Origin: a virus
Taxonomy: Duplodnaviria > Caudoviricetes
Virus record (IMG/VR): IMGVR_UViG_3300020044_008128
Coordinates: 1-58,349 of that record
Length of the DNA: 58,349 nt
Strand: one strand, 5' to 3'
Shown: positions 1-58,349 of the stretch, piece after piece
Layout of the letters: each line of letters begins with the position of its first letter
Position numbering within the stretch: position 1 is the first letter of the stretch
Position numbers and translations under genes: made by a program
The notes under the pieces: generated by a model
The model's input: the letters and a program-made list of their open reading frames with translations, nothing else
The model's database searches: none
What the model was told of the DNA's origin: nothing

Positions 1-357
1 GAACTCTTGGAAGGCGTGGCAATCGAAGCCAGCAATGGCAATGCCCATGCCTACTTGGAGTTGGTTGGTGGCTACGTTGGAGGCGCAGGCGCGCCGGGGT
101 CTGCCATGTTCAACTTCGGCCAAAACTACGGTCAGATCATTGGCATCCTCGCCGCCTGCAAGATTCCATTCACCTTGGTTCGTCCCCAGAAGTGGCAGGG
201 AGCCTTGTCTCTCGGCAACTCGAAAGGGATGTCCAAGACCGAATGGAAGAACAAACTCAAAGCCAAGGCCCAGCAACTCTTTCCCAACAGCAAGATCACC
301 TTGGCAACAGCAGATGCCGCTCTCATTTGGCACGCAGCCGCAAAAAACTTGATTTAA
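1..357 (+). CDS. RuvC-like Holliday junction resolvase (5'-truncated by window edge)
   Basis: Phage RuvC-type motifs: YLE, SAMFNFGQNYGQIIGIL, VRPQKWQ, AQQLFP, ADAALI; the N-terminal catalytic GIDPG motif is absent, so the gene begins upstream of the window. Confidence 0.8.
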   Translation, partial: ELLEGVAIEASNGNAHAYLELVGGYVGGAGAPGSAMFNFGQNYGQIIGILAACKIPFTLVRPQKWQGALSLGNSKGMSKTEWKNKLKAKAQQLFPNSKITLATADAALIWHAAAKNLI

Positions 358-360
358 TTA

Positions 361-388
361 TTGCAACAGAAAAAACAACTGATAAAGT
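361..388 (+). promoter_or_regulatory. Putative sigma70-type promoter (TTGCAA-N16-TAAAGT)
   Basis: AT-rich intergenic gap; -10 box ends 9 nt before ATG 398. Confidence 0.45.
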
Positions 389-397
389 AACACTCCT

Positions 398-808
398 ATG
401 GAAATCCACAACCACCTCCGCAAACTCAAAGCAGCTAGGGCTGAAGCCCAGAAACAAAACAACTTGGCCCGTGATCTCTCCATTGAGATCGCTGATCGGG
501 TCAAGGCACATATCAAACGTCAAGGTTCGACCATCGCTGATGTGTCTGCCCGATCTGGGATGCCCTATCCGACTCTCGTCAACTTGTTCTGGGGAGGTTG
601 CACCCACAACCTGTCCGGCGAGGAGGTGATGAAAGTTTGGGATGCCGCGATCCCGACCAAGGATCAGAAGCTCAGCTACTCTTTCCGTCTGCGTAAGCTG
701 ACTGCCAAGGAGTGGAAAGCCTCCGACAAGGACATTGCCCTCCGCATCGGTTGCTGCACCACCCAAGTCAAACGCATCCGAAAGGAACTGGCCTCATGCA
801 AAAAGTAA
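398..808 (+). CDS. HTH DNA-binding protein (Cro/CI-like plus second C-terminal HTH)
   Basis: TIADVSARSGMPYPTLVNL and SDKDIALRIGCCTTQVKRIRKEL are HTH-like. Confidence 0.65.
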   Translation: MEIHNHLRKLKAARAEAQKQNNLARDLSIEIADRVKAHIKRQGSTIADVSARSGMPYPTLVNLFWGGCTHNLSGEEVMKVWDAAIPTKDQKLSYSFRLRKLTAKEWKASDKDIALRIGCCTTQVKRIRKELASCKK

Positions 809-1134
809 AGTTCAACTTCGACACCGTTACCGACTGGAACCGCACGAACCTCGACCTAGCTCAGGAGTTTGGTTGTGACGAGCGCACCGTCCGCAACGCT
901 CGCAGGGTAAGGGGACTTCCCTTTGCCCCGCCCAAGGAGAAAGACCCCTCTTGGGTGCAGATGGTGCTGGACGACTGCAAGGACTTGGTATGGCAGGAAC
1001 TCGGCAACGCCCGACTCGCGCAAGTCCTTGGATGCGCCACCACCTCAGTCCGCAACTACAGAATCAAATACAACAAACCAAAACGCAGAACTGAGCCGCC
1101 CTCTATGCCCAACGTGCCGAAGCCTTCGGCCTAA
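796..1134 (+). CDS. Tandem-HTH DNA-binding protein
   Basis: Two repeats: NLDLAQEFGCDERTVRNARR and NARLAQVLGCATTSVRNYR; start reassigned to ATG 796 overlapping the previous stop. Confidence 0.65.
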   Translation: MQKVKFNFDTVTDWNRTNLDLAQEFGCDERTVRNARRVRGLPFAPPKEKDPSWVQMVLDDCKDLVWQELGNARLAQVLGCATTSVRNYRIKYNKPKRRTEPPSMPNVPKPSA

Positions 1135-1155
1135 CCCTCAAACTTTGGAAATAAT

Positions 1156-1485
1156 ATGATACCAACACCACGAACCGATGCCGAGACTGCAAAGTTGCAG
1201 GTGGAATCCTTGGGCGCTACCTATCACTCGCTCCACGTTTCCGCAGACTTCGCTCGCCAACTTGAACGCGACATCGCCGACCTCAACGACCGCTTGATCG
1301 CCCGTCAAAAGACACTGATGGAGCAAGCGGTGAAACTGCAACAAGCCGAGCGACTCCTCACCCGTTGCAGAGATTCAGCGGGCCGGATGGAGATGGGTTT
1401 GTATGAGGACATTCAAACTTATTTGCAGAACGTTAAAAATCAGGCACCGAATGAAGGTGCCTCGAACCAACCCAAGGCTTCCTAG
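1156..1485 (+). CDS. Hypothetical phage protein (TPRTDA...ADFARQLER type, coiled coil)
   Basis: ORF in operon context; common small phage early-protein motif. Confidence 0.6.
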   Translation: MIPTPRTDAETAKLQVESLGATYHSLHVSADFARQLERDIADLNDRLIARQKTLMEQAVKLQQAERLLTRCRDSAGRMEMGLYEDIQTYLQNVKNQAPNEGASNQPKAS

Positions 1486-1513
1486 AGGTTGCCTGCATTT
1501 TTCTTGTTATCCG

Positions 1514-1723
1514 ATGATTTTACACCGATTCGATTACGAAAACCGAGACGGCAAAATGGTGCGCGTCCGCAAGGATGAGATTTACGCATGGGCCGCTGTG
1601 AACACGCTCACGGGCGAAGTGGAGTTGGAGGACATTCCAATGTTCGACGACCAGCTTTCTACGCTTGATGCCCCTTGGGAGTGGAGACGATTCACGCTCA
1701 CGCTTTCGGATAACAGTGATTAA
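1514..1723 (+). CDS. Hypothetical protein
   Basis: ATG 1514 in frame with track ORF 1403..1723; protein-like composition. Confidence 0.5.
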   Translation: MILHRFDYENRDGKMVRVRKDEIYAWAAVNTLTGEVELEDIPMFDDQLSTLDAPWEWRRFTLTLSDNSD

Positions 1724-1762
1724 CCACACCAATTTTCTGCATAGCCAGAACAAAGCAACACC

Positions 1763-1939
1763 ATGAAACCCAACTACTACAAACTAATCGAAGACTGCGT
1801 TGCCACTGGCACAGCGCAGGGATACCAACGAGCGCACAAACACGACGACAAACCTGAAAGGGCAGTGATCGAAGAGAAGATCATTGAAGCCATTATGCAG
1901 CAGATCAGTGAGAACTTTATTTTTGATACACTGCCATGA
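1763..1939 (+). CDS. Small hypothetical protein, 58 aa (not in ORF track)
   Basis: Manual translation MKPNYYKLIEDCVATGTAQGYQRAHKHDDKPERAVIEEKIIEAIMQQISENFIFDTLP; ATGA overlap with next gene. Confidence 0.7.
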   Translation: MKPNYYKLIEDCVATGTAQGYQRAHKHDDKPERAVIEEKIIEAIMQQISENFIFDTLP

Positions 1940-2211
1940 ACCTTTGGAAACCAATCACCTCCGCCCCAAGAGACGGAACGCCTATTCTAGTCGGACATTG
2001 GATAAAAAGGAAAGAATGGAACCCAGAAACTAAAAGTCACGAAGACACTTCTCCCGACTGGGAGGCGACTGTTGTAGTCTGGGTACTTCCTTGCTACAGA
2101 ACAAAGTTAGGCGAATGGCACTTAGTTGAAAGCGGTTCTTATGCAGAAGATTACGAAATCAGTTTTGAGCCAACCCACTGGACAGAAATACCAACACCAC
2201 CAACGAAATGA
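1936..2211 (+). CDS. DUF551-like protein
   Basis: WKPITSAPRDGTPILV ... PTHWTEIPTPP signature. Confidence 0.75.
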   Translation: MNLWKPITSAPRDGTPILVGHWIKRKEWNPETKSHEDTSPDWEATVVVWVLPCYRTKLGEWHLVESGSYAEDYEISFEPTHWTEIPTPPTK

Positions 2212-2885
2212 AATCCCCATTCTGGAAACCTCACAAATCAACTCAGAAGTTGGTTGTCCACCGTCCCTCTGACTGCAAAGGTCGTCACTGCTGCGTCCAT
2301 AATCCAAGCAATCATCACATGAGAGATTGGCCCCAGAACTACCGAACAGATACAGGAGTAATGGAGCGTGTATGCTCCCACGGAGTCGGGCATCCAGACC
2401 CAGATCAACCTTGGCCGAAAAATGACCCCCGATGGATTCACGGGTGTGATGGCTGCTGCTCTCCTGAACGGGAACTACCCAAGGGAGACGGATGTCCTAT
2501 CCGCATTGTTCTCGATGAACCAACACCACCCTTCCCCGAGATTACACAGGAACTCTTGGACAAGCCCGCTTTCAAGGTGCTTTCCGGCCACAACCCTATC
2601 GTCTATCTCGCGCCCAGCATCAATGTGCCTCCTGAAGTCTACGCTGCGGCGGAAGCCCTGCACATCTTTTTCACGAAAGAAGGGCACCAGCAGTGGCAAC
2701 TCGGCCCCGTTGCCTCTCGCCAAGTTGTTACCCGACTTGAGCAGGAGAAGCGTGATCTCGCCAAGGAGTGCGCCAGCTTTCGGGAAGCACTCACGAATCT
2801 TGATCGCGCCCTTGAAAATTGCGTGACGGTTCCTGATAACGTCCTACCTGCTTGGTATGCGGCTGGACTTCTTTTTGAACGATGA
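2208..2885 (+). CDS. Hypothetical protein with Cys/His-rich N-terminal metal-binding domain
   Basis: HRPSDCKGRHCCVHNPSNHHM...ERVCSHGVGHPDPD...HGCDGCC; ATGA coupling. Confidence 0.65.
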   Translation: MKSPFWKPHKSTQKLVVHRPSDCKGRHCCVHNPSNHHMRDWPQNYRTDTGVMERVCSHGVGHPDPDQPWPKNDPRWIHGCDGCCSPERELPKGDGCPIRIVLDEPTPPFPEITQELLDKPAFKVLSGHNPIVYLAPSINVPPEVYAAAEALHIFFTKEGHQQWQLGPVASRQVVTRLEQEKRDLAKECASFREALTNLDRALENCVTVPDNVLPAWYAAGLLFER

Positions 2886-2903
2886 ACGCAGCAACCGCGA
2901 GCC

Positions 2904-4154
2904 ATGACCCCACGCGACTACCAACTCCCCAGCATTGAACGCCTAACTAAAGCCTTGCCTAGGTTCGGGGCGTGTCTGGACGCTTCCGATACAGGAGTGG
3001 GGAAGACCTACGTCGCCGCTTTCACAGCCAAGGCTCTTGGTTGGAAGGTAGCCGTGGTCTGTCCCAAGTCCGTGGTTCCTTCTTGGGAACTCGCCCTCAA
3101 TACCATTGGGGTTCCTTTTCTCTTCGTGGAGAACCCAGAACGCATTCGCTATCAAGCCCAGTGGGGAAACACGACCAAGGAAGCATTTGGGTGGGAGTGG
3201 AAGCTTCCAGAGCGTTGCCTATTGATCTTTGATGAAGCACACCGTTTCTCAGGAGCAGAATCGTTGCAGGCCAAGATGCTGGCTTCCGCTCCCAAGCCTA
3301 TCCTCATGCTTTCAGCCACCTGTGCCGACAGCCCGCTCAAGATGCACGCAATCGGGCACCAGCTTGGCATTGTCCATTGGGACAAGTGGTTTGCATGGTG
3401 CTTCAAGAATGGCTGCGTTTTCAACAAGCCGTTCAAGGGACTCAAGTTCATTGGAGGCGATGATATTCTACGCAGATTGCATAACCAAATCTTTGCCGAG
3501 AAAGGCGTGCGTATCCGCATCGCTGATCTTGGTGACGCATTCCCCGACAACTCTGTTGAGGCCGTGCCGATCCCAGTGGATGATGCAGACGGACTCAATG
3601 TCGAATACATGGAAGCCATCGAATTGCTGGAGGAGGAAGCCCCCAACGCTGCGGTAGCCATGCTCCGAGCAAGGCAACTCTCCGAGCATCGCAAGCTCAG
3701 GGCTATGATCGACATGACCGACGACCTTTTGGAGACAGGAAAGTCTGTGGCGATCTTTGTCTGCTTCAGGGAATCCCTCGACCAGTTGGCAAAGCAGTTC
3801 CCAGAAGCTAGTTTGATCTATGGGCAGCAACCTGCGGATGAACGCGAGGACGCGATCCAAGCATTTCAGTCTAACCAGAACCGTGTTCTCATTGCCATGA
3901 TTCAGGCAGGAGGAGTTGGGATCAGCCTCCACGATCTGGATGGGAACTTCCCGCGAGTCAGTTTGATCAACCCCTCTTTCTCAGCGGTGGAGCTTGTCCA
4001 GACTCTTGGGCGCATTCACCGCAATGGAGGGAAGTCTCCCTGCATCCAGCGCATTCTCTTCGCCGCTGAGACGGTTGAGGAACGAGTTAGAGAAAAAGTT
4101 GCATTAAAGGTTGCGCGCATTGACCTTCTCAATGATAGTGACCTTCACGTATGA
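2904..4154 (+). CDS. SF2 (DEAH) helicase
   Basis: Motif I DTGVGKT, Ia VVCP, II DEAH, III SAT, V GGVGISLH, VI QTLGRIHR. Confidence 0.92.
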   Translation: MTPRDYQLPSIERLTKALPRFGACLDASDTGVGKTYVAAFTAKALGWKVAVVCPKSVVPSWELALNTIGVPFLFVENPERIRYQAQWGNTTKEAFGWEWKLPERCLLIFDEAHRFSGAESLQAKMLASAPKPILMLSATCADSPLKMHAIGHQLGIVHWDKWFAWCFKNGCVFNKPFKGLKFIGGDDILRRLHNQIFAEKGVRIRIADLGDAFPDNSVEAVPIPVDDADGLNVEYMEAIELLEEEAPNAAVAMLRARQLSEHRKLRAMIDMTDDLLETGKSVAIFVCFRESLDQLAKQFPEASLIYGQQPADEREDAIQAFQSNQNRVLIAMIQAGGVGISLHDLDGNFPRVSLINPSFSAVELVQTLGRIHRNGGKSPCIQRILFAAETVEERVREKVALKVARIDLLNDSDLHV

Positions 4155-4342
4155 ACACACTCACACGAAAGCCGTCAACCCCACCAGAAGTCAAACGAAC
4201 CAAACTTACCCGCTACAATCGCTTCATATCCGCAGGTTATGAAGTCCGCTTGGCGGAGAAGCAGATCAAGACAACCACCCGCACGCTCAGTAAATGGGCG
4301 GAAGAACTCGGCATGAAAATGCTCAAACGCACTATCCCATGA
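4151..4342 (+). CDS. Small basic hypothetical (possible HTH)
   Basis: ATGA overlaps at both ends. Confidence 0.55.
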   Translation: MNTLTRKPSTPPEVKRTKLTRYNRFISAGYEVRLAEKQIKTTTRTLSKWAEELGMKMLKRTIP

Positions 4343-4581
4343 AATCACTACCACTAGAAACCCACCAAGACATCGGAATCGAACTCAAAAAGATTCGCAC
4401 AACACTGATAGAGCTTTACGTCCTCCTCGGGAACACTTGTGGCCGTTCAACTAAAGGGTACAAACTCGCCCTTAAAAGCTACAATTCTGTGAATGCGCTC
4501 CGGTGCGAACTGGACAATGTGATGTTTGCAGAACACCGAGATAAAGCCAACGCCAGCACTTATTACGGACCTAACCAATAG
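4339..4581 (+). CDS. Hypothetical protein
   Basis: ATG 4339 overlapping upstream stop. Confidence 0.55.
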   Translation: MKSLPLETHQDIGIELKKIRTTLIELYVLLGNTCGRSTKGYKLALKSYNSVNALRCELDNVMFAEHRDKANASTYYGPNQ

Positions 4582-4585
4582 TACC

Positions 4586-4777
4586 ATGAGCACAACAACT
4601 AAAACCTATCTCGGAGACGGGGTATACGCCGAACTGGAACTCGGAATGATCAAGATAACCACTGACGATGGCGTTGAGGAAACCAACACCATCTTCTTGG
4701 AACCAGCGACCCTGACTGCCCTAAACCAATACGCGGGCAGAATCAGAAACCTGAGCCAGAATGGCTGCGCCCAATGA
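4586..4777 (+). CDS. Small conserved-type phage protein (YLGDGVYA...IFLEP)
   Basis: Recognisable motif; ATG 4586; ATGA overlap downstream. Confidence 0.65.
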   Translation: MSTTTKTYLGDGVYAELELGMIKITTDDGVEETNTIFLEPATLTALNQYAGRIRNLSQNGCAQ

Positions 4778-5919
4778 GCACCACTGCCCCCCATGCCGAA
4801 AGGGCACACTCCAAGCGTAGTCCGTCTGCGCTTGGAAAGTATGCCGTATGTCCCCACTTCAAGCAGGACGAAGATCGTCCCGTGCATCCAGTAACCCTTG
4901 AAGGGACGCTGGTGCATGAGGCTATCGAGAAGAAGAATCTCCGAGGCTTAACCGCCGACCAACGAGTCATGGCCCAAACAGGTTTGGACTACGTTGCAAC
5001 GCTTAAAGATTCTGGGAAATATCATCAACACGATGAAATTGCCCTTCGGATTCCCTTGGTTCTCGACAAGAAAGGACATGCGGATGTTGTGCTCGTTTCC
5101 CATGACGGGAAAGTGGCTCACTGCATCGACTTCAAAGCAGGATTCAATCGTCAGGCGGATGCGGAACAAAACCTCCAGCAGAAATGCTACATCGCGGCTT
5201 GCTTGGAGAAATGGCCTTCTGTTGAAACGATCACTGTTCACATCGTGTATGTCCGACTTCAGGAGGTGGACGTGTTTGAGTTTACCCGAGCCGACGAATC
5301 CCGCATCCAACTTGAAATCTTGGCTGTGGATCGTCGTGCGGAGGAGGCTGAGAAGTTTGAATCCGAGAATCAAGGAGTCCTCTTCTACCACCGTGCCGAC
5401 CCCGCAGTCTGCACCTACTGCGTCAAGGCGGGCGTTTGCCCAGCCATGCAGCAGATCACCGTGCCAACCGCCCAAGCCTATGCTCAGGCTCGTCCGGATA
5501 GCCTCAAAGTCCCAGAAGCCTATGACCCTTCGCTTATCTCCGACCCAGCAGTCATGGCACAAGCCTTGGCCGTGGCAGGGATCATGGAAACTTGGATTTC
5601 GAGTGTGAAGAAACACGCACTCCAACTAAGGATGGACCTTGGGCTGGACATACCCGGCACCACCTTGGCCCACCGCACAGGAACCAAATCCGTAGCTGAC
5701 CCCAATGCAGCGTATGCGCTTGCTGAGAAGCATGGTGTGACGCAGGCTGAGTTTATGACCACCGTGAAGGTGAGTGCTCCCGACCTGATTGACATCGTTT
5801 CATCCAAAGCGGAACGAGGCAAAAAGAAGTATGTGGCACAAGCCTTTGAAGATGAACTCCGCGACTCCGGCGCACTGAACATCGGCCCAGAAACCTTCTA
5901 CCTGAGAAAATCCAAATGA
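4774..5919 (+). CDS. DUF2800/Cas4-like PD-(D/E)xK nuclease
   Basis: HSKRSPS...CP, EGTLVHE, GHADVV, IDFKAG, Q.KCY, CTYC...CP cluster; upstream of SSB and polA. Confidence 0.85.
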   Translation: MSTTAPHAERAHSKRSPSALGKYAVCPHFKQDEDRPVHPVTLEGTLVHEAIEKKNLRGLTADQRVMAQTGLDYVATLKDSGKYHQHDEIALRIPLVLDKKGHADVVLVSHDGKVAHCIDFKAGFNRQADAEQNLQQKCYIAACLEKWPSVETITVHIVYVRLQEVDVFEFTRADESRIQLEILAVDRRAEEAEKFESENQGVLFYHRADPAVCTYCVKAGVCPAMQQITVPTAQAYAQARPDSLKVPEAYDPSLISDPAVMAQALAVAGIMETWISSVKKHALQLRMDLGLDIPGTTLAHRTGTKSVADPNAAYALAEKHGVTQAEFMTTVKVSAPDLIDIVSSKAERGKKKYVAQAFEDELRDSGALNIGPETFYLRKSK

Positions 5920-6572
5920 TTGAGAAACTAGACAACGGAACTTGGGTCATCCAAGAAGATACCCATATCTCCAAATGGGTGAAGGAACATGGATCGCTTA
6001 AATGTGACCCGCACCTCTTTGCATGGCTCCGACCAAAGCTGAGAAACGTGGGAGTCATTTGGGATGTGGGGGCCAATATTGGCGATCACACCCGTTTCTA
6101 TCTCGACCTTGGCAAGGTTGTGGTTGCCGTAGAGCCAAACCCCGAAGCCTTTGAGTGCTTGCAGCATAATTGCCCAGAGGCGATTCTTGTTCATGCCGCA
6201 GCAGCCGCAGTGAGTGGGGCCAAGTTGAAGTTCACCCTCTGTGATAATGTTGGGGCTTCAAGGATCAGCCAGAATGGGAACATTTTGGTCAACTCCTTGG
6301 CTCTTGGAACTGAGAAGCTCCCTGCTCCTGACTTTATCAAGATTGATGTTGAGGGATATGAACTCTCGGCATTGATGGGCATGATACGGGTCTTGGAGTG
6401 GCGCAACCCCCCACTCTTCATTGAGATCAATCGTGGAGCCTTGGCAGAGCAGCAGAATACCCCAAAGGATGTGACCGACTGGCTTCGCCTTCTTGGCTAC
6501 ACCCAGTTTGTTATCTACCCACCCAACTTGGACGAATCCGCCGAACAATACGACCTCTACGTCACCAAATGA
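5916..6572 (+). CDS. FkbM-family SAM-dependent methyltransferase
   Basis: WDVGANIG, VAVEP, DFIKIDVEGYE, LFIE motifs. Confidence 0.92.
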   Translation: MIEKLDNGTWVIQEDTHISKWVKEHGSLKCDPHLFAWLRPKLRNVGVIWDVGANIGDHTRFYLDLGKVVVAVEPNPEAFECLQHNCPEAILVHAAAAAVSGAKLKFTLCDNVGASRISQNGNILVNSLALGTEKLPAPDFIKIDVEGYELSALMGMIRVLEWRNPPLFIEINRGALAEQQNTPKDVTDWLRLLGYTQFVIYPPNLDESAEQYDLYVTK

Positions 6573-7282
6573 AACACGCCTTTTTCATCCGCACATATCT
6601 GGGAGATGTCGAGTGGCTCCCCTACTGCCTCCAGTCTCTGAATAAATGGGAGCCAACCATCCCCGTTTTTGTCGTGGCTCCTCCGAAGGGGTTCTCCCTG
6701 ATTCGCACGATTGCCGAAGGTTTTGGAACCACCTGCACGGAAGTCTATCCAGTTCATGCTGATGGTTATGTGGATCAGCAATGGTCGAAGCTCCATGCGG
6801 ACATCTACTGCCCTGCGGAGTTCATCACGCACATTGATTCTGACTGCCAGTTGGTGGCACCGCTTGCCAACAGCTTCAGGGAGGAAAAGCCCATCATGCT
6901 AAAGACCCCTTGGGAGCACCTTTCAGGGGATGCCGTGGTATGGCGCGAGATCACCAAGAGCTATCTTGGCTTCACGCCAACCCATGAGTTTATGCGCCGG
7001 AACGGACTAACCTACCCACGCGAACTTTACGCTTATCTCCGTGCCTATCTCACCTCCACAATGGGCAACATGGACGAGTGGTTTCCCGCCATCACAGATC
7101 GCAAAATGAGCGAGTTCAATTTGTTAGGCGCATACGCCCATCAGCATTGGTATGACGAGTTCTACTGGATTGACACCAGCAAAGAAACCTTTCCTGAGAG
7201 CATCGTCAACCAAGCATGGTCTTGGGGCGGGCTGGACAAAGTAAAACCCCTTTGGGATACCCTACTCGCTTCACCAAAATGA
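6569..7282 (+). CDS. Putative GT-A glycosyltransferase (DUF6492-like)
   Basis: FFIRTY..D..WL..CL.S, GYVDQQWSKL, HIDSD (DxD), MSEFNLLG. Confidence 0.7.
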   Translation: MKHAFFIRTYLGDVEWLPYCLQSLNKWEPTIPVFVVAPPKGFSLIRTIAEGFGTTCTEVYPVHADGYVDQQWSKLHADIYCPAEFITHIDSDCQLVAPLANSFREEKPIMLKTPWEHLSGDAVVWREITKSYLGFTPTHEFMRRNGLTYPRELYAYLRAYLTSTMGNMDEWFPAITDRKMSEFNLLGAYAHQHWYDEFYWIDTSKETFPESIVNQAWSWGGLDKVKPLWDTLLASPK

Positions 7283-8091
7283 GCCTAGATACTCGCGCAC
7301 CAATCTGTCGAACCGAAACCCCCGCAGGATACACATGGATTCCCGCCCCCTTTGAGGTGGTCATGCCTTACTGCGCCAGAGACGCGCACAGGGCTTTGGA
7401 TACTTTGCAATGGATGGAAGAGCTTCATGGCAAGCTCCTGACCACCCTGACCCTTGTCATGGATGACTTGCACCAGAAGTTTGAAAAAGACCCTGTGGTC
7501 ATTCAGGCCAAACGAGTGTTTGAAACAGTTCGCGTCTGCCCTGTTCGGCCTACACGGGCCAATTGGCCGGGGTGTAACAACCATGTATTCAACCACATCG
7601 TCCGAGCGATGAGTGAACGGGGCAGACCTTGGCTGCTACTGGAAACCGATATGGTTCCAGTCACTCCCGACTGGCTCCCTGTGCTGGAGAAGGAGTACAA
7701 CACCGCCAAGAAGCCTTTCATGGGGGCTTGGGTAGAGGGCTTTGACATTATCAATGGAGGGGGCGTTTACCCACCGGATACGGCATCATGGATGCCCAAA
7801 TACCTCTCCCAAGACCCGCTCAAGGCTATCGCGTACGACTGCGCCATTGCTCCAGAGATCATCTGGTTCAGCCACAACGCCTCCCACCTGATGCCCCATG
7901 TCTGGACGGAGCGTGCCAATGGTCGTCCAAGTCTTAATGGGCAGAAGCCCCCAACATGGACTCCAAGGATGGCTGAATGGGTGCTGACCCACAACGCGGT
8001 GCTCGCCCATCGGTGCAAGACCGGAGCACTGATTCAAATACTTCGCGATAAAAACGCAAAATCTGTTGACGAACCTGTTGCAGACAGTTAA
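7279..8091 (+). CDS. Putative glycosyltransferase-like protein
   Basis: VVMPY, WPGCNNHVF, WLLLETD (ExD), DWLPVLEKEY, INGGGVYP, H.CK; coupled to FkbM/GT genes. Confidence 0.6.
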   Translation: MSLDTRAPICRTETPAGYTWIPAPFEVVMPYCARDAHRALDTLQWMEELHGKLLTTLTLVMDDLHQKFEKDPVVIQAKRVFETVRVCPVRPTRANWPGCNNHVFNHIVRAMSERGRPWLLLETDMVPVTPDWLPVLEKEYNTAKKPFMGAWVEGFDIINGGGVYPPDTASWMPKYLSQDPLKAIAYDCAIAPEIIWFSHNASHLMPHVWTERANGRPSLNGQKPPTWTPRMAEWVLTHNAVLAHRCKTGALIQILRDKNAKSVDEPVADS

Positions 8092-8094
8092 GTC
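8066..8094 (+). promoter_or_regulatory. Putative sigma70 promoter (TTGACG-N17-TAAGTC) for SSB gene
   Basis: Consensus-like hexamers with 17-nt spacer, followed by hairpin CCTCGG/CCGAGG. Confidence 0.45.
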
Positions 8095-8144
8095 ACTGCC
8101 TTCCTCGGGCATTCCGAGGCGAATAACCAAACTACCACACCACA

Positions 8145-8816
8145 ATGGCTACCATATCCCTCAAGAAACCACAATCCTCCGACGAACTCGCTATCGTCCC
8201 ATCCGAAACCTCAACCGCAATCATGGCCCCCACTATTGGAGTCCCTTCTGCTTTTGAAGGTGAGTTCACCGCTGCTGACCGCAAGGTTCCCTACCTCGCA
8301 ATCTGCCAGAAGTCGGGCAAGATGATGGACGACAGTCCAACTTGGCTCGGCAACTTTGTCTATGACAAGCTGCACTGCCTTGGCAACACGCTCAATGTCA
8401 TCTTCTTCAAGTGCAAGAAGAGCTACGTGGAAGACCTCCCCTACGGCTCCGATTCCTTCCCTCAGAAGTTCAACACCATCGCGGAAAGCCGTGAAGCCGG
8501 TGTCGCTGTTCAGGAAGTTGGAGAACTCGACTGCCTGATCGAAGTCCCTCTGGACTTTGAAGGTGCCGAAGAAATCGACGGCAAGGGCTACATCCCTGCC
8601 CGTTACACCGTCCGTAGCACTGCCTATGGAGCAACCGTACGAATCTTGGTCAAGGATTCCAGCCTCCGACTCAAGGGCAACCTTGCTTCGGGTGTCTACA
8701 CCTTGGCAATCGAGAAGAAGACCAACGGTAGCAACTCTTGGTATGCGCCAAAACTCAGCCCAAATGGGATGACCCCAGAAGCTGTCCTGAACTTCATCAC
8801 GGACAACTACTGTTAA
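8145..8816 (+). CDS. Putative single-stranded DNA-binding protein
   Basis: Position between DUF2800 nuclease and polA; beta-rich, aromatic C-terminal KKTNGSNSWYAPK. Confidence 0.55.
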   Translation: MATISLKKPQSSDELAIVPSETSTAIMAPTIGVPSAFEGEFTAADRKVPYLAICQKSGKMMDDSPTWLGNFVYDKLHCLGNTLNVIFFKCKKSYVEDLPYGSDSFPQKFNTIAESREAGVAVQEVGELDCLIEVPLDFEGAEEIDGKGYIPARYTVRSTAYGATVRILVKDSSLRLKGNLASGVYTLAIEKKTNGSNSWYAPKLSPNGMTPEAVLNFITDNYC

Positions 8817-8831
8817 CCCCCACATAGCCGT

Positions 8832-8855
8832 TGCTCCGTGGCTTAAAACGGAGCA
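8832..8855 (+). other. Stem-loop downstream of SSB (TGCTCCGT-GGCTTAAA-ACGGAGCA)
   Basis: Perfect 8-bp inverted repeat; no U-tract. Confidence 0.55.
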
Positions 8856-8867
8856 CCCCCTTCAGAT

Positions 8868-9116
8868 ATGCTTATTACCCGACCCACCTCCTCCCCTACC
8901 CGCATCCCCCCAAGTGATGCCGGAAGAAAAGCTGGAGAACTCACAAGTGCCTTGATGGCAATGCCTCCACAGACGACGATCACAATTGACTTTGAGAAAG
9001 ACACTGCCTCAAATCGCCTGTATCCGGCTGTCAGTCGCTACGCCAGAAAGATCAAAGGGAAATTTGTATGTCGGAGGCTTTCCAAACGATCGTTCGCAAT
9101 TTTCAGAATCAAATGA
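8868..9116 (+). CDS. Small basic putative DNA-binding protein
   Basis: Similar layout to 14743..15018 (..YARKIKGKFVCRRL..AIFRIK). Confidence 0.55.
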   Translation: MLITRPTSSPTRIPPSDAGRKAGELTSALMAMPPQTTITIDFEKDTASNRLYPAVSRYARKIKGKFVCRRLSKRSFAIFRIK

Positions 9117-9346
9117 GCACATTCAAAACTATCTCCCGAGCCGAAGCAGTTGCACAGGGCATGAAGCCCCTGACCATTCCATCCAACCCTGAAGAGCCTT
9201 TCCTCCAGAATGTCATCAAAGACATGCAGCGGATCAAAGGCACCATCTGGGCACTCGTCCAATACAAAGTGGGCGGGGCATTGGAAGTGTGGCGGGTTCC
9301 CCTTGAACCCCTACACACCGATAAGGGCGAAAGACTTTCCATGTAA
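9113..9346 (+). CDS. Hypothetical protein
   Basis: ATG 9113 overlapping upstream stop. Confidence 0.55.
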   Translation: MSTFKTISRAEAVAQGMKPLTIPSNPEEPFLQNVIKDMQRIKGTIWALVQYKVGGALEVWRVPLEPLHTDKGERLSM

Positions 9347-9352
9347 GACAAG

Positions 9353-9568
9353 ACTGGGTTAGCGATCTAAAGACCGAGAGGTCAAGGAGCGCCAGACATG
9401 GGAACCGCTGTTACTCCAGCGTAATCGCAGGATGTAGAGTCTATTGCACCTGCCAGCCTCGGCTCCGTCACTGTAACGACGGGCAATTAAACGGGAAGCC
9501 GAAAGGTGCCTACCCACACAGGTCACAACGAAAGTCGGGAATCGAGTACGGCGTGACCCTTCCCACCA
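9353..9568 (+). ncRNA. Candidate structured non-coding RNA, unknown class
   Basis: Non-coding gap dense in hairpins with GNRA loops (GACC-GAGA-GGTC, GCC-GAAA-GGT, AC-GAAA-GT), long-range stems, 3' end CTTCCC-ACCA. Confidence 0.6.
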
Positions 9569-9588
9569 ATTTCCTCCAATACAAATAC

Positions 9589-11217
9589 ATGAAAACCATA
9601 GCTGTTGACTTTGAAACATCATATACCAAGGACAGGTCTATCTCCACTCATGGGACGTTGGGCTACCTATCGCACCCAGACACCGACATTTTTATGGTCG
9701 CACTTGCGAGCGAGGAGTTTACCTTCGTCGGACCTCCTATGGAGGCTCCTTGGGATTTGGTTCGCGGGAACCGCGTCATTGCACATAATTTTAGCTTTGA
9801 GGTCGCAGTGCTGCGGGAGTGTGAGCGGCGTGGGGTCATTAAAGAGCCTCTCAACGAAACGGGATTTTGCACAGCTAACCTTGCTGCCTATCTGCAAGCT
9901 CCGCGAAACCTCTTGGATGCCAGCCGTGAGTTACTCGGTATCCAGCTTGACAAATCTGCTCGCGACAAGTTCAAAAATAAGAACTACCACACCCTCCCCG
10001 AAGCAATCAAGGAGGAGATCAGAGGTTACTGCCTATCCGATGCCAAAGCCTGCTACACGATCTGGGAAAAGTATGCTCACCTCTGGCCTGAGCATGAGCA
10101 GCTTTTGTCTTGGCACACGACCATGATGGGTCATCGTGGCATCCCTGTGAATAGCGAAGCCGTTGATAACGGCATCCGTACCTACAAGGAAATCCTTTGG
10201 GGTTTGGAGAAGCTGATCCCGTGGGCTGGAACCAATCCTGTGCTGTCTTTGCCGCAACTGCGTGACGCTTGCCGTAAAGCAGGCATCCCTGCGCCAGAGA
10301 GCACTGCCAAGGACAGCGAAGAATTCCAAGTTTGGGCAGATACTTACGCCGACAAGGTTCCTTTCGTTGCTGCGGTAAGCCAGTATCGTTCTATCAATCG
10401 CTCTTTGGGGGTCTTGGAAGCCATGCAGGTTCGCACGCTGGACAACCGTGTGCGCTACGGGCTGAAGTATTGTGGTGCCGTTCCGACTTTCCGGTGGAGT
10501 GGCGACACGGGTCTCAACGTGCAGAACCAATCTCGCGAGCCTGTTGGCGGAATCGACATCCGCACCATGTTTGAGGCACCTGCTGGCAAGTCCTTTATCT
10601 CTGCAGATATGAGTCAGATTGAGCCTCGGGTTGCTCTTTGGGTGACGGGGAACACCCCGCAGCTTGATTTGGTTCGAGGTGGTATGTGCGTCTATGAGGT
10701 TCACGCTCGCCAAACGCTTGGCTACGACCTGTCTATCAGCCTTAAAGATGCGGCAAAAAAGGACGTGGCATACGCCAAGATGCGGCAATTCTCCAAGGCA
10801 AGGTGTTTGTCCGCAGACACCCTTGTTTTGACCCACAGAGGATATATTCCTATTTTGAAGGTTGAACTTACGGACAAATTGTGGGACGGTTATCAATGGG
10901 TTACTCATGATGGGGTGATCTACAAAGGAATCCAAAAAACTATTCGATATGAAACCGACACCTTTACCGAAGACCACAACTTGTACCTTGGAGAACACGA
11001 AAGAATCCAAGCAGGACAAGCGAAAGGGGAGCTTGCATTATCAGTGGCAAGGTACCGAACATCCACATCCTCTTGGTACGATGTTTGGGCATTGGCGTGT
11101 TGTGTCCTCAAAACTTACTCGCATCAATGGCTACCCCTACACAAACTTACTCTGCACCCACTGTGGGAGAGAGTTTGTTATTCTCTTGAAGAATGCCGAA
11201 AAAGGGCTAACCAATAG
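9589..11217 (+). CDS. polA: DNA polymerase family A, N-terminal fragment fused to N-intein
   Basis: Exo I IAVDFET, exo II AHN, motif A SADMSQIEPRV, motif B start RQFSKAR then intein block A CLSADTLVLT and block B TEDH. Confidence 0.92.
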   Translation: MKTIAVDFETSYTKDRSISTHGTLGYLSHPDTDIFMVALASEEFTFVGPPMEAPWDLVRGNRVIAHNFSFEVAVLRECERRGVIKEPLNETGFCTANLAAYLQAPRNLLDASRELLGIQLDKSARDKFKNKNYHTLPEAIKEEIRGYCLSDAKACYTIWEKYAHLWPEHEQLLSWHTTMMGHRGIPVNSEAVDNGIRTYKEILWGLEKLIPWAGTNPVLSLPQLRDACRKAGIPAPESTAKDSEEFQVWADTYADKVPFVAAVSQYRSINRSLGVLEAMQVRTLDNRVRYGLKYCGAVPTFRWSGDTGLNVQNQSREPVGGIDIRTMFEAPAGKSFISADMSQIEPRVALWVTGNTPQLDLVRGGMCVYEVHARQTLGYDLSISLKDAAKKDVAYAKMRQFSKARCLSADTLVLTHRGYIPILKVELTDKLWDGYQWVTHDGVIYKGIQKTIRYETDTFTEDHNLYLGEHERIQAGQAKGELALSVARYRTSTSSWYDVWALACCVLKTYSHQWLPLHKLTLHPLWERVCYSLEECRKRANQ

Positions 11218-11807
11218 TTGCTCAGAATGTAACGTAGTTTTACGAAACCTTGCGCGAAACTTTAAGAAGTGGGGGCGGGACATGGACGACAACGACAGGG
11301 TTCTTCAAGTGAGGTGGAACGCTATCCGGCATCGTTGTGAGAATTGCGCCTCCCCAAACTACCCCAACTATGGGGCGAGGGGAATCCGGCTTTCCCATGA
11401 GTTCCTTAGCGACGTAGCTTTTGTTGATTACTTAAAGTCGCTTCCCGACTGCCCTACTAAAGTCTCAAAACAACACACAATAGATCGCATCAACAATGAA
11501 AAAGGATATGAACGAGGAAACCTCAAGTTCTCAACTCACCAGCAGCAAATGCGGAATCTCCGCACAACTCAAAGGATCACACATGAAGGCAAAACTTACG
11601 ATGCTCGCACATTCGCTGAACTTTTTCTGCATCGGTGCCGCACGGCAACTGTTGTGCGCCTTGTTAGACAAGGCTTGTCAGCGGAGCAGATTATCCACAA
11701 GGATGCCACGGACCCCCACATCGGAAGACGCTGGACAACCTGTGTATGACATCCTGAACGCGGGACCAAGGCATAGGTTCTGTACACCTAGCGCAGTTGT
11801 CTCAAAT
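10804..11807 (+). mobile_element. Split intein with nested out-of-frame HNH homing endonuclease
   Basis: Intein begins at Cys codon 10804 (frame 1) and ends PVYDILNAGPRHRF...VVSN at 11807 (frame 3), followed by Cys+1. Confidence 0.85.
11081..11749 (+). CDS. HNH homing endonuclease (start uncertain, frame open from 10949)
   Basis: FGHWRV, CTHCG, SCSEC, WNAIRHRC..YPNYGARGI, TIDRINNEKGYERGNLKFST..QQMRN. Confidence 0.88.
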   Translation: MFGHWRVVSSKLTRINGYPYTNLLCTHCGREFVILLKNAEKGLTNSCSECNVVLRNLARNFKKWGRDMDDNDRVLQVRWNAIRHRCENCASPNYPNYGARGIRLSHEFLSDVAFVDYLKSLPDCPTKVSKQHTIDRINNEKGYERGNLKFSTHQQQMRNLRTTQRITHEGKTYDARTFAELFLHRCRTATVVRLVRQGLSAEQIIHKDATDPHIGRRWTTCV

Positions 11808-12371
11808 TGCCTTGGACTTGTGTATGGGCAGTACAGCAAAGGCTTCCAAGCCTACGCCAAGACCTTTGGGCTAGACATTACTTTAGAAGAAGCAGACCAC
11901 CAAGTTAAGCAGTATCGGGCTATGAACCCCTTGCTGACGAAGTTTTGGGCTTCTCTTGAGCTTGGCATGAAGCAGTCTAGGGGGCAGACTTTCTCAATAG
12001 AGTTGCCCAATGGTCGCTCCATGAATTACTTTGACGTAACCATTGGACGTAACGAGAAAGGTTTTCCCGACCTTCGCGCTCGCCCTGTGATGGGTGGGGT
12101 TCCTACCTATTATACCGCAGGGAAATTTTTTAATAATGTGTGCCAAGGAACGGCTCGGGACGTGTTTGCAGAGAAGATCACCGAGATCGAGTACAAGCTT
12201 GGGCTACCCGTGGTCCTAACCGTTCACGATGAAGTCTTAGTTGAAGTGGATGCCGCTGATGCCAAGGATGCCCAACGTGAAATCTCCAGAGTCATGGCAA
12301 CCGCTCCTGAATGGATGCCCGACATTCCCTTGGCCTCAGACTGTAACATCATGCAAGTTTATGAAAAGTAG
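11703..12371 (+). CDS. polA: C-intein fused to DNA polymerase A C-terminal fragment (start uncertain, 11496-11703)
   Basis: Intein blocks F/G then CLGLVYG (rest of motif B), NNVCQGTARD, motif C LTVHDEV. Confidence 0.9.
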   Translation: MPRTPTSEDAGQPVYDILNAGPRHRFCTPSAVVSNCLGLVYGQYSKGFQAYAKTFGLDITLEEADHQVKQYRAMNPLLTKFWASLELGMKQSRGQTFSIELPNGRSMNYFDVTIGRNEKGFPDLRARPVMGGVPTYYTAGKFFNNVCQGTARDVFAEKITEIEYKLGLPVVLTVHDEVLVEVDAADAKDAQREISRVMATAPEWMPDIPLASDCNIMQVYEK

Positions 12372-12525
12372 TCCCGAACTGATCCAGCTGTTGGAACGCG
12401 CAGCCATTCTGATTGAAGCCTACGCTGAACTTTGCGACGAGAATGGCAAAAGCCACCGCGCAGAGGAAGCCCTCACTTGGGTGGACGATGCCGACGACTG
12501 GCAAAATAAGCACAAAGACGATTGA
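12361..12525 (+). CDS. Small hypothetical protein
   Basis: ATG 12361 overlapping polA end; helical acidic peptide. Confidence 0.5.
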   Translation: MKSSPELIQLLERAAILIEAYAELCDENGKSHRAEEALTWVDDADDWQNKHKDD

Positions 12526-12549
12526 CAGGAGGGAAGTCCAAGCTACTTC
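12522..12549 (+). promoter_or_regulatory. Putative promoter (TTGACA-N16-TACTTC)
   Basis: Perfect -35 upstream of primase-helicase. Confidence 0.4.
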
Positions 12550-12590
12550 TCCGACCCAGACTTTAACAAATACTTTAATACAGCCAAGCC

Positions 12591-14768
12591 ATGTTCAAAT
12601 TTCTCCCCAATCTCACGTCCCAGAATGTTGAAGATTTGGTTATCCCGTTTACCGGAGAACCTCCACATATCCCGTCCAGCATCACTAGCAAAGACGGGTA
12701 TCGCCGCTGGAGTTTGGAGCCTAACACCAACCACGTCTTTGCATCTCACTTTGTTGGGATTGTGGAGACGTTGCGGGTGTCCGACAGCAATCTCCCCTTC
12801 AAGCAGGTTGGGGCTATCTTCGACTTCGACACCCGATTTGAAGGGGATGCCATTGCCCAGATCGTGCAGAATGTTGACCCTGAATTTCGCCCGCGATACC
12901 TGACAAGAACCTTCTCAGGAGGCATCCGCCTCTGGTATATCTTTGAGACTCCAATCCTGTTCCACGATGCCCGAGTGGGTTTGAAGTTCAGCGATCTGGT
13001 GATCAAGAAGCTGAAGATACGCAGCTTGTTCCCCGGCTTCGATGACAAAGCCTCCAAGCAGTACGGTCAATACTTTGAAGTGGGCCATAGCTGGCAGGAA
13101 GTTCCCAATTCGGGAACCATTCCCCTTGTCCACTTGGAAGCATGGATGGGCCTCGCCATCGTGGCGGAGTCCAATACCAAGAAGAAGAACGGGGTTGCTA
13201 TTCCCTTTGACAAGATTCGTGATGCTCTAGAGCTAAAGTTTCCAGCGGCATGGCGGGATGGTTGGGATAAATTCACGGTAGGTGCTCGCGGGTGCCGATT
13301 CTGGGACGGTGGCAACGCTACATCTTGCATCGTGCGGGAAGATGGGATCACCTGCTTTACCGGAGACGTGGGCTTTGTCGGTTGGTCTGATCTCCTTGGG
13401 CGTGAGTGGGTGGATAAGCATACCGATGTCGCGATGGGAGAAGCCATCGAGAACATCTGGTTTGAGCCTGCTGCCAACAAGTATTGGAGGTGCAACACAA
13501 ACCTTGGTTGGCAGCAAGTTCAGAAGGAAGACCTGCGTCTGCACTTCCGCATGAAGGGCATTGGTGATGACCGTGAAGAGGGGCAAGCCTACAGCCCGAT
13601 GGATCGTGTGCTCAACCAAGTCCAAATCTCTCATGCCGTTGGTGGTGCCTTCCCGTTCCACTTCAAGAAGGAGGACATCGTGATGGCAAATGGGCAACCG
13701 TTCCTGAACATTTCACGGGCCAAACTTGCCCAGCCCGATCTAAGCCGCTCAGGCGCATGGGGAGACGGCTTCCCAAATCTAGCCCGCTACTACGAGGGCT
13801 TCTATAATCGTGCTCAGTTCCCCATCCAGTTTGCCCACGCAATGGGCGAGAAGATGTGGACATATAAGACTGCCTTTGCCGGAAGCCTGCAACGGGGTCG
13901 AGTGATTGTTCACGCAGGCCCAGCAGGAGCAGGTAAAACCTACATGCTCACCATAGACGAGTACATCTACGGAATCTTGGAGGACGCGAGCCGTTACCTG
14001 CTTGGTCAGGATGGCTTCAATGGCTCCTTGGTCGCTGCTCCTATTTGGGGCGTGGATGATCCAGTCGCTTCAGCGGATTCCAGAACAACGGCTACCTTCT
14101 CCCAGATGCTCAAGACCATTGCTGCCTGTGACAACATCCCTGTCCGTGGCATGTATCGTGAATCCTTGCGGTTGCCGTGGGTAGGTCGCGTGTTCGTGAA
14201 CATGAACGACGATCCCGAATCTATCCGAATGCTCCCAAGCACCGAGTTGAGCCTTATTGACAAGCTCGGACTCTACTTGGTGAAGCGTCCCTTTGAAGGC
14301 AAGTTCCCGACCAATGATGTGATCAAGTCGGAAGTCCCAGCCTTCTGTCAATTTCTTCTGGAAGGGCAATCCTATCTAGAAGCAATCGTTCCTGACTTGT
14401 TCAACGATCCTCGTTGGGGAGTTAAGAACTACCATCACCCCCACCTCTTGGCTGTTGCGGAGTCTGCACAGACCTCCACTTCCGTTGAAGAGTTTCTCAA
14501 CCTCTGGCGCAAAATCTGGTTTATGGCACAAGGGAATACTGACTCCTGCTGGACAGGCAACCCAACCCAACTCATGGAGGCTATCGCTAACGTCGATACG
14601 CTTCGCGATATTCAACGTGGCGTAGTGCATGGCCCACAGGCTCTTGGCAGGGCTTTGGCACAACTTGCGCTACGCACCAATGCACCGAAATGGCTGAAAT
14701 CTCATGGCGAAAAACGCATCTACACCATCTATCGTGATGACAATGGCCCAACCCAAGAAAACCCTTAA
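12591..14768 (+). CDS. Primase-helicase (AEP-like N-terminus, SF3/D5-like NTPase)
   Basis: DFD and TFSGGIRLW primase-like motifs; Walker A GPAGAGKT, FNG, VDD, NMND. Confidence 0.8.
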   Translation: MFKFLPNLTSQNVEDLVIPFTGEPPHIPSSITSKDGYRRWSLEPNTNHVFASHFVGIVETLRVSDSNLPFKQVGAIFDFDTRFEGDAIAQIVQNVDPEFRPRYLTRTFSGGIRLWYIFETPILFHDARVGLKFSDLVIKKLKIRSLFPGFDDKASKQYGQYFEVGHSWQEVPNSGTIPLVHLEAWMGLAIVAESNTKKKNGVAIPFDKIRDALELKFPAAWRDGWDKFTVGARGCRFWDGGNATSCIVREDGITCFTGDVGFVGWSDLLGREWVDKHTDVAMGEAIENIWFEPAANKYWRCNTNLGWQQVQKEDLRLHFRMKGIGDDREEGQAYSPMDRVLNQVQISHAVGGAFPFHFKKEDIVMANGQPFLNISRAKLAQPDLSRSGAWGDGFPNLARYYEGFYNRAQFPIQFAHAMGEKMWTYKTAFAGSLQRGRVIVHAGPAGAGKTYMLTIDEYIYGILEDASRYLLGQDGFNGSLVAAPIWGVDDPVASADSRTTATFSQMLKTIAACDNIPVRGMYRESLRLPWVGRVFVNMNDDPESIRMLPSTELSLIDKLGLYLVKRPFEGKFPTNDVIKSEVPAFCQFLLEGQSYLEAIVPDLFNDPRWGVKNYHHPHLLAVAESAQTSTSVEEFLNLWRKIWFMAQGNTDSCWTGNPTQLMEAIANVDTLRDIQRGVVHGPQALGRALAQLALRTNAPKWLKSHGEKRIYTIYRDDNGPTQENP

Positions 14769-15018
14769 ATTCCACATCCGCAGGACTCCGGTGGGCATTG
14801 GCCCGCCGGGAACCAACAAGCGGGGGCCAAAGACCGAACGGGCTATGATCTACCCCTTTGACCAACTGGAAGTCGGGCAGTCTTTCTTGGCCCCCAAATC
14901 CATGCGGAAGAAGCTCGCTCCTCTGGCGGTGTATCATGGCAAGCAGATGGGCAAGCTGTTTGCAGTAGTGCAACTAACTTACGATAAGAAGAAAATTGCA
15001 GTTTGTAGGACGAAATAG
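14743..15018 (+). CDS. Small basic DNA-binding protein (YPFDQLEVGQSF type); possible recombination directionality factor
   Basis: Recognisable YPF..LEVG.SF motif; adjacent to integrase. Confidence 0.6.
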   Translation: MAQPKKTLKFHIRRTPVGIGPPGTNKRGPKTERAMIYPFDQLEVGQSFLAPKSMRKKLAPLAVYHGKQMGKLFAVVQLTYDKKKIAVCRTK

Positions 15019-15019
15019 A

Positions 15020-15048
15020 TTGACGATAAAACCTCGGTAGATTATTGC
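15020..15048 (+). promoter_or_regulatory. Putative leaderless promoter of integrase (TTGACG-N17-TATTGC)
   Basis: -10 ends 7 nt before ATG 15056. Confidence 0.45.
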
Positions 15049-15055
15049 TTCGGCC

Positions 15056-16201
15056 ATGACTACAGACACAATCACAATCAAAGGCAGAGAGTTCCACATG
15101 TTCAAAGAGCCAGCCACAGGTCGCTGGAGAGTGCGGAAGCGCACGGAAGACGTATACATTGACAAATCCACTGGCTGCACTGAACTGACCGAAGCCCGTC
15201 GCTGGGCCAAGGTCTATGTGGAGAAGGAACTTGGTAACGCTTATCGCTTGGCTACCGGAGGACATACTTTAGAAGAAGTTGTCCAAGCCTATCTGTCGTT
15301 CCCAAAACCTGTGCGCCAGTATGTGGCGGAAGCCAACGTGGCTCGCCTCCGCAACATCGTGCAGATTGCTATGGGCAAGGAACTCCACGAAGTCCGCGCC
15401 CGCGCCATCACCTACCGTCTTTGGGAGGATTTCATTGCCTTCAAGCATGGCGGCAAGATGGACTTGTCCACACCTCGACGGGAGAACATCAGCATCGTGG
15501 GTGCCGTCCGTTCTGCTTGTTCTATCTTCCCCAAGAAGCTGGATCACCGCTATGCCGAAGCAGGCATCAATCTGGACTTTGCCAATCTCCGCAGGGTTCC
15601 GTCTCTACCCACCTTGTCGGTAGCTCGTCATGCGTTGCCTGAAGGATGCCTTGGTTCCCTGATCAATGCTTGGAACTCCCTGAAGACTTCGGAATCCGCT
15701 TCTGATCGGGCTATCTATACTACTGTGGGTTTGGCTCTCTACGCAGGGCTTCGCTCCAGCGAGATTGCAGCCGCTCAGAAGCATTGGCTGACCTCCAGCG
15801 GCACTGAGATCAAGATTGTGCTCAAAGATCGCCCTGAGGAGGGCTTCCGCACCAAGACGGGTTCACAGGCTTTGGAGAACTCTTGGCTCAGTGGCTTGGT
15901 CATCGACCTTGGCTTCGCGTATCACTTGATGTCGCTGCCAGAAGGCAAGCTGGTTCAGTTCCCGCAGTCGTCTGAAGATTGGTTCTTCAACACGGTGGTC
16001 AACCGCTGGATTCGCCAATTCATCACCAAAGAGATGGATGGCAAAGGTCTGCATCGTCTGCGGGCTGAATACGCCAATGCGGTCAAACGCAAGTATGGTG
16101 ATCGTATCCTTGCCAACCAAGTTGGTATTGACGCAGCCCGACTTGCTTTGGGCCATGAAACTTCCGGCACTACATTGCGCCACTATTTGCAGACTCCGTA
16201 G
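15056..16201 (+). CDS. int: Tyrosine recombinase / integrase
   Basis: Catalytic set R (AGLRSSEI), K (RTKTG), HxxR (LHRLR), LGH, Y (RHY); N-terminal arm-binding-like KSTG..ELTEARR. Confidence 0.9.
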   Translation: MTTDTITIKGREFHMFKEPATGRWRVRKRTEDVYIDKSTGCTELTEARRWAKVYVEKELGNAYRLATGGHTLEEVVQAYLSFPKPVRQYVAEANVARLRNIVQIAMGKELHEVRARAITYRLWEDFIAFKHGGKMDLSTPRRENISIVGAVRSACSIFPKKLDHRYAEAGINLDFANLRRVPSLPTLSVARHALPEGCLGSLINAWNSLKTSESASDRAIYTTVGLALYAGLRSSEIAAAQKHWLTSSGTEIKIVLKDRPEEGFRTKTGSQALENSWLSGLVIDLGFAYHLMSLPEGKLVQFPQSSEDWFFNTVVNRWIRQFITKEMDGKGLHRLRAEYANAVKRKYGDRILANQVGIDAARLALGHETSGTTLRHYLQTP

Positions 16202-16745
16202 CCTGCCAGCAGTGTGATGGGTAATCCAAGTTCTCCGTGACCAAAGGCAACCAAACCTTGGCGCGGAGGACACAACCACAGACCTTGCAGGATTCCAAAG
16301 CGGAGTCCAGCGAGGTCTGTTTGTTTCCAACCAACTCCACAACCTTCTTGAGGATATTGGAGCAGCCCCAGCAACCTTGAACCACCACATTGAAAGGGCA
16401 GGAAATACAAATCTTGGCACGGCGTTCGGCTTCCTCTTGGGGAACCGTGTCACCCTTCCAGTTCTTCATGGTTACGAAGAACCGACGAATGTCCTCCATC
16501 TTGAGATACCGCTTTGAGGTGTTGGCTTTCCGGCCCGTGCAGGGAACCTGTTCGTTTTGTTTGCAAAGGTCATCTTGGAAGCGTTCCTCCCAACCTTCCG
16601 CTAAGTCCAAGCCCATAGCGGAACGATGTTCACGCACGGAGTTACAAACTTGCCAGTAGGAGAAGCCTGTGAAGACTACTCCTGTTTCTGGCTGGGCATA
16701 ACGCCATTTGTTGGCGGTTCCACGTCCGGGAGAGGTTACTTTCAT
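16170..16745 (-). CDS. Cys-rich zinc-binding hypothetical (DUF6171-like C-terminus)
   Basis: RAKICISCP..CWGC..CKVCGCVLRAK..CW. Confidence 0.65.
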   Translation of the reverse strand: MKVTSPGRGTANKWRYAQPETGVVFTGFSYWQVCNSVREHRSAMGLDLAEGWEERFQDDLCKQNEQVPCTGRKANTSKRYLKMEDIRRFFVTMKNWKGDTVPQEEAERRAKICISCPFNVVVQGCWGCSNILKKVVELVGNKQTSLDSALESCKVCGCVLRAKVWLPLVTENLDYPSHCWQATESANSGAM

Positions 16746-16775
16746 CGAAGGTGAAATACTATGTCAATTATAAAG

Positions 16776-17429
16776 CTAGCGAGAAGCACGCAAAGCATCT
16801 TCAACACGGCTTTTATACTTCGGATTAAGGGCACTTTGTTGGCTTTCATCATTTCCGGTCATTAGTTTTAAGGCTGTCCATAACGCACTTGGATTGGCAT
16901 TATCTGAAAGGGCTTCCGCACTGCCCCCAAGAGCATTTCCGGAAATTCCCGTTGCACGGATCGAAGGCTCCAGCTTTTCTCCAACAACATTGAACGCAGC
17001 CGCTTTGAGAGCCTTCCCAATATCTTTATCTGCAAGATAGCTGCGTCCGGCGGCATACGTGGCATTAGCAACGGTAGGAATCGCTTTAGCCACCGATTGA
17101 CGAAGAGCCGGATTCGTGATGAAACGTGTGGCCCACGCAGGAGCCGCTTCCATGACGTTTACCGCTTCGGGGATAGCGGCAAGAAATTGACCCGGCAACT
17201 CGGCAACAAACTGGTGCGTCACATCGGCATGGTTGCCATACCGATTAAGACTATCCCGATTAGCTTCTGTGAAATCGGCTGCTTGTTTCTCAATCCCCTT
17301 CATGGTTCGCCCAACGGAACCCGGCAACAACGCCCCTGCTCCCAAAAAAGGAGCAAGCAAGCGACCAGAACCATAGATGATTGATCGGTCTAGTGCTTCC
17401 GGAAGCGAGTTGGGCGTTGGGATAGGCAT
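16776..17429 (-). CDS. Hypothetical Ala/Gly-rich, probably virion/ejection-type protein
   Basis: ORF co-oriented with late genes; ATG 17429 preferred. Confidence 0.6.
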   Translation of the reverse strand: MPIPTPNSLPEALDRSIIYGSGRLLAPFLGAGALLPGSVGRTMKGIEKQAADFTEANRDSLNRYGNHADVTHQFVAELPGQFLAAIPEAVNVMEAAPAWATRFITNPALRQSVAKAIPTVANATYAAGRSYLADKDIGKALKAAAFNVVGEKLEPSIRATGISGNALGGSAEALSDNANPSALWTALKLMTGNDESQQSALNPKYKSRVEDALRASR

Positions 17430-17435
17430 AACCAA

Positions 17436-17600
17436 TTACATCTCTTCCATGTACTTCTCCATGCCCTTGCCTTTCTTCTTCGGCATATCCTCGGATTCCG
17501 AGTCCTCGGTTTCCATTTCGGTTTCGCCTGCAACCCCTTCAAGGAAGCCGCTGAAGGCTTTTGTGAGGGCATCTTTCTGGTCAGGTTTGAGGGGAGTCAT
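17436..17600 (-). CDS. Small acidic/basic protein, 54 aa (not in ORF track)
   Basis: Manual translation MTPLKPDQKDALTKAFSGFLEGVAGETEMETEDSESEDMPKKKGKGMEKYMEEM fills the gap exactly. Confidence 0.6.
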   Translation of the reverse strand: MTPLKPDQKDALTKAFSGFLEGVAGETEMETEDSESEDMPKKKGKGMEKYMEEM

Positions 17601-17602
17601 AA

Positions 17603-20600
17603 TCACTTGTAGCGGAGTTGTTTCTTGGCGTAGGCAGTGGCTTCCGTTCCGATGTTACCGAGTGCCTTGGAGGCGGAATCATCGTCCATTTTCTCCAACC
17701 TTGCAAGGTCACGAATCATTGCCTTCTTGATGAACTGCCCACGAACGGCAACGTAATCCTGCCAGTTGGAATCTGACATGACCCCGTTCTTGTTTTCAAG
17801 GGCAGTGCGTTGGGGCAGGCCGGGGGCAATCCCCCTATCCAGAATGAACCCGTAAACCTTCTTGTCGTTACCCGTAGGGGTTCCGGCAACCATGAGCGGG
17901 AAGCCTGCATACCAAGCACGTTCGTTGCCCTCAGTCCATGCGGAGGAAGGGTTCAAACCTTGGGGATCGCCAAGAGCATTGACAGCCCGCTCAGTGAGCA
18001 GGGATCGAGCAATTGGGAGGTTGAGGTAGAGAGAACCTTCACGCCCACGGAACCTGTCTCCGCCAGTCATCAGTTTTTCAACTGAAGAGATCAGACCCGA
18101 GAATGGGATGATGGGGTTGAGCTTGTAGAGAGCCGTTCCAAGAACCTTGGAATCAGGGTCAACTGCCAGAGTCGCTCCGATGGTGGATTTGGCACCAAAG
18201 AAGGCGGCTTGCTTGCTCCAGCCGGAGAGAACTGCTGACATATACTCCGAGAAGTATTGGGCAAACTCACCGTCGTTCTCTTTCCGGTTCAGGCGCATGT
18301 CGTCCATAGCCCCTACCATCAGGAGAGCAATCTTGAGCGGCTCCAAAGGCCCACGCATCACGTTTAGAGAGACGATCTTGTCTCCGACTCGCATTTCAAT
18401 GGAGCCTTGGCGATGCCCAGCTTTTTTCCAAGCATCAAGCTCAGTCTTATTGGTTGGGCCTGTCAGGGTAACATTGAAGAGGTCATCATCCTCATCATCA
18501 CTCAGGGCTTTGAGCGCCATGAGAATGGAGATTGCAGTTGTCCCAACGATGGCTTCCACTAAGCGTTGACGAATCTGCTCGTTGGTAGCCATCGACTGCT
18601 GGTAGAAAGGATTCGGGCCTACCAGCAAGTCTTTGCGGGCTTTGGCTGCAATCGCATACCGGATCAGACCATACGGGGTAAACCACATGGCTCGGTTAAG
18701 AAGGTTAGACGGAATACCAAAGTAACCAAGAAGCATACGCCCCACGATTGGGTGCTTTTTGATCACGTTATTCCCTGCCCCTTGAATGGCGTTCACGATG
18801 TTATTGATCACGTCCAAATTTGGAGAGTCCTCTCCGCGATGAACGCCCATCTCATAAGCAGATTCTTTTTCCACAAACTCAGGGAACTGGACATCTGGAA
18901 GGATGCCCTTGATAGCGGAGTTGATGTCGCGAGCCACATTGTCGCGGATTCGGATGTTGGATAGAGTGCGCTGAAGGCGGGCGGCACCCAGAGCCTGTTT
19001 AACAGCCGTGGCTTGAGACAACAGGTTGCCCTGCGATGCCCGTCGAATATCTCCACGGATGTCTTCTTCAAACTGGCGGGCTTCCACGGTCAGGTTAGCG
19101 TCCAAAGGAGCCGTAACCAGATCAAGGATTTTTGCCTTGGCATCTGGGAGTCCACGGAACCCTTCAATTGCGTTCTCGTAGCGGTGGAGAACACCGAGTT
19201 CATAAGCCAGCCTTGGGCCATAGACATTGGTGCCAGAGAATAGGATAGCTCTTACCTGTTGAATCTTGTTCTGATCCTGAACTCCTGCACGACGCATCAC
19301 CTCAAGGGCTTGAGTCTTTCGGAAGTAGTTGTCCATCATGGAGAACCAAACATGGTCAGTCGCCATGAGGACTCGGCGGGTAACGTCCGTGTAGGACTGC
19401 ACCACGATCATCCGAGCCTTGAGCTTATCAAACGCTGAAGTCTTTGGATCATTGATCTTCTGCAAAGCCTTTACCATTGGCTGCTGCAATGTAGTGGCAT
19501 TCATAATGACTCGCGACCAGTCATTGGTGTTAGCACCACCCGTGATACTGAACTTTACTTCCTGCCGGATGATGGAAGCTGTATCCTGTAACACCTTGAA
19601 GATGTCTTTGACCGCTTGGATGTCTCCGCGAGCGATTGCCGCACCCATGTCAATACCCACGCGAGTCATCAACGCTCCCATTGGGGCAATGATGTTGATG
19701 GCGAGAGTGCCAAGACCACTAAGAGCACTGTTGTTGTAAGAGATGGCAAGACGAGTCAAGAAGCCCATTTCGAGCTTCCGGCGAGCAAGAAGCTCATAGA
19801 GTTCCTTGACGGCAATAGCATAGTCGTGGACTCGCTGATCTGCCTTGGCTTGCGTGATCTTGAGATCGAGTTCACCAAAGGCTTTGTAGTCGCTCGGTTG
19901 CAGGTTCTCGTATCCAGCAGCCTTGGCAAAACTTTTGGTTGGGTCAAGTCGGTCTTTTCCAAGACCCATACGGATTAGCTTTTGCAGCTTCTCCACTTGC
20001 TTCTCCGCCACATTGACGTTGGTGTTCTCAGCTTTCTTCTTGAGTTCGGCCTGCTTGCGGCTGGAGATTTTGATCTCAAACTTCTCCATTGCCTTTACCT
20101 GAGCAGCTACCACATGCTCGTCAAAAGCCGCATCAATTGCCGCAGCAGAGTTGTCCGCAGCTTGTGAGGTATAACCATTGCGCTTCAGCCAAGACTTGAT
20201 GGCTTCAAGGCGTAGCTTTGGGTCGTTCTGAAGAGACGCATCAGAGGTGATGTAGTCAACCAAGACCCCCATCTTGGTCGTGGAAGTTTCCTCTCCTTTA
20301 CGAAGAGAACGCTCAGTCATTGCCAAGTCATAAAGACGATTGGCTTGAGCTTCCGTGGCACCAAAGGCAGCAGCTTGAGTGACAAACAATGGGCGAGTAA
20401 TATCAATGGCGACTAAGTTACGAACCAACTTACGGAGGGTTTCCGAAGGGGTAGGCTTGGCAGCATTGGTTGGCTGCTTGAGGTACTCCTCGTAATTCTT
20501 GATCAGGCGTTCATGGGTTTTATTGATGCTCTCCGAAGCGGCTTGATTCATCTTGGCAACGGTAGTCCCGAAGATGAGAGCTTTGTCCGCATCACTGAAC

Positions 20601-23600
20601 TCAGACATTGCACGGTCAAGTTCAGATGGGAGGATGCCACTGAGGGTTAGCACTTTCCGCAGCGCAGCATCCTGCCAAGCAGCATCATTGATGTCGGCTG
20701 GGTTAGCAGCTTTGATCTGGGAAACCAGAGTCTTGCGGCTACCCGCCAAGAGGGACTCCTTGGTACGGTCCAGCATCCTTTGGAGAGCCGCCTCCTTGCG
20801 GACCAAGTGCTCCCCATAAGTCGCCCTTGCCAGTTCTCCAGCAATTTTGGCAGGCACCTTCAAGGCTTCCACCAGAGGAGTCATGGCATCCACGAAGTCC
20901 TGTTCCTCCAGCTTCTTCTTGTTACGGAGAAACTCCTTTACAAGGGCTTTGAGCTTGACGGTATCCTCAGTCTTGAGGTTGTCCTGAACCTCTTTTTTCT
21001 TTAGGAACCTGTCCGTGATCTCCTCCGCTTCCTTCTCGGCATAGCGTGAAGATGTGCTCCATGCCGTAGCGATGAGTTCCTCCTTCACGGAGTCCTCAAT
21101 ATCAAAAGGTTCGAGTTCTTTGGCGAGATCATCCGCGAAGTACTTGAATACGGTGTGCTTCGGAGTGTTGGCGATGTTGGCGTCCACTGCCTTCTTGATG
21201 ATGGCGTAGATGGTCGGAGCCTTCTTTTCCTTGGAGTACTTCTTCTCCAAGAAGGCTTTGAGGTTGGCGAGGACAGCTTCCGCAGCCTTGGTGGCTTCGT
21301 TCTGGTTCTCCTCCTCTTTCACGTCCTCGACATCCTCCAAGTCTTCTACCTCGCCTTCGGAGGCAGTCGGGATATTGGGAGTTGGGGAAGTGACTTGGGG
21401 GGCAGGTTGTTTCGCGCCAAGAGCTTTGCCAAGCTCCTTGCCAAGCTTGGCGATTTTCTTTCTCGAATCGTCCATAGCTTTACGCACGTCCTCAATAGAC
21501 GCAAAAACCTCCAAAGGCTCTTCAAGGCCGAGATCATCAGAGAGGCTTTGGGCTGCGCTAGACGATGCCTTTTTCTCCTCCATGTCTTTTTCCAACTTCG
21601 CTAGCTTCCCAAGACGGAGGATTTCTTTGGTGTACTCCGACCACTTGCGCTTGATCTCGCCGCCCGTGAATTTGAGAGCTTCGGTGATGCGCTCAGCAAG
21701 ACCGTCCTGCGCTCCAACCTTGATACCCGAGACAGCCTTCTTCAGGTCTTCCAGAGCTTTGGCATCGAGTTCAGCGTTATTGATAAGCTCTTCCACAGAC
21801 CGGAGAGTATTCTCCGCATCCTCGACACCTTCCTCTTGGAGATGCTTGATGGCAGCGGCTTTGGCGGCTTGCTCCATCTTGTACATGGTATCCAAGATTT
21901 CCATCTTGTATGCGGAACGGGATTGGAGCAAACGACCCGCAGAAGAGTGGGTCAGGAAGGCACCCATGACGATGCCATTCCAGTTCTGGCGTAGCATCTC
22001 GAGCAAGCGAGAGTCCCCGTTACGAGCCATCTCAAGCCCCGCTTGGGTGAGCACCATCTGGAGAACCCCAGTAGCTGCGTCAGGTTTACCTTGTTGGTAG
22101 GTGAGGCCAAACGTGCTACCCCTTGCCGTAAGCTGTGTGGCGACTCCAAGGAGGCGATCCACATCATCTTTGCCCACAACCGGACGACCTTTGTCGGAGT
22201 CCAGTCGGAGGTACTCATACGCCAAGCTCTCGGAAGCTGCGATGGACTGCACATCCGCGATGGAGCCTTCCAAGCCGAGAATCTGGGAAAACTTCAATCC
22301 CAGCTCTGGGTTTGCCTCTTTATAGGCTTTCAAAGAGGCTTTCTCCTCGTCATTGTAAGGACTCAGGAGATTGGTTGGAGCATCTGGCAGCGAACCAAGG
22401 TCAGGAGTGGATTCACGGATGTCCGATACTGCTGCGACTGGTTTTTCCATCACTCGAAAACTGTGTTCTCCCACCAGTTCAAGCCCCGAGCGACGAGCAT
22501 ACCTTGAAAATAAAGCTGACTTTCGCGGACTGTTAGCTACAAAAGTATAGGTCACTCCGGGATTTTTTCGAGAATGGATTCGGAGAAGTTGCTCCAAATA
22601 GGGCATCAGAGCGTTCATTGTTTTGAAAGCTCCTTTACCGACGGACTCTCCAATACTGTCCGCCACTGAAAAATGAACAGAGTTGTCTTTCCCTATCATT
22701 ACCGAAGCAACAGTATCCCCAAGCATGAATCGACGATGAATAGATCCATTTTCTTCGTAAATAGTATTGTTGGGCTTGCCCCTATTGCCCGTTTGCAAGA
22801 AAATAGGAAGCCCATATTCGCCTACAGCGAAGGGAACTTGATTCATCGCCTGACTTTGTTCCTTAGTGGCTTTATTATCCTTATCACCAGTGAACTTCGC
22901 CCAATGGGCTTCATAAGCCTCCGTGGAGTTTTCAGGCAGTCCTTCCGGAACTGGGTAATCAACCCCAAGTTGTTGAGCATCAGACAGTCTTTTGCTCGTT
23001 TCTTTGTCCACCGGGGCAACTGATTGGGAGCCACCCTGCGCCCGCTCAGTGAACTTGGCGGCGTTGATAGCCTTGATGAAAATCTGGCCCATGTCTTCCA
23101 AATGCTCATCTGGAATTTGAGCGGACTGTGGCAGACCAAGGGCAGAGTTGATGAAGGACTTCACCCAGCGGAGGAACTTCTGGAGCTTGGTCTTTTCTAC
23201 AAACGAAAGGCTTCCTTTGCGAACAAACAAACCTTCAATCTGGCGAACAAACACTTCTTCCATCGCCTTTTCCTTCACATCCATATCTGTGCGCCAGTTG
23301 GCATAGGCACGATAGCCGGAGACTTTTACCAAACGCTCAATCTGTGCCTCGGTGACATACTCCGAAATCATGGATAACCATGAAGCATGGAGCAGCTTAT
23401 CGGTGCTGTTACGAATGACGGCTGTGCCGTGGTGCATCAACTCATGGAGGATGGTGGATGCTGCGGCAATGTCAGCATTCTTGTGGAAGATAGTCTGCTT
23501 CACCTGATCAATGATGACCACCACTTTACCATTGCTGTAGTAGCCCTGTGCGCCACTGCGGACACTGGCTCTCTCGGCAGGGGTAAGGGACTCGTCTGCA

Positions 23601-26600
23601 AGAAGTTCCGCAGAGGTTGCAAGGCGAACCATGCGACCTGCCATAGGGATCAGTTTGGCAATCAAGGCCAGACCGTTCTTGGCATTCTGTTCGGTGATGC
23701 CGCCAACAATTTTCCCAGCAGGAGGTTGAGTACTTAGATTAAGGCTGTTGGTATTTCCAACTTGGGCTGCAAGACCTCCAACGGGTGGGGTGTCTGGAAT
23801 CCGCTCTATCTCCACGACTTTACCTGTGCTCAGATTGGCTACCCAGTCTTGATTTACAATCTTGTCCGCAGCAATAGTAACCTCCCCACGAACTAGCATG
23901 TTCATGCTGTTGAGGCGTTCGCCCACGCGAGAAGCCAATCCGGCTTCATTGAAGAGATTGTTGGCGAATAACCAGAAGCCGCGAGCAACACTGGTCATGC
24001 CATAGCGAACTGTTCGACCTGCAACCTGTTCCACTTCAGAGGCTCTCCAAGGAAGGTTGAGCATGATTTGGGTGCGCGGATACTTGCCACCCTCACTCGT
24101 ATCGTGGAGGGACAAGCCCGTGCCTCCGCGAGCCATCGTGGCGACCATGATAGGGGCAGGGTTTGGAGAGTCTGGATTCTCCCAGCGGCTCAGAGAGTCT
24201 TGTCCAACTTTTCCTGCTTCGTCGCCAGTGTAGAAAACCACCTGATCCCCAAAGGCTTTCTTGAACTTATCTTGGGCGGACTCAAAGTTGATGCTACCCA
24301 CCCCCTGTTCAATCAGGTTGCGGAACATCTCGATCACGCCGGGGAGATTTGGAACGCCCTCCGGCACCACGAACTGGGCATCACGGTTGACCGCTTTAGC
24401 TGCAAGATACTCGGCTTGCGCGGCATCCCACTTCTCCACGATCTCCACCAAGTTGCGATCACTCTCAGACTTAGTTTCCACAAAGATCACCACCTGACGA
24501 CCTTCGGCAGCTTCTTTACGAGCCAAGTCAATGGCGGCATTGGCTTTAGATGCTTCCAAGATGCGCTTGAGAATGTTGGTGTAGAAACCCTTGTCGTTAG
24601 ATGATGGCTTCTCAACCTTATCAAAGGCAGTCTTGATCTCATCGGCTAGCACACTCCATTCAGCGGAGCCTTTGACCCCTTGGAAAGTAGCTTCTGACAT
24701 GCCATCAGGAATGCGAGCACTGCGCTGAGAGAACATGCCGTTCTTCCGCAGAAACTCGCGGGCATAGAGTTGCCCTGCCTTTTTATCAGCAGGAGTCATC
24801 TTGTCAAAGTCCAAGGAGGACGGCTTACCATCACGTTGCAGCACCTTGGCTCCAGCGATAGCCGCGAAGTTGTACCAACCGTCATCAAACAGCCCACGCA
24901 CTTCTCTCAAGGAGTCAAAGACTCCAGTAGCCTTGAGATACTCCATCTGTTCAATGGATTCATACGGGGTAGCAGTAGTGAGAAGTGTAAACTTTGCTTT
25001 ACTCATCCACTCCGCAGCTTTCTTGGAACGGGAAGAGGTATCGCTCAAGCCGTAGCGGACTTCATGCGCTTCATCAAAGATCAGAACATCCGAATCGGAA
25101 GGCACATACTTGGTGCTGTCGTCCAGATTGGAGTAGGTCATAAACTCGATATTTTGCACTTCAGGGAAGTTGGCAAAATCTTCTTTGACCTGAGCAATGA
25201 GTTCCTGACTACGGGTAACAAATACAATCCGTCCTTCAGGATTCCGGCTGCGGATATTGGCAAGAGCCGAACCCATCACGAAGGTCTTTCCTGTGCCTGC
25301 GCTGGAGGCAAGCAGATACATCGGCTTCCCATCGGCTTGAGCTTTGGAAATCAGCATGGAGTCCCACTGCTGTTCTTCCAAGGCTTGGGAAGGAATCGAC
25401 ACTTTTCCACCTTTAACGGCTTCTTGGCCCAATGCTCGATTCAGGGCACTCTTGAAGAACTCAAAAACCTTGGTGGTCATGTAAGACCTAGCCGTTTTAC
25501 CCGCTGGAGGCTCGCTCTGATTCTCCTGATCCGCCAGCTTCTTGCGCTGCTCCTTCCTGATCTTGTTGATCTTGGAAGCCACAACAGCTTCGTTGCCAAC
25601 AGCGGTGCCGTAGGCTTCATCCGAGATGTTGTGCGCCAACTCAACCACACGGGCATAAGTCTTGCTGACCCAGCCCTTTTGGTTGTCGTAGGAGAAGCCA
25701 TTGGAAACCAAGGCAGCTTTTCCACGCTCCGTAGCGGCTTCACCTTTGGTAGCGATGGCAATTGATCCATCCGGCAGGGTTGTGGCAACGAAGCCAGCAG
25801 CGTTGATGTTGGTTAGCGCATCCGGCAGCTTCTCCTCAAACTTCTTGCGCTCAGAGGCAACCTCTGACTCGCTCATGGCTTGCTCTTTCTTGTAGGCTTT
25901 GTACTCCTCGGTCTGAGAAATCAAGTCACGCAGTTTGTTAATCTGCTCGGTAGTTTCCGCATCAGCGTTGGCGAGAGCAGCAGGCTCAAAGATGGTCTTG
26001 AGGAGGTATTCAGGTTTGAGTCCAAACACTTCGGCAACCGTTTTTCTGCGCTGCTTCCCAAAACCCATTTTCTCTTTCAGAGTCTCGATACTGAGCTTCC
26101 CATTGATAGGCTCGGTTACTGGCTCTTCTTCGATGGTTGGAGTGACTTCCGTGGGCTGCGCCGACTTCGTGGCAGCAGCAACTTCCGTGGCTTGAGCTAC
26201 TTTCGTGGGTTTCACCGACGTTGTGGCGGGAGCGACTTCGGTAGCCTCCATCTGGGCAATCAGCTTTCTTGCTTCTCTCGGCAAAGGGGCTTCCTCAAGC
26301 TCCTCATTGTTAAGGGCAAGCTGATTCCAGACTCCAGAAAGGTAGTCTTTGACGTTATCCCAAAGATCGGGGAACTGATCCCGAACGTCTTGAGCAAAAT
26401 CAGTGAACTTCACAGCCCCGGTTTCAGCGGAGATTTTTGCGAGTTCAAAAGCCGCAGCGAATTGCTCGGAGTCCAAGCCAGCCATACTGGTTCTCCCCAA
26501 AGATTTCCTGAACTTGTCCGCAGCCGCTTGTCTCCGCTTTGCCAAGTCATCAAGTTTTTCTTGGGTGACTTCTTTTCGGGCAAGTCGAGACTTCTGTCTT

Positions 26601-29600
26601 TCAGTTAGCTGTGGAGCCTCCGTGGGCTGCGCCGACTCCGTGGCGGGCGCAACTTCCGTGGCTGGCGCAACTTCCGTGGCTGGCTTCTCCGCAGCAGGTA
26701 TCTCCATCTTGCCTTGATCCTGCTCGGCTTTTCCTGCGCGGGTAGCCGCACCAAGTTCAGCAAGCAAGTCGGGAGCCTGTGGCTTTGCTGTTTCCCCTTT
26801 GTTCTTGGGGCGAGTGGATTGGGTTCCCTCAAGGAGACTTTCAAGCCCAGCTTGTTTCTTGGGAGTCGCTACCTTGGTTACATAGAAAGGCTCTTCCAAA
26901 CTGGCCTTCTGCTCCCCAAAGGTAGGGCTGGTTAAGACGACTCCGACAGGGGTTCCATCCGCCTCGTCATAGGTGATTTCTGTGACAGTAAATTCTTCGC
27001 CCAAGATGGTGTATTTTTTACCAACAACAACCGCAGAGGAAACGATACGCTCTTTATCCTCGGCGGGAGTAGTGACAGCTTCCTCGAAAGCCAAGGTCTG
27101 TTTCTCCTGCTCGTCCATCACTGCTTGTTGTTGGTCTGCAATGCTTCCGGCTTTGCGCTCCTTGCTGGCTTTGACCATCGCCTCAATCAAGGCATCCGCA
27201 TTTGGTGCGGAGATGAAGTTCGCCTCAAACGCTAAATTGGCAACAACATCAATCGTGTTGGAGTCAAAGGGCATCGTGTCCGAAACCGTCCAAAGTTTGG
27301 CTTTCTCCCCTTCATCAAGCTCAACATCCCGTAAAGGGTCGCGTTCTCCGCCAACGGATTTCCCAGCTTTTTTCTCAGCAGCTTTGAACTTTGCACTCGG
27401 CACAACCATGTCCGAATCAGCCACAAAATTGAGGATGTCGGGCTGCTGCGTATTGGGGTTGTCTGAGAAGCGGGAAGTTTTGCGGTAGCTTTTTGGCTTC
27501 TCGACGGGGGCTTCCTTTTCCTTCCGAACAGAAATTGTCTCCCCCTTTTTGAGAGTGTTAGCAATCTTGTTGGCAAACACCTTACCAAACTTGTCCGCTA
27601 GGGAGCCAATGGCAAACTCATTTTGCAGAGCTTCCAAGGAGAGATAACTGGCTTTGTAAACTCGCCCATCACTTTCACGGTGCTGCCATTCAACATTCCC
27701 ATTGGGGAGCATCTTTGCCGTGTACTCTTCGGGGATAGCCATTTTACCCTTGGGGACGACAGCCTTCTTAGCCTCGGGCGCGGGGGCTACTTCCGCCACC
27801 ACTGGAGCGGTAGCAGGTGTCGCCAAATCCTTGGCGATCTTTTTGGCGGCATTCTTTGCTGGGGTGAGGTTCCCAAATTCCTGAACAAACTCTCCCGCCG
27901 CATTATAGATGGCATAGAAGTTCTTGGCTTTGGGGTTAGCACGGCTTGGTTCCTGCTTGATCACGCCCACTTGGGCGCGCCCAACCATGATCTTTTGATC
28001 TTGCGCTGTTCCAGCAGGGCGAGGCTTGGTATCTGCAACAATTTTGACTTCCTCAGAAGGAGCCACCTCTGTAACCCGAACAGTCGGAGCCTGTGCGGGC
28101 CTAGCCATGACGGTAGGCTTGGCGGCAACTCTGGTGGTAGTGACGGCTTTCCTTTCGGGAGCTACTGTTTCCTCAAATGGTTGTCCTTCGATAGGTTGGG
28201 CTTCTATCGTTTCGCTAGAACTTGGCGTAACGCGACCACTACTGGGGGCCGAGTCTTGGGCTGTGGGGGCGGGTATGCTGCTTGGAAGATCACTTTGAAT
28301 TTTGGCATTTGGGGCGGGGAGCGGGGTTTCATCCTCGTATGGTTGCCCTTCGATAGGTGGGGCTTCTACTACATCATTGGCGGCACGCACAGCTTCTGCT
28401 TTACGCACTTGCTCCTCATAGGCGCGAATAGCCGCCGCTTTTGCCTCTTGGAATTTGTCTTCTTCAGTAGGCACATAGAACTCCTGCCCTTCAATCGGAG
28501 GAGCTTCCGCTGGAGTAGCAGCCGCTTCCACGGCAGTCTGCACCAAAGCATTCTGAACCTGCGGGGCATTTGCATCTGCTAAAGCTGCGGCAGTTGCAGC
28601 AATCTCTTCCGCCTTGGCTTTCTGGGCTTTGACGTATTGATCTTTGGCAAGACCAACCAAGCCAGCACCGCCACCCATGAGAGCAGAACCAAAGAGTGTA
28701 GCGGGAGCAATCTCCTCAAACCCTTTAGCGATGCCAGCGGCTCCGGCATACGGGTTGGCAACTTCATCTGGATTCTTGCCTGCCAGAATAGCTTCCATCT
28801 TGGCTTGATCCCAGCCTTGCCCACCGACCTGAGTAGCGGTTTCGCCTGCGAGTTCTACGCCAACGTCGGCGGCAACCAAACCTGCTTTGGTGAGCGCTCG
28901 TTTTGCCAAAGTGGTGGCGACTTCCTTGCCAATATCTTTGAAGAGGAGCTTGCCAACGCCCATTGTGAACACGTTGCCAATAGCTTCTGGGCCTGCTTCC
29001 CACAGAGCAGTATTCTTGGCAATCGGGAGAAGTTGGGCGTGGAGAGCTTTCTCTTCGTCTTTGTCCAGAGGGCGACCCTTTTCCTGAACGGACTTTTCGT
29101 TTGCCAGCGCGAAGGCATCGTCCAAGAAGGAAGCCCCTGCCATGCGGTAGGCAGCGGCTCCAGAAGAAGCCAAGCCTCCAATAATACCTACGGCGGTGCC
29201 AATAGCGGAGCCAGCGACTGCGCCGGGGGCCACGCCAACACCACCAGCGGGAGCCGTAGCTGCTCCGCCAATAGCGGCACCAATAGGCAAGCCTGCGGCT
29301 TCGCCAGCAGCCCCACCAAGAGCAGCGGCTCCCATCGCAACACCGGAGAAACCAGAACTGTTGCTGAACTCGCGTCCAGCACTTCCAACTGAAGTCGCCA
29401 ATCCTTGAGCTTCGCGTTGAGCTTGATCCGCTTGAACGGCTTCGTCAGCCGCCTTCTTCTCCGCCATAGCATCTCGGTAGCCTTGGGAACGCTCGCTGGG
29501 CATAGCCAAGCCTTCCTTGAGTTGGTAGGCAGCAGCCTTGACATTGGTGGGCAGGTTACTGGCAATGGTGCCAAGAGCGTTGAGGGTATCTCCAAAACCA

Positions 29601-29890
29601 AAGAAGGGACGGTCTGCCTTCTCCTTAGCTTGGGCATCAACTTCCTGTTGAGCTTTCTGCTGGGCATACGTCTTGACGTAATCACCCATATTTTCAGGCA
29701 TCGGAGCACCTGCGAAGAACTTGTGCTTGGCATCAGCAATAGCTTCAACTGCGAGCTTTTCTTCAGGCGTTTTAGCCTGCTCGATCACCTGCTGTGACCA
29801 CCCCGACAACACCTTGGACTTCTGCTCTGGAGCTAGCTCCTGAAAGGTAGGGTTCGACTCGATTTCATTCCAAAGGGGAGGAGTAGCCAT
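17603..29890 (-). CDS. Giant (4095 aa) polyvalent internal virion/ejection protein with SF2 (strawberry-notch/DarB-like) helicase and zincin-like domain
   Basis: SSAGTGKT, LIFDEAH, TATP, GGTGLSLHD, QVAGRTVR; ILHELMHH; Gly/Ala hydrophobic N-terminal segments; long helical C-terminus. Confidence 0.8.
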   Translation of the reverse strand: MATPPLWNEIESNPTFQELAPEQKSKVLSGWSQQVIEQAKTPEEKLAVEAIADAKHKFFAGAPMPENMGDYVKTYAQQKAQQEVDAQAKEKADRPFFGFGDTLNALGTIASNLPTNVKAAAYQLKEGLAMPSERSQGYRDAMAEKKAADEAVQADQAQREAQGLATSVGSAGREFSNSSGFSGVAMGAAALGGAAGEAAGLPIGAAIGGAATAPAGGVGVAPGAVAGSAIGTAVGIIGGLASSGAAAYRMAGASFLDDAFALANEKSVQEKGRPLDKDEEKALHAQLLPIAKNTALWEAGPEAIGNVFTMGVGKLLFKDIGKEVATTLAKRALTKAGLVAADVGVELAGETATQVGGQGWDQAKMEAILAGKNPDEVANPYAGAAGIAKGFEEIAPATLFGSALMGGGAGLVGLAKDQYVKAQKAKAEEIAATAAALADANAPQVQNALVQTAVEAAATPAEAPPIEGQEFYVPTEEDKFQEAKAAAIRAYEEQVRKAEAVRAANDVVEAPPIEGQPYEDETPLPAPNAKIQSDLPSSIPAPTAQDSAPSSGRVTPSSSETIEAQPIEGQPFEETVAPERKAVTTTRVAAKPTVMARPAQAPTVRVTEVAPSEEVKIVADTKPRPAGTAQDQKIMVGRAQVGVIKQEPSRANPKAKNFYAIYNAAGEFVQEFGNLTPAKNAAKKIAKDLATPATAPVVAEVAPAPEAKKAVVPKGKMAIPEEYTAKMLPNGNVEWQHRESDGRVYKASYLSLEALQNEFAIGSLADKFGKVFANKIANTLKKGETISVRKEKEAPVEKPKSYRKTSRFSDNPNTQQPDILNFVADSDMVVPSAKFKAAEKKAGKSVGGERDPLRDVELDEGEKAKLWTVSDTMPFDSNTIDVVANLAFEANFISAPNADALIEAMVKASKERKAGSIADQQQAVMDEQEKQTLAFEEAVTTPAEDKERIVSSAVVVGKKYTILGEEFTVTEITYDEADGTPVGVVLTSPTFGEQKASLEEPFYVTKVATPKKQAGLESLLEGTQSTRPKNKGETAKPQAPDLLAELGAATRAGKAEQDQGKMEIPAAEKPATEVAPATEVAPATESAQPTEAPQLTERQKSRLARKEVTQEKLDDLAKRRQAAADKFRKSLGRTSMAGLDSEQFAAAFELAKISAETGAVKFTDFAQDVRDQFPDLWDNVKDYLSGVWNQLALNNEELEEAPLPREARKLIAQMEATEVAPATTSVKPTKVAQATEVAAATKSAQPTEVTPTIEEEPVTEPINGKLSIETLKEKMGFGKQRRKTVAEVFGLKPEYLLKTIFEPAALANADAETTEQINKLRDLISQTEEYKAYKKEQAMSESEVASERKKFEEKLPDALTNINAAGFVATTLPDGSIAIATKGEAATERGKAALVSNGFSYDNQKGWVSKTYARVVELAHNISDEAYGTAVGNEAVVASKINKIRKEQRKKLADQENQSEPPAGKTARSYMTTKVFEFFKSALNRALGQEAVKGGKVSIPSQALEEQQWDSMLISKAQADGKPMYLLASSAGTGKTFVMGSALANIRSRNPEGRIVFVTRSQELIAQVKEDFANFPEVQNIEFMTYSNLDDSTKYVPSDSDVLIFDEAHEVRYGLSDTSSRSKKAAEWMSKAKFTLLTTATPYESIEQMEYLKATGVFDSLREVRGLFDDGWYNFAAIAGAKVLQRDGKPSSLDFDKMTPADKKAGQLYAREFLRKNGMFSQRSARIPDGMSEATFQGVKGSAEWSVLADEIKTAFDKVEKPSSNDKGFYTNILKRILEASKANAAIDLARKEAAEGRQVVIFVETKSESDRNLVEIVEKWDAAQAEYLAAKAVNRDAQFVVPEGVPNLPGVIEMFRNLIEQGVGSINFESAQDKFKKAFGDQVVFYTGDEAGKVGQDSLSRWENPDSPNPAPIMVATMARGGTGLSLHDTSEGGKYPRTQIMLNLPWRASEVEQVAGRTVRYGMTSVARGFWLFANNLFNEAGLASRVGERLNSMNMLVRGEVTIAADKIVNQDWVANLSTGKVVEIERIPDTPPVGGLAAQVGNTNSLNLSTQPPAGKIVGGITEQNAKNGLALIAKLIPMAGRMVRLATSAELLADESLTPAERASVRSGAQGYYSNGKVVVIIDQVKQTIFHKNADIAAASTILHELMHHGTAVIRNSTDKLLHASWLSMISEYVTEAQIERLVKVSGYRAYANWRTDMDVKEKAMEEVFVRQIEGLFVRKGSLSFVEKTKLQKFLRWVKSFINSALGLPQSAQIPDEHLEDMGQIFIKAINAAKFTERAQGGSQSVAPVDKETSKRLSDAQQLGVDYPVPEGLPENSTEAYEAHWAKFTGDKDNKATKEQSQAMNQVPFAVGEYGLPIFLQTGNRGKPNNTIYEENGSIHRRFMLGDTVASVMIGKDNSVHFSVADSIGESVGKGAFKTMNALMPYLEQLLRIHSRKNPGVTYTFVANSPRKSALFSRYARRSGLELVGEHSFRVMEKPVAAVSDIRESTPDLGSLPDAPTNLLSPYNDEEKASLKAYKEANPELGLKFSQILGLEGSIADVQSIAASESLAYEYLRLDSDKGRPVVGKDDVDRLLGVATQLTARGSTFGLTYQQGKPDAATGVLQMVLTQAGLEMARNGDSRLLEMLRQNWNGIVMGAFLTHSSAGRLLQSRSAYKMEILDTMYKMEQAAKAAAIKHLQEEGVEDAENTLRSVEELINNAELDAKALEDLKKAVSGIKVGAQDGLAERITEALKFTGGEIKRKWSEYTKEILRLGKLAKLEKDMEEKKASSSAAQSLSDDLGLEEPLEVFASIEDVRKAMDDSRKKIAKLGKELGKALGAKQPAPQVTSPTPNIPTASEGEVEDLEDVEDVKEEENQNEATKAAEAVLANLKAFLEKKYSKEKKAPTIYAIIKKAVDANIANTPKHTVFKYFADDLAKELEPFDIEDSVKEELIATAWSTSSRYAEKEAEEITDRFLKKKEVQDNLKTEDTVKLKALVKEFLRNKKKLEEQDFVDAMTPLVEALKVPAKIAGELARATYGEHLVRKEAALQRMLDRTKESLLAGSRKTLVSQIKAANPADINDAAWQDAALRKVLTLSGILPSELDRAMSEFSDADKALIFGTTVAKMNQAASESINKTHERLIKNYEEYLKQPTNAAKPTPSETLRKLVRNLVAIDITRPLFVTQAAAFGATEAQANRLYDLAMTERSLRKGEETSTTKMGVLVDYITSDASLQNDPKLRLEAIKSWLKRNGYTSQAADNSAAAIDAAFDEHVVAAQVKAMEKFEIKISSRKQAELKKKAENTNVNVAEKQVEKLQKLIRMGLGKDRLDPTKSFAKAAGYENLQPSDYKAFGELDLKITQAKADQRVHDYAIAVKELYELLARRKLEMGFLTRLAISYNNSALSGLGTLAINIIAPMGALMTRVGIDMGAAIARGDIQAVKDIFKVLQDTASIIRQEVKFSITGGANTNDWSRVIMNATTLQQPMVKALQKINDPKTSAFDKLKARMIVVQSYTDVTRRVLMATDHVWFSMMDNYFRKTQALEVMRRAGVQDQNKIQQVRAILFSGTNVYGPRLAYELGVLHRYENAIEGFRGLPDAKAKILDLVTAPLDANLTVEARQFEEDIRGDIRRASQGNLLSQATAVKQALGAARLQRTLSNIRIRDNVARDINSAIKGILPDVQFPEFVEKESAYEMGVHRGEDSPNLDVINNIVNAIQGAGNNVIKKHPIVGRMLLGYFGIPSNLLNRAMWFTPYGLIRYAIAAKARKDLLVGPNPFYQQSMATNEQIRQRLVEAIVGTTAISILMALKALSDDEDDDLFNVTLTGPTNKTELDAWKKAGHRQGSIEMRVGDKIVSLNVMRGPLEPLKIALLMVGAMDDMRLNRKENDGEFAQYFSEYMSAVLSGWSKQAAFFGAKSTIGATLAVDPDSKVLGTALYKLNPIIPFSGLISSVEKLMTGGDRFRGREGSLYLNLPIARSLLTERAVNALGDPQGLNPSSAWTEGNERAWYAGFPLMVAGTPTGNDKKVYGFILDRGIAPGLPQRTALENKNGVMSDSNWQDYVAVRGQFIKKAMIRDLARLEKMDDDSASKALGNIGTEATAYAKKQLRYK
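26148..26685. repeat. Direct repeats encoding TEVAPA/SAQPTE units within giant gene
   Basis: TCCGTGGGCTGCGCCGACT at 26148-26166 and 26619-26637; tandem 18-bp units GGCGCAACTTCCGTGGCT near 26647-26685. Confidence 0.8.
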
Positions 29891-29898
29891 ATTCAGCT

Positions 29899-29927
29899 AC
29901 AATGCTCGAAAATAGCCCCTCGGTCAA
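29899..29927 (-). promoter_or_regulatory. Putative leaderless promoter of giant gene (TTGACC-N17-CATTGT)
   Basis: -10 ends 8 nt before ATG 29890. Confidence 0.35.
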
Positions 29928-30877
29928 GGTTTCTGCAACATCGAGTTGATGTAGTCCGAGTGCGCCTGCTGGGGACTCTGGAAGTGTTTATCCGCAGCCC
30001 GTAGAGCGCGGATGGTTGCCTCAGAGGCTTCCTTGCCATCGGTCTTGCCTAACAACGCATGGATGTCAGCAGCAATGGCAGGGGCTTTCTGCGGAATGTC
30101 TGCAAGCTCACGCTTGCTCTTGCCCTTGATGGCTTCTGCATCCTGCTGGGTGGCGAGTTCCCATTCCTTTGCCAGATCAACGATCTCCCGCTGGGCATCC
30201 AAAGACTGAATCTTGGCGAGAGCCGGAGGGAGTTGGCTGCGGAACTTATTGAGTTCAGCTTTTGCCTTGTAGGCTGGAGCAGCTTCCAAACCTTTGCGGA
30301 GATGTTCTGGCATCTGCATCGCATAGTCTGCGGCTTCAGACTGGCTCCTTTGGGCAGCTTGTGCCGTATCCCGCAGCTTGTAGGAGGTAGGGGAACCGGA
30401 GGCTTGGAAGGCGGCAATCTGCTCAGGAGTAGCGGTCTGGAGGGCGGCATTGGCCTGCGCCAGTTGCTGTTCTTCCATTGCAGTCTGCATGAGCTTCTGC
30501 TGTGCCGTCTGTTCTCGACGCTGTTGCTCTCCTATAGCCAAAGTCTGCTGCACCTGCCCTGTGGCAAAGGCTTGGGGATCACGCATCGCCAAGGACTGCA
30601 CCTTCTTGGTGTAGTCGGGATCGAGAGGATTGATTGCCGCAGCGGCACGGGCAACGTCCGCTACCCTCGCCAATTCCCGCTGCTTCTCCTGCTCGCGGGC
30701 AATCTGCTCAATGAACTGACCCGAAGAACCGAGCATCCCAGCCGCAGCCATTGCCCTAGTTTTGGGGTCAATTCCACTTGGTTGGGGTTGCGCGGTTTGG
30801 AACATAGCAGGAGGAGGCGCGTAAAGAGCCTGCTGCACTGCTTGCTGTTCTTCGGGAGTGAGTTCGTTGTATGCCAT
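29924..30877 (-). CDS. Putative internal virion (ejection) protein
   Basis: Gln/Ala-rich helical; position upstream of giant protein as in podoviruses. Confidence 0.55.
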   Translation of the reverse strand: MAYNELTPEEQQAVQQALYAPPPAMFQTAQPQPSGIDPKTRAMAAAGMLGSSGQFIEQIAREQEKQRELARVADVARAAAAINPLDPDYTKKVQSLAMRDPQAFATGQVQQTLAIGEQQRREQTAQQKLMQTAMEEQQLAQANAALQTATPEQIAAFQASGSPTSYKLRDTAQAAQRSQSEAADYAMQMPEHLRKGLEAAPAYKAKAELNKFRSQLPPALAKIQSLDAQREIVDLAKEWELATQQDAEAIKGKSKRELADIPQKAPAIAADIHALLGKTDGKEASEATIRALRAADKHFQSPQQAHSDYINSMLQKP

Positions 30878-30880
30878 AAA

Positions 30881-31987
30881 TCAGCGTCCTGCGGCACGTT
30901 GTAGGTTTTCCTGTTCAGCCAAGAACCGAATCTGAGCATTGGAATCGGGAATGCCTTGCTCCCCAAACAGTAGATTCCTGTAAGGACGGTCAATCAAATT
31001 GTTCCAAGCATCATAAACCCCAAGACCAATGTTCTTAGCAGTGGCTCCTGCGCTGCCTAAGAGTCCGGGATTGTCCACAACGCCAAGCCAGTTCGTTGCT
31101 TGCCCTGCCTTGGCAGCAAGTTCCTCCGGAGATAGCGTAATCGCCTCTTCCTCAGATAGTGCCTTGGCATAGTCCTCTGTCAGCTTTTTAACCTCCGCAG
31201 GAGTACTGGTTCCGGAGGCTTTTGCCTTCTTAATGGCATCTTCGGCAGCTTTTGTTTTCGCAGTAACCGCTTCCATTTTCGCGGAGGTCTCCCTAGCAGT
31301 AGCCGCTTTAGCCATCTCCGAAGCCACTGACTTATCCCCGCCCAAGATGGGGGCGTTAGCCAGAGACTGCTTTGGCCCGCCCAAGAATGGGAAAGGCTTG
31401 TCGGCATACGCATCTTTGCCAATGAGCGTTTGCAGATCAGGAGCCTGTGTTTCCGAGGAACGACGAACTCCGGCACCCGCTGCCATTGTAGGGGCTTCTT
31501 CCATTGAGACTGCCTGAACTGGCTTAGGCTTGGCATACTCCTTCAAGAAAGCATCTCGGATGTTCGGGCCGAGAGCAGCTTTCTCAAGCATGGTGCCCTC
31601 TCCTTTGTTAAAAGCGGCACGTTCCTTCGCAAATTGACCAACGGAAGCAGAAACCGGAGCCACTGCGGTGTTGGTTCCAACGATGTTTCCTTGAGCATCC
31701 AAAACAGCCTTAGCTCCCGTGTCCGAAGTCACTACTCGGCTGGACGGAAGTCCGGAAATAGTGGCTGGATTTGCGGCTTGCTGCTCTTTTAGAGAAGCGA
31801 CTGCTTGACGACCCTCGGCCATGCCCTGCTGTAGTTGCATAGCCCTTTGCTGGGCAAGCTCCCAAGCTCGCTGGGCGGCGGGAGAACTCGGCAGCGTTTG
31901 TCCTCCAGTGGCTTTGAGAAAAGCTTCTGAAACTTTAGGATCAGCGGACGAAAGCCTGCCGGATTGGTCGAACATGGAGGTAGCCAT
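30881..31987 (-). CDS. Putative internal virion (ejection) protein
   Basis: Ala/Lys/Gln-rich, synteny. Confidence 0.55.
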   Translation of the reverse strand: MATSMFDQSGRLSSADPKVSEAFLKATGGQTLPSSPAAQRAWELAQQRAMQLQQGMAEGRQAVASLKEQQAANPATISGLPSSRVVTSDTGAKAVLDAQGNIVGTNTAVAPVSASVGQFAKERAAFNKGEGTMLEKAALGPNIRDAFLKEYAKPKPVQAVSMEEAPTMAAGAGVRRSSETQAPDLQTLIGKDAYADKPFPFLGGPKQSLANAPILGGDKSVASEMAKAATARETSAKMEAVTAKTKAAEDAIKKAKASGTSTPAEVKKLTEDYAKALSEEEAITLSPEELAAKAGQATNWLGVVDNPGLLGSAGATAKNIGLGVYDAWNNLIDRPYRNLLFGEQGIPDSNAQIRFLAEQENLQRAAGR

Positions 31988-31989
31988 AA

Positions 31990-32529
31990 TTAAGAAGCTG
32001 GGAACATAGGTTGAACGCCCATCGTATATGCCGACCCCATCAAGGCGTTGAGCGTATTGGGCTTTTTAGGAGCCATAGGATTTATAGTTCCCACGGTGGG
32101 AGTCAGGTTGTTTGGAGTACCCGTTGGGTTCGTCCCAATTACGGGAGGAGCCGATAAGTTGGTGGATGCTGGGGCTGGAGGAGGAAGCGGGGTGGGGGGC
32201 GCAGGGGTAGCCACTCCCATAGCTCCAGCGGCGGTAGCTAACGGATTCTGAGGCTGATTCTTGTAGTAGTTCTCCAAAGCGGCAACGCCACGTTCCTGAT
32301 TCGCTGCTTGCGACATCATTTGGGCTGCTTGAACTTGACCGGGCCGAGCCGTTCCCCTCGACACCATCCCAGCAACTCGACTAAGGTCAGTAGTGGGGCG
32401 ACCAACTGGGGTTGCTCGGGTGTTTCCAAGACCTCCAGAGGCGGCAATGTTGCTACTGAGTCCAGCGGAGAGGGACTGTGCTCCAAAATCGTTGCTGGTG
32501 CGGTCTGGGCCGGATGCTGACATTTTCAT
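31990..32529 (-). CDS. Low-complexity Pro/Thr/Ala-rich putative virion protein
   Basis: Composition and synteny. Confidence 0.5.
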   Translation of the reverse strand: MKMSASGPDRTSNDFGAQSLSAGLSSNIAASGGLGNTRATPVGRPTTDLSRVAGMVSRGTARPGQVQAAQMMSQAANQERGVAALENYYKNQPQNPLATAAGAMGVATPAPPTPLPPPAPASTNLSAPPVIGTNPTGTPNNLTPTVGTINPMAPKKPNTLNALMGSAYTMGVQPMFPAS

Positions 32530-32531
32530 AA

Positions 32532-33479
32532 TTAGAAGACAGTTGGTATTGAGCGTCCACGAACGCCAAAGAAGTGGAGGTTTGGAACGCCGGAAGCTCC
32601 CCCTCGGGATGCCTTGGCTTCTTGGTTCAAGTAGGTCATCGCCGTTGTGAACGATGGGCCTGCCATATCGAGTTGACCCGCACGCTCGAAAGCAAGGGCT
32701 TTTAGCCCGTAGCGGAGCGCACTCAAGTTGCCCGGCCTCACGTAGTCCGTCTCTGCCACCAAAGGAATGAACCTCAAGTTGCAGAGAGTTTGGATGGGAT
32801 CAGAGGTCTTTCCTGTCTGATAGCGGTGGTAGGAGGGGCGAGTTTCGCTGGGGTAATAGCGACCAATTTGCGTTACCGTAGCCCCATCCACAACACTCAG
32901 CGTCCAAGGGAGCGTCATGTTTGCGGGAGCTTGAATACCCGTCACACGGGAGAAAACCACGCTGGTTGTAACGCTTGGGTTGACGGTAGTGACGTTGATT
33001 CCTTGATTTCCAGAGGTGTCGTAGATAGTGTTGCCATCAGCGTCCTCCCCAAATAGGCGAATCACTTTGGAAGCATCTCCGGCTCCCGTAATCGTTACCC
33101 GCAGGGTTCCCGCAGTGGTAATGTCTGACTGGGTGCAGAAACCGTCGCCAAGGTCAATTAGAACGCCGGGGAAGTGGTAGGTGTCGGAAATCTCGCCGGG
33201 GCCGTTATCCGAGAACTCATAAAATGGCGAGAAGATTGGGAAGGGAGCCTTCTGGTATCTCATCACCAAGACCGACTGATACCACCGTGGAAGCGTAACA
33301 AAGCCCGTAGATACGGGGAGAGTTACCTTAGACACGGTGCCTTTCCACTTGCCCGAGTTGATGAAACGCTCACAAACCTCGTTCAAACGGGGAATAAAAG
33401 CCGCCGAGTTGATGTCGGTAGCGTCCACCTCCTCATAGAGGGCAGTGCGGCAATCGGCAACAGTGAGGCGGGTGTCCAT
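32532..33479 (-). CDS. Putative head-tail adaptor / tail tubular protein
   Basis: Adaptor-like layout: N-terminal helices (RLNEVCERF), VTLPR, C-terminal ALRYGLKALAFE helix. Confidence 0.55.
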   Translation of the reverse strand: MDTRLTVADCRTALYEEVDATDINSAAFIPRLNEVCERFINSGKWKGTVSKVTLPVSTGFVTLPRWYQSVLVMRYQKAPFPIFSPFYEFSDNGPGEISDTYHFPGVLIDLGDGFCTQSDITTAGTLRVTITGAGDASKVIRLFGEDADGNTIYDTSGNQGINVTTVNPSVTTSVVFSRVTGIQAPANMTLPWTLSVVDGATVTQIGRYYPSETRPSYHRYQTGKTSDPIQTLCNLRFIPLVAETDYVRPGNLSALRYGLKALAFERAGQLDMAGPSFTTAMTYLNQEAKASRGGASGVPNLHFFGVRGRSIPTVF

Positions 33480-33489
33480 AGGCAGATTG

Positions 33490-33518
33490 ATTTTACTTGA
33501 CGATGGGCCTTATGTCAA
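33490..33518 (-). promoter_or_regulatory. Near-consensus sigma70 promoter (TTGACA-N17-TAAAAT)
   Basis: One mismatch from consensus, 17-nt spacer, 10 nt before ATG 33479. Confidence 0.7.
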
Positions 33519-33522
33519 AGGT

Positions 33523-34197
33523 TCATGCTGTGCGCTCGATGCTCTTGATACGGAGAAAATAAAAAGGGTCTAAATCCTCCTCCGATTCATCGAGGGGAGC
33601 GTAGAAAAAATGGCTTTCCCCCTCATAACCAACTTCCATTGTTGTCTCAGAATATACGATAGGCTCACCACTTCTGTCATATGAATACATTTCAATCACT
33701 ACTTTGACTCGGACTTTAAAACCTAGTTCTGGAAAAGTAGTTTTATCGTATTGTGGAAGTGGATACCCATAGAATAAATAGTCTGCCATCGAGGTGGTTC
33801 CGGCCATCGAGGAGGACTCAAGAGTCAAAGTAAAGCTATTGGAAGAGGCTGGTTCCCCCTCTTCTTCCGGATCATTAAAAAGTTGATACCCAATATCGGT
33901 AAATATAGGCCCATTGACCACTTGCAAGGTATCTCTACTAACAGATGCTATAAACCTTTTGCCTGAGTCATAGGGGGTTATTTCTCGTCCTTTAACTCTC
34001 TCTCCCGCAATTCGACCTATCAGTAAAAACTCCCAGCTATCAATAGCCTCCCTCTCTCCCTCCATTGGCACTTCGATAGAAATCCCCATGCCGTTGACGC
34101 TGGCGTTGTTACCTGCTCTGGGCTGGAGCTTATTGACCCTAGTCTCAATCTGGGTCTTGGCTAGGCTGTAGATTTGCTGGTATTGCTCGTAGGTCAT
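33523..34197 (-). CDS. Hypothetical acidic protein (AT-richer)
   Basis: 224-aa ORF, ATGA coupling. Confidence 0.6.
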   Translation of the reverse strand: MTYEQYQQIYSLAKTQIETRVNKLQPRAGNNASVNGMGISIEVPMEGEREAIDSWEFLLIGRIAGERVKGREITPYDSGKRFIASVSRDTLQVVNGPIFTDIGYQLFNDPEEEGEPASSNSFTLTLESSSMAGTTSMADYLFYGYPLPQYDKTTFPELGFKVRVKVVIEMYSYDRSGEPIVYSETTMEVGYEGESHFFYAPLDESEEDLDPFYFLRIKSIERTA

Positions 34198-34379
34198 GGG
34201 GTAACGGCAACACGGGTTCCAACAACAAATGTGAGTCCGGAAAGGACAAGGGTATCCTCATTGTCCGCCTGATAAGATACATCATCCAAAGCAGTAGTCA
34301 GCATGGTGTCCAATTCCGCCCACCAAGCCCCTGCTTGTTGTTCCGGAGTCATGGCATCCCACGTTTCTTGAGGAATCAT
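34194..34379 (-). CDS. Small hypothetical protein
   Basis: ATGA overlaps at both ends. Confidence 0.55.
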   Translation of the reverse strand: MIPQETWDAMTPEQQAGAWWAELDTMLTTALDDVSYQADNEDTLVLSGLTFVVGTRVAVTP

Positions 34380-34573
34380 TCGGAGGAAGAAATCAGCGAT
34401 TCTTGGCAGTTGTGAACAGTAGCCCCTTCTCCGGAGATGAAGCGGTAGAGATCAAACCGCTGATCGATGATCTCCTTTGTTCGATCTCTTGTAGCCATGA
34501 ACTGTGCTTCATCGCCATTCTCCCCTTGGAGAGTGGCAACACGGTCTTCGGCTTCGGGATCGACATTGGGCAT
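34376..34573 (-). CDS. Small hypothetical protein
   Basis: ATGA overlap; follows tail protein gene. Confidence 0.55.
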   Translation of the reverse strand: MPNVDPEAEDRVATLQGENGDEAQFMATRDRTKEIIDQRFDLYRFISGEGATVHNCQESLISSSE

Positions 34574-34579
34574 GGTGGG

Positions 34580-37500
34580 TTAAGCTGTGAATGCGACAAC
34601 GGCTCCAATATACGGCCCTGTGCTCGTAGTGCCAGTTGTTGGGATGGAAGTCACGGTATTGACTGCATTGTAGATGACTGCGCGGAAGTGGTAGCTCTGA
34701 CCAACGGTGAGTCCCGTGATCGTTTTCGTTGCGGCTTGTGGGGCGAACCCCGCCAAACTTGCAGTAGTCGATGTGAGCCACGTCGAGGATGATACCAACT
34801 TGTATTGGAAGTAAGCTGTCGAATCTATGTGATTCGGAGTAAATGTTCCAGCCAAGGTAACAGACCCGCCAGAGATCGCACTAGCGGCTCCGGTTGTAGC
34901 GGTTGGAACAGCTACAGCGGCAGCGTTTACTTGGACGTTGTAAGTGCTCTTGGTGCCGGGGTTATTCGACGTGACGTAGAGGTTCACATAGCGATAGCCC
35001 TTGACTCCGATAGCAGGAGCAAATGCGAGGGTGAGCGTGTCCGAGTTGCTGGCAGAAATGCTTGAAGGTGGGTAGCTTGTGATCGAGAAGTCCCCCGTCC
35101 CGCCCGACAGAGTGGCGACAATGCTTGAGAGTGTTGCTGTCCCTGCGTTGACCAGTTTCACAGAGATAGGGAGAGTTGCCCCGCCAATCGCTGCGACGTA
35201 GCCAGTCTGGTCTTCATCAGCAATCGTCGTGCCATCTGGGACTTGAAGCAGAAGGTCAGGAGCAAGCACCCCAGAGAAGGAAAGTTGATCTTCCTGAATG
35301 GATACTGAGCCACTCAAATAACCGCACTGGATGTAAGCTCTTGCTCTCAGAATACCTGTTGTGGGTAGAGAGATTCCCGTCAGACTCCAACCTCCCGTGA
35401 TGCGAGTTCCTTGCCCCAAACGCGACCATGTGGTGCCCCCGTCTTGGCTAAGGTCGAACACGGTGATCTGCGTTTCAGGTAACGTCCCTCCACGGAGCCA
35501 CTGAACTGCGGTGTTGCTGACAATCGACAAAGCCGTGGAAGCTGTGCCGTTGATGAGCTTGGCTGCCTTTTGAGACCCGCCTCCAGCCAGCGAGAAATAC
35601 CCGCCAATCAGCAACGATCCGTCTTCTTGAACGCACAGAGATTGAACCATACCTGTCGCTGCCGCCGAAAAAGTCGAATCGTTTGATCCTGTAGTTGTAA
35701 TCCTTTCTACTTTGGATGTGCTGACAGGGTAGCTGTTTGCTGATCCAAGAAGTAGTGTGCCGTCGGTCTGCGGGGATAAAGCCTCGGCGGAAGAAGCAAC
35801 TAGTGTGAACGTCCCGTCTAAAGCTCCTGCTGTCGTCAGTCGGATGACTCCGCGCTTATCGACTCCTGCTATATAATTTGATCCGCTAAATAAAACTCGA
35901 CCAGATGCGTCTAAATTAGCCATACCTCCGCCTGAAGTCACATTAGCCGCAAAAGTAGCGTCAATCGAGCCGTCTGAATTGAGACGAGCTATACCACGCT
36001 GGGAAGAACCAGCGATGCCTGAGAACGATCCACTTACAAGTATTTTTCCATCTGCTTGTGGGAGAATTGAATAAATGCCGCCAGAGCAGGTGCAGGAAAA
36101 AGCATTGATCGAGGCAACTCCGGCAGAGGAGAAGTCAATCTTGGCTATGCGCTGCCTAGTTACCGTAGTCCCAAGCGTCAGCGTTGTGAAGTTTCCTCCT
36201 ATCAAAACTGAACCGTTAGGTAGAAGAGCCATACAGCTAATGGAATCATTGGCACTTAAAGTAAATGTTCCATCCAGTGAGCCGTCTGAATTAATTCTAC
36301 GGATATGCTGAGTAGTAAAGTTGCCTCCAATCAATGCCTTCCCGTCTGGTAGTTGCGCCATGCAGTACACGGTGCCGTTCACTCCCGCACCTGATTGAGC
36401 TTGTACATTCCCCAAAGAATCGACAAAGGCATAACGATTGCGAGTTTGGGTTCCAACAGATGTGAAACCTCCGCCAAGCCCTATTATTCCGTTTGTGCGT
36501 TGGGTTATAGTCGTTACCGTTTCATTCGGAACAGGTTGCCACGACAAGTCTTGTGAACCCGGACCCGGTGTGGCTGCTCCAGACAACGCCACTGTGAAGC
36601 TTCCTTCGTCCGCATCATTGGAGTGAATCGTCATCGTGGTCGTCTTTGTCCCAGAAGATGTTGGCGTCAATTTTACGTCGAAAGTGACGAATTGACTTGG
36701 TAGCACTGGATCAATAGGTTGAGTGACAACGGTATATTGGCCTGTTGGAGAGAAGGTTACGTGCGTTCCAGTAAATGATAGGTTGGCTAGTCCAATATTT
36801 CGCACTGTCACGGTCTTTATCGACGAAGACCCAACTTGAGTGCTCGGGAAGTAGATCGTTCCTGATCCAGAAGTCAGGATAGCTCCGTCGATTTCGACTT
36901 GAATTTCAGGGTCAATCGGTGCGGAGACTGTCACTTGCTGGATGCCTTCGCTATGAGAGTCAGAAGGAAAAGCCGTTGCGCGGATATTGTTCGTAGAGCC
37001 AGACAAAGAAGATGTCGGGATAATCTGCCATCCTGAAGGTGTGCGTGAAATAGTTCCCGCTAGGGTTGCGTAGCCAGAACCCGTGTCCAATTCAAACTCG
37101 ACTCGCTGCGTCTCTTCACTGGTTCCTGTCCTGTCCCATTTGATGAGATTAGCGTTTACGGCATACAGGTTGTTAGCTGCTGTGCCGTTGTAAAGCCTAG
37201 CAACACGGTTACGGGTCGTGCTGCCAACTGAGGTGAAAGAGCCTCCTGCTAGGATTTTGCCGTCCGTTTGGAGGGCAAGAGCATTCACGCCCCCGTTGGC
37301 ATTTGGATTGAAGGCAGGCTCCAAAGAAAAGTCAGGAAGAAGCCGCGCAAGGCGATTCCGTGTCGTGCCGCTGACGCTAGTGAAGTCTCCTCCGAAAATG
37401 ACGCTACCTTCTGCCTGAAGAGCCAACGTGTTGACTGCTGCTGATGGTGTAGGAACTCCGGCTACCAAGGTTCCGTTGGCTTCGATGACGGCAAGTTTTG

Positions 37501-37663
37501 GGCGAACTGCCCCGCTAATAAAGCCAAACTGCCCTGCTGCGACCACTTCTCCAGAAGGTAGAACTGTCACGGCATACCCCGTATTGTCGAGTCCAGCCCC
37601 CACGGCGAAAGATGTGTCGGTAGTTCCGTCAGAGTTGAGAATGGCGATGCGGTCTGGAATCAT
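34580..37663 (-). CDS. Virion/receptor-binding protein: half delta-60 propeller, Ig-like (choice-of-anchor-D/ASH) domains, full 7-blade delta-60 propeller, FN3-like end
   Basis: Repeats ALALQ.DGKIL.GG.F...R.R.ARL; VRNIGLANL, SNDADEGSF, GLTVGQSYHFRA. Confidence 0.8.
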   Translation of the reverse strand: MIPDRIAILNSDGTTDTSFAVGAGLDNTGYAVTVLPSGEVVAAGQFGFISGAVRPKLAVIEANGTLVAGVPTPSAAVNTLALQAEGSVIFGGDFTSVSGTTRNRLARLLPDFSLEPAFNPNANGGVNALALQTDGKILAGGSFTSVGSTTRNRVARLYNGTAANNLYAVNANLIKWDRTGTSEETQRVEFELDTGSGYATLAGTISRTPSGWQIIPTSSLSGSTNNIRATAFPSDSHSEGIQQVTVSAPIDPEIQVEIDGAILTSGSGTIYFPSTQVGSSSIKTVTVRNIGLANLSFTGTHVTFSPTGQYTVVTQPIDPVLPSQFVTFDVKLTPTSSGTKTTTMTIHSNDADEGSFTVALSGAATPGPGSQDLSWQPVPNETVTTITQRTNGIIGLGGGFTSVGTQTRNRYAFVDSLGNVQAQSGAGVNGTVYCMAQLPDGKALIGGNFTTQHIRRINSDGSLDGTFTLSANDSISCMALLPNGSVLIGGNFTTLTLGTTVTRQRIAKIDFSSAGVASINAFSCTCSGGIYSILPQADGKILVSGSFSGIAGSSQRGIARLNSDGSIDATFAANVTSGGGMANLDASGRVLFSGSNYIAGVDKRGVIRLTTAGALDGTFTLVASSAEALSPQTDGTLLLGSANSYPVSTSKVERITTTGSNDSTFSAAATGMVQSLCVQEDGSLLIGGYFSLAGGGSQKAAKLINGTASTALSIVSNTAVQWLRGGTLPETQITVFDLSQDGGTTWSRLGQGTRITGGWSLTGISLPTTGILRARAYIQCGYLSGSVSIQEDQLSFSGVLAPDLLLQVPDGTTIADEDQTGYVAAIGGATLPISVKLVNAGTATLSSIVATLSGGTGDFSITSYPPSSISASNSDTLTLAFAPAIGVKGYRYVNLYVTSNNPGTKSTYNVQVNAAAVAVPTATTGAASAISGGSVTLAGTFTPNHIDSTAYFQYKLVSSSTWLTSTTASLAGFAPQAATKTITGLTVGQSYHFRAVIYNAVNTVTSIPTTGTTSTGPYIGAVVAFTA

Positions 37664-38490
37664 GGCGAGAGTATAACCTCCTGAATCAATTCGTCTAGCT
37701 TACTTTGGGGCATGGTAGTAAGCCAATGCTGGGTCATTTGTTGCACCATCGGATGCTCAAGCGACTTGTAAAGGTGCATCCATCCTCGGTAGTAGTTCTG
37801 GATTCTAGCACCATCGCCCCCTGAATAATTCCGCTTCGGCCAACAAAAACGGTGCATCCAGCCCATCATCGGATGGCACAGAACCTTGCCGCCTTGCTTT
37901 CGGACCTTCTCTGCGAAGAACCACTCCTCTGCTCCGAAACCTTGAAAGTCAGGTAGATTAGTCGGAAAGTGCTCTCTCCAGAAAGAGAAGCAGCCCATCC
38001 CTTGCATGGAAATTTCAAACGGCTCAGCCCCTTTGACTCCGGCTTCGTCCGTTCCCCAAGTGCCGAAGTCCTGTCCTCGCCATACGGGGTTCATGTGCGT
38101 CGAACGCGACTTCAAGCAGTTGTACACAAGTGGACCTGTGAGTTGATTCTTCGACCTTTGGTTTGCTTGCCACCACTCCAAAAGGTGGTCGATAAACCCT
38201 GTTTCCAAGAGAACGTGACAATCAAGCCCGAGCACAACATCACCTGTTGCGTGCCTGAAAGCGTCATATTTGACGAAGCTGCTGTGCCTATCTTCGACAT
38301 GAATCCACCGACTATTCGGGACTGCGGTAAGGAAGTGCTTTGTCGCTTCCAAATGGTCGCCTTTGGGGCTATTGTCGAGCACTAGAAACTCCGTATCATC
38401 AGGTAGTTTGTGGTGCATACGGAGCGACTGGATGGTGAAGAACACACCATCATAGTCATCGTAGCAAGCCATTGAGATGGTGAGCTTCAT
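37660..38490 (-). CDS. Glycosyltransferase family 2-like
   Basis: LTISMACYDD, FLVLDNSP, ATGDVVLGLDCHVLL, GMGCF, FQGFGAEEW, GGKVLC. Confidence 0.85.
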   Translation of the reverse strand: MKLTISMACYDDYDGVFFTIQSLRMHHKLPDDTEFLVLDNSPKGDHLEATKHFLTAVPNSRWIHVEDRHSSFVKYDAFRHATGDVVLGLDCHVLLETGFIDHLLEWWQANQRSKNQLTGPLVYNCLKSRSTHMNPVWRGQDFGTWGTDEAGVKGAEPFEISMQGMGCFSFWREHFPTNLPDFQGFGAEEWFFAEKVRKQGGKVLCHPMMGWMHRFCWPKRNYSGGDGARIQNYYRGWMHLYKSLEHPMVQQMTQHWLTTMPQSKLDELIQEVILSP

Positions 38491-39758
38491 GGCAGGACGA
38501 GTGTCGTATTATACCCTGATTCAACAACAATATACCCTAACTTTTGGTAGGTGGTTAGTGTGTGCTCCAGTTTTTCAGAAGGCGTGTTTGAGTTAGACTC
38601 AAAGAATATCTTTTTTGGTAGCCACGACTTATCCCGTGAATTGATAACAAAATCGCGAGCAAAACCATCTAGAATAACAGTATCGTGGCCCTCTGTATCA
38701 ATTTTCAAGTAATCGACGCTGCCAATATCGAATCTTTCATACAACCTGTCCAAAGTGGTCATAGGAACTTGCTCCCGCTGAAGTCGCTCAATCGGGAACT
38801 GCTTTGAGTTCAAGTATCCTTGAATGATCGGGTGGATGTCATCAATCCGCGTGCATCCAGCCAGCCACGTCGGAAGCTCATACTTCAGAATGTCCTCACG
38901 CGACACAAAGATAGCTTCACATACTCCCTCTCTATCTGAAACTGCCTCTACCAGTTTTATCACGTTCGTGGGGCTTGGCAGAACATCCAAGTATCTCCCC
39001 ACTGGCTCAACGGATAGTCCTCTAGCTGTTTGTGGTGCAGAGGCTATTTGAGTGTCAAAATCGCAAGTTCCAATTTCGATGAAGTCAAAATGTTGTTTTT
39101 CTTTCGGCCATTGCTTAAAAGGTAGAAGACCTGGTGTAACTCCTGAAGCATTCAGAAGCTCACAGCCAAGCTTTGCTGCGTACTCCTCGGCTTGCTTGAA
39201 TAGCCTGACCAGTTCTTGCTCTCCAAGTCGAAGAGGATCAGGAGTACCGTGCCCATAAAAGAAATCCGGCTTAAAATCTTTGAAGAAGTCTTCCCCCCAT
39301 TTAATTGCATCTACAGGATTGGCTCCCCCGAAAAGATCGTGAGGCGTAGGTTGTTTGGCTTCCCTCCATGCTTGAGTTTTGTCTTTATTATAGTCGTGGT
39401 CAAAACCTAGATGAAGAATTTGTTTTGGTTTGAATGCATCTAGTATCCAGAAAAGCCCTTGGAAGTAGAGCGTATATCCTATGTGGTACTCTGGTCGCTC
39501 AAACTGCATACCCAACTGCTCGCATACACGCCTTGGCGAGTCCTTGTAATCGTAATAGTTGATTATCTTTGCACCGTGATCTGAAGGAATGAACCCAGAT
39601 GAAGGAAAATCCCCTGAATGTATCCAGTAATCTAAGGTGTTTTTGTCAAAAACCCTCCAAGCGTTATTGATAGCACAAGTCGCGCTTACCGTTGAAGCCA
39701 AACTAGCCGCCTTTTTTGCGGATATACCGCTGCCTACATAAAGCACTGTATCAAGCAT
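38487..39758 (-). CDS. Fusion: Maf/DUF115 (GT29-like) domain + FkbM methyltransferase
   Basis: N-term VLYVGSG..CAINNAW..DYW..D..KQILHLGFD; C-term FIEIGTCDFDT, SVEP, DYLKIDTEGHD, IFFE. Confidence 0.75.
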   Translation of the reverse strand: MLDTVLYVGSGISAKKAASLASTVSATCAINNAWRVFDKNTLDYWIHSGDFPSSGFIPSDHGAKIINYYDYKDSPRRVCEQLGMQFERPEYHIGYTLYFQGLFWILDAFKPKQILHLGFDHDYNKDKTQAWREAKQPTPHDLFGGANPVDAIKWGEDFFKDFKPDFFYGHGTPDPLRLGEQELVRLFKQAEEYAAKLGCELLNASGVTPGLLPFKQWPKEKQHFDFIEIGTCDFDTQIASAPQTARGLSVEPVGRYLDVLPSPTNVIKLVEAVSDREGVCEAIFVSREDILKYELPTWLAGCTRIDDIHPIIQGYLNSKQFPIERLQREQVPMTTLDRLYERFDIGSVDYLKIDTEGHDTVILDGFARDFVINSRDKSWLPKKIFFESNSNTPSEKLEHTLTTYQKLGYIVVESGYNTTLVLP

Positions 39759-39761
39759 ATT

Positions 39762-42700
39762 TTATGGGGGCGCTGTCGTCGTGGTCGTAGTTGGCGGAAC
39801 CGTCGTTGTCGTTGTCGTAGTCGTCGTTGTCGGCGGAGCAGTTGTCGTGGTCGTTGTAGTCGTGGTCGGTGGGACCGTCGTCGTTGTAGTTGTAGTGGTC
39901 GGCGGAACCGTCGTTGTCGTGGTTGTCGTTGTAGGAGGAGCAGTCGTTGTAGTTGTCGTTGTAGGAGGAGCAGTCGTCGTAGTAGTCGTAGTAGTCGGAG
40001 GAGCCGTTGTTGTGGTCGTAGTGGTCGTGTTCCCTGTATCATACCAGTTCCCTACAACCGCTACTCTCCCGTCCTCAAGGAGCGTAACTCCATAAACACC
40101 CGCTGGATTTGAAACAGTGTCGATCTCGCTAGTGAATCCTGTATCAAGCAAACCAGAAGAGTCGATTCTTGCGAGCCAAGATTTAGCTCCTCCACCGATG
40201 TTAGCAAAGTCGCCCCCAACAATAATCTTGCCGTCGCTTTGAAGAGCTAGACAACGCACAAAATTATCCGCGCTAGGATCGAATCCAGCGTCAATCGTTC
40301 CGTCACTGTTTAGACGAGCGATATTAGCTCTACTCGTAGAAGCTATATAACCGAAACTTCCGCCGACAACGATCTTTCCGTCGGGTTGAACAAGAGCGCA
40401 CAAAAGGAATCCGTTCGCATTCGGATTAAAACCAGTGTCGAGAGCACCTGTCGAAGCGTCAACTCGGGCAATATAGTTGCGTGTCGTTGCTCCAATTTGA
40501 GTGAAATCTCCAACAAGAATAGCTTTCCCATCTGATTGGTGGGCAATTCCGTAAATAGTTCCGTTGACGTTTGCGTTCCAATCCGGATCGACAGCCCCCG
40601 GAGCGGTTGGGTTCTGTGAAACTCCGGTCAGACTGATGGTAAAGGGGCTTTCGTCGGCATCTGTGCTGGTGATGGACAGTGTAGCCGTGCGAGTGCTGGA
40701 GGATGTCTCCTCTCCTACAGGGTCAAAAGTTACTGTAAATGAAGTAGATACTCCACTTGCTAGCTCCGTCACGGATAGGGCCGAGGGTATATAGTCAGAG
40801 GCATTCGCCCCGCCGACGACTACGGCAAGCTCACGCAACGGAATATCATCGTTTCCTACGTTCGTTAGTATAAATGTATTTTCTGAAGGGGTATCAGTGA
40901 CCGTTCCAAAATTTATCGTATTTGCCCCATTGGTAAGAATAAGATTGGTTGGCATTTGAACCAACTCAACTTGGATATCAGCAGCTACCCCCGTCCCTGC
41001 GACGTTAATGACATAGGTCGTCAAAGCGTTGCTTGTGATCGTAATAGTAGCGTTTTTAAAGCCCGGCGATGTTGGCTTAAAATATACACTCCAATCGGCG
41101 GAGTTTGATGGGGCAATAGAAGCTGGAAATGCCTGAAAGGTGAACATGTCCGCTTCACCCGCAATTACCGAGGTTATAGTCGCAGAGAATCCTGATAATG
41201 ACTCTAACCCGATATTGTTCAGTTTAAGGGCTAGCGTGGACTGACTATTGACACTAACAGCAGGAGCGGTGCTGGCATCAGTGTATGGAGAACTGCTAGG
41301 TATCAAGGCTTCGCTACCTTTATTCACCACAGATAGTTCCGGCTGCGGGTCAGTGAAAGCGATGCAGAGATTACTTATGACTGAAGCAACTGGCGGAACG
41401 GTAACAGGTGGGACACAGACAAGTTTGGCGTAGTAGGTGACTCCGCGAGTAGCTCCAGTAATCACCGTAGAAGTGATGGTCGGTGGAGTATTGACGGTCA
41501 AATTTTGGGTATGCGTCCCGATGGGCAAAGCATTGTAGTTCCCCAAAAAGCCGCCGCCGAAATTTGGGTCGGTAGAGACGGACAGTTTCAGCGTCCCTGT
41601 CACTACGTTTGCCGCTACTGTTCCAGACAAAGTAAACCCCGTGGCTGTTTCTGCCGTTAAGCTCAGGTTGATGTCGGTTGGATTCCCTGCGGTGCTCGGA
41701 GACTTGACGTAAAACATTCGAGTCAAGTATCCGCCTTGATCGGGAGCTACCGTGACACGGGACAATACAGTAGCGGGCCATCTTGTCGGATTTGTAGCCG
41801 GATAACTCTGAGAGAACTGGGTGTCCCAAAGGCTGTAGCGATCATGCAAACATGCTGGGATATTGATTTTCAAGTCGGCTCCGTTGAAGACGATCTCGGA
41901 TCGCAACATTGGCGTCTCCTGCGGAATTAGTGGCGCAGACGTTGCCCAATGCGCCACATTGAACGTGGCATCCGAGTTGGGTACGGCGCATTTGTAGAAA
42001 GCTCCACCGTAGGTCACATAATCTCCGACGATATAACTGTGGCTGGCAATCCAAGGAGATGTCTGCCAGTTAGGATCACCACCGAAAATCGGTTTGGCCA
42101 AAGTCCACCGTTCTACCAAGGTATAGTCACAGGGGCCATCAAACGCATCGGCAAGCCAGACGGGCGACCAAGAGAAAGAAGAAATCGGGGAATAGATATT
42201 CCTTGGGTCACTGTGGATTGCCTGAATGTTGATATAATTTAGCACTCGCGGCCAAGTGTAGTTATCTCGGTAGTACAAGACTCGAGTGGAGACTCCATTA
42301 ACCGCTTTTCCGGCCAATCCTGCGGCCTTCTGCGTGGTTTTTACCGACCACAGGGAGTTCTGCACCGAAACATTACTGTAGGTTCCATCAGCGGCGACTC
42401 CGGAGGCCTGTGTCCCCGCTGCAACTTTTTGAGTTTTGGTTTCTTGGATCGTGTTGGTATCCAGATCGACGGCATACGAAGTGTTGACGGTGCTCGTCTT
42501 CTCCCGAGTCACTTGGACGGAAACATATAGACTGTCCAACTTCGGTTCCCCGATTCGCTGCTCTTGAGTAGCAGTGATCTCATAGCCTGTCGTATTGATA
42601 GGCGGATTCGGCGGAGCAGGGTAGGTCGTAGAGGGGTTTGCCGGAAGCGCACGGTAGTCCGCACGGGGGATGATGAACGTCTGGTTGATAGCAGGCCAAG

Positions 42701-42989
42701 GACCAGAATCGCTGATCTCCCAGTTGTACAGGTTTTGGGAAGCTTGGTCAGCTACGTACCACCGCTGATAATTGCCTTTCTCGTCCGGCTGCGTCTGAAG
42801 GCAGAACTTATGGTGGGGCCAAGACTTGAGCTTGGATATGGTATCGTGCGGAGTCCCATAAACTGGAATCGAGTCATTCGGAGACTGAACTACGTTGAAG
42901 TTCTCCACCACAAACACATCGGTGCTCGTAGGGTTGAAGGGAATCCGCTGCGAGGGCAGCAGTTTTGAGGCGGAGTTCGCAGTAGCCAT
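39762..42989 (-). CDS. Virion/tail protein with CBM-like insert, Ig-like domains, half delta-60 propeller and C-terminal mucin-like Thr/Pro tail
   Basis: WIASHSYIVGDYVTYGGAFYKC; LTNVGND, STDADESPF; 3.5 delta-60 repeats; (T6-10[AV]PP)x8. Confidence 0.8.
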   Translation of the reverse strand: MATANSASKLLPSQRIPFNPTSTDVFVVENFNVVQSPNDSIPVYGTPHDTISKLKSWPHHKFCLQTQPDEKGNYQRWYVADQASQNLYNWEISDSGPWPAINQTFIIPRADYRALPANPSTTYPAPPNPPINTTGYEITATQEQRIGEPKLDSLYVSVQVTREKTSTVNTSYAVDLDTNTIQETKTQKVAAGTQASGVAADGTYSNVSVQNSLWSVKTTQKAAGLAGKAVNGVSTRVLYYRDNYTWPRVLNYINIQAIHSDPRNIYSPISSFSWSPVWLADAFDGPCDYTLVERWTLAKPIFGGDPNWQTSPWIASHSYIVGDYVTYGGAFYKCAVPNSDATFNVAHWATSAPLIPQETPMLRSEIVFNGADLKINIPACLHDRYSLWDTQFSQSYPATNPTRWPATVLSRVTVAPDQGGYLTRMFYVKSPSTAGNPTDINLSLTAETATGFTLSGTVAANVVTGTLKLSVSTDPNFGGGFLGNYNALPIGTHTQNLTVNTPPTITSTVITGATRGVTYYAKLVCVPPVTVPPVASVISNLCIAFTDPQPELSVVNKGSEALIPSSSPYTDASTAPAVSVNSQSTLALKLNNIGLESLSGFSATITSVIAGEADMFTFQAFPASIAPSNSADWSVYFKPTSPGFKNATITITSNALTTYVINVAGTGVAADIQVELVQMPTNLILTNGANTINFGTVTDTPSENTFILTNVGNDDIPLRELAVVVGGANASDYIPSALSVTELASGVSTSFTVTFDPVGEETSSSTRTATLSITSTDADESPFTISLTGVSQNPTAPGAVDPDWNANVNGTIYGIAHQSDGKAILVGDFTQIGATTRNYIARVDASTGALDTGFNPNANGFLLCALVQPDGKIVVGGSFGYIASTSRANIARLNSDGTIDAGFDPSADNFVRCLALQSDGKIIVGGDFANIGGGAKSWLARIDSSGLLDTGFTSEIDTVSNPAGVYGVTLLEDGRVAVVGNWYDTGNTTTTTTTTAPPTTTTTTTTAPPTTTTTTTAPPTTTTTTTTVPPTTTTTTTTVPPTTTTTTTTTAPPTTTTTTTTTTVPPTTTTTTAPP
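39765..40029 (-). repeat. Poly-Thr/Pro coding repeat (T6-10-[A/V]-PP)x8
   Basis: Degenerate ACN codon runs punctuated by Ala/Val-Pro-Pro. Confidence 0.95.
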
Positions 42990-42998
42990 GTTAAAAAT

Positions 42999-43027
42999 AC
43001 ACTACTCTTTTTTCAACAGACAATCAA
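42999..43027 (-). promoter_or_regulatory. Putative leaderless promoter (TTGATT-N17-TAGTGT)
   Basis: -10 ends 9 nt before ATG 42989. Confidence 0.4.
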
Positions 43028-43566
43028 GGCTTGTAGTATAACTGGAACAACACTTGTGCCTTCAAACTGTCCGCGTCCGTATGGTTGGAAAAAGTGTAGT
43101 CGATCAAGGATCGGGAAATTCCTGCTTCTGACTGGTGGTCCATCTGGATAGAGTTTGGGCGAGTGATCTCAACCACAACACCTCCCATATCTCGAATCAA
43201 CTCTGCTTCGTTGTCAAAACGAACATCGTCAATGACAACTCCACGAATCACACCGCAAAGAACATCCCCCATCAAGGTTTCTAATCGGGCTTTGCCAGCC
43301 CTGATCCAAATATCCTGACCGACCATGTTTCGACCCCAATCGGTCCCAATGGACTGATAAACTTCACGTAGGGTTTTCCCGCATAATTCTTCGGGTCGAG
43401 CATCTTTATTGGTGACGTGCGTGAGGCATCGAACCATCGCTTTGAGTGGGTCGGCAAAGGACATGCGATCATACCCGATGGACAGGAACCCCTGAGCAGC
43501 GGTGGTTTTTCCAACTTGAGCGATGCCCGTGAAGGCTACAATAGTGGGCTTAGAATTTGTCGTCAT
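43024..43566 (-). CDS. Deoxynucleoside monophosphate kinase
   Basis: FTGIAQVGKTT, SFADPLK, REVYQSIGTDWGR, IDDVRFDNE, HQSEAG. Confidence 0.92.
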   Translation of the reverse strand: MTTNSKPTIVAFTGIAQVGKTTAAQGFLSIGYDRMSFADPLKAMVRCLTHVTNKDARPEELCGKTLREVYQSIGTDWGRNMVGQDIWIRAGKARLETLMGDVLCGVIRGVVIDDVRFDNEAELIRDMGGVVVEITRPNSIQMDHQSEAGISRSLIDYTFSNHTDADSLKAQVLFQLYYKP

Positions 43567-44413
43567 TTTTGGAAGTGAAGTATTGCCGGACGGCTCCGAC
43601 TATCTTGGGGTCAGCAGAACTTGTCCATGCCAATAAGCCGTTTGAGGCGATTTGTAAATCCTTTTCAGAATCAATTTTGGCAACCCGTTCTCTGCGCCCT
43701 ACATAGTCTCGATCCTCGGTAGTTCCGTGCCACTCATGGTAACATGTTCCCTTAACTGCTCCTGTGGAAACCCCCGCAAATGCGGTCCTCCATTTCTCAA
43801 ACAGAGTGTGGTTGGCTCCAAGATTTTGGTTGAACCCAAATGGGATAGCTTTACCCAAGAACGCCAAGCTCATCACCGTGTCTCCGGCCCCAGAAACCGC
43901 ATGGGGAAACAATCCTCCCGCTTTTTCCCATAAAGAACGGCGCATAGCCCATGCGAAGCCGGGGTGGCTTTTCCACTGGGCGTTCAAGTCCTCAATCACT
44001 ACCGAGGGCTTTCGCAAAGACAACTTCCCTTCTGGGCTGGTCCATACGGCATAGTTGAACATCTGGACGACTTCATATTGTTCCAAAGCGGATTCAGTGT
44101 CTTGGACCCAGTTGGGGTTGTCAAACCAGACATCAGAATCGATCCACGCCAAGTTGGTAAAGGTAAGGGAAATAGTCTTAGCTGCCAGATTGATTGCCGC
44201 CTCTTTTTGCCAGAGCATCTGGTTATGCGACTCAATTGGAACTTGCGTCCACCCAGCACAATACTTAGTTACTGGGATCGCTCCTTTTAAGTGCGCCTCA
44301 ACTCCAAATACCTTTACCCCATCTCTCTCCATCTGGCGTAAAAAGCGATGGAGGTTGGCTTGGGGTCTTTTGAAGTTCCCGAAGTTAAAAAAGCAGGTTA
44401 CGACTGCAAGCAT
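43550..44413 (-). CDS. GT-A fold glycosyltransferase-like protein
   Basis: LWQKEAAIN, AWIDSDVWFDNPNW (DxD), HPGFAWA, GAGD, HEWHG...R.Y..R. Confidence 0.75.
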   Translation of the reverse strand: MLAVVTCFFNFGNFKRPQANLHRFLRQMERDGVKVFGVEAHLKGAIPVTKYCAGWTQVPIESHNQMLWQKEAAINLAAKTISLTFTNLAWIDSDVWFDNPNWVQDTESALEQYEVVQMFNYAVWTSPEGKLSLRKPSVVIEDLNAQWKSHPGFAWAMRRSLWEKAGGLFPHAVSGAGDTVMSLAFLGKAIPFGFNQNLGANHTLFEKWRTAFAGVSTGAVKGTCYHEWHGTTEDRDYVGRRERVAKIDSEKDLQIASNGLLAWTSSADPKIVGAVRQYFTSKNDDKF

Positions 44414-44418
44414 AAGGG

Positions 44419-45030
44419 CTAGAAGACATCTTTACCAGAAGCTTTGCGAGCACGCATTTCTGCGAGCATTTCACCTTCCTTCATTCCTTTGGCCCAAGCT
44501 GGGCGGAGTTGGAAATGAGGTTGGTCTTGGATGGACGACCAATCTCCGCCCCACTCAAAACCGAGGTTTTTGCCAAGTTGCCCAACAGTCTTGTAGGCGG
44601 GGGACTCATCGATGTAGGCACCATGCACAAACACTCCAACATCGAAAGCCACTCCAAAGTTGTGGTTGGAATAGCCTCCGCGAGCATTCGTCACGATTTT
44701 GCCCGAAGCGGTTCGGCCTTGAGCGTACAACGAGTTCTGCTCGTCATAAGTCCGCAGACCCGAGATCAGCTTGATCGTGATACCGCTTGTGGCAGCTTTA
44801 CGCACTAGCTCACGGGCTTTTTCTCGCAGATTAGGGTGGAGAGTCGAAATGACCTTTTCGCTTCGCTCATCGACGGCTCCCCCCTGTGGTAGGACTACGG
44901 TGATCGGTTCTTCCGAAACGTTAGCCGGAAGGGCTTTGTCGAGTGCTGCCAGCGTCTTATCGCCCGGTTGTCCATCGGGGGTAACCCCCAAGCGTGTTTG
45001 AACTGTCTTGGTGAAATCGAGGGGACTCAT
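44419..45030 (-). CDS. Endolysin, M15 L-Ala-D-Glu peptidase with N-terminal peptidoglycan-binding motif
   Basis: VQTRLGVTPDGQPGDKT; GLRTYDEQNSLYAQGRT, SNHNFGVAFD, WGGDW..DQPHFQ. Confidence 0.92.
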   Translation of the reverse strand: MSPLDFTKTVQTRLGVTPDGQPGDKTLAALDKALPANVSEEPITVVLPQGGAVDERSEKVISTLHPNLREKARELVRKAATSGITIKLISGLRTYDEQNSLYAQGRTASGKIVTNARGGYSNHNFGVAFDVGVFVHGAYIDESPAYKTVGQLGKNLGFEWGGDWSSIQDQPHFQLRPAWAKGMKEGEMLAEMRARKASGKDVF

Positions 45031-45031
45031 A

Positions 45032-46000
45032 TCAATAAACTCTACCATTGATGATTTTGTGGTTGGTGACCTCGTAATTGCCGTCTTCCTGCGTGTCAAC
45101 CATGACGAAGCCATGATTCCAGCGGTTCACAATCGCATAGTCAGGACTCAGATCGCAAAGGCACCCTGTTGACCAACAAGAGGACAGCTTCTTGTTCAGA
45201 CCTGTGCTCTCGGTATGCTCGCTCGTTCGGTGCCAATGTCCGCAAATCAGCGATTCCTGTACACGCATCCAGATTCCTCTGGCTGGGTTCACCGGAGACG
45301 ACATACCCTGCGGCAATTCGTGTCCGTGGTAAATGGGCAGATCACCGAGGCGAATGAGCGTCAACGATGGAACAAGTTCAATATTGAGTTCATCAAACTT
45401 GAGGAGAACTGGCAACTCAAAATCACTGACTCCAAGAAGAACAGGAGCGTTCTTTACAAGGAACATTTCCATCCGCGCTTCGTGATTACCGATCTTGTAG
45501 AGGATTCGTGCATGGGGAAACTGCTTGCGTAGGTAGAAGAGGAACTGGCGGATTGCGTCAAGTTCGTCAGCCAAGGAACGGCGAGGGTCTTTGTCGTGTC
45601 GGCTCACCCCGTAGAAATCACCAATGTCTCCATTGAGGATGATGATATCTGGCTTCTTTTTCTTCCCGTAAGCTATGGCTGCTGCCAAGGCTACTTCGTC
45701 ATGGTAAGGGATATGGATGTCGGACAGAATCAACGTCCGCAAAGCCCCACTAAGGACTGTTGGTTCACGCTTAACCGAGTGAGTCTTCGGGATAATGTTC
45801 TTTTGCCATCCGAGCGGTCTGAATCCACTCTTATCTGCTACGTGCTTATTGGCTCCACGTATGGTCCTAACAACGTTTCGAGCTTCGTCCACGGTCTTGA
45901 AGACCTTTGGCATCTCTTTGTTCATTACCCGCGCTATCGTTCGATTTTCCGTGTCAGGAAAGCGAGCAATAAACTCGCGGGCAATTTGGGTCTTATTCAT
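45032..46000 (-). CDS. Calcineurin-like metallophosphoesterase
   Basis: SDIH, NGD..D, GNHE, YHGH, GHWH motifs. Confidence 0.9.
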   Translation of the reverse strand: MNKTQIAREFIARFPDTENRTIARVMNKEMPKVFKTVDEARNVVRTIRGANKHVADKSGFRPLGWQKNIIPKTHSVKREPTVLSGALRTLILSDIHIPYHDEVALAAAIAYGKKKKPDIIILNGDIGDFYGVSRHDKDPRRSLADELDAIRQFLFYLRKQFPHARILYKIGNHEARMEMFLVKNAPVLLGVSDFELPVLLKFDELNIELVPSLTLIRLGDLPIYHGHELPQGMSSPVNPARGIWMRVQESLICGHWHRTSEHTESTGLNKKLSSCWSTGCLCDLSPDYAIVNRWNHGFVMVDTQEDGNYEVTNHKIINGRVY

Positions 46001-46083
46001 AGATTACGAGGTATCGACAGAATCGCGAAGATCACAACGGCGACTGCCAATGACCCCCCAACCTAAAAAATCTGCGATGAGAT

Positions 46084-46182
46084 TCATTTGAACTGCTGGT
46101 AATAGGAGACGACTCCGATTGGGAAAAGAGCAAGTGCGACCCCACTAAGCCCAGCAAGGCTAAACAGTAGAAGACTTTTCAT
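46084..46182 (-). CDS. Small membrane peptide, 32 aa (not in ORF track)
   Basis: MKSLLLFSLAGLSGVALALFPIGVVSYYQQFK; in lysis region. Confidence 0.45.
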   Translation of the reverse strand: MKSLLLFSLAGLSGVALALFPIGVVSYYQQFK

Positions 46183-46185
46183 GTC

Positions 46186-46256
46186 AAAAAGGGAATGGCG
46201 GCAGAAACTTGCACTCTGATGCGGGCTAACGGGAAGACGCCCGCCCCACTCGCCAT
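46186..46256 (-). other. Branched stem-loop with tRNA T-arm-like hairpin, followed by U-tract
   Basis: ATGGCG/CGCCAT closing stem, GCGGGC/GCCCGC stem, CAGAG-TGCAAGT-TTCTG hairpin, then CCCTTTTT. Confidence 0.5.
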
Positions 46257-46262
46257 ATTTTG

Positions 46263-46478
46263 TTAACCTTTGAAGGAGTTGTTGGCGATACCATCATCAG
46301 CGAGATCGCCAATGCGGTTCGCGGTGTCTTTGAGCAGGGAGAAGCCTTGGAACCCTAAAGTAGCGAAGAGCGCATACTGAGGAGGCAGCATACCAAGGAT
46401 GGGTAGAGAGGCCACACCTGTTCCAAGTGCGGCAACTTTGCCTACCCAAGAGAGTCCGAGGAAGAGTTTCTTTTTCAT
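46263..46478 (-). CDS. Putative holin
   Basis: 71 aa, two hydrophobic segments, charged C-terminus, near endolysin. Confidence 0.5.
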   Translation of the reverse strand: MKKKLFLGLSWVGKVAALGTGVASLPILGMLPPQYALFATLGFQGFSLLKDTANRIGDLADDGIANNSFKG

Positions 46479-46481
46479 GGT

Positions 46482-46790
46482 TTACTGGGTTCGTTGTTCC
46501 GTATCTGTTGATTCAACCGTGTTAGCGGCAGTATTTGAAACATCCGGATTCAAACTGACAATACCTATCTTACCTTTGATCCTTTCAATCTGCAAGGCCG
46601 TAGTTGATAATTGAGATTCGTGCTGGTCCAATCGGTGCGCTTGATCTTCAAAGCGTTTCTCATGTGCCTGTAGCATAGTCATAATGGAACCCTTGATCTC
46701 ACCGAGACTGATGACATTGGAGCCAATGGTGCCAAGACCGGTGATGACACCGATGACAGTCAATACCCATTTGAGAGCTTTGTCAGACAT
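46482..46790 (-). CDS. Membrane-anchored coiled-coil protein (holin/antiholin-like)
   Basis: N-terminal TM helix followed by heptad repeats. Confidence 0.5.
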   Translation of the reverse strand: MSDKALKWVLTVIGVITGLGTIGSNVISLGEIKGSIMTMLQAHEKRFEDQAHRLDQHESQLSTTALQIERIKGKIGIVSLNPDVSNTAANTVESTDTEQRTQ

Positions 46791-46802
46791 AGAGCGGTCG
46801 AA

Positions 46803-47090
46803 TTAGAGGCCAAGGAGAGGAGCAAGGCGGGCGAGGGAATCTAAGATGATTTGGACTTCGGCAGCGATGGCTGGCGAAGTCGCGGCGGTTTCGAAGACGT
46901 CGGCGTAGCCTTTATTGATCGCGACACCGATTGGGATTGTGGCGGAACCGTCGCGGATGAAGCGTTGACCGATGACGTTGGCCGTGGTTTTGTTTCCATT
47001 CGGGCCAAGCTGAGTGTTTAGGATCAGGTTGACAGTGGTTTCAACGGCAGTGACGCCGCCGACTGTGAGAGGTTGTGATGTGAGGATCAT
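46803..47090 (-). CDS. Hypothetical virion-associated protein
   Basis: ORF in late operon. Confidence 0.55.
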   Translation of the reverse strand: MILTSQPLTVGGVTAVETTVNLILNTQLGPNGNKTTANVIGQRFIRDGSATIPIGVAINKGYADVFETAATSPAIAAEVQIILDSLARLAPLLGL

Positions 47091-47102
47091 AGGATTTGGA
47101 AG

Positions 47103-48101
47103 TTACCACCAAGTGAGTGTGCCACCGGATGGAAGTGTTACGTTGGTGCCTGCGGTTTGAGATGATAGATCGGTGGCGGCGAATGCGGTGATGTTGCCTG
47201 AACCACCTGTGACGGTGCCAATGCGGAGAGTGCCGTTCTGGTTGGTGATCTTTCCGCCGTAGAGGTTATCGCGGACGGTTCCAGTTGCGCTGTTAGTTGT
47301 GACAACACCTGTCGCGCCGTTGGTTGTGACGGTGAGGTTATTGGTCGTAATCGTCAGGAGATTGATTGCGACGACTCCATTGTTGGTTGTGACGAGTCCT
47401 GCGTTAGTGGTGACTGTTCCAGCGGCGGCGTTGGTTACAACTGTTCCCGTGGCATTGTTGTATGTAACCGTAAGGTTATTGGTTGTGACTGTAAGATTGT
47501 TTGTCGAAACAGTGCCGTTATTGATTGTAACAGTTCCTTGGTTTACCCCAACTATTCCAGCATTAGTTGTAACCACTCCATCGGCAGTGTTGTCGTTTAC
47601 GGCAGAGTTATTAGTGACTACTGTTCCATTATTCGTAGTAACTAAACTATTATTAGTGGTAATGACTCCACCCGCTCCGTTGTCTGTAACGTTTGAGTTG
47701 TTAGTAGTGACGACACCGTTGTTAGTAGTGATATCCCCACTATTAGTAGTGACAGTACCGTTGTTAGTAGTGATGTCTCCACTATTAGTAGTGACAAGAT
47801 TGGCATTAGTAACGACGGTGCCGCCACTGTCATTTGAACCGATAGTACCATCATTCAACGTGACTGCTTTTCCCGATACGTTAGCTGTAAGCGCCCCACC
47901 TGAAGACACAGTTAGCGTACTATAATCGAAACTTGAAGTAGAGCATGTCTTGCCATTATCAATATAACAGTCGTCCGAGCTAGTTGGCGTGGCATAATAG
48001 CAAGTTCCACCACCAGCCGAACCACCCGGCAAATCCCACCAGTTGCTGCTGGTTGCTGGATTGGAATCCATCAGCGTATCGTCAAAATAAAAGTTAGCCA
48101 T
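47103..48101 (-). CDS. Thr/Asn-rich beta-solenoid repeat protein (fibre/adhesin-like)
   Basis: More than 20 copies of a 7/10-residue VTTNNG-type unit. Confidence 0.7.
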   Translation of the reverse strand: MANFYFDDTLMDSNPATSSNWWDLPGGSAGGGTCYYATPTSSDDCYIDNGKTCSTSSFDYSTLTVSSGGALTANVSGKAVTLNDGTIGSNDSGGTVVTNANLVTTNSGDITTNNGTVTTNSGDITTNNGVVTTNNSNVTDNGAGGVITTNNSLVTTNNGTVVTNNSAVNDNTADGVVTTNAGIVGVNQGTVTINNGTVSTNNLTVTTNNLTVTYNNATGTVVTNAAAGTVTTNAGLVTTNNGVVAINLLTITTNNLTVTTNGATGVVTTNSATGTVRDNLYGGKITNQNGTLRIGTVTGGSGNITAFAATDLSSQTAGTNVTLPSGGTLTWW

Positions 48102-48104
48102 AAA

Positions 48105-48713
48105 TTATGCAAACTCCAGGTTAGATGTTAGCAACCATGCGCTTCCGGTGTAATAAACCTTCAATCGGCGAACACTGCCTGAAGCAACACTACCGGAGAA
48201 AGTGTATCCAGTGGGAACAGTGATCGATCCCAAGGTGATCGTGCGTGCGCTCCCCCCAGCGGCAGTCAAGGCGAGCGACAACTCCATTCCGGCGACAGGA
48301 TTTAATGGTGCTGCAACCGTGATGTTGCCTGTCATGTTGACCTTTTGCCGAAGACCGTTCGCTGTATCGACTGTGAGTGTGCCTGTTCCAATGTCAGTGT
48401 TGGAGTAAACGGTGCTCGCGTAGATCGTATCAAAGTAGGTCTTGAGCGTAGCTTTGATGTTTGCCCAAGTCACCTTTTTCAAGACGTTGGATGCAGCAGA
48501 ATCAATCAGCGGCAGCGTATCATTATTGACTGGCGTTGTTTTTGCCGTTGCTCCGTGGATGCTTGACCCCACGTTTACGGCATCGGTTACATCTGCATTG
48601 GCTTCAATTCCGGCAAGCTTGGTGGTATTAGTATCAACCTGTGTGAAGCTGGCGTTGATATTCGTCCGGCAGTCTGAGCCGGACATCCCGTTAGTGATTT
48701 GAGTAAGAGCCAT
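48105..48713 (-). CDS. Head/tail fibre-like structural protein
   Basis: KLAGIEANADVTDA and KTTPVNNDTLPLIDSAASNVLKKVTWANIKATLKTYFD fibre-type motifs. Confidence 0.65.
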   Translation of the reverse strand: MALTQITNGMSGSDCRTNINASFTQVDTNTTKLAGIEANADVTDAVNVGSSIHGATAKTTPVNNDTLPLIDSAASNVLKKVTWANIKATLKTYFDTIYASTVYSNTDIGTGTLTVDTANGLRQKVNMTGNITVAAPLNPVAGMELSLALTAAGGSARTITLGSITVPTGYTFSGSVASGSVRRLKVYYTGSAWLLTSNLEFA

Positions 48714-48721
48714 AAAAGTAT

Positions 48722-48868
48722 TTAATCAATCCAAACTGCGGTATCTTCCCATACACCTGCATCACTCCATAGTCCAGTTAATAGAATCCAATTACTGACT
48801 GGGGGCGGCAAAGCTTCTCCGCCCATTGCAGCGGGATTTCCAAAATAAAATGGACGGAGAATAAGCAT
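48722..48868 (-). CDS. Small Trp-rich protein, 48 aa (not in ORF track)
   Basis: MLILRPFYFGNPAAMGGEALPPPVSNWILLTGLWSDAGVWEDTAVWID fills the gap. Confidence 0.6.
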   Translation of the reverse strand: MLILRPFYFGNPAAMGGEALPPPVSNWILLTGLWSDAGVWEDTAVWID

Positions 48869-48870
48869 AG

Positions 48871-49263
48871 TTAGGTGAAATTGCCCACTGCGATTACGGA
48901 CACATTAGCTCCGGTAGTTACTTTCCAAGCCCCACTTACAGAACGTGCTCCAAGGGGAACAAAGAAAGGCACTAGATTAGAAACACTAGAAGCCCCTCCA
49001 GCAAATATAGGCATAGAGGTGGTGTTGTCGAGAAGGGAGACGGCACCGGGCGCAGACGTGGCGGGAACAATTAAAAACCCTGCCAAGTAATCTCCAAGAG
49101 CACCTGTAGCTCCTAGAATTTGTGCGGTTTGACTTGCAGCAACCCGCTCATAGTTAGTGGCATTCTGTAACCCAGAAGCGGAAGCGGCTTCAGCCGCCGT
49201 GTCAAAGCCGGGAATATACTTGAGATGCTCATACGCATCGCGAATTGGGATGGAGTCAGACAT
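48871..49263 (-). CDS. Putative capsid decoration / minor structural protein
   Basis: YE.VAASQTAQILGATGA.GDYL...GAWKVTTGANVSVIAVGNFT; directly after capsid gene. Confidence 0.6.
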   Translation of the reverse strand: MSDSIPIRDAYEHLKYIPGFDTAAEAASASGLQNATNYERVAASQTAQILGATGALGDYLAGFLIVPATSAPGAVSLLDNTTSMPIFAGGASSVSNLVPFFVPLGARSVSGAWKVTTGANVSVIAVGNFT

Positions 49264-49276
49264 GGAAAAATAGGTT

Positions 49277-49322
49277 CAAAATAAAAGGGGGTGGGAATCT
49301 ATTGCTAGACATCCCACCCCCT
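49277..49322 (-). terminator. Rho-independent terminator after major capsid gene
   Basis: AGGGGGTGGGA/TCCCACCCCCT 11-bp stem followed on - strand by TTTATTTT. Confidence 0.8.
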
Positions 49323-49351
49323 ATTTGAGGTTTCAGGGGCAGACCGACCTA

Positions 49352-50521
49352 CTATGAGGTTGGGCAAGCGGTGGTGCCAAGGCTGCCGGGGCAGCGGAGG
49401 ACTCGGATAGCATATCCATACTCCGGAGTTTCGGAGAGGTAGGCAGCGCGGAGGCGAGCCGACCAGTAACCGTTGTCCTTGTACTTGTTGCACTCCTTGT
49501 CATACTCGTTCACCCAGCTCACTTCGCCGGAATAGTTCCAAGGCTTGAAGTCGGTTCCGGCACCAAGGCTGGAGAGAGGCTTCTGCATCAGGCACTTCAC
49601 CACCTTTGGATGGTAGAGGATGATGTCTTCAGCAACCGCAGCCTCATAGGCTGGATTGACCACGGCGATACCCGCTTCGTTTTCGATATAGAAGGGAACC
49701 GACACCCAGCCGCCTTCGCCCAAATCCCAGCGAGGAGCTTTGTCGTCAATGAGGTGATAAAGACCACCATAGACGCGCTTCACGCCGAAAGGCTTGAGGA
49801 GTTCTTTTGGATCAGCATAGCGGTAATCCTGACGGATGTCCGCATTGCCTTTGATGAGGGCGCGCTGCTGCTCGCTGGACATCAGGACAGTGAAGACAGG
49901 AGTGCCATCGACCTGACCGTAAGCACCTTCTTCGCCACCACCGTCGTGGATCAGCTTCCAGCGGATGCTGTCGAGGGCATCCTGATGAATCTGACTATCC
50001 GGAGCGGTTTCAGCGAAGTCCCCGCCAGAGCCAGCAACGAGAGCACCTCCGGTAAAGACGTACTTGTTGGCATCAGGGATAGCGGCGACATATTCGGAAC
50101 GATTGCGGTCTTCCCAGATATCGATGACGTTCTTCTCGAAATTGCGCTTCACTTCCGACACCTGCTGGCGGAACTTGTAACGCATACGAGCGTCCGAGAT
50201 ACAAATTGGATCGGAATCCAAAACGTATTCCGAAATTTGGGCCGTCTCCGTGGTGTTGCGGGAACTGAGCATCGCAGCGGTTGGGCGGCAACCCGTGTTG
50301 GGCGAGGAAAGACTGATTGGGTTCCAGCCAGCACCTTCTCCCACAGTAGGAATCGTGCGCTGTTGGATGACTCGGGTGATGGTTTCGCCCATTTCATCGG
50401 GGAAGAAATCTTTGGGGAGCAGGGCAACCCAAGGAGAAGAGATTCGACCACGGCGAGCGATGTCGCCGGAAATACGGCCAGATTCGCTAGCAAGGTAGGT
50501 GTTGATGGTATCGCAAGACAT
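49352..50521 (-). CDS. Major capsid protein
   Basis: 389 aa, downstream of portal and scaffold, biased codons, own promoter and terminator. Confidence 0.75.
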   Translation of the reverse strand: MSCDTINTYLASESGRISGDIARRGRISSPWVALLPKDFFPDEMGETITRVIQQRTIPTVGEGAGWNPISLSSPNTGCRPTAAMLSSRNTTETAQISEYVLDSDPICISDARMRYKFRQQVSEVKRNFEKNVIDIWEDRNRSEYVAAIPDANKYVFTGGALVAGSGGDFAETAPDSQIHQDALDSIRWKLIHDGGGEEGAYGQVDGTPVFTVLMSSEQQRALIKGNADIRQDYRYADPKELLKPFGVKRVYGGLYHLIDDKAPRWDLGEGGWVSVPFYIENEAGIAVVNPAYEAAVAEDIILYHPKVVKCLMQKPLSSLGAGTDFKPWNYSGEVSWVNEYDKECNKYKDNGYWSARLRAAYLSETPEYGYAIRVLRCPGSLGTTACPTS

Positions 50522-50672
50522 AATAGTGGGGGTGGGGTAGAGGGGTCGGTTGAGGCTTTATTTGGTTCCATGTGGAACTTTTAGCCGTTCGGTTGATGCC
50601 ATCTGGAGCCTGATAGCGAAGAAACTCCGTTGTTGTTTGCCTGATCAAAGGGGATTCAGGCTACCCGCAAAG

Positions 50673-50701
50673 AGTTTGCACTAATTCCTGTCAAAGGTCA
50701 A
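50673..50701 (-). promoter_or_regulatory. Putative capsid promoter (TTGACC-N17-CAAACT)
   Basis: In 190-nt gap upstream of capsid. Confidence 0.4.
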
Positions 50702-50711
50702 GAAGGAATTT

Positions 50712-51218
50712 TTATCGACGGAACACCACAGAATATCTTGTAGCCGGAACCGGATCGATTGAGTGAAGCCACTTGGTGCGAATCTCGCCAGTCATTATGA
50801 CCAAACTCCGTGGAGGAAGCTCTACCAGATGCAGCTTATTGCCTCCCGTGAACCGCATCGTGGCGGTCGAAAGCAAACTAAGCACGGTGATCACAGGGCC
50901 ACAGGAAAGCTGGTCAATATGCGGCTCAATTACCTGTCCTTGATGATACTCGTTGACCGTAAAACACTGCGGAGCCGCAGGAAAGTCCAACTTTTCTACC
51001 AATCTCTGCGCCAAATCCCCCAAAATAGAGGGAGCAACCTTAGCAATGTATCCATCCGTGTAAACTCGACGTTCTCCATACCGCCAAATGCGATTCCTAG
51101 TCCGTTTTTTCGGACTCTTAGCCTCTTTGGGCAGTTCTGCCAAGAGCTTTGCCTCCTCATCTGGGGTGATGAAGTTTTCCACCAAGATCAACCCCAGACG
51201 AGTAAGCTCTTCGTCCAT
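50712..51218 (-). CDS. AlkB-family 2OG-Fe(II) dioxygenase
   Basis: NFITPDEE, VNEY..G..IEPHID (HxD), LPPRSLVIM.GE.R..WLHSI, RYSVVFR. Confidence 0.9.
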   Translation of the reverse strand: MDEELTRLGLILVENFITPDEEAKLLAELPKEAKSPKKRTRNRIWRYGERRVYTDGYIAKVAPSILGDLAQRLVEKLDFPAAPQCFTVNEYHQGQVIEPHIDQLSCGPVITVLSLLSTATMRFTGGNKLHLVELPPRSLVIMTGEIRTKWLHSIDPVPATRYSVVFRR

Positions 51219-51221
51219 AAT

Positions 51222-52343
51222 TTACAAAACTGCGTCCAATCCGGCCATGAAATCATCAGCCACATTGCCCTTGGTTACGGGAATACTGCCTGAACGAGCC
51301 TGCGGAGCCGCAGAACTGCGCTTGGCCAGAGAAGCTTTGAGAGTAGCGATCTCTTGGAGAGCACTGTTATACTTTTCCATGACTTTTGGGAGCACAACGC
51401 CAGCGTAACTTGCATATTTTTGGATTTCCGGAGTCGCAGAAACGATGTCTGCCTCGCGTGCATCCTTGTCCAACTGCGGATCGTCCTTGAGGAAGGGTAG
51501 TTTCTTGGAAAAGCTCTCCCAAACCATGTCTGCCGCAGCATTGGCAGCTTCCTGCTGCTTTGCCGTCATCTTTGCCTGCTCTGCTTGACGCTGAGATTCC
51601 ACGTATTTCAGGGATTCCACAGCGTTTTGCTTCACACTTTGCGAACGCTGGAAGAGACTCTGGGCTTCATCGACTACCTTCTTGAACTCATACTTGTCGA
51701 AGTCGTTCATCCCACCAACCATATCGGCAAGAGCTTGATTTCGCTCCAAGATGTTCGGGTTCATTGCAGCCTGTGCGATCTCAGGGATGCTGAGTTCGTA
51801 CTTCGTGGCGAACGCTTGGATCATGTTCTCCGCATTAGCCAGCGGAACCGCAATATTTTCCTGATACTCGCGTGTCTTTTCCACGTTCACCAACGCCATG
51901 TTGCGGTCATACTCCGCCAACTGGGCGCGAGCGGCTTCCAATTCCTGCTTGGCGGTAGCGAGTTCCTCAGGAGTCTGTGGAGTCGTTGGGGCTTTCTTGA
52001 GTTCTTCGATCTCTTTGCGAAGGTTGTCGCGCTCTTTCTCAATCTCACGCTTCGCTGACTTGAGCGTCTTCCAACCTTCTTGGTTTTTAGCACTCATTCC
52101 TTTCGGAGCATCTTCCAAATCGGCATCAACCGCAGGCTTTTCTTCCTCCGCTGCTGGAGTTTCCTCAGAGGCAGCAGAAGTTTCCTCGGAAGATTCCGAC
52201 TCGTCCACCGAGTCCGAAGTTCCAAAAAGTCCATCAAGAAATCCGGAAGAAGAATCCTCAGGTGAGTCTTGGGATGGAGACGATTCGACTTCTGTTTCAG
52301 GTGCGTCGATAGTTGCGACGGCTTCAAATTCTTGATCTTGCAT
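51222..52343 (-). CDS. Capsid scaffolding protein
   Basis: Acidic disordered N-terminus, long coiled coil, between portal and capsid. Confidence 0.7.
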   Translation of the reverse strand: MQDQEFEAVATIDAPETEVESSPSQDSPEDSSSGFLDGLFGTSDSVDESESSEETSAASEETPAAEEEKPAVDADLEDAPKGMSAKNQEGWKTLKSAKREIEKERDNLRKEIEELKKAPTTPQTPEELATAKQELEAARAQLAEYDRNMALVNVEKTREYQENIAVPLANAENMIQAFATKYELSIPEIAQAAMNPNILERNQALADMVGGMNDFDKYEFKKVVDEAQSLFQRSQSVKQNAVESLKYVESQRQAEQAKMTAKQQEAANAAADMVWESFSKKLPFLKDDPQLDKDAREADIVSATPEIQKYASYAGVVLPKVMEKYNSALQEIATLKASLAKRSSAAPQARSGSIPVTKGNVADDFMAGLDAVL

Positions 52344-52345
52344 GA

Positions 52346-52633
52346 TTAGCTTTCAGTTTGTGGGTTGAGATGACTCCATTCAGTTGGCAGAGCGGAGAGT
52401 GGTTTGACGTTTCTTGGCGCAGACAGGGCAACCAAATCATCAATTGCTTTCTGGTATCCGACCAGTTGAGCATGAGCCAAGGCAATTGCCACTGGCTCGC
52501 TTGACTTGAGCATCTTCGGTTTTGCCTGTGCTTGCAGAATCCCGATTGCGTCCCCCAAACAGGTGGAAGTGATCAGACGATCCAACTCCTGCTGCGGTAG
52601 CGGAGTCACGTACCATTTTTGAGTTGGGGTCAT
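52346..52633 (-). CDS. Hypothetical protein (portal-adjacent)
   Basis: ATGA coupling; helical. Confidence 0.6.
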   Translation of the reverse strand: MTPTQKWYVTPLPQQELDRLITSTCLGDAIGILQAQAKPKMLKSSEPVAIALAHAQLVGYQKAIDDLVALSAPRNVKPLSALPTEWSHLNPQTES

Positions 52634-52845
52634 GCTTTGAATTGAACGATTGCGCGGATCAACTTGGCAACGGCTGCCATCCCACGGGAGAGCTTTTCAT
52701 ACTCACAAAAAGTCTCACGAGCTTCCCCGTTTCCGAGGTGTTGCATTACCCGAATGATCTTGCCTTTCGGTTTGATTTTCAGGGTGATGTAAAACACATC
52801 CTCCTCCGGCATCGCCTTCATTGGTTTTGGTTCTTCGGGTATCAT
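52630..52845 (-). CDS. Hypothetical protein
   Basis: ATGA overlaps at both ends. Confidence 0.5.
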   Translation of the reverse strand: MIPEEPKPMKAMPEEDVFYITLKIKPKGKIIRVMQHLGNGEARETFCEYEKLSRGMAAVAKLIRAIVQFKA

Positions 52846-55106
52846 GGAGTTCTGTTCGTCCGCAGTATCTTGGCAGCGGCTTCAGCGTCTGCGATTGCCA
52901 TCGACTGCTTGGCTTGGTCATCACGGATTCGCATTTCCTGCGCGTGTTTCTCTTCCGCCATACGGAGCTTGGTGGTCATCTCAACCAACTGTCGCTGCAT
53001 GGTGTCGGGAGAATCCGATGGGTTGGCCTGACCTTCAGGAGCTTGGGTCTGTGCCTGCTCCTGCTGGTCGCGCTGAAGTTTCTCCAAGCGTTTGGTGCCG
53101 TTCCAAATGATCTCATCGATCTGCTGCATCCGCTGTTTGATCTGCGGATAGTTGGGGTCAGCAGTCATCTGTTCAGCGTGCGCCGAGGAGTGCTGATGGA
53201 GAGTCGTGAGACTTGGCATCGCCTGCTCAATCGGCATCTGACCTTCGTCGATGGCTTTAATGATTTCTTCTTCCACCTGAAGATGGATCGGAAGATGGAC
53301 AGAATGAAGTTCGGTTGGCAGAACTTCCACAGGTTCACCTTGTTTAAGCTGGTTGTTCTCCAACATCGCAGTCTTGGCTTCCATCGGAGGACGCTGCTGC
53401 TCAGGTGCTGGGGCATACCGATCAGCGGCTTCCACGCCACCAATGGTTCTGGTCAAGTCGCGAATCGCCATCTGACGACCCTGCGCATCAAAGTTGGCAG
53501 AGAGGTTATAGACCTGCTGCATGATAGCCGAGCGTGCAGCACTTGAGCCATTACCAATAGCCCGAACCACCTTGGCCCGCTTGATGTCAAGTGTATAGAG
53601 AGCTTCTTCAGGAACTCCTCGATCCAAGCAACGATTGCGGAACTCGATGACATACCTGCCACCTGCATCTTGCTCAAAGTAATCCTGACGGGAAATGCGT
53701 CGAAGCATCTCCTTGAGCAAGCGTTCCCAAGGCTGATAGAACAAGGTCAGCGCAGCAATGTTGATGTTGGACAGGGATTCAACCTGTGCCTGCACTTCAT
53801 ACCGAGTGCGCTCCTTAGCGGCATTGAAGATTGCCTCCGTCGAGTATGTGCCGCCCTGCTGCTGAAGCAAGGTGTTGAGTTCGTTGAGGCCGGGTATCAA
53901 CGACGTGCCGTAATTCGGAGCATTCGTATCCACCATCTTCACATTCGGCGGCTTGATCATAAACGGCCCGATGTGAATCAAGCTCAAGTCTTGGAGAGCA
54001 TCCTCACTGTCAGGCTCGATCATCATCATGGAGCTGGCCAAAAGTCCATCGAAGAAACGATTACGCAAACGGTTGAGTGCCTGCACAATGGAAAAGATTT
54101 TGCTGCCAAGCCCTCGGATACTGTGGAAGTAGCCGTTGGTCCCAATGCCATAGAAGAAACTGGTGAAGGCTTCCGCCGTGGACTGATACTTGCTGCGAGC
54201 TTCAAAGATAAACTCTTTGCCCTCCCCAGAGTCACCAATCTTCTCGGTGAAGATATATTGGCTTACGGTGCCATCAAGTTCGCGAACCCACATATAGACC
54301 AGCTTGACCTCCGCAGCAGAGGTGCTGTTGGAGTAGCCAATGTCGTTGTTCTTGAACTCGCGCTGAATCGATTCCCAGTTGTTGATTGCGTTGTCGTGGA
54401 CATTCTTCTGAGCTGCACCAAGAATGGCTTTCTTGGTGGCTGGGACGTTCCACCCAAGTTCCGCAGCCAACTGCTCATCCTCAATCTTGGCAAAAAGCTC
54501 ATGGGGAGGGACACCACGCACAATGGCGCAGATTTCGATCTCTTCATCCGAAGCCCTTGTCTGTCGGGGAATGAGGAAGTCACCAAGAGGTGCCACCTGT
54601 GGTCGCCAGTCAATGTCATCGTCATGGAAGGCAACGACAACACCGTGCGCCAAGAACTGCTGAATCAAGTAGAGATAGCGGGGGAAGAACTCCGGCCAGT
54701 TGCGAAGCATTCGGGTGAACTCTTCAGCAATCACGGTTTCCCACTCCGCCCGCATCTGAACGTCACCAAACTGAACTGGGGTCGTGATAAAGATGTCAAC
54801 GGATTCCAAAAGGTCGATGTAAGGACTGGTTGCTACCGAGAGCAACTGCTCGCCCTGCCCCCAGTTGACGTTGCATAGTTCTCCAAGTCCCTGACGTTCC
54901 AAGTCCTGCTGGTCGTAAGGAGGCTCCCCGTCCAGCATTGCTTGGATCATCGTCCGAGTCCTTGCTGAACCCTCATCAGCTTTACGCATCCGTTCATACG
55001 CTACTCGTCCTGCTGCTGCATCCTTGAGGCGAGTGCGTAGGAGTTTACCATCCTCTTGAACAGGGATGATTGGATCGGTGCCGATGGCGGGAGTTGGAAT
55101 TTCCAT
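52842..55106 (-). CDS. Portal protein (P22/podovirus-type with C-terminal barrel)
   Basis: 754 aa after terminase; RT..EVQAQ motif; Gln-rich coiled-coil tail. Confidence 0.8.
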   Translation of the reverse strand: MEIPTPAIGTDPIIPVQEDGKLLRTRLKDAAAGRVAYERMRKADEGSARTRTMIQAMLDGEPPYDQQDLERQGLGELCNVNWGQGEQLLSVATSPYIDLLESVDIFITTPVQFGDVQMRAEWETVIAEEFTRMLRNWPEFFPRYLYLIQQFLAHGVVVAFHDDDIDWRPQVAPLGDFLIPRQTRASDEEIEICAIVRGVPPHELFAKIEDEQLAAELGWNVPATKKAILGAAQKNVHDNAINNWESIQREFKNNDIGYSNSTSAAEVKLVYMWVRELDGTVSQYIFTEKIGDSGEGKEFIFEARSKYQSTAEAFTSFFYGIGTNGYFHSIRGLGSKIFSIVQALNRLRNRFFDGLLASSMMMIEPDSEDALQDLSLIHIGPFMIKPPNVKMVDTNAPNYGTSLIPGLNELNTLLQQQGGTYSTEAIFNAAKERTRYEVQAQVESLSNINIAALTLFYQPWERLLKEMLRRISRQDYFEQDAGGRYVIEFRNRCLDRGVPEEALYTLDIKRAKVVRAIGNGSSAARSAIMQQVYNLSANFDAQGRQMAIRDLTRTIGGVEAADRYAPAPEQQRPPMEAKTAMLENNQLKQGEPVEVLPTELHSVHLPIHLQVEEEIIKAIDEGQMPIEQAMPSLTTLHQHSSAHAEQMTADPNYPQIKQRMQQIDEIIWNGTKRLEKLQRDQQEQAQTQAPEGQANPSDSPDTMQRQLVEMTTKLRMAEEKHAQEMRIRDDQAKQSMAIADAEAAAKILRTNRTP

Positions 55107-55117
55107 AGAGTGGGAAG

Positions 55118-55963
55118 TTAGGGCTTACGTGGGCGTCCTACGCGACGTGGCTCTACCTTAACTTCATCTTCAGCTTTTGGCGAGTCTTTCGTTTCCTGTG
55201 CGGCTTTCAAAGCATCGATTGTAGCAAAGACCTTCATGGTCGGTTCCTTCATTGGCTCCGGTTCCGGAGGAGGTGGGGCAGGAGGAGGAACCGCAGGAAG
55301 TTTGGTTCCAAGAACCTCGTCACCAAGTTCAGTCCCAAGAACTCGGGCCATGACCTTCGCCATACCAACGTGTTCAAGTCGGTAGCCTTCGTCCCACTTG
55401 GCATTGCCAATCAGGGAGGTCAAATGCGTTGATGGTGCCATCTCGCTGCGTCTCGCCACTTCGTGATGCACAACCCGACTGATAGGGGAATACTTGGAGA
55501 TCGTCGCCAAGTTGGCTGGATAGATTGCGGCTTCCAAGATATAGGGTGCCCCATTGACCACACGATCAATGCCGGAGCCATCCCGATAACGGTTGGGGAT
55601 GTAGTCCGCGCAACCAAGATACTGCTGACCGGAAGCCAGATACTCTTGCTCCAACTTGTCCGCCCAATCCTCGGAAAGGGGGACTGTCTCTGCGGTCAGG
55701 TAGAACCAATGGGTTCTGGTCATGTGCTTCATCACCACCGAGAATGGCTCGTTGTCCGACATGGGTGGAAGTCGAACGATACCTGAGAGCTTCTCAATGA
55801 TAGTCACGCCCATACCTTCAAAAATGCGGGCGACCTCCGTACGATAGGTGGGAGTGCAGAACACAAAGATCGGATGCTTGCTCGGACCAAAGCTCCTGAG
55901 AATATCTGCCAACTTCTTTACTCTTGGTAATGACGACGAGGGTGCCGGAATAGCAATTTCCAT
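55118..55963 (-). CDS. Glycosyltransferase-like paralog of 7279..8091 with Pro-rich tail
   Basis: WFYLTAETVPLSEDWADKLEQEYLASGQQYLG..IYP aligns with WLLLETDMVPVTPDWLPVLEKEYNTAKKPFMG..VYP. Confidence 0.6.
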   Translation of the reverse strand: MEIAIPAPSSSLPRVKKLADILRSFGPSKHPIFVFCTPTYRTEVARIFEGMGVTIIEKLSGIVRLPPMSDNEPFSVVMKHMTRTHWFYLTAETVPLSEDWADKLEQEYLASGQQYLGCADYIPNRYRDGSGIDRVVNGAPYILEAAIYPANLATISKYSPISRVVHHEVARRSEMAPSTHLTSLIGNAKWDEGYRLEHVGMAKVMARVLGTELGDEVLGTKLPAVPPPAPPPPEPEPMKEPTMKVFATIDALKAAQETKDSPKAEDEVKVEPRRVGRPRKP

Positions 55964-55970
55964 ATTTGAT

Positions 55971-56000
55971 ACTATATCAAGTGCTTTGTGTGTTGTGCAA
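55971..56000 (-). promoter_or_regulatory. Putative leaderless promoter (TTGCAC-N18-TATAGT)
   Basis: -10 ends 7 nt before ATG 55963. Confidence 0.5.
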
Positions 56001-57782
56001 CTACCATTTTCTGAGCTTGGTTAAACGGGATGCAAAGGTTTTGAACGCACTTTTCCTCTGATGTCCGTCCGCCTCAACCTTCTTGGCTTTTGCTTTGCTG
56101 GACATGCCCAAGCGTCTGCGTGCCAACTCCAAACACAGGAGTGCTGCATCCCCAAGGTCACAAGAACGTCCAATGCGTTTCTTTACTAACTCCTTCGGTT
56201 CAACTTGAACCTTCCCCTGTGCCTTGGTGCTGTACGCTCTAGCACAAAGCTCTTTAGCAAGAGCAGGCGATATTCCACGAATCTGGTTAGATTGAATGTA
56301 CTCCCTCCCAATGAACCAAATCTCTGAGACTTTATTTACATAAACTTCATGGGCAGGCCGGGGGTCGGTTCCACTTGCCGACATATCAGAAGCCTTTCCC
56401 CCAAACCCAACCTCCAAAAAGTCTCCTGACCACATAGAGCGAACCATATCGCAGAAAGGTTTCCCTGCACCCGTCCCGTCAATCGCCAAGTTCTTGGGGT
56501 GCACCCCTCGTTTAGCGCAAGCCTCGCGAAGTTGTGTTATTATCTGCTGGGATCGGGACTCCATCTTTTTGTTGTTGTCGTCCTTCAACTCCAGATGCTC
56601 CCCCCACTCCAAAGCGTTCATCCCATTGGCAAGAGTTCCAAACTTGGCAAAAAATACCACCGTTCTATCCCCGCCGTTAGTGAAAGAAGGGTCAAATCCT
56701 GCAATAGTTGTGGGGGGTTCCAGCCAAATGGCGGGGCTATTTGCTTTGTAGGTTACAATGTCTGCCTCGCTGTAGATGGATTCACTTGCTCCAGTAGGAC
56801 TCCAAAAACCTTTGATCATCCGATAGTAGAGGAGCGACTTTTCCCCCATAACTCTTTGAGCTTCTGCCAACTTATCGTTGGTAATCATCCAAGGGTAAAT
56901 GGTCTTCCCTGCTAATACGTTTGGGGATTTCTCGCCATCAAAGCGCAAACACCACCCTCGTTTGGTTTTCCACTCCTCCATATCCTCGGTCAGGCTTGAC
57001 CATCCGGTTTCCGGTTCGCAGAACATACCAAAGGGATCATAGTAGCTGTTGGGGTTACCCAAACCTATCATCTGAAAGTTAGGATTGCCTGAGAGATTAG
57101 ACTCTGCTGCGGCTACCAAGGACTCCGAAAGCTCTGGTAACTCATCAGCTATTAGAAACATTCGATTGGCTTTGAACCCGATCAACTTGCCAATGGACTC
57201 TTTCTCCTTGGTTTTCTCTCCGGCTACCAAGGATAGCCCACACTTGTCGGACTGCTGCCCGCCTTGGCGGAAGCGGATTAGACCTTGGGAGGAAACAAGT
57301 TCCCCGGGCATGTTAACTTCTCCACCAAGGATTGCACAAGCGGCTTGCCAGTACTCTTCTACACTTCCCCAAATTCTTCCTCGGCTATCCTTCAGGGATG
57401 TGGAGGTGTAGATCACCTTCGTTTCATTGGGTGCTGCCAAGAAGTTCACGATTCCCCAAAGGGCAAAGGCATCCGACTTCCCTGAGCTTCGGCTACCTGC
57501 CACACCAAGGTAGTCATACTCGCAAGCCGCTTTGAGCATCCGGTCACTCCAAGGGTTCCAGACGAACTTCTTGGTGGAGGCTTTGTTGTTCCAGATCGCG
57601 TTCACGATGTTCTGGAAATGGGTGAATTGCCCCGGACACTCCGGCCCCGTGATCTTGTGCCGGAAGGCTTGGAACTCAATTAGGATGTCGGTCACGGGTT
57701 TCCCGCCCTGTGGTGCCCACATTTTACCGTATTTCATCCGGTAGCCCTGTGAAACAAGTTCTGCAATACGTTCGGGTTCCAT
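56001..57782 (-). CDS. terL: Terminase large subunit
   Basis: Walker A GSRSSGKS, Walker B LIADE, GLGNP, nuclease GFDPS..GGD, IDGTGAG, S.DLGDA. Confidence 0.92.
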   Translation of the reverse strand: MEPERIAELVSQGYRMKYGKMWAPQGGKPVTDILIEFQAFRHKITGPECPGQFTHFQNIVNAIWNNKASTKKFVWNPWSDRMLKAACEYDYLGVAGSRSSGKSDAFALWGIVNFLAAPNETKVIYTSTSLKDSRGRIWGSVEEYWQAACAILGGEVNMPGELVSSQGLIRFRQGGQQSDKCGLSLVAGEKTKEKESIGKLIGFKANRMFLIADELPELSESLVAAAESNLSGNPNFQMIGLGNPNSYYDPFGMFCEPETGWSSLTEDMEEWKTKRGWCLRFDGEKSPNVLAGKTIYPWMITNDKLAEAQRVMGEKSLLYYRMIKGFWSPTGASESIYSEADIVTYKANSPAIWLEPPTTIAGFDPSFTNGGDRTVVFFAKFGTLANGMNALEWGEHLELKDDNNKKMESRSQQIITQLREACAKRGVHPKNLAIDGTGAGKPFCDMVRSMWSGDFLEVGFGGKASDMSASGTDPRPAHEVYVNKVSEIWFIGREYIQSNQIRGISPALAKELCARAYSTKAQGKVQVEPKELVKKRIGRSCDLGDAALLCLELARRRLGMSSKAKAKKVEADGHQRKSAFKTFASRLTKLRKW

Positions 57783-57950
57783 GCTTTAATAAACTATTTC
57801 AGATTGGAAAAAAATTTTTCAGAGGGTTACGTAGTATGATCTGGTGGGATGGGGAAAGGGGGAGGGACGGGTGGCGTGGGGGCAGGGAAAAAGGAGCGAG
57901 GAAAGCGGAGCGAGGCGAAAGGGCGCGAATATGGCAGGGGGGGGTGTCCT

Positions 57951-58166
57951 TTAGGGGGCGGGGTCTGGTTGGGAATTGGTCGAGACATCCAAGAAAACTG
58001 GGGAACCCTCGGTTGATATAGCCTGAGGAAAGGTTAGACTCACGACTGGCGCGGCCTGATCTAGTCCGGCGGCACGGTCAGCGAGTCTGGCGGCGCGCTC
58101 GATGTCGCCCCAATTGGTGAGGTCTGGCGGAGTGTCGGCAATGGCGGACAAAGCACGCTGAGCCAT
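57951..58166 (-). CDS. Possible terminase small subunit, C-terminal part
   Basis: Position upstream of terL; protein-like frame extends upstream of ATG 58166 to a T7 run near 58240. Confidence 0.35.
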   Translation of the reverse strand: MAQRALSAIADTPPDLTNWGDIERAARLADRAAGLDQAAPVVSLTFPQAISTEGSPVFLDVSTNSQPDPAP

Positions 58167-58349
58167 GGCAAAAATCTGGCTCCTGTGCTGCTCGCCTTTT
58201 TGCGCCCAAGACTGCGCGGCAACGGCTAGGGGCTTTTGGAAAAAAAGTTACGGCGGACAAGAGTGCAAAACGCCCACTCGGCTGGCAAAAGAATGTCCTC
58301 CCAAAGACTCAGGCTACAAAACGCGATCCTGTGGTATTAAGCGGAGCCT

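Follow-up and report, generated by a model that had tools for sequence, protein, structure and literature searches.

A composite non-coding locus upstream of polA in a phage record from IMG/VR

What occupies the widest gap among the replication genes of a phage? The stretch of DNA analyzed here, referred to as the window, is an IMG/VR virus record of 58,349 nt, whose first 16 kb carry replication genes on the plus strand, among them those for helicase, exonuclease, methyltransferase and a family A DNA polymerase (Pfam and PHROG scans). Among the plus-strand genes that were taken from the ORF list over roughly the first 16.2 kb, no gap is wider than the one in front of the polymerase gene, polA. 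An earlier note, made from the letters of the sequence, had described the region as a single unclassified RNA of about 215 nt, ending in an acceptor-like stem and ACCA. The hairpins that it listed and the terminal stem are all present at their given positions, as included in the features below, and the locus is real, non-coding and composite.

9068-9346, plus strand: ORF of 92 aa from the ORF list, bounding the gap on its 5' side
9347-9588, plus strand: non-coding gap of 242 nt, from the end of the 92-aa ORF to the polA ATG at 9589
9354-9356 with 9393-9395, plus strand: P1, CUG paired with CAG, closing the variable hairpin P2
9355 and 9512, plus strand: strings TGGGT and ACCCA, both present
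9362-9392, plus strand: P2, inside P1, with apical GACC-GAGA-GGUC (GACC-GAGA-GGTC at 9372-9383)
9398-9405, plus strand: linker AUGGGAAC, the aligned counterpart of the M3 tail "AGGGAC" in L093 and L087
9406-9421, plus strand: P3, hairpin CGCUG-UUACUC-CAGCG (CGCTG/CAGCG), with 100% of its alignment cells paired
9427-9453, plus strand: P4, hairpin (GCAGG/CCTGC) with the conserved loop GAGUCUAU at 9437-9444
9453-9485, plus strand: module B, ultra-conserved, 32-33 nt, with the hairpin CCGUC-ACUGUAAC-GACGG (CCGTC/GACGG) at 9465-9482
9486-9492, plus strand: linker AUUAAAC and a recombination joint, with relatives diverging from the window at 9486-9489
9493-9568, plus strand: tRNA-like minihelix (TLE), 76 nt, as predicted by MFE
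9493-9498 with 9559-9564, plus strand: acceptor-like stem of the TLE, 6 bp (GGGAAG/CTTCCC)
9498-9507, plus strand: small hairpin of the TLE (GCC-GAAA-GGT)
9521-9526 with 9553-9558, plus strand: 6-bp base of the long TLE arm (GGTCAC/GTGACC, 9521-9558), with further inner pairs
9565-9568, plus strand: discriminator A of the TLE, then CCA
9569-9588, plus strand: trailer AUUUCCUCCAAUACAAAUAC, doubling as the 5' leader of polA
9589-10806, plus strand: first segment of polA, with ATG at 9589 and an exonuclease DxE motif (PHROG 17 and Pfam DNA_pol_A)

The gap and its relatives

The polA product has 123 relatives among predicted proteins at E ≤ 0.001. Searches with the whole gap against 80 IMG/VR loci of polA relatives (blastn, nhmmer) returned nothing similar, with a best E of 0.3, and in the two closest of these loci small ORFs reach right up to polA. 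No match was found in GenBank phages by blastn of 9000-9900 and 9440-9500. Four metagenome contigs (L082-L085) encode a polA 84-87% identical to that of the window. L082 is 92% identical to the window over 9336-9485, compared with 73-75% in the flanking genes. L083/84 are 97% identical up to 9401, jump to 9454-9487 and then carry about 1.2 kb of other sequence before polA; L085 has none of the gap sequence, and module B is missing altogether from L002, L003 and L085. A gapped P3-P4 pattern retrieved five IMG/VR stretches, comprising two known ones, two new relatives (L128 and L129) and one unrelated coding sequence (L127), and L128 and L129 retain 9347-9485 with few substitutions and differ 3' of module B. 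The 5' 19-mer of module A gave no IMG/VR hits. The 92-aa ORF, for which Pfam and PHROG hold no match, is kept as protein-coding DNA in L082-L085 and in L128/L129.

Contigs from four public DNA runs show the same pattern; for 8900-10100 the listing of runs contained no RNA run. Two of them skip 9402-9453 (X1, X3), and two rejoin the window at polA after 1,168 or 234 other letters. Together with L082, L083 and L129, all that reach module B leave the window sequence at 9486-9489, and 9490-9590 is covered by none of the four. These alignments divide 9354-9568 into three pieces, and the recombination joints fall near 9401/9454 and 9487. Since relatives differ after 9487 and some delete 9402-9453, the 215-nt stretch is not one evolutionary unit, and the single RNA proposed in the earlier note is not supported: close relatives keep the 5' part and module B and do not share the 3' part. 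The non-coding character of the gap, also part of that proposal, is borne out by indels of 2 nt and 52 nt in the relatives. At the site of the window's 76-nt unit, L083/84 have an ORF of 248 aa between module B and polA (L083 2231-2977).

Elsewhere in the window, an ORF at 15056-16201 has a weak integrase match (phrog_1, E 2.7e-8), hinting at a temperate lifestyle, and an ORF of 4095 aa at 17603-29890 (minus strand), with no PHROG match at E ≤ 1e-5, opens the minus-strand arm.

Paired hairpins, module B and a larger modular RNA

Folding energy does not separate the gap from chance. Against dinucleotide shuffles, the MFE of the 244-nt gap gives a z-score of -1.24 for the plus strand, where the fold was matched by 20 of 200 shuffles, and -1.08 for the minus strand; the corresponding values are -1.42 for 9353-9568 and -0.97 to -1.66 for its sub-pieces. 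In the comparison with shuffled sequences suggested earlier, energy alone thus does no better than chance (z -1.0 to -1.7); what goes beyond chance is the comparative evidence, and the argument depends on it. Rfam 15 yielded nothing at gathering scores over the whole window and nothing at E ≤ 10 within 9200-9750, where the group I intron and known ribozyme models also remained without a match at that threshold, in agreement with the view that the region belongs to no Rfam 15 family.

Covariation was counted for a model of five hairpins with 32 pairs on an alignment of the window, L082, L129 and L083. In these four sequences 96.5% of 114 cells are paired, and both sides have changed in three pairs, in P1, P3 and the B hairpin (shuffle mean 0.8, at least three in 4 of 500 shuffles; slid controls 0-1). 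These are U9355-A9394, which is C-G in L082, C9408-G9419, which is A-U in L082 and L093, and C9465-G9482, which is U-A in L129. When P4 is compared with its counterpart in L093/L087, where the stem has 8 bp, five more pairs differ on both sides, and the loop GAGUCUAU and its three closing pairs are identical. From these alignments, of 4-5 sequences only, P1, P3 and P4 appear to keep their pairing through compensatory changes, and the conserved U-G pairs fix the RNA on the plus strand. P2 is weakly supported by comparison, because its apical loop differs in L082 and L083 and two of its pairs are broken in L129; in addition, L082 and L129 both carry G9431A, which disrupts a pair of P4.

The search for homologues and covariation that had been called for earlier therefore gave a divided answer, with compensating pairs in P1, P3, P4 and the B hairpin, and with two broken pairs in P2 and one in P4. 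Two particulars of the older description were not confirmed by it. In place of the GNRA loop GAGA of 9372-9383, L082 and L083 have loops of 6 nt. The long-range pairing of TGGGT with ACCCA is not supported, as T9355 covaries with A9394 instead, and its 3' partner occurs in no relative. Both GAAA loops of that description belong to the 3' unit, which is present as a single copy.

Six distinct loci (L102, L097, L091, L092, L090 and L094) have a multi-module RNA that ends on its 3' side with module B and measures roughly 245-490 nt from its 5' module to module B. Two of its modules, M1 and M2, lie up to 190 nt apart and form a predicted long-range helix of about 20 bp, without a broken pair in nine loci and with four pairs that vary on one side only; a small helix upstream of this M1:M2 rod shows changes on both sides. 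After M1:M2 comes either the M3 hairpin or module E, then variable hairpins and then module B, and tRNAs or tRNA-like elements follow the multi-module RNA or are interspersed in its loci. Exact copies of M2 alone occur in 11 IMG/VR stretches, of which six are new. Neither module B nor module E is present in 185,579 prokaryote genomes. An Rfam scan of 15 loci at gathering scores called tRNAs only, and under permissive settings the L102 gap matched unrelated families five times, at 12-16 bits. Exact-pattern retrieval biases this sample of loci towards invariant modules, and the homologue search covered the fetched loci. The loci, which include L102 4243-5221 (minus strand), L091, L097, L092, L090, L094 and L103-L108, were observed in replication modules on IMG/VR contigs of about 15-64 kb.

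The window shares the 3' half of this arrangement. Its segment 9398-9453 aligns with the one that follows M3 in L093/L087 and belongs to the P3-P4 sub-domain, P1/P2 (9354-9395) stand at the position of the M3 hairpin (CCAG...CUGG) of the larger relatives, and module B is exact at 9453-9485. M1 and M2, and with them the M1:M2 rod, are absent from the window at up to three mismatches, as is the core 16-mer of module E and with it the module E hairpin. With P3-P4 and B but without M1, M2 and E, the window thus carries a reduced, 3'-half version of the multi-module RNA. P3-P4 are dispensable in close relatives, because L083/84 and two of the run contigs delete them.

A 29-mer of module B is exact in 17 IMG/VR stretches and also in L083/84 and L082 (three copies in L082), and was found neither in one genome each of 185,579 prokaryote species nor in GenBank phages. 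The 8-nt loop of its hairpin carries U-GUA-A, and a natural variant carries GCA; a loop variant is found in L108. In each of the 13 loci listed the module lies within a non-coding gap of 300-800 nt and is co-oriented with the next downstream ORF. Elsewhere among phages it stands in front of other genes, which speaks against the idea of a role specific to polA. The single strand 5' of its hairpin has a distant complement of at least 7 nt in 3 of 18 loci (control mean 2.3), which is no signal. Being invariant, loop included, module B probably binds something sequence-specifically, and its likeliest role is as a site at which the RNA is bound or processed in a sequence-specific way.

Three other identities were considered for module B and rejected. 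A solitary CRISPR-like repeat does not fit copies spaced 180 and 377 nt apart, with no array and oriented with the genes; an attP site or host tRNA fragment does not fit a sequence found in 0 of 185,579 genomes, with no T-loop and with the integrase-like ORF 5.5 kb away; and an N4-type hairpin promoter was rejected as the 4095-aa ORF has no PHROG match.

The tRNA-like 3' unit and its possible processing

In the MFE fold of the TLE the acceptor-like stem and the base of the long arm make an unbroken paired run of 6 + 6 = 12 nt directly before ACCA, that is, an acceptor/T-like stack with CCA. The fold is not a cloverleaf and lacks a T-loop, a D-arm and an anticodon arm, ARAGORN calls no tRNA gene in the window, and the Rfam tRNA model RF00005 does not match. 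The earlier statement that the unit is not a tRNA is upheld by these results, and its suggestion of a tRNA mimic gains from the minihelix and from the AUUUCC trailer, which also follows genuine CCA-encoding tRNAs in related phage loci. The motif NCCAAUUU likewise follows both tRNAs and tRNA-like elements in related loci, and the polA leader ACCAAUUU...AAUACAA is common to the window and L082.

Against 107 loci, blastn-short with the TLE gave only chance hits of 12-14 nt, a TLE 20-mer had no hits in IMG/VR, and the 18 stretches retrieved by a gapped pattern of ACCA-trailer and polA leader were all unrelated by inspection. As a single copy without a homologue, the TLE has no covariation support of its own. 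At the same site in L082 (2931-2981), after a similar AAUUAAAY linker (AAUUAAAU, compared with 9486-9492 in the window), stands a different element of 51 nt, which again has 12 nt paired before ACCA; its terminal stem, of 7 bp, has a different sequence, and it further contains a 4-bp hairpin and an arm of 5 bp whose loop has 7 nt. This stem has G-U as its third pair, accompanied by a discriminator A and an encoded CCA, and the TLE of the window has G-C there. A G-U third pair with discriminator A and CCA is the main mark recognised by alanyl-tRNA synthetase.

Such elements recur. Among 31 NCCAATTT sites in 25 sources, a 7-nt terminal stem scores at least 6 in 14 (16.8% at random), and at least 6.5 in 10 (2.9% at random positions), two of the 10 being duplicate sequences. 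Exactly 12 nucleotides are paired before NCCA in 7 of 11 such elements, including the TLE, and the elements range from tRNAs called by Rfam (L090, L095) to mimics of 42-124 nt. The TLE fits a class of truncated tRNA mimics, of the form "stem + NCCA + AUUU", with an encoded CCA and a common trailer.

How might such a locus work? Within 8800-9800 no sigma-70-like promoter and no intrinsic terminator was found on the plus strand, which makes read-through transcription from the upstream genes into polA the simplest reading. The gap would then be transcribed on the plus strand together with the replication genes. In the resulting transcript, 9354-9453 (P1/P2, P3 and P4) would be the shortened 3' part of a larger modular phage RNA with an M1:M2 rod, module B would mark the 3' border of that RNA, and the host enzymes of tRNA maturation would take the TLE for a pre-tRNA. 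The main requirements of bacterial RNase P are an acceptor/T stack and an RCCA end, and on this basis we propose that RNase P would cut at 9492/9493; beyond 9568, the AUUU trailer would be cleaved by an endonuclease. These cuts would release an upstream RNA ending in module B and a piece of 76 nt, and leave the polA mRNA with a short leader. The data show the sequence elements, how they are conserved and covary, the mosaic structure and the genomic context of the locus; transcription, cleavage by RNase P and other enzymes, and any role of the released RNAs are inferred. That the modules act as RNA-level elements is quite probable in our judgment, and we put the full explanation, including the processing mechanism, at about 0.5.

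Alternative readings and known systems

The window may carry the minimal form of an undescribed class of modular RNA in uncultivated, apparently freshwater, phages, with the tRNA mimics, and perhaps the B hairpin, serving as decoys or baits for tRNA-recognising host enzymes or defence nucleases and not as mere processing signals. Full-size members would have the M1:M2 rod, hairpins with conserved loops and the invariant 32-nt B and/or E, beside arrays of truncated tRNA mimics in the replication module. Taken jointly, these two suggestions are tentative and fall somewhat short of an even chance.

As the window lacks the 5' domain of the modular RNA, its copy may be a relic. Repeated recombination at a hot spot in front of polA would then have left debris in the gap, made up of a decaying 3' fragment of the larger RNA and a degenerate tRNA-like remnant, with no present function. 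The missing M1, M2 and module E are what one would expect of such debris, as are the absence of 9402-9453 from L083/84, X1 and X3, the sequence between B and polA, which is different in every relative, the lack of module B in L002, L003 and L085, the broken pairs in P2 and P4 and the TLE without a second copy. Decay is harder to reconcile with module A, which at 92% identity between the window and L082 is better kept than the flanking genes (73-75%), and with its few substitutions, three of which are compensatory. Module B, moreover, is whole in every gap variant that carries it, deleted forms included, and the TLE holds a perfect 12-bp stack together with the ACCA and the trailer of its class. 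We regard a functionless remnant as unlikely.

Module B could also act as a site in DNA, be it a promoter for an unidentified polymerase or factor, an origin element or a recombination site, with hairpins that are incidental. Such a site would account for 29-32 invariant nucleotides, loop included, for the position of B at recombination joints and for its single copy per genome (in the window and in 4 of 4 whole records searched). It would also suit the neighbourhood of B in the replication/recombination module, where 9 of the 11 loci scanned have polA, helicase, exonuclease or Sak4-type genes next to it, the five distinct loci in which an ORF begins with ATG about 9-29 nt 3' of B across an A/C-rich stretch, and L099, in which B stands alone immediately after the stop codon of a gene. 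The compensatory change from C-G to U-A in the B hairpin of L129 points the other way, and so does the contiguity of B with covarying RNA hairpins and tRNA-like genes. An RNA polymerase was recognised in none of the 46 window ORFs scanned against PHROGs, a promoter for a phage polymerase would be expected in several copies, and the gap is not AT-rich. A purely DNA-level role is as doubtful, in our view, as a relic.

A similar comparison can be made with T4-type phages, in which mobile regulatory cassettes (promoter/stem-loop elements) lie at gene-shuffling joints. Module B resembles these in being short, highly conserved and placed at the borders of swapped gene and RNA cassettes in a hyperplastic region; it differs in that it has no sigma-70-like promoter, is single-copy in most genomes and is joined to covarying RNA hairpins.

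That the whole stretch is one structured RNA of 215 nt, a ribozyme or an entire tRNA mimic held together by the TGGGT/ACCCA pairing, is highly improbable. All of its elements exist and the MFE fold of the whole gap joins both halves, but the halves occur together in no relative, T9355 covaries with A9394 and not with 9516, the z-scores are about -1.2 to -1.4, and no ribozyme or other Rfam match appears at E ≤ 10. A group I intron was likewise rejected for the gap, which has no such Rfam match and is followed by a complete polA N-terminus. A protein-coding gap, either as an N-terminal extension of polA, whose frame has no stop over the 88 codons before ATG 9589 (open from about 9325), or as the 87-aa minus-strand ORF of the ORF list (9359-9622), is extremely improbable: the openness of the polA frame over 9325-9588 looks like chance because relatives break it, with frame-breaking indels and unrelated sequence in the gap, the frame has no ATG, GTG or TTG before 9553, phage polymerases align with polA from query residue 1 and relatives share its start Met, and the minus-strand ORF matches no Pfam or PHROG family.

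The processed modular RNA that we favor has partial parallels among known phage RNAs. Phage tRNA-like RNAs include the C4 regulatory RNAs of P1/P7, the CI RNA of P4 and the stable RNAs of the T4 tRNA cluster. With tRNA and tRNA-like substrates of RNase P the TLE shares a 12-bp stack, made of a stem of 6-7 bp on a second helix, the discriminator A, the encoded CCA, the AUUU trailer and a length of 76 nt. It differs from them in having no cloverleaf arms, the Rfam tRNA and C4 models and ARAGORN give no match, and the likeness is one of sequence and predicted fold.

GOLLD and ROOL are described, in passages of a recent preprint, as large ornate RNAs of phages and prophages, often near tRNA islands (bioRxiv 10.1101/2024.12.08.627333). 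As far as those passages go, the larger relatives of the window RNA are similar in being multi-module and phage-borne, in standing beside tRNA or tRNA-like arrays and in having conserved blocks between variable hairpins. The window itself has only a 3' fragment of about 130 nt, and the likeness is one of genomic habit, known here from sequence. The GOLLD model (RF02032) matched none of five records at E ≤ 10, the window included, and the ROOL model (RF03087) matched none of five at E ≤ 10 in a search whose own controls were also silent.

A survey of intergenic regions in IMG/VR lists 8,495 unnamed short candidate structured RNAs, including tRNA-like ones, in the passages available to us (PMC10690425). 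Those candidates share with the present elements the IMG/VR source and the form of short (29-151 nt) intergenic phage motifs. The main-text passages of PMC10690425 do not describe module B, module E or P3-P4, and single modules may already be among its 8,495 candidates. A literature search found no description of the M1-M2-M3-B-E RNA family, and one may still exist.

Few natural RNAs are as poorly understood as the large phage RNAs that lie next to tRNA islands, GOLLD and ROOL among them, and another family that shares this genomic habit without being related to them would make their function more accessible to comparison. It helps such comparison that the modular RNA exists in full, reduced and minimal natural versions. 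The truncated mimics with encoded CCA suggest that host tRNA processing may be used to punctuate or stabilise early transcripts, or that the mimics act as decoys. Module B, in turn, is a rare invariant element of 32 nt common to otherwise dissimilar phages and located at joints of cassette swapping. The locus is thus of more interest as an entry to an unclassified family of modular phage RNAs than as a single RNA of 215 nt.

Two further observations concern the surroundings of these elements. Small basic proteins are encoded next to module B or tRNA-like elements in L082 (1873-2115), L085 (2679-2921), L099 (33-266) and L102 (4430-4717), and downstream of the tRNA-like element in L129. Those of L082, L085 and L129 have a common N-terminal motif by inspection, and the L102 ORF (95 aa) matches phrog_7595, of unknown function. 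In the window, polA (9589-12371) is broken by an insert of about 1 kb (10806-11810), which may be an intron or the mark of a split gene; at E ≤ 10 it matches none of the Rfam models, those of group I introns included, apart from a chance hit of 16.7 bits. An uninterrupted relative of 592 aa (P0002) aligns by tblastn with residues 1-407 on 9589-10809 and residues 401-592 on 11793-12368, and an HNH endonuclease ORF (10949-11749) lies inside the insert.

Follow-up and report, generated by a model that had tools for sequence, protein, structure and literature searches.

In the window (the whole stretch of DNA analysed, 58,349 nt), we identified 3 open reading frames (ORFs) in series on the same strand, at 9589-11217 in frame 1, 11081-11749 in frame 2, and 11703-12371 in frame 3, and the coordinates and successive frames given in the initial annotation were all confirmed on the sequence. 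The frame 1 ORF has its longest start at a GTG (9553), and the ATG at 9589, which agrees with the N-termini of relatives, was taken as the start by homology; it reads ...MRQFSKAR/CLSADTLVLT, with the first residue of the predicted intein (Cys1) at 10804, and ends at a TAG at 11215-11217. Frame 3 has a stop at 11481-11483, is open from 11484 until 12371, and reads ...PVYDILNAGPRHRFCTPSAVVSN/CLGLVYG, with the residue following the intein (+1 Cys) at 11808. Frame 2, open from 10919 to 11749, has ATGs at 10949 and 11081 and shares sequence with the frame 1 ORF as well as the frame 3 ORF. Since frames 1 and 3 are both closed across 11218-11483, no single indel could join the polymerase, a conclusion that the initial annotation drew from the unbroken HNH frame. 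The N-intein ORF runs into the endonuclease gene, without a spacer, by 137 nt (137-209 nt across 5 loci), and the 3 genes therefore lie in 3 successive frames, with the 3' end of the endonuclease gene overlapping the C-intein by 47 nt if the latter starts, as predicted, at the ATG at 11703. Scoring of candidate starts found no Shine-Dalgarno site before any of the 3 internal starts; such sites are rare in this phage generally (4 of 38 long ORFs), and start scoring is uninformative here. The scan for promoters and terminators was at chance level (4 versus 2.8±1.9 and 3 versus 3.8±2.0, respectively).

The product of frame 1 up to Cys1 (N-extein) matched the PHROG 17 DNA polymerase family with an E-value of 9e-43, and the product of frame 3 from the +1 Cys onward (C-extein) matched the same family (E 7e-27) as well as Pfam DNA_pol_A (E 4e-10), a model that matches both polymerase pieces. 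In P0007, a contiguous relative of 592 aa, the N-extein aligned to residues 1-405 with 88% identity and the C-extein to residues 406-592 with 93% identity, both gapless. The P0007 junction reads RQFSKAR-CLGLVYGQ (RQFSKARCLGLVYGQ), a layout identical to that of the predicted spliced product, and the earlier reading of a family A polymerase interrupted within motif B, with exteins that restore RQFSKAR-CLGLVYG when joined, is borne out by these matches. A protein search of annotated phages with the N-extein returned only SPO2/phiFL4A-type polymerases of approximately 25% identity, a blastn search of the region against annotated phages returned no match, and a scan of viral contigs with the N-extein as a single query returned 1 poor locus.

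Table 1. Features assigned at the polymerase locus, with positions in the window
Feature	Positions	Strand	Evidence
DNA polymerase A N-extein, 405 aa: 3'-5' exonuclease and polymerase domain up to motif B (...MRQFSKAR)	9589..10803	+	PHROG 17, P0007 alignment, wobble
Predicted N-intein, 137 aa and stop TAG	10804..11217	+	Cys1/T55/H58, wobble, family fold
N-intein conserved core, ~92 aa: Cys1, block B T55-x-x-H58	10804-11080	+	
N-intein tail, 45 aa, overprinted on the endonuclease gene	11081-11214	+	
Putative free-standing HNH-like (beta-beta-alpha-metal type) homing endonuclease gene, 222 aa, frame 2	11081..11749	+	PHROG, wobble; ATG 11081 is a predicted start
Predicted C-intein, ~35 aa, frame 3 (MPRTPTSEDAGQPVYDILNAGPRHRFCTPSAVVSN): block F Asp/His, terminal Ser-Asn	11703..11807	+	Start codon is predicted
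DNA polymerase A C-extein, 187 aa and stop: +1 Cys of motif B (CLGLVYGQ...) through motif C	11808..12371	+	Pfam, PHROG 17, P0007, wobble

The whole catalytic set of the intein (C1, T55, H58, D102, N121, and the +1 Cys) is present in the window, where block B reads T55-E-D-H58, block F reads VYDILNAGPRHRF, and the terminal Asn is encoded at 11805-11807. The 5 residues within the intein are invariant among 40 family members (alignment A4), the +1 Cys is at least 90% conserved, and both window halves match the family HMMs. Among curated intein and Hint models, no Pfam family was found in the N-fragment at E≤0.1, and the N-intein profile searched against solved chains gave no intein at E≤1; the intein family is too divergent for sequence models. 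The structural evidence comes from a relative of the window: a natural mini-intein of the family, L113 (122 aa), gave a predicted fold with a pLDDT of 94.4. This fold was built on a 40-sequence alignment, an earlier one from 5 sequences being too weak (pLDDT 59.8). In a Foldseek search, all 27 matches of the L113 model at E≤0.001 were intein or HINT splicing domains, including gp41-1 and NrdJ-1, with NpuDnaE as the best structural match (TM 0.79), and by this model the window's family has the HINT fold.

The C-intein is probably short. In the cis relatives, conservation is restricted to the last ~35 C-intein residues. In all 5 loci, frame 3 has a start codon (ATG or TTG) 31-35 codons ahead of the +1 Cys, which is also where the third-codon-position wobble switches to frame 3; the length of ~35 aa proposed in the initial annotation is thus supported. 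The start itself is not fixed, as further in-frame ATGs lie upstream at 11496, 11508, 11583, and 11601. The window and locus L083 have Ser in place of His as the penultimate residue, with His-Asn kept in the other 3 motif B loci and in 5 further C-fragments. The terminal Ser-Asn had been described as atypical; it is present, but it is not unusual, occurring in 18 of 39 diverse contiguous family members.

The frame 2 gene encodes an N-terminal FG-W-V motif, a CxxC...CxxC zinc ribbon, and a IDRINNEKGYERGN...N core. It matched the "HNH endonuclease" families PHROG 374, 3377, and 2081 with E-values from 8e-26 to 1e-13, the HMM matches of relatives start at the Met of ATG 11081, and free-standing homologues were identified in 627 phage records. 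None of 33 members of the endonuclease family matched Pfam HNH or the relevant NCBIfam models at E≤0.01, and the window endonuclease matched no GIY-YIG or Vsr model. The intact HNH nuclease reported earlier stands as an ORF that overlaps both neighbours and is under purifying selection, whereas its "HNH" label derives from the PHROG families and has no counterpart in Pfam or NCBIfam. The core reads I-D-R-I-N..G-Y-E-R-G-N...N, with Arg where HNH enzymes have His (Asp-His), and R136, Y143, and N147 are invariant in the family. Sub-threshold profile matches coincided exactly with the catalytic cores of PacI (E 0.1), itself a D-R enzyme, and of I-HmuI (E 0.3), the atlas neighbours were of NUMOD type (0.85-0.92), and the single sequence searched against solved chains gave only a chance-level CD-NTase match. 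With this Asp-Arg core and no match to curated HNH models, the window endonuclease could be inactive or act differently.

Third-codon-position wobble tracks frame 1, then frame 2, then frame 3 along the locus in 2 independent pairs (window-L083 and L003-L084), and all 3 genes are therefore under purifying selection. Over the 3 codon positions, wobble was 0.09/0.07/0.35 for the N-extein and 0.17/0.14/0.35 for the N-intein core in frame 1, 0.15/0.11/0.31 for the endonuclease in frame 2, and 0.09/0.03/0.48 for the C-extein in frame 3, with the N-intein tail tracking frame 2 and not frame 1 (0.30/0.11/0.04 counted by frame 1). At the 3' side, the switch to frame 3 wobble falls within the final 44 nt of the endonuclease gene for L003-L084, and past the endonuclease stop the wobble is 0/0/10, in frame 3, in window-L083. 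The 45-aa N-intein tail and the long frame 3 "head" are unconstrained overprints, a result that supports a C-intein of ~35 aa. Longer intein halves, suggested by conserved motifs in the frame 3 head (MKEET..., LL.ALL.K) and the frame 1 tail (SSWxDVWxLA), were rejected: these are overprints of the endonuclease motifs YERGN, YDAR, and MFGxW and show no wobble constraint. By resampling, the frame 3 head is open by chance (P 0.12-0.35), and the frame 1 tail was only mildly unusual (P 0.008-0.084). A perceived likeness of the tails to the linker of site-c cis inteins was rejected on the same overprint grounds.

We searched for relatives of the element and found 373 in viral and 488 in metagenome collections, with a family that spans the cultured phages APSE-1, Caulobacter phage RW, Salmonella phage ST3, and Streptococcus phage Javan113. 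Among 116 contiguous members, a set whose retrieval bias bears on the count of in-frame cases, the endonuclease is nested out of frame in 101 (76 at +1, 25 at +2, and 0 in frame), with APSE-1 and phage ST3 as cultured examples. Lying out of frame within an open host ORF, the endonuclease must therefore be translated independently in these 101 relatives. The f/f+1/f+2 split form was identified at no fewer than 3 insertion sites; because its 5' side has the +1 layout and its 3' side the +2 layout, it may arise by recombination between them. The window may well be the split end-member of a very large, unrecognised family of inteins in phage family A polymerases, in which the endonuclease is never fused and always forms a separate overprinted gene. 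If this holds, out-of-frame nesting would be a stable and common solution, against its rarity in the literature, and would allow a free-standing endonuclease to retain a start and a stop of its own inside a host ORF that is read through. On an extein tree of 35 rows, alleles with the split intein are intermingled with intein-free ones, the branches with good support require 7 or more changes, and some sister pairs are less than 0.03 substitutions per site apart. The distribution of the element is patchy.

We interpret the locus as a "fractured" phage DNA polymerase A gene, with a split intein in motif B, a separate HNH-like endonuclease gene, and predicted trans-splicing, and assign this reading a probability of about 0.85; the start codons, the splicing, and the activity and target of the endonuclease are what we infer from the sequence. 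A mobile unit of intein and separate homing endonuclease gene would have been inserted at the codon of the first residue past ...KAR. Gene 1 would yield the N-part of the polymerase, the ~92-aa N-intein core, and the unconstrained tail of 45 aa; gene 2, shifted by one base, would yield the free-standing HNH-like endonuclease from its own internal start; and gene 3, shifted by another base and beginning ~47 nt ahead of the endonuclease stop, would yield the ~35-aa C-intein and the C-part of the polymerase. The intein pieces are predicted to associate into the HINT fold and to trans-splice, with Cys1 and the +1 Cys as nucleophiles and cyclisation of the terminal Asn, to give a 592-aa polymerase carrying RQFSKAR-CLGLVYG. 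The endonuclease would spread the whole unit by cutting alleles that lack the intein.

The halves might alternatively be made separately without splicing, as a non-covalent 2-piece polymerase held together by the intein halves, much as the split NrdA of phage Aeh1 functions without an intein, or as a dead gene, which we consider improbable. Fractured genes that work without splicing are on record in Dassa, London, Stoddard, Schueler-Furman & Pietrokovski 2009 (PMC2677866), and the penultimate His is replaced by Ser in the window. However, strong purifying selection acts on both exteins, which rules out a dead gene, and the locus retains Cys1, TxxH, the block F Asp, the terminal Asn, and the +1 Cys. 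All split alleles seen have Cys at the +1 position, whereas intein-free alleles have Val or Ile in 21 rows, Thr in 3, and Cys only in P0007 and P0023, a pattern that fits splicing chemistry over mere docking. The Ser-Asn ending is shared with 18 of the 39 contiguous members noted above, which must splice to make a working polymerase.

Two programmed +1 frameshifts, from frame 1 to 2 near 11081-11215 and from frame 2 to 3 near 11484-11747, could yield 1 polypeptide with an in-frame endonuclease domain that splices in cis, an alternative raised in the initial annotation. Both shifts would indeed be +1 and the overlaps give room for them, but we regard this as very unlikely. The distance from Cys1 to the frame 1 stop varies among the loci (137, 140, 159, 161, and 161 codons), so there is no conserved site for a shift at the stop, and no slippery or stall motif was seen by eye around 11075-11090. 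Further, independent translation of the endonuclease is already required in the 101 contiguous relatives, and the split variant needs nothing more; the frame 3 start codon kept ahead of the +1 Cys in every locus also speaks against a shift into that frame.

The trans-splicing reading is also consistent with how often the layout recurs. The f, f+1, f+2 frame order at the same polymerase site was identified in 5 of 5 motif B loci, comprising the window and 4 other independent loci (L083, L084, L003, and L004) at 55-83% nucleotide identity, and the 3-frame arrangement exceeds chance. Alignments were gapless for window-L083 over 2,145 nt and for L003-L084 over 2,148 nt, contigs from 2 other runs span 10711-11900 (103 substitutions) and 11000-11900 (70 substitutions) with 0 gaps each, and 2 further contigs cover parts of the stretch. 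N-fragment proteins ending after the N-intein were found from 92% down to 35% identity (16 aligned), with N-fragments of equal length called in many samples and C-fragments called as separate proteins. The remaining alternative, a contiguous cis-intein with an in-frame HNH domain in which 2 indel errors of metagenome assembly created the 3 frames, starts from the fact that the window is a metagenome-assembled virus record of which the best of the listed public sequencing runs contains only 10% of the words, but its probability is negligible and the pair of errors is excluded by the same frame offsets in 4 independent assemblies, the gapless pairs, the gap-free contigs over both junctions, the same-length N-fragments, the wobble that tracks each frame in turn, and the absence of any in-frame endonuclease from the 101 endonuclease-bearing contiguous relatives. 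The layout is not an assembly error, since the same frame offsets recur, the pairs are gapless, and contigs of other studies cover it without indels. No RNA runs were among the listed sequencing runs that contain parts of the stretch.

The closest known kind of system is that of the fractured genes of Dassa 2009, from which the locus departs in its host enzyme, its type of endonuclease, and its large overlaps, all new here; the precedent cited in the initial annotation is of the right kind and differs in these 3 respects. In the cases presented in PMC2677866 (e.g., gp41-1, NrdJ-1, and IMPDH-1), split inteins have a free-standing homing endonuclease gene between the halves, and the window likewise has a conserved phage replication enzyme broken by a split intein, with the endonuclease gene between the halves and everything on one strand. 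The 3' end of the endonuclease gene overlaps the start of the C-intein in both (47 nt in the window versus 6-69 bp there), and the split lies where an endonuclease is usually inserted, leaving an N-intein core of ~92 aa and a C-intein of ~35 aa. The host enzymes named there are gp41, IMPDH, DnaE, NrdA, NrdJ, ligase, and terminase, whereas that of the window is a family A DNA polymerase; our literature searches found no split intein in such a polymerase. Their endonucleases are GIY-YIG or Vsr-like, with fracturing by HNH enzymes only predicted by the authors, and that of the window is HNH-like. Unlike the non-coding spacer of 27-51 nt that follows the N-intein in those cases, the N-intein ORF of the window enters the endonuclease gene.

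Inteins with an endonuclease in another frame have been described by Gosselin, Arsenault & Gogarten (bioRxiv 10.1101/2025.01.02.630785), by Phillips et al. (bioRxiv 10.64898/2026.09.14.751524), and for the ShiLan element (PMC11855218), where the layout is called rare and the enzymes presented are endonuclease VII-like, LAGLIDADG, or Vsr-like. As in the cases given there, the endonuclease of the window is a separate gene on the same strand (frame 2 versus frames 1 and 3 for intein and exteins) and is kin to free-standing phage endonucleases and would likewise have invaded an intein. In those inteins the host ORF stays open and splicing is in cis, whereas the ORF of the window is broken with halves in 2 frames, and out-of-frame nesting, rare in those papers, is the rule in the window's family (101 of 116), with an enzyme of another type. 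The DNA polymerase P45 of APSE-1, with its nested ORF P46 (NC_000935.1), belongs to the same intein family (E 9e-19 for the N-intein core, E 5e-61 for the whole-intein profile), and P46, a member of the window's endonuclease family (E 1e-32), occupies the +1 frame of the same strand within this family A polymerase gene. The APSE-1 intein differs in being contiguous and in lying in another polymerase lineage, with ~39% identity to the window over the N-intein core. Intein loss has been described among APSE phages (PMC7313666); in the window's case too, some close relatives carry the intein and others lack it.

The Npu and Ssp DnaE split inteins share the HINT fold (TM 0.78-0.80 to the L113 family model), a natural split at the same loop, a C-intein of ~35 aa, and class 1 chemistry with Cys1 and a +1 Cys, but have no detectable sequence similarity to the window intein. 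The halves of the cyanobacterial DnaE intein are encoded far apart, and no endonuclease gene is known to separate them. The window would extend natural split inteins and fractured genes to a family A polymerase, within motif B, and to a new endonuclease type, and the diverged natural split pairs found here, ending in His-Asn or Ser-Asn, are candidate parts for orthogonal trans-splicing. An intein and a homing endonuclease can live as overlapping separate genes, an arrangement common in phage polymerases, which bears on how inteins gain endonucleases and how split inteins arise. The family is also relevant to annotation, as the records of cultured phages mostly lack an entry for the nested gene and give the polymerase as a single protein of ~1,000 aa.

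We identified three plus-strand ORFs in series at the polymerase locus, one in each frame, and ORF reading reproduced the coordinates that the initial annotation had assigned to them; frames 1 and 3 are both closed across 11218-11483. The outer two ORFs are pieces of a family A polymerase (Pfam DNA_pol_A; PHROG 17, E 9e-43 and 7e-27), and PHROG families named HNH endonuclease match the middle one (E 8e-26 to 1e-13). The window spans an entire IMG/VR virus record of 58,349 nt. The split polymerase lies with a helicase and an exonuclease in a replication module, and the window also encodes the large terminase subunit. The phage may be temperate, given an integrase-like ORF just downstream of the replication genes.

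Features of the split polymerase locus and other ORFs in the window
Feature	Position	Strand	Frame	Evidence
Polymerase N-part with N-intein, ORF	to TAG 11215-11217	+	1	...MRQFSKAR then CLSADTLVLT, Cys1 at 10804
Endonuclease ORF	open 10919 to 11749	+	2	ORF reading
C-intein with polymerase C-part, ORF	opens 11484, ends 12371	+	3	...VYDILNAGPRHRFCTPSAVVSN then CLGLVYG, +1 Cys at 11808
Integrase-like ORF	15056-16201	+		PHROG 1, E 3e-8
4,094-aa ORF	17603-29890	-		no PHROG match at E<=1e-5
Adjoining 1,026-aa ORF	34580-37663	-		only PHROG 5490, unknown function
Adjoining 1,074-aa ORF	39762-42989	-		only PHROG 5490, unknown function

Searching a large protein collection with the N-fragment, we found relatives of three kinds: N-fragments like the window's (541-599 aa long, matched over 93-98% of the query, identity from 92% down to 35%), intein-free polymerases of ~592 aa (identity up to 88%), and ~900-aa proteins with contiguous inteins at two other sites. 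We aligned 16 N-fragment relatives; C-fragments were likewise present as separately called proteins. Scans with an N-intein alignment yielded 373 relatives from viral contigs and 488 from metagenome contigs, with 80 loci kept from each. The same motif-B insertion and the order f (N-intein), f+1 (endonuclease), and f+2 (C-intein) were found in four relative loci, L083, L084, L003, and L004. L083 aligned to the window at ~83% nucleotide identity and L003 to L084 at 75%, with no gaps over 2,145 and 2,148 nt. Contigs assembled from other public runs cross 10711-11900 (103 substitutions) and 11000-11900 (70 substitutions) without gaps, and two more runs yield short, near-identical gapless pieces. 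An assembly artefact as the source of the three frames is ruled out by the layout shared with four other loci, the gapless pairs, and the gapless contigs. The arrangement is real and conserved, and its initial reading as a split intein in polymerase motif B was correct.

The window N-extein (405 aa) aligned without gaps to residues 1-405 of P0007, a contiguous intein-free relative, at 88%, and the C-extein (187 aa) to residues 406-592 at 93%, bearing out the earlier claim that the joined exteins give an intact motif B. The P0007 sequence ...IRQFSKARCLGLVYGQ... is the exact predicted ligation product. Every split allele has Cys at the junction; in intein-free alleles, this residue was Val or Ile in 21 rows, Thr in three, and Cys only in P0007 and P0023. 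These two proteins, both contiguous, intein-free, 592 aa long, and reading KAR-CLGL at the motif-B junction, could either derive from the split allele by precise loss or represent the target of its homing.

Pfam gave neither an intein nor a Hint match, and the N-intein profile found no solved chain. The intein family includes natural contiguous mini-inteins without an endonuclease, and the predicted fold of one of them, the 122-aa L113 (a relative, not the window's halves), had a pLDDT of 94.4 and a pTM of 0.86. All 27 Foldseek matches to this model at E<=0.001 were intein/HINT splicing domains, with TM 0.78-0.80 against NpuDnaE and Ssp DnaE and further matches to DnaB, gp41-1, RecA, and NrdJ-1. 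Among 40 diverse contiguous members, Cys1, Thr55, His58, Asp102, and Asn121 were invariant, conservation of the +1 Cys was at least 90%, and no column of the linker was conserved. Both window halves match family HMMs and together retain all family-invariant residues. The Ser-Asn end noted initially is present, but within the family it is ordinary rather than atypical, being shared by 18 of 39 contiguous members. We infer trans-splicing as the best-supported mechanism, at a probability of roughly 0.85.

Part of the apparent protein conservation in the overlaps is overprinting. The frame-1 motif SSWxDVWxLA and the endonuclease G.MFGxW are the same DNA, as are frame-3 M(K/N)EET and ML(A/V) and the endonuclease YERGN and YDAR, so substitutions were counted by codon position.

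Substitution rates by codon position between the window and L083
Stretch	Frame	Positions 1/2/3
N-extein	1	0.09/0.07/0.35
N-intein core, 10804-11080	1	0.17/0.14/0.35
N-intein tail, 11081-11214	1	0.30/0.11/0.04
N-intein tail, 11081-11214	2	0.11/0.04/0.30
Endonuclease-only stretch	2	0.15/0.11/0.31
11484-11702	2	0.07/0.03/0.19
11484-11702	3	0.03/0.19/0.07
After endonuclease stop	3	0/0/0.50
C-extein	3	0.09/0.03/0.48

By these rates, the N-intein tail and 11484-11702 follow frame 2 alone. The pair L003-L084 had the same frame pattern, and in this pair frame 3 takes over within the final 44 nt of the endonuclease gene (frame-3 rates 0.20/0.20/0.36). Chance expectations were obtained by resampling synonymous codons across the endonuclease ORF. 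A frame-3 head open over such a length was expected (P 0.12-0.35 across the five motif-B loci) and the frame-1 tail was mildly unusual (P 0.008-0.084); an entire endonuclease gene open in another frame was unexpected (P<=0.0004 in frame -1 and 0.0006-0.044 in frame +1). All five loci have a start codon 31-35 codons upstream of the +1 Cys, which is ATG in four of them and TTG in the fifth. The rates, the resampling, and this conserved codon thus mark out as functional parts an N-intein with a ~92-aa core and an unconstrained tail of 45 aa, an endonuclease of 222 aa, and a ~35-aa C-intein. No Shine-Dalgarno sites precede the putative starts of the internal genes, and a Shine-Dalgarno-like motif was present upstream of only 4 of the 38 window ORFs of >=200 aa (GC 51.9%), which suggests a host with SD-independent initiation.

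The endonuclease family carries an FG..V.S motif at the N-terminus, a CxxC...CxxC zinc ribbon, RCxNP...YGGRGI, and IDRIDNxGxYEPGNLR..T..EN..N. Of 33 members compared with Pfam and NCBIfam models, none gave a match, and the profile gave sub-threshold matches only, which coincide precisely with the catalytic core of two HNH-type enzymes, PacI (E 0.1), which also has the Asp-Arg, and I-HmuI (E 0.3). In a protein atlas, it fell among viral clusters, the nearest named being NUMOD-type families (scores 0.85-0.92). Homologues were found by tblastn in 627 phage records, a single match covering >=80% of the query in 96, and many best matches were annotated as free-standing HNH endonuclease genes. We call the protein HNH-like, with a presumed activity and target.

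The closest known kind is the fractured gene of Dassa 2009 (PMC2677866), which reports other host enzymes rather than a family A polymerase, GIY-YIG or Vsr-like rather than HNH-like endonucleases, and a 27-51 nt spacer in contrast to the 137-nt N-intein/endonuclease overlap in the window. The 47-nt overlap between the endonuclease 3' end and the putative C-intein start is within the 6-69 bp range given there, and its authors predicted that HNH enzymes could fracture genes likewise. Endonuclease genes lying in another frame within contiguous inteins were described in 2025-26 and called rare (bioRxiv 10.1101/2025.01.02.630785; bioRxiv 10.64898/2026.09.14.751524; PMC11855218). For family A polymerases, our literature search turned up no publication that describes a split intein. 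The locus is a variant of the fractured-gene kind, new in host enzyme, endonuclease type, and 5' overlap.

Maximum likelihood was used to infer a tree from 35 N-exteins (17 split, 18 intein-free), which omits rows with another upstream intein and 8 rows with a junction residue outside two patterns (including P0007 and P0023); junctions were located in 49 of the 120 hits listed from the N-fragment search. Split and intein-free states were interleaved, with 10 changes by parsimony, at least 7 of them forced by well-supported branches, and sister pairs such as P0022/P0042 and P0011/P0021 were <0.04 substitutions per site apart. When the labels were shuffled, 12 changes were needed on average, which means that the two states hardly cluster on the tree. 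Such interleaving is compatible with precise loss, with recurrent gain through homing, or with both. With three insertion points or more, this polymerase clade is a hot spot for inteins. Contiguous inteins occupy FNN/C...ASN/CCQG in the close relatives P0005, P0015, and P0033 and SGDxGxN/C...TGN/CQN in P0026, P0031, P0094, and P0095, with P0095 carrying both.

Across 161 loci and the window, we classified 139 distinct intein instances, of which 116 were contiguous with the host ORF open throughout, 7 were split f / f+1 / f+2, and 14 ran off the locus; L009 was flagged by the length rule only and is a mini-intein close to the host C-terminus, and in L114 a stop codon separates two halves that share a frame. 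Among the contiguous instances, a homologous endonuclease was nested at +1 in 76, at +2 in 25, and in frame in none, and was not found in 15, with retrieval biased toward +1 by SSWxDVWxLA, one of two search patterns, which is the start of the endonuclease read out of frame. In most contiguous loci, the match to the N-intein model ends at about position 72-85, so these were probably retrieved through the other pattern. The more interesting lead is a candidate rule for the whole family, by which the endonuclease would be an overprinted gene of its own. The N-intein core occurred in 183 cultured-phage records (137 in Salmonella phages), mostly under polymerase genes among the matches listed, and all four records examined had a nested out-of-frame endonuclease, at +1 in APSE-1, Caulobacter phage RW, and Streptococcus phage Javan113 and at +2 in Salmonella phage ST3. 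Only the APSE-1 record annotates it (P46 inside P45); the other three give the polymerase as one CDS of ~960-1,030 aa, with the endonuclease unannotated (HMM E 1e-32 to 1e-60).

Besides the five motif-B loci, the split instances comprise L018 (...YTKDLLNR/C) and L030 (...AHTGRFGG/C), seven in all, and these differing junctions place splits at three or more insertion sites. The f / f+1 / f+2 split lies at L018:4004-5226 and L030:1287-4015 (the same as L136), and in L030 the overlaps are small, the C-intein frame being open from no more than ~46 nt upstream of the endonuclease stop. In L114:372-1598, both intein halves share one frame with a stop at about 774-776 between them and an endonuclease at +1, which could reflect splitting by a nonsense mutation, read-through of the stop, or an error. 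Two family inteins per polymerase ORF were seen in L035, L009, L011, L030, L133, and L158, some with two nested endonucleases in different frames, as at +2 and +1 in L035.

Follow-up and report, generated by a model that had tools for sequence, protein, structure and literature searches.

In two eukaryotic coat and pore proteins, Sec13 (with Nup145C, Sec31 or Sec16) and Seh1 (with Nup85), an open propeller of six blades is completed by a single blade from the partner protein. Serine-rich repeat adhesins and Maf-dependent flagellin glycosylation exemplify bacterial Ser/Thr-rich glycoproteins and the transferases dedicated to them. Streptococcal Ser/Thr-rich disordered regions provide a bacterial glycoprotein comparison (PMC12041528, available part), and phage-encoded glycosylation of the virion is described, in the accessible parts of PMC12363180 and PMC12582341, for mycobacteriophages Che8, Corndog and Myrna (Freeman et al. 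2023, as cited there). Among the 'genes in pieces' of T4-like phages is nrdA of Aeromonas phage Aeh1, which the homing endonuclease gene mobE divides into nrdA-a and nrdA-b (Crona et al. 2011, PMC3045599, available part). Engineered homo-oligomers of whole blades show that sub-propeller fragments can form rings (PMC6805158 and the Tawfik-group tachylectin work cited there). Hetero-oligomeric seven-blade WD40 propellers were not obtained from fragments in the accessible part of the same study (Afanasieva et al. 2019), so that assembly of such a ring in trans is not automatic.

The window, which is the whole 58,349-nt stretch of DNA analyzed, derives from an uncultured freshwater phage and contains four adjoining ORFs on the minus strand (Table 1). 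With moderate confidence, the first and last of these, g1 and g2, are read as two pieces of a modular, surface-type phage protein of ~2000 aa, which would assemble in trans and bear a glycosylated tail.

Table 1. Genes of the locus and domains of the two propeller-bearing proteins
Feature	Coordinates	Strand	Description	Evidence
g1 (P0001)	39762..42989	-	1075 aa; first half of split protein	ORF call, translation, Pfam, NCBIfam
g1 aa 1-450	41640..42989	-	family-specific N-terminal domain, no named family	
g1 aa 451-795	40605..41639	-	Ig-like choice-of-anchor-D	NF012200, 49 bits vs cut-off 45, 2 stretches
g1 aa 796-983	40041..40604	-	closing ('velcro') strand, blades 1-3 and first half of blade 4, propeller 1	blade HMM, alignment
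g1 aa 984-1075	39765..40040	-	Thr/Pro tail	composition, tandem repeats, tails of relatives
P0003	38487..39758	-	423 aa; N-terminal domain without family name, C-terminal FkbM-type methyltransferase	
P0004	37660..38490	-	276 aa; GT2-like glycosyltransferase	Pfam PF00535, family clustering, alignment
g2 (P0002)	34580..37663	-	1027 aa; second half of split protein	ORF call, Pfam, NCBIfam
g2 aa 1-162	37178..37663	-	propeller 1 from the cut onwards: rest of blade 4, blades 5-7	blade HMM, alignment
g2 aa 163-365	36569..37177	-	Ig-like choice-of-anchor-D / ASH region	Pfam, NCBIfam
g2 aa 366-707	35543..36568	-	intact seven-blade delta-60 propeller 2	7 HMM matches, aa 380-698
g2 aa 708-1027	34583..35542	-	C-terminal region, no Pfam family match; conserved in relatives	

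Anatomy of the locus and of the split propeller

Both g1 and g2 match Pfam DUF5122 (PF17164, cut-off 27 bits), at E 7.4e-31 (106.6 bits) and E 1.1e-49 (166.8 bits), respectively, as well as NCBIfam delta-60 (TIGR02608, cut-off 76.5 bits), at 80.6 and 116.5 bits. A blade HMM built from three clean blades of g1 gave full matches to that protein at aa 809-854, 859-903 and 908-952 (HMM positions 1-45), followed by a partial fourth match at aa 965-989 that covers HMM positions 4-28 only. The first match in g2, at aa 6-19, corresponds to HMM positions 32-45, and is followed by three blades at aa 26-69, 77-108 and 123-157. The partial matches therefore add up to one blade and propeller 1 comprises, by sequence, 3.5 blades from g1 and 3.5 from g2. 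This agrees with the original prediction, in which g1 carries three full delta-60 repeats and half of a fourth before a Thr tail, whereas g2 opens with the missing half-repeat and three more. Seven blade matches were also found in propeller 2, likewise predicted to be intact, and, among the uncut homologues, in P0160 and in the first propeller of P0014 (aa 738-1086). The two propellers had been said to have equivalent flanks, and so they do, with APGAVDPDW (g1 796-804) and PGPGSQDLSW (g2 366-375) at the entry, and ARLYNGTA (g2 155-162) and AKLINGTA (g2 701-708) at the exit. Within propeller 1 the cut falls midway through blade 4, at a predicted hairpin. A sequence search turned up no relative of solved structure.

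The N-terminal domain of g1 is common to proteins with NHL propellers or other C-terminal parts (388 clusters, E<=1e-3), and PDB and PHROG searches gave no name for aa 1-450. The protein had been called a virion protein, a claim that gained no direct support; no virion annotation was obtained, and PHROGs returned only phrog_5490, of unknown function. A virion location is presumed here. The tail of g1 contains 65 Thr and 16 Pro in 92 residues, and its coding DNA consists of imperfect tandem repeats of 33 nt. Such repeats are a classic site of misassembly, a danger that had been recognized from the outset, and the split might on this account be an assembly artefact or a recently broken, decaying gene. 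This is scarcely credible: 13 contigs, assembled independently and drawn from several collections, have the same architecture, as do many protein clusters, both ORFs are open over >1000 codons, and dN is far below dS.

The tight coupling predicted for the four genes was borne out by direct reading of the junctions, which are TAA-AAT-ATG between g1 and P0003, a 3-nt gap, and ATGA overlaps between P0003 and P0004 and between P0004 and g2. Promoter-like and terminator-like sites were not above their frequency in shuffles. Introns and inteins, like the insert here, can lie exactly inside a domain, and a single chain might be restored by either of these, by ribosomal hopping or by DNA rearrangement. 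This too is very improbable, given that Rfam yielded no match at E<=1 on either strand of positions 34000-43500 and that Pfam scans of g1, g2, P0003 and P0004 turned up no Hint domain of the intein type. Moreover, g1 terminates at a genuine stop past the tail, g2 starts at an ATG of its own with GGAGG 14 nt upstream, and the insert consists of same-strand enzyme genes with coupled starts and stops, whose content varies between relatives.

Conservation of the cut and the uncut homologues

The identical cut, at the same residue, is present in all 13 related contigs that show both genes (L003-L009, L013, L014, L019, L021, L022 and L023), including L021, in which the N-terminal domain is just 39% identical. 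The recurrence of one break point in every related split locus excludes chance. Among g2 orthologue clusters 29 of 30 start at the same strand, the exception, which starts inside the propeller, coming from a 3-kb contig. Both halves of the split propeller are conserved, with low amino-acid divergence. For these halves dS is saturated and dN/dS, where measurable, is 0.04-0.29; in 8 of 8 pairs the dN of each half (0.14-0.40) is lower than that of intact propeller 2 (0.26-0.73). The most conserved piece is the first 18 residues of g2, with a mean pairwise identity of 0.82 vs 0.47-0.67 for other blades.

These data bear on the question of whether the halves meet at all. They might never reassemble, with g1 keeping its stump or pairing with itself and g2 putting the 3.5 blades at its N-terminus to another use, and the preference of propeller fragments for homo- over hetero-oligomers in vitro (PMC6805158, available part) is in keeping with such an outcome. 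Paired with itself, however, g1 would miss the outer half of blade 4, and g2 likewise the inner half. The residue-exact position of the cut, the exceptional conservation of the orphan strand that opens g2 and the lesser divergence of both halves than of propeller 2 also argue against lasting separation, which is considered quite unlikely; assembly of propeller 1 in trans is the preferred reading.

A search for a fused relative had been proposed as a check on the original prediction, and uncut forms of 1928-2050 aa, colinear with g1 and then g2 across the junction, were found in P0014, P0018, L018, P0160, P0179 and P0180. P0014 aligns with g1 aa 1-983 and then continues into g2 from aa 9, the g1-aligned and g2-aligned parts being separated by only ~10 residues (914-923). 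Of the 120 long matches listed, 2 (P0014 and P0018) cover 99% of g1. The uncut locus L018 has the same gene neighborhood as its split relatives L008 and L009. Protein identity between L018 and L009 is 95-100% over most of the length and 26-55% around the junction, and at the DNA level flanks that are 90-98% identical enclose an unalignable core of 667 nt in the uncut and 2374 nt in the split locus. In trees of blades 2-4a and of blades 4b-7 the uncut forms constitute one side of a 100/100 branch, whereas the trees of the flanks need three changes and reject a grouping of the uncut forms (AU p 1.6e-5 and 8e-4).

By these trees and alignments, the split and uncut forms are an old two-allele polymorphism of the phage clade, with the split allele the commoner. 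Thus, the predicted interruption of one ancestral gene by an insertion of ~2.4 kb holds insofar as an uncut form exists, but not as a recent event in this phage. Recombination moves the split allele between backbones, and the content of the cassette turns over.

Cassette enzymes and tail types

The insert was expected to have brought in both tail and glycosyltransferase-type enzymes, and in keeping with this the uncut locus L018 (21.2 kb compared) contains nothing that matches any of the 26 cassette proteins. P0003 had been taken for a Maf/DUF115-FkbM fusion. The FkbM assignment holds for the C-terminal half (PF05050, 36.9 bits vs cut-off 22.7, E 5e-9), with TIGR01444 (FkbM) at 30.1 bits, below its cut-off of 37.7. 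The Maf/DUF115 assignment is not supported, as a Pfam scan of aa 1-230 gave nothing up to E<=10 and thus no match to PF01973 (Maf/DUF115, MptE-like). Structure matches of the N-terminal part in the Atlas, all sub-threshold, include an MptE-like cluster (TM 0.59) and a GT29 cluster (TM 0.52), and there is a weak local match (E 0.022) to the GT29-like protein of L004; a sialyltransferase/MptE-like fold is possibly present, as a lead only. A homologue of P0003, 87% identical, occurs in L013. The assignment of P0004 to GT2 is supported, though marginally (PF00535, 24.2 bits vs cut-off 23.3), the sole PDB match being ppGalNAc-T12 at E 0.41.

Glycosyltransferase-type genes are present in every cassette, and those of relatives include GT2, GT8, GT9-like, GT29-like and Capsule_synth matches in addition to methyltransferases. 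In 9 of the 13 split loci, the gene immediately preceding g2 belongs to the 276-aa P0004 family. Tail type and enzyme set vary jointly: tails have Thr runs in 9/9 loci with this family and are Pro-alternating Ser/Thr tails in the 4/4 loci without it, a co-variation that, with tail and enzymes adjacent and inherited together, is no independent test of tail glycosylation. The cassette of L004 contains an HNH_3 endonuclease gene (E 7e-12) on the opposite strand; a gap of ~610 nt before g2, as in L004, is also present in L003, L005 and L025, the HNH_3 scan having covered L004. P0003 and P0004 are the only genes of the window's own cassette, which has no homing endonuclease.

The cassette could alternatively be a passenger at a recombination hotspot, its enzymes acting on other targets, such as the envelope of the host or further proteins of the phage, and the tail serving as an unmodified spacer or linker. 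Several relatives fit such a role: in L022 the tail runs on as a linker to an extra domain of ~190 aa, in P0143 and P0154 it leads to Cys-rich repeats, and in P0128 the cut is present and the tail absent. The tail of g1 may be a linker only. The enzyme families are, in addition, generic, and physical linkage confounds the pairing of tail with enzymes. A mere passenger would not account well for the gain, loss and replacement of tail and enzymes as one block, nor for the tracking of tail type by enzyme family, and O-glycosylated proteins of bacteria and phages are usually encoded in just this way, with Ser/Thr/Pro repeats beside dedicated transferases (for the mycobacteriophage case, PMC12363180). 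The passenger role is on balance rather unlikely, and the gene neighborhood suggests glycosylation of the tail.

Proposed mechanism and comparison with known systems

The protein is envisaged as an N-terminal anchor-like domain, an Ig-like region, propeller 1, a second Ig-like region, propeller 2 and a C-terminal domain. The genes g1, P0003, P0004 and g2 would be translated as one coupled unit. The two chains would then re-form a seven-bladed ring non-covalently, with blade 4 contributed by both and blade 7 closed by the N-terminal strand from g1. The ring, built from both chains, would thus act as a joint that holds g2 on g1. The tail is proposed to exit the ring at the cut and to be O-glycosylated by the cassette enzymes, with the sugars perhaps methylated. 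Homologous recombination between otherwise near-identical phage genomes would exchange a block extending from blade 2 to blade 5 with tail and cassette, ~2.4 kb long in the split allele and 0.67 kb in the uncut one. The kind of tail repeat changes along with the set of enzymes. In one cassette type the HNH homing endonuclease may aid the exchange.

As in the mycobacteriophages, glycosyltransferases are encoded by the phage; there they modify the phage's own structural proteins, according to the available parts of PMC12363180 and PMC12582341. The substrates in those phages are capsid and tail-tube subunits, whereas the presumed acceptor here is a long repeat tail emerging from a split propeller, and the enzymes, assigned from sequence, are encoded inside the split gene in highly variable sets. 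The bacterial Ser/Thr-rich glycoproteins share the repetitive Ser/Thr acceptor beside variable glycosyltransferase sets, but are cellular, often extracytoplasmic, and have no link to a split domain.

Likenesses to Aeh1 nrdA, as far as the accessible part of PMC3045599 describes it, are several: a mobile insert interrupts a phage gene inside a folded domain, relatives carry the gene uncut, the pieces bear new terminal tails that came with the insertion, and one cassette type here (L004) has a free-standing HNH endonuclease. Function in nrdA is kept by non-covalent assembly, without splicing, and a similar assembly is suggested for g1 and g2. Unlike nrdA, which encodes an enzyme, the gene here codes for a surface-type protein and is cut within one blade of a beta-propeller, and the insert comprises glycosylation enzymes and a Ser/Thr/Pro tail of ~90-150 aa, with a content that turns over between relatives and, in the window's own cassette, without an endonuclease.

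Compared with the propeller fragments described in the available part of PMC6805158, the ring proposed here would be a natural heterodimer. In the Sec13 and Seh1 propellers of coats and pores (PMC2922654, available part) a closed ring is likewise made from two polypeptides and serves as a joint. Those proteins come from two genes with no recent fission, whereas the ring predicted here takes 3.5 blades from each chain, one blade being itself interrupted, and the uncut ancestral form still circulates.

A propeller divided between two genes

The locus consists of g1 and g2, which code for the halves of the split protein, and of two cassette enzyme genes between them; these four ORFs were recovered on the minus strand at the positions that the original prediction had given them. 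Both halves carry delta-60 repeats, as had been proposed, with delta-60/DUF5122 matches above curated cut-offs, and choice-of-anchor-D Ig-like domains are likewise found in both above their cut-offs. A blade HMM made from three clean blades of g1 identifies in that protein three full blades plus a partial one at aa 965-989 (HMM positions 4-28), and g2 opens with aa 6-19 matching HMM positions 32-45, followed by three further blades, which bears out the claim of a propeller cut within a blade. The last blade of this propeller 1 in g2 is without its final strand, as would be expected if the N-terminal APGAVDPDW strand of g1 closes the ring. Seven matches are obtained for the intact propeller 2 of g2, the number originally counted, and P0014, an uncut homologue, likewise gives seven in its first propeller. 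The flank motifs quoted for the two propellers are present, the Thr-rich tail occupies g1 aa 984-1075 (65 Thr and 16 Pro per 92 residues) and is encoded by imperfect 33-nt repeats, and the tight coupling of the genes is evident in the junctions TAA-AAT-ATG, ATGA and ATGA. This anatomy is well supported, and assembly of the ring from two chains is its putative consequence.

Positions of features in the window and, where a contig is named, in related contigs
Feature	Position	Strand	Remarks
g1 (P0001)	39762..42989	-	1075 aa
P0003, cassette enzyme	38487..39758	-	423 aa
P0004, cassette enzyme	37660..38490	-	276 aa
g2 (P0002)	34580..37663	-	1027 aa
CBM_5_12-like stretch	~41970..42050	-	weak; g1 aa 313-339; E 7e-4, below cut-off
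TAA-AAT between g1 and P0003	39756..39767	-	g1 and P0003 in one reading frame
4095-aa ORF	17603..29890	-	ResIII/DEAD helicase core at aa ~1519-1647; Strawberry-notch-type helicase C domain at ~1922-2006
dNMP kinase	43024..43566		beside M15 peptidase
Peptidase_M15_4/VanY-type protein	44419..45114	-	adjoins metallophosphoesterase and dNMP kinase
Metallophosphoesterase	45032..46000		beside M15 peptidase
HNH_3 endonuclease gene	L004:15074-15550	-	E 7e-12; opposite strand, directly upstream of g2
g1 tail of L022	L022:12737-13759		~140-aa Thr/Pro linker, then ~190-aa domain w/o Pfam match

Two details of g1 may be recorded separately. The CBM_5_12-like stretch falls inside a ~40-residue segment, missing from P0014 and present in only some relatives. 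Read-through of the g1 stop would join the tail to the P0003 enzyme, and the ORF coordinates of the related contig L013 give the same in-frame 3-nt spacing between g1 and the enzyme gene; this is probably coincidence.

To gather related contigs, collections were scanned using g1, g2 and A1, the last being an N-terminal-domain alignment. Both genes are seen in 13 distinct contigs (L003-L009, L013, L014, L019, L021, L022 and L023), and the cut is identical in 13/13: g1 ends inside the first half of blade 4, past the motif ...VG-x-W/F, and the opening of g2 reads M(S)-I/L-P/Y-x-x-I/V-A-x-L-N. Two more (L015 and L016) have the g1 end of the other split loci and finish at that point. The N-terminal domain of L021 is only 39% identical to that of g1, so the cut spans deep divergence. 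Within the protein collection 29/30 g2 orthologue clusters begin at the same strand, and the remaining one, which comes from a 3-kb contig, starts within the propeller. The 27 non-self relatives of the g1 N-terminal domain comprise 10 with the half-blade followed by a Ser/Thr/Pro tail, one (P0128, 966 aa) that stops a few residues past the half-blade without such a tail, one (P0143) with a Cys-rich-repeat tail, 11 with an NHL propeller instead, and 4 that are shorter or different. Recurrence of the same cut across contigs, clusters and N-terminal relatives disposes of misassembly and of recent pseudogenisation, both of which are rejected. Two public DNA runs (0.05 of sampled words; they look like one data set) gave no contig across the junctions, their output being joints driven by repeats and short contigs that belong to relatives; no RNA run containing the sequence was listed.

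The fixed position of the cut and the pattern of conservation also bear on the suggestion that the halves lead independent lives, which fits poorly with both. The dN of each half (0.14-0.40) is lower than that of the intact propeller 2 (0.26-0.73) in 8/8 pairs. Every one of the 8 pairs is saturated at synonymous sites, which precludes clean dN/dS ratios; where a ratio is computable it is 0.04-0.29. Judged by these substitution rates, both halves are maintained by selection. The best-conserved stretch of the ring is the first 18 residues of g2 (mean pairwise identity 0.82, versus 0.47-0.67), which fits docking of this strand onto the other chain. One position pair co-varies across the chains, Y/L occurring with I/V in 10/10 loci and N with R in 3/3; this represents at most two independent lineages and is to be taken as a hint.

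It is unlikely that splicing or bypass rejoins the chain, as g1 has a genuine stop and g2 its own start, with GGAGG 14 nt upstream; furthermore, no Rfam family match or intein domain was found, and the content of the insert varies among relatives. Two separate chains remain the preferred reading.

Split and uncut alleles

The original prediction derived the two genes from one ancestral protein of ~2000 aa and proposed a search for an uninterrupted homologue. In a search limited to longer proteins, P0014 (1954 aa) and P0018 (1964 aa), among the 120 matches listed, cover 99% of g1. P0014 aligns to g1 aa 1-983 and then runs directly onward into g2 from aa 9, ~10 residues replacing the tail, cassette and start codon of the split forms. 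A profile search with the N-terminal domain against 1.84 billion cluster representatives returned 388 clusters; within the best 150 of these, the delta-60-bearing clusters of at least 850 aa are 6 split-type and 3 uncut (P0160, 2050 aa; P0179; P0180), and P0160 has seven uninterrupted blades at aa 868-1199. A scan of the viral contig collection with P0014 and P0018 gave no uncut locus. The contig L018 encodes an uncut protein of 1958 aa, and the genes on either side of it are those that flank the split loci of L008 and L009.

Comparison of L018 with L009 places the difference at the junction. The proteins are 95-100% identical over most of the 1958 residues, and only 26-55% identical near the junction (roughly aa 800-1040); a similar drop is seen for P0014 versus L008, and for P0018 versus L019 and L022. 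At the DNA level, flanks that are 90-98% identical enclose an unalignable core of 667 nt in L018 and 2374 nt in L009. In the unrooted trees the g1 segments are represented by 18 rows, blades 4b-7 by 16 and the C-terminal part by 15, after omission of L001, L002, L010 and L025 (same contigs as other rows), L005 (sequence identical to L004) and the truncated L011, L012, L017, L020 and L024. In the trees of blades 2-4a and of blades 4b-7, the three uncut forms make up one side of a long branch with 100/100 support. In those of the N-terminal domain and C-terminal part the uncut forms require three changes, and the AU test rejects their grouping (p 1.6e-5 and 8e-4). Because core and flank trees disagree, it was concluded from the phylogenies that the junction block has a separate history and has moved between backbones.

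The descent from one uncut protein stands insofar as uncut forms exist, but the split is not a recent event: a population history of two old alleles, split and uncut, that recombine is well supported by these alignments and trees. The trees, being unrooted, give no direction, and the uncut state is taken as ancestral since a contiguous domain must precede its fission and since several deep clusters include uncut forms.

Cassette and tail as an exchangeable unit

The enzymes within the cut differ among loci. For the cassette of the window, which had been described as a Maf/DUF115-FkbM fusion plus a GT2, Pfam supports FkbM and gives support for the GT2 that is marginal only; the Maf/DUF115 assignment was not upheld, there being no Pfam match at E<=10 and only sub-threshold leads in the Atlas. 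A PDB sequence search with P0003 gave no match.

Enzyme genes found in the cassettes of split loci
Loci	Cassette content
Window, L013	423-aa FkbM-containing protein; 276-aa-family GT2-like enzyme
L006, L007, L019	240-aa GT2; 276-aa family; additionally methyltransferase in L006
L008, L009, L014	methyltransferase; 276-aa family
L003, L004	GT8; methyltransferase/GT29-like fusion
L022	methyltransferase/GT29-like fusion only
L023	GT9-like; Capsule_synth-like
L021	single 316-aa GT2, distant kin of 276-aa family (E 4e-7)

In most loci the tail has 78-150 aa, and its repeats vary with the enzymes. Thr-run tails with spacers APP/VPP or EEP accompany the 276-aa family in 9/9 loci, and Pro-alternating Ser/Thr repeats (VSPTPD, TPTP or PSPSPPPP) are present in 4/4 loci without it. 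This fits an acceptor-plus-enzyme unit, although tail and enzymes are physically linked and the association is therefore not an independent test. None of 26 cassette proteins has a match in 21.2 kb of the uncut locus L018. From such locus comparisons, tail repeats and predicted sugar-modifying enzymes are exchanged as one unit at a hot spot; glycosylation of the tail is putative. Alternatively the tail may serve as no more than a linker, as P0128 is wholly without one and the tail of L022 leads to an extra domain. The latter arrangement implies that the cut site can also display a folded module.

P0143 and P0154 end in repeats of a Cys-containing motif of ~25 aa and not in a plain tail; the motif of P0143 recurs in 469 stretches of the genome contig collection, mostly in Flavobacteriales MAGs and also in other MAGs. 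The HNH_3 gene in the L004 cassette encodes a product with a weak HTH, of the free-standing homing endonuclease type, and a gap of the same size as its site is seen in L003, L005 and L025. Such an endonuclease is plausible as one motor of cassette spread; T4-like phages offer a parallel in their own free-standing homing endonucleases (PMC3045599).

A tentative reading, to which we give rather less than even weight, is that of a portable cassette for display of a glycosylated tail. The insert would target one specific hairpin of a propeller in phage surface-protein genes; the propeller would become a snap joint between two chains, and there a glycosylated stalk, or a different domain, would be displayed. 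Cassettes would spread by recombination driven in part by homing endonucleases, and split and uncut alleles, together with enzyme and tail variants, would persist by balancing or diversifying selection, either for recognition of the host or for evasion of its surface defences.

Genomic setting and known systems

The window, 58,349 bp, is an entire IMG/VR virus record with a completeness rating of 90%, and its genes include one for the large subunit of a terminase (phrog_2, E 6.7e-11). Its M15_4/VanY-type protein is probably the endolysin. The 4095-aa ORF of this 58-kb phage matches no family outside its two helicase parts, and a matching long ORF lies downstream of the same genes in relatives. 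No close relative was found among 50,697 deposited phage genomes, where tblastn with g2 gave two weak propeller matches only (15% of the query aligned, at 31% identity), nor any relative in the genome contig collection scanned with A1. Related contigs of 61-69 kb were found in viral and metagenome collections. The host is possibly a member of the Verrucomicrobiota, the only hint being the source names attached to relatives.

Searches of Atlas, PHROGs, Pfam and PDB with the protein and its neighbours returned nothing that places it in the virion: g1 aa 1-450 has no match in the Atlas, nor in PDB sequence searches, which were also negative for the half-propeller profile of g2 (A3) and for candidate capsid and portal genes; PHROGs and Pfam provide no names for neighbouring genes. 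We infer a virion role from the build of the protein, in which a conserved N-terminal domain is combined with exchangeable Ig-like, delta-60 and NHL modules. In the NHL variants (P0129-P0133, P0142, P0144, P0145, P0148, P0149 and P0151; ~1300-1410 aa) the N-terminal domain and Ig-like region are joined to an NHL-repeat propeller, with no delta-60 propellers, which points to module swapping within the family.

Should the portable-cassette reading hold, the locus would provide the first heterodimeric beta-propeller found in nature to arise by mid-blade gene fission, and a new route by which phages vary their surface chemistry. The conserved 3.5 + 3.5 split occurs naturally, and its cut and uncut alleles in near-identical genomes are a ready-made test pair that bears on the tolerance of repeat folds for a chain break within a blade, and the joint and tail site suggest a position for cargo display in engineering such proteins. 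The literature covered, mostly outside subscription journals, describes no split delta-60 or mid-blade split propeller, and no glycosylation cassette within a phage propeller gene. Two-chain propeller rings are known from Sec13-type proteins. Self-glycosylation of phage proteins is established in mycobacteriophages (PMC12363180 and PMC12582341), and the present case would carry it into uncultured freshwater phages. The nearest described case is the 'gene in pieces' nrdA of phage Aeh1 (PMC3045599).
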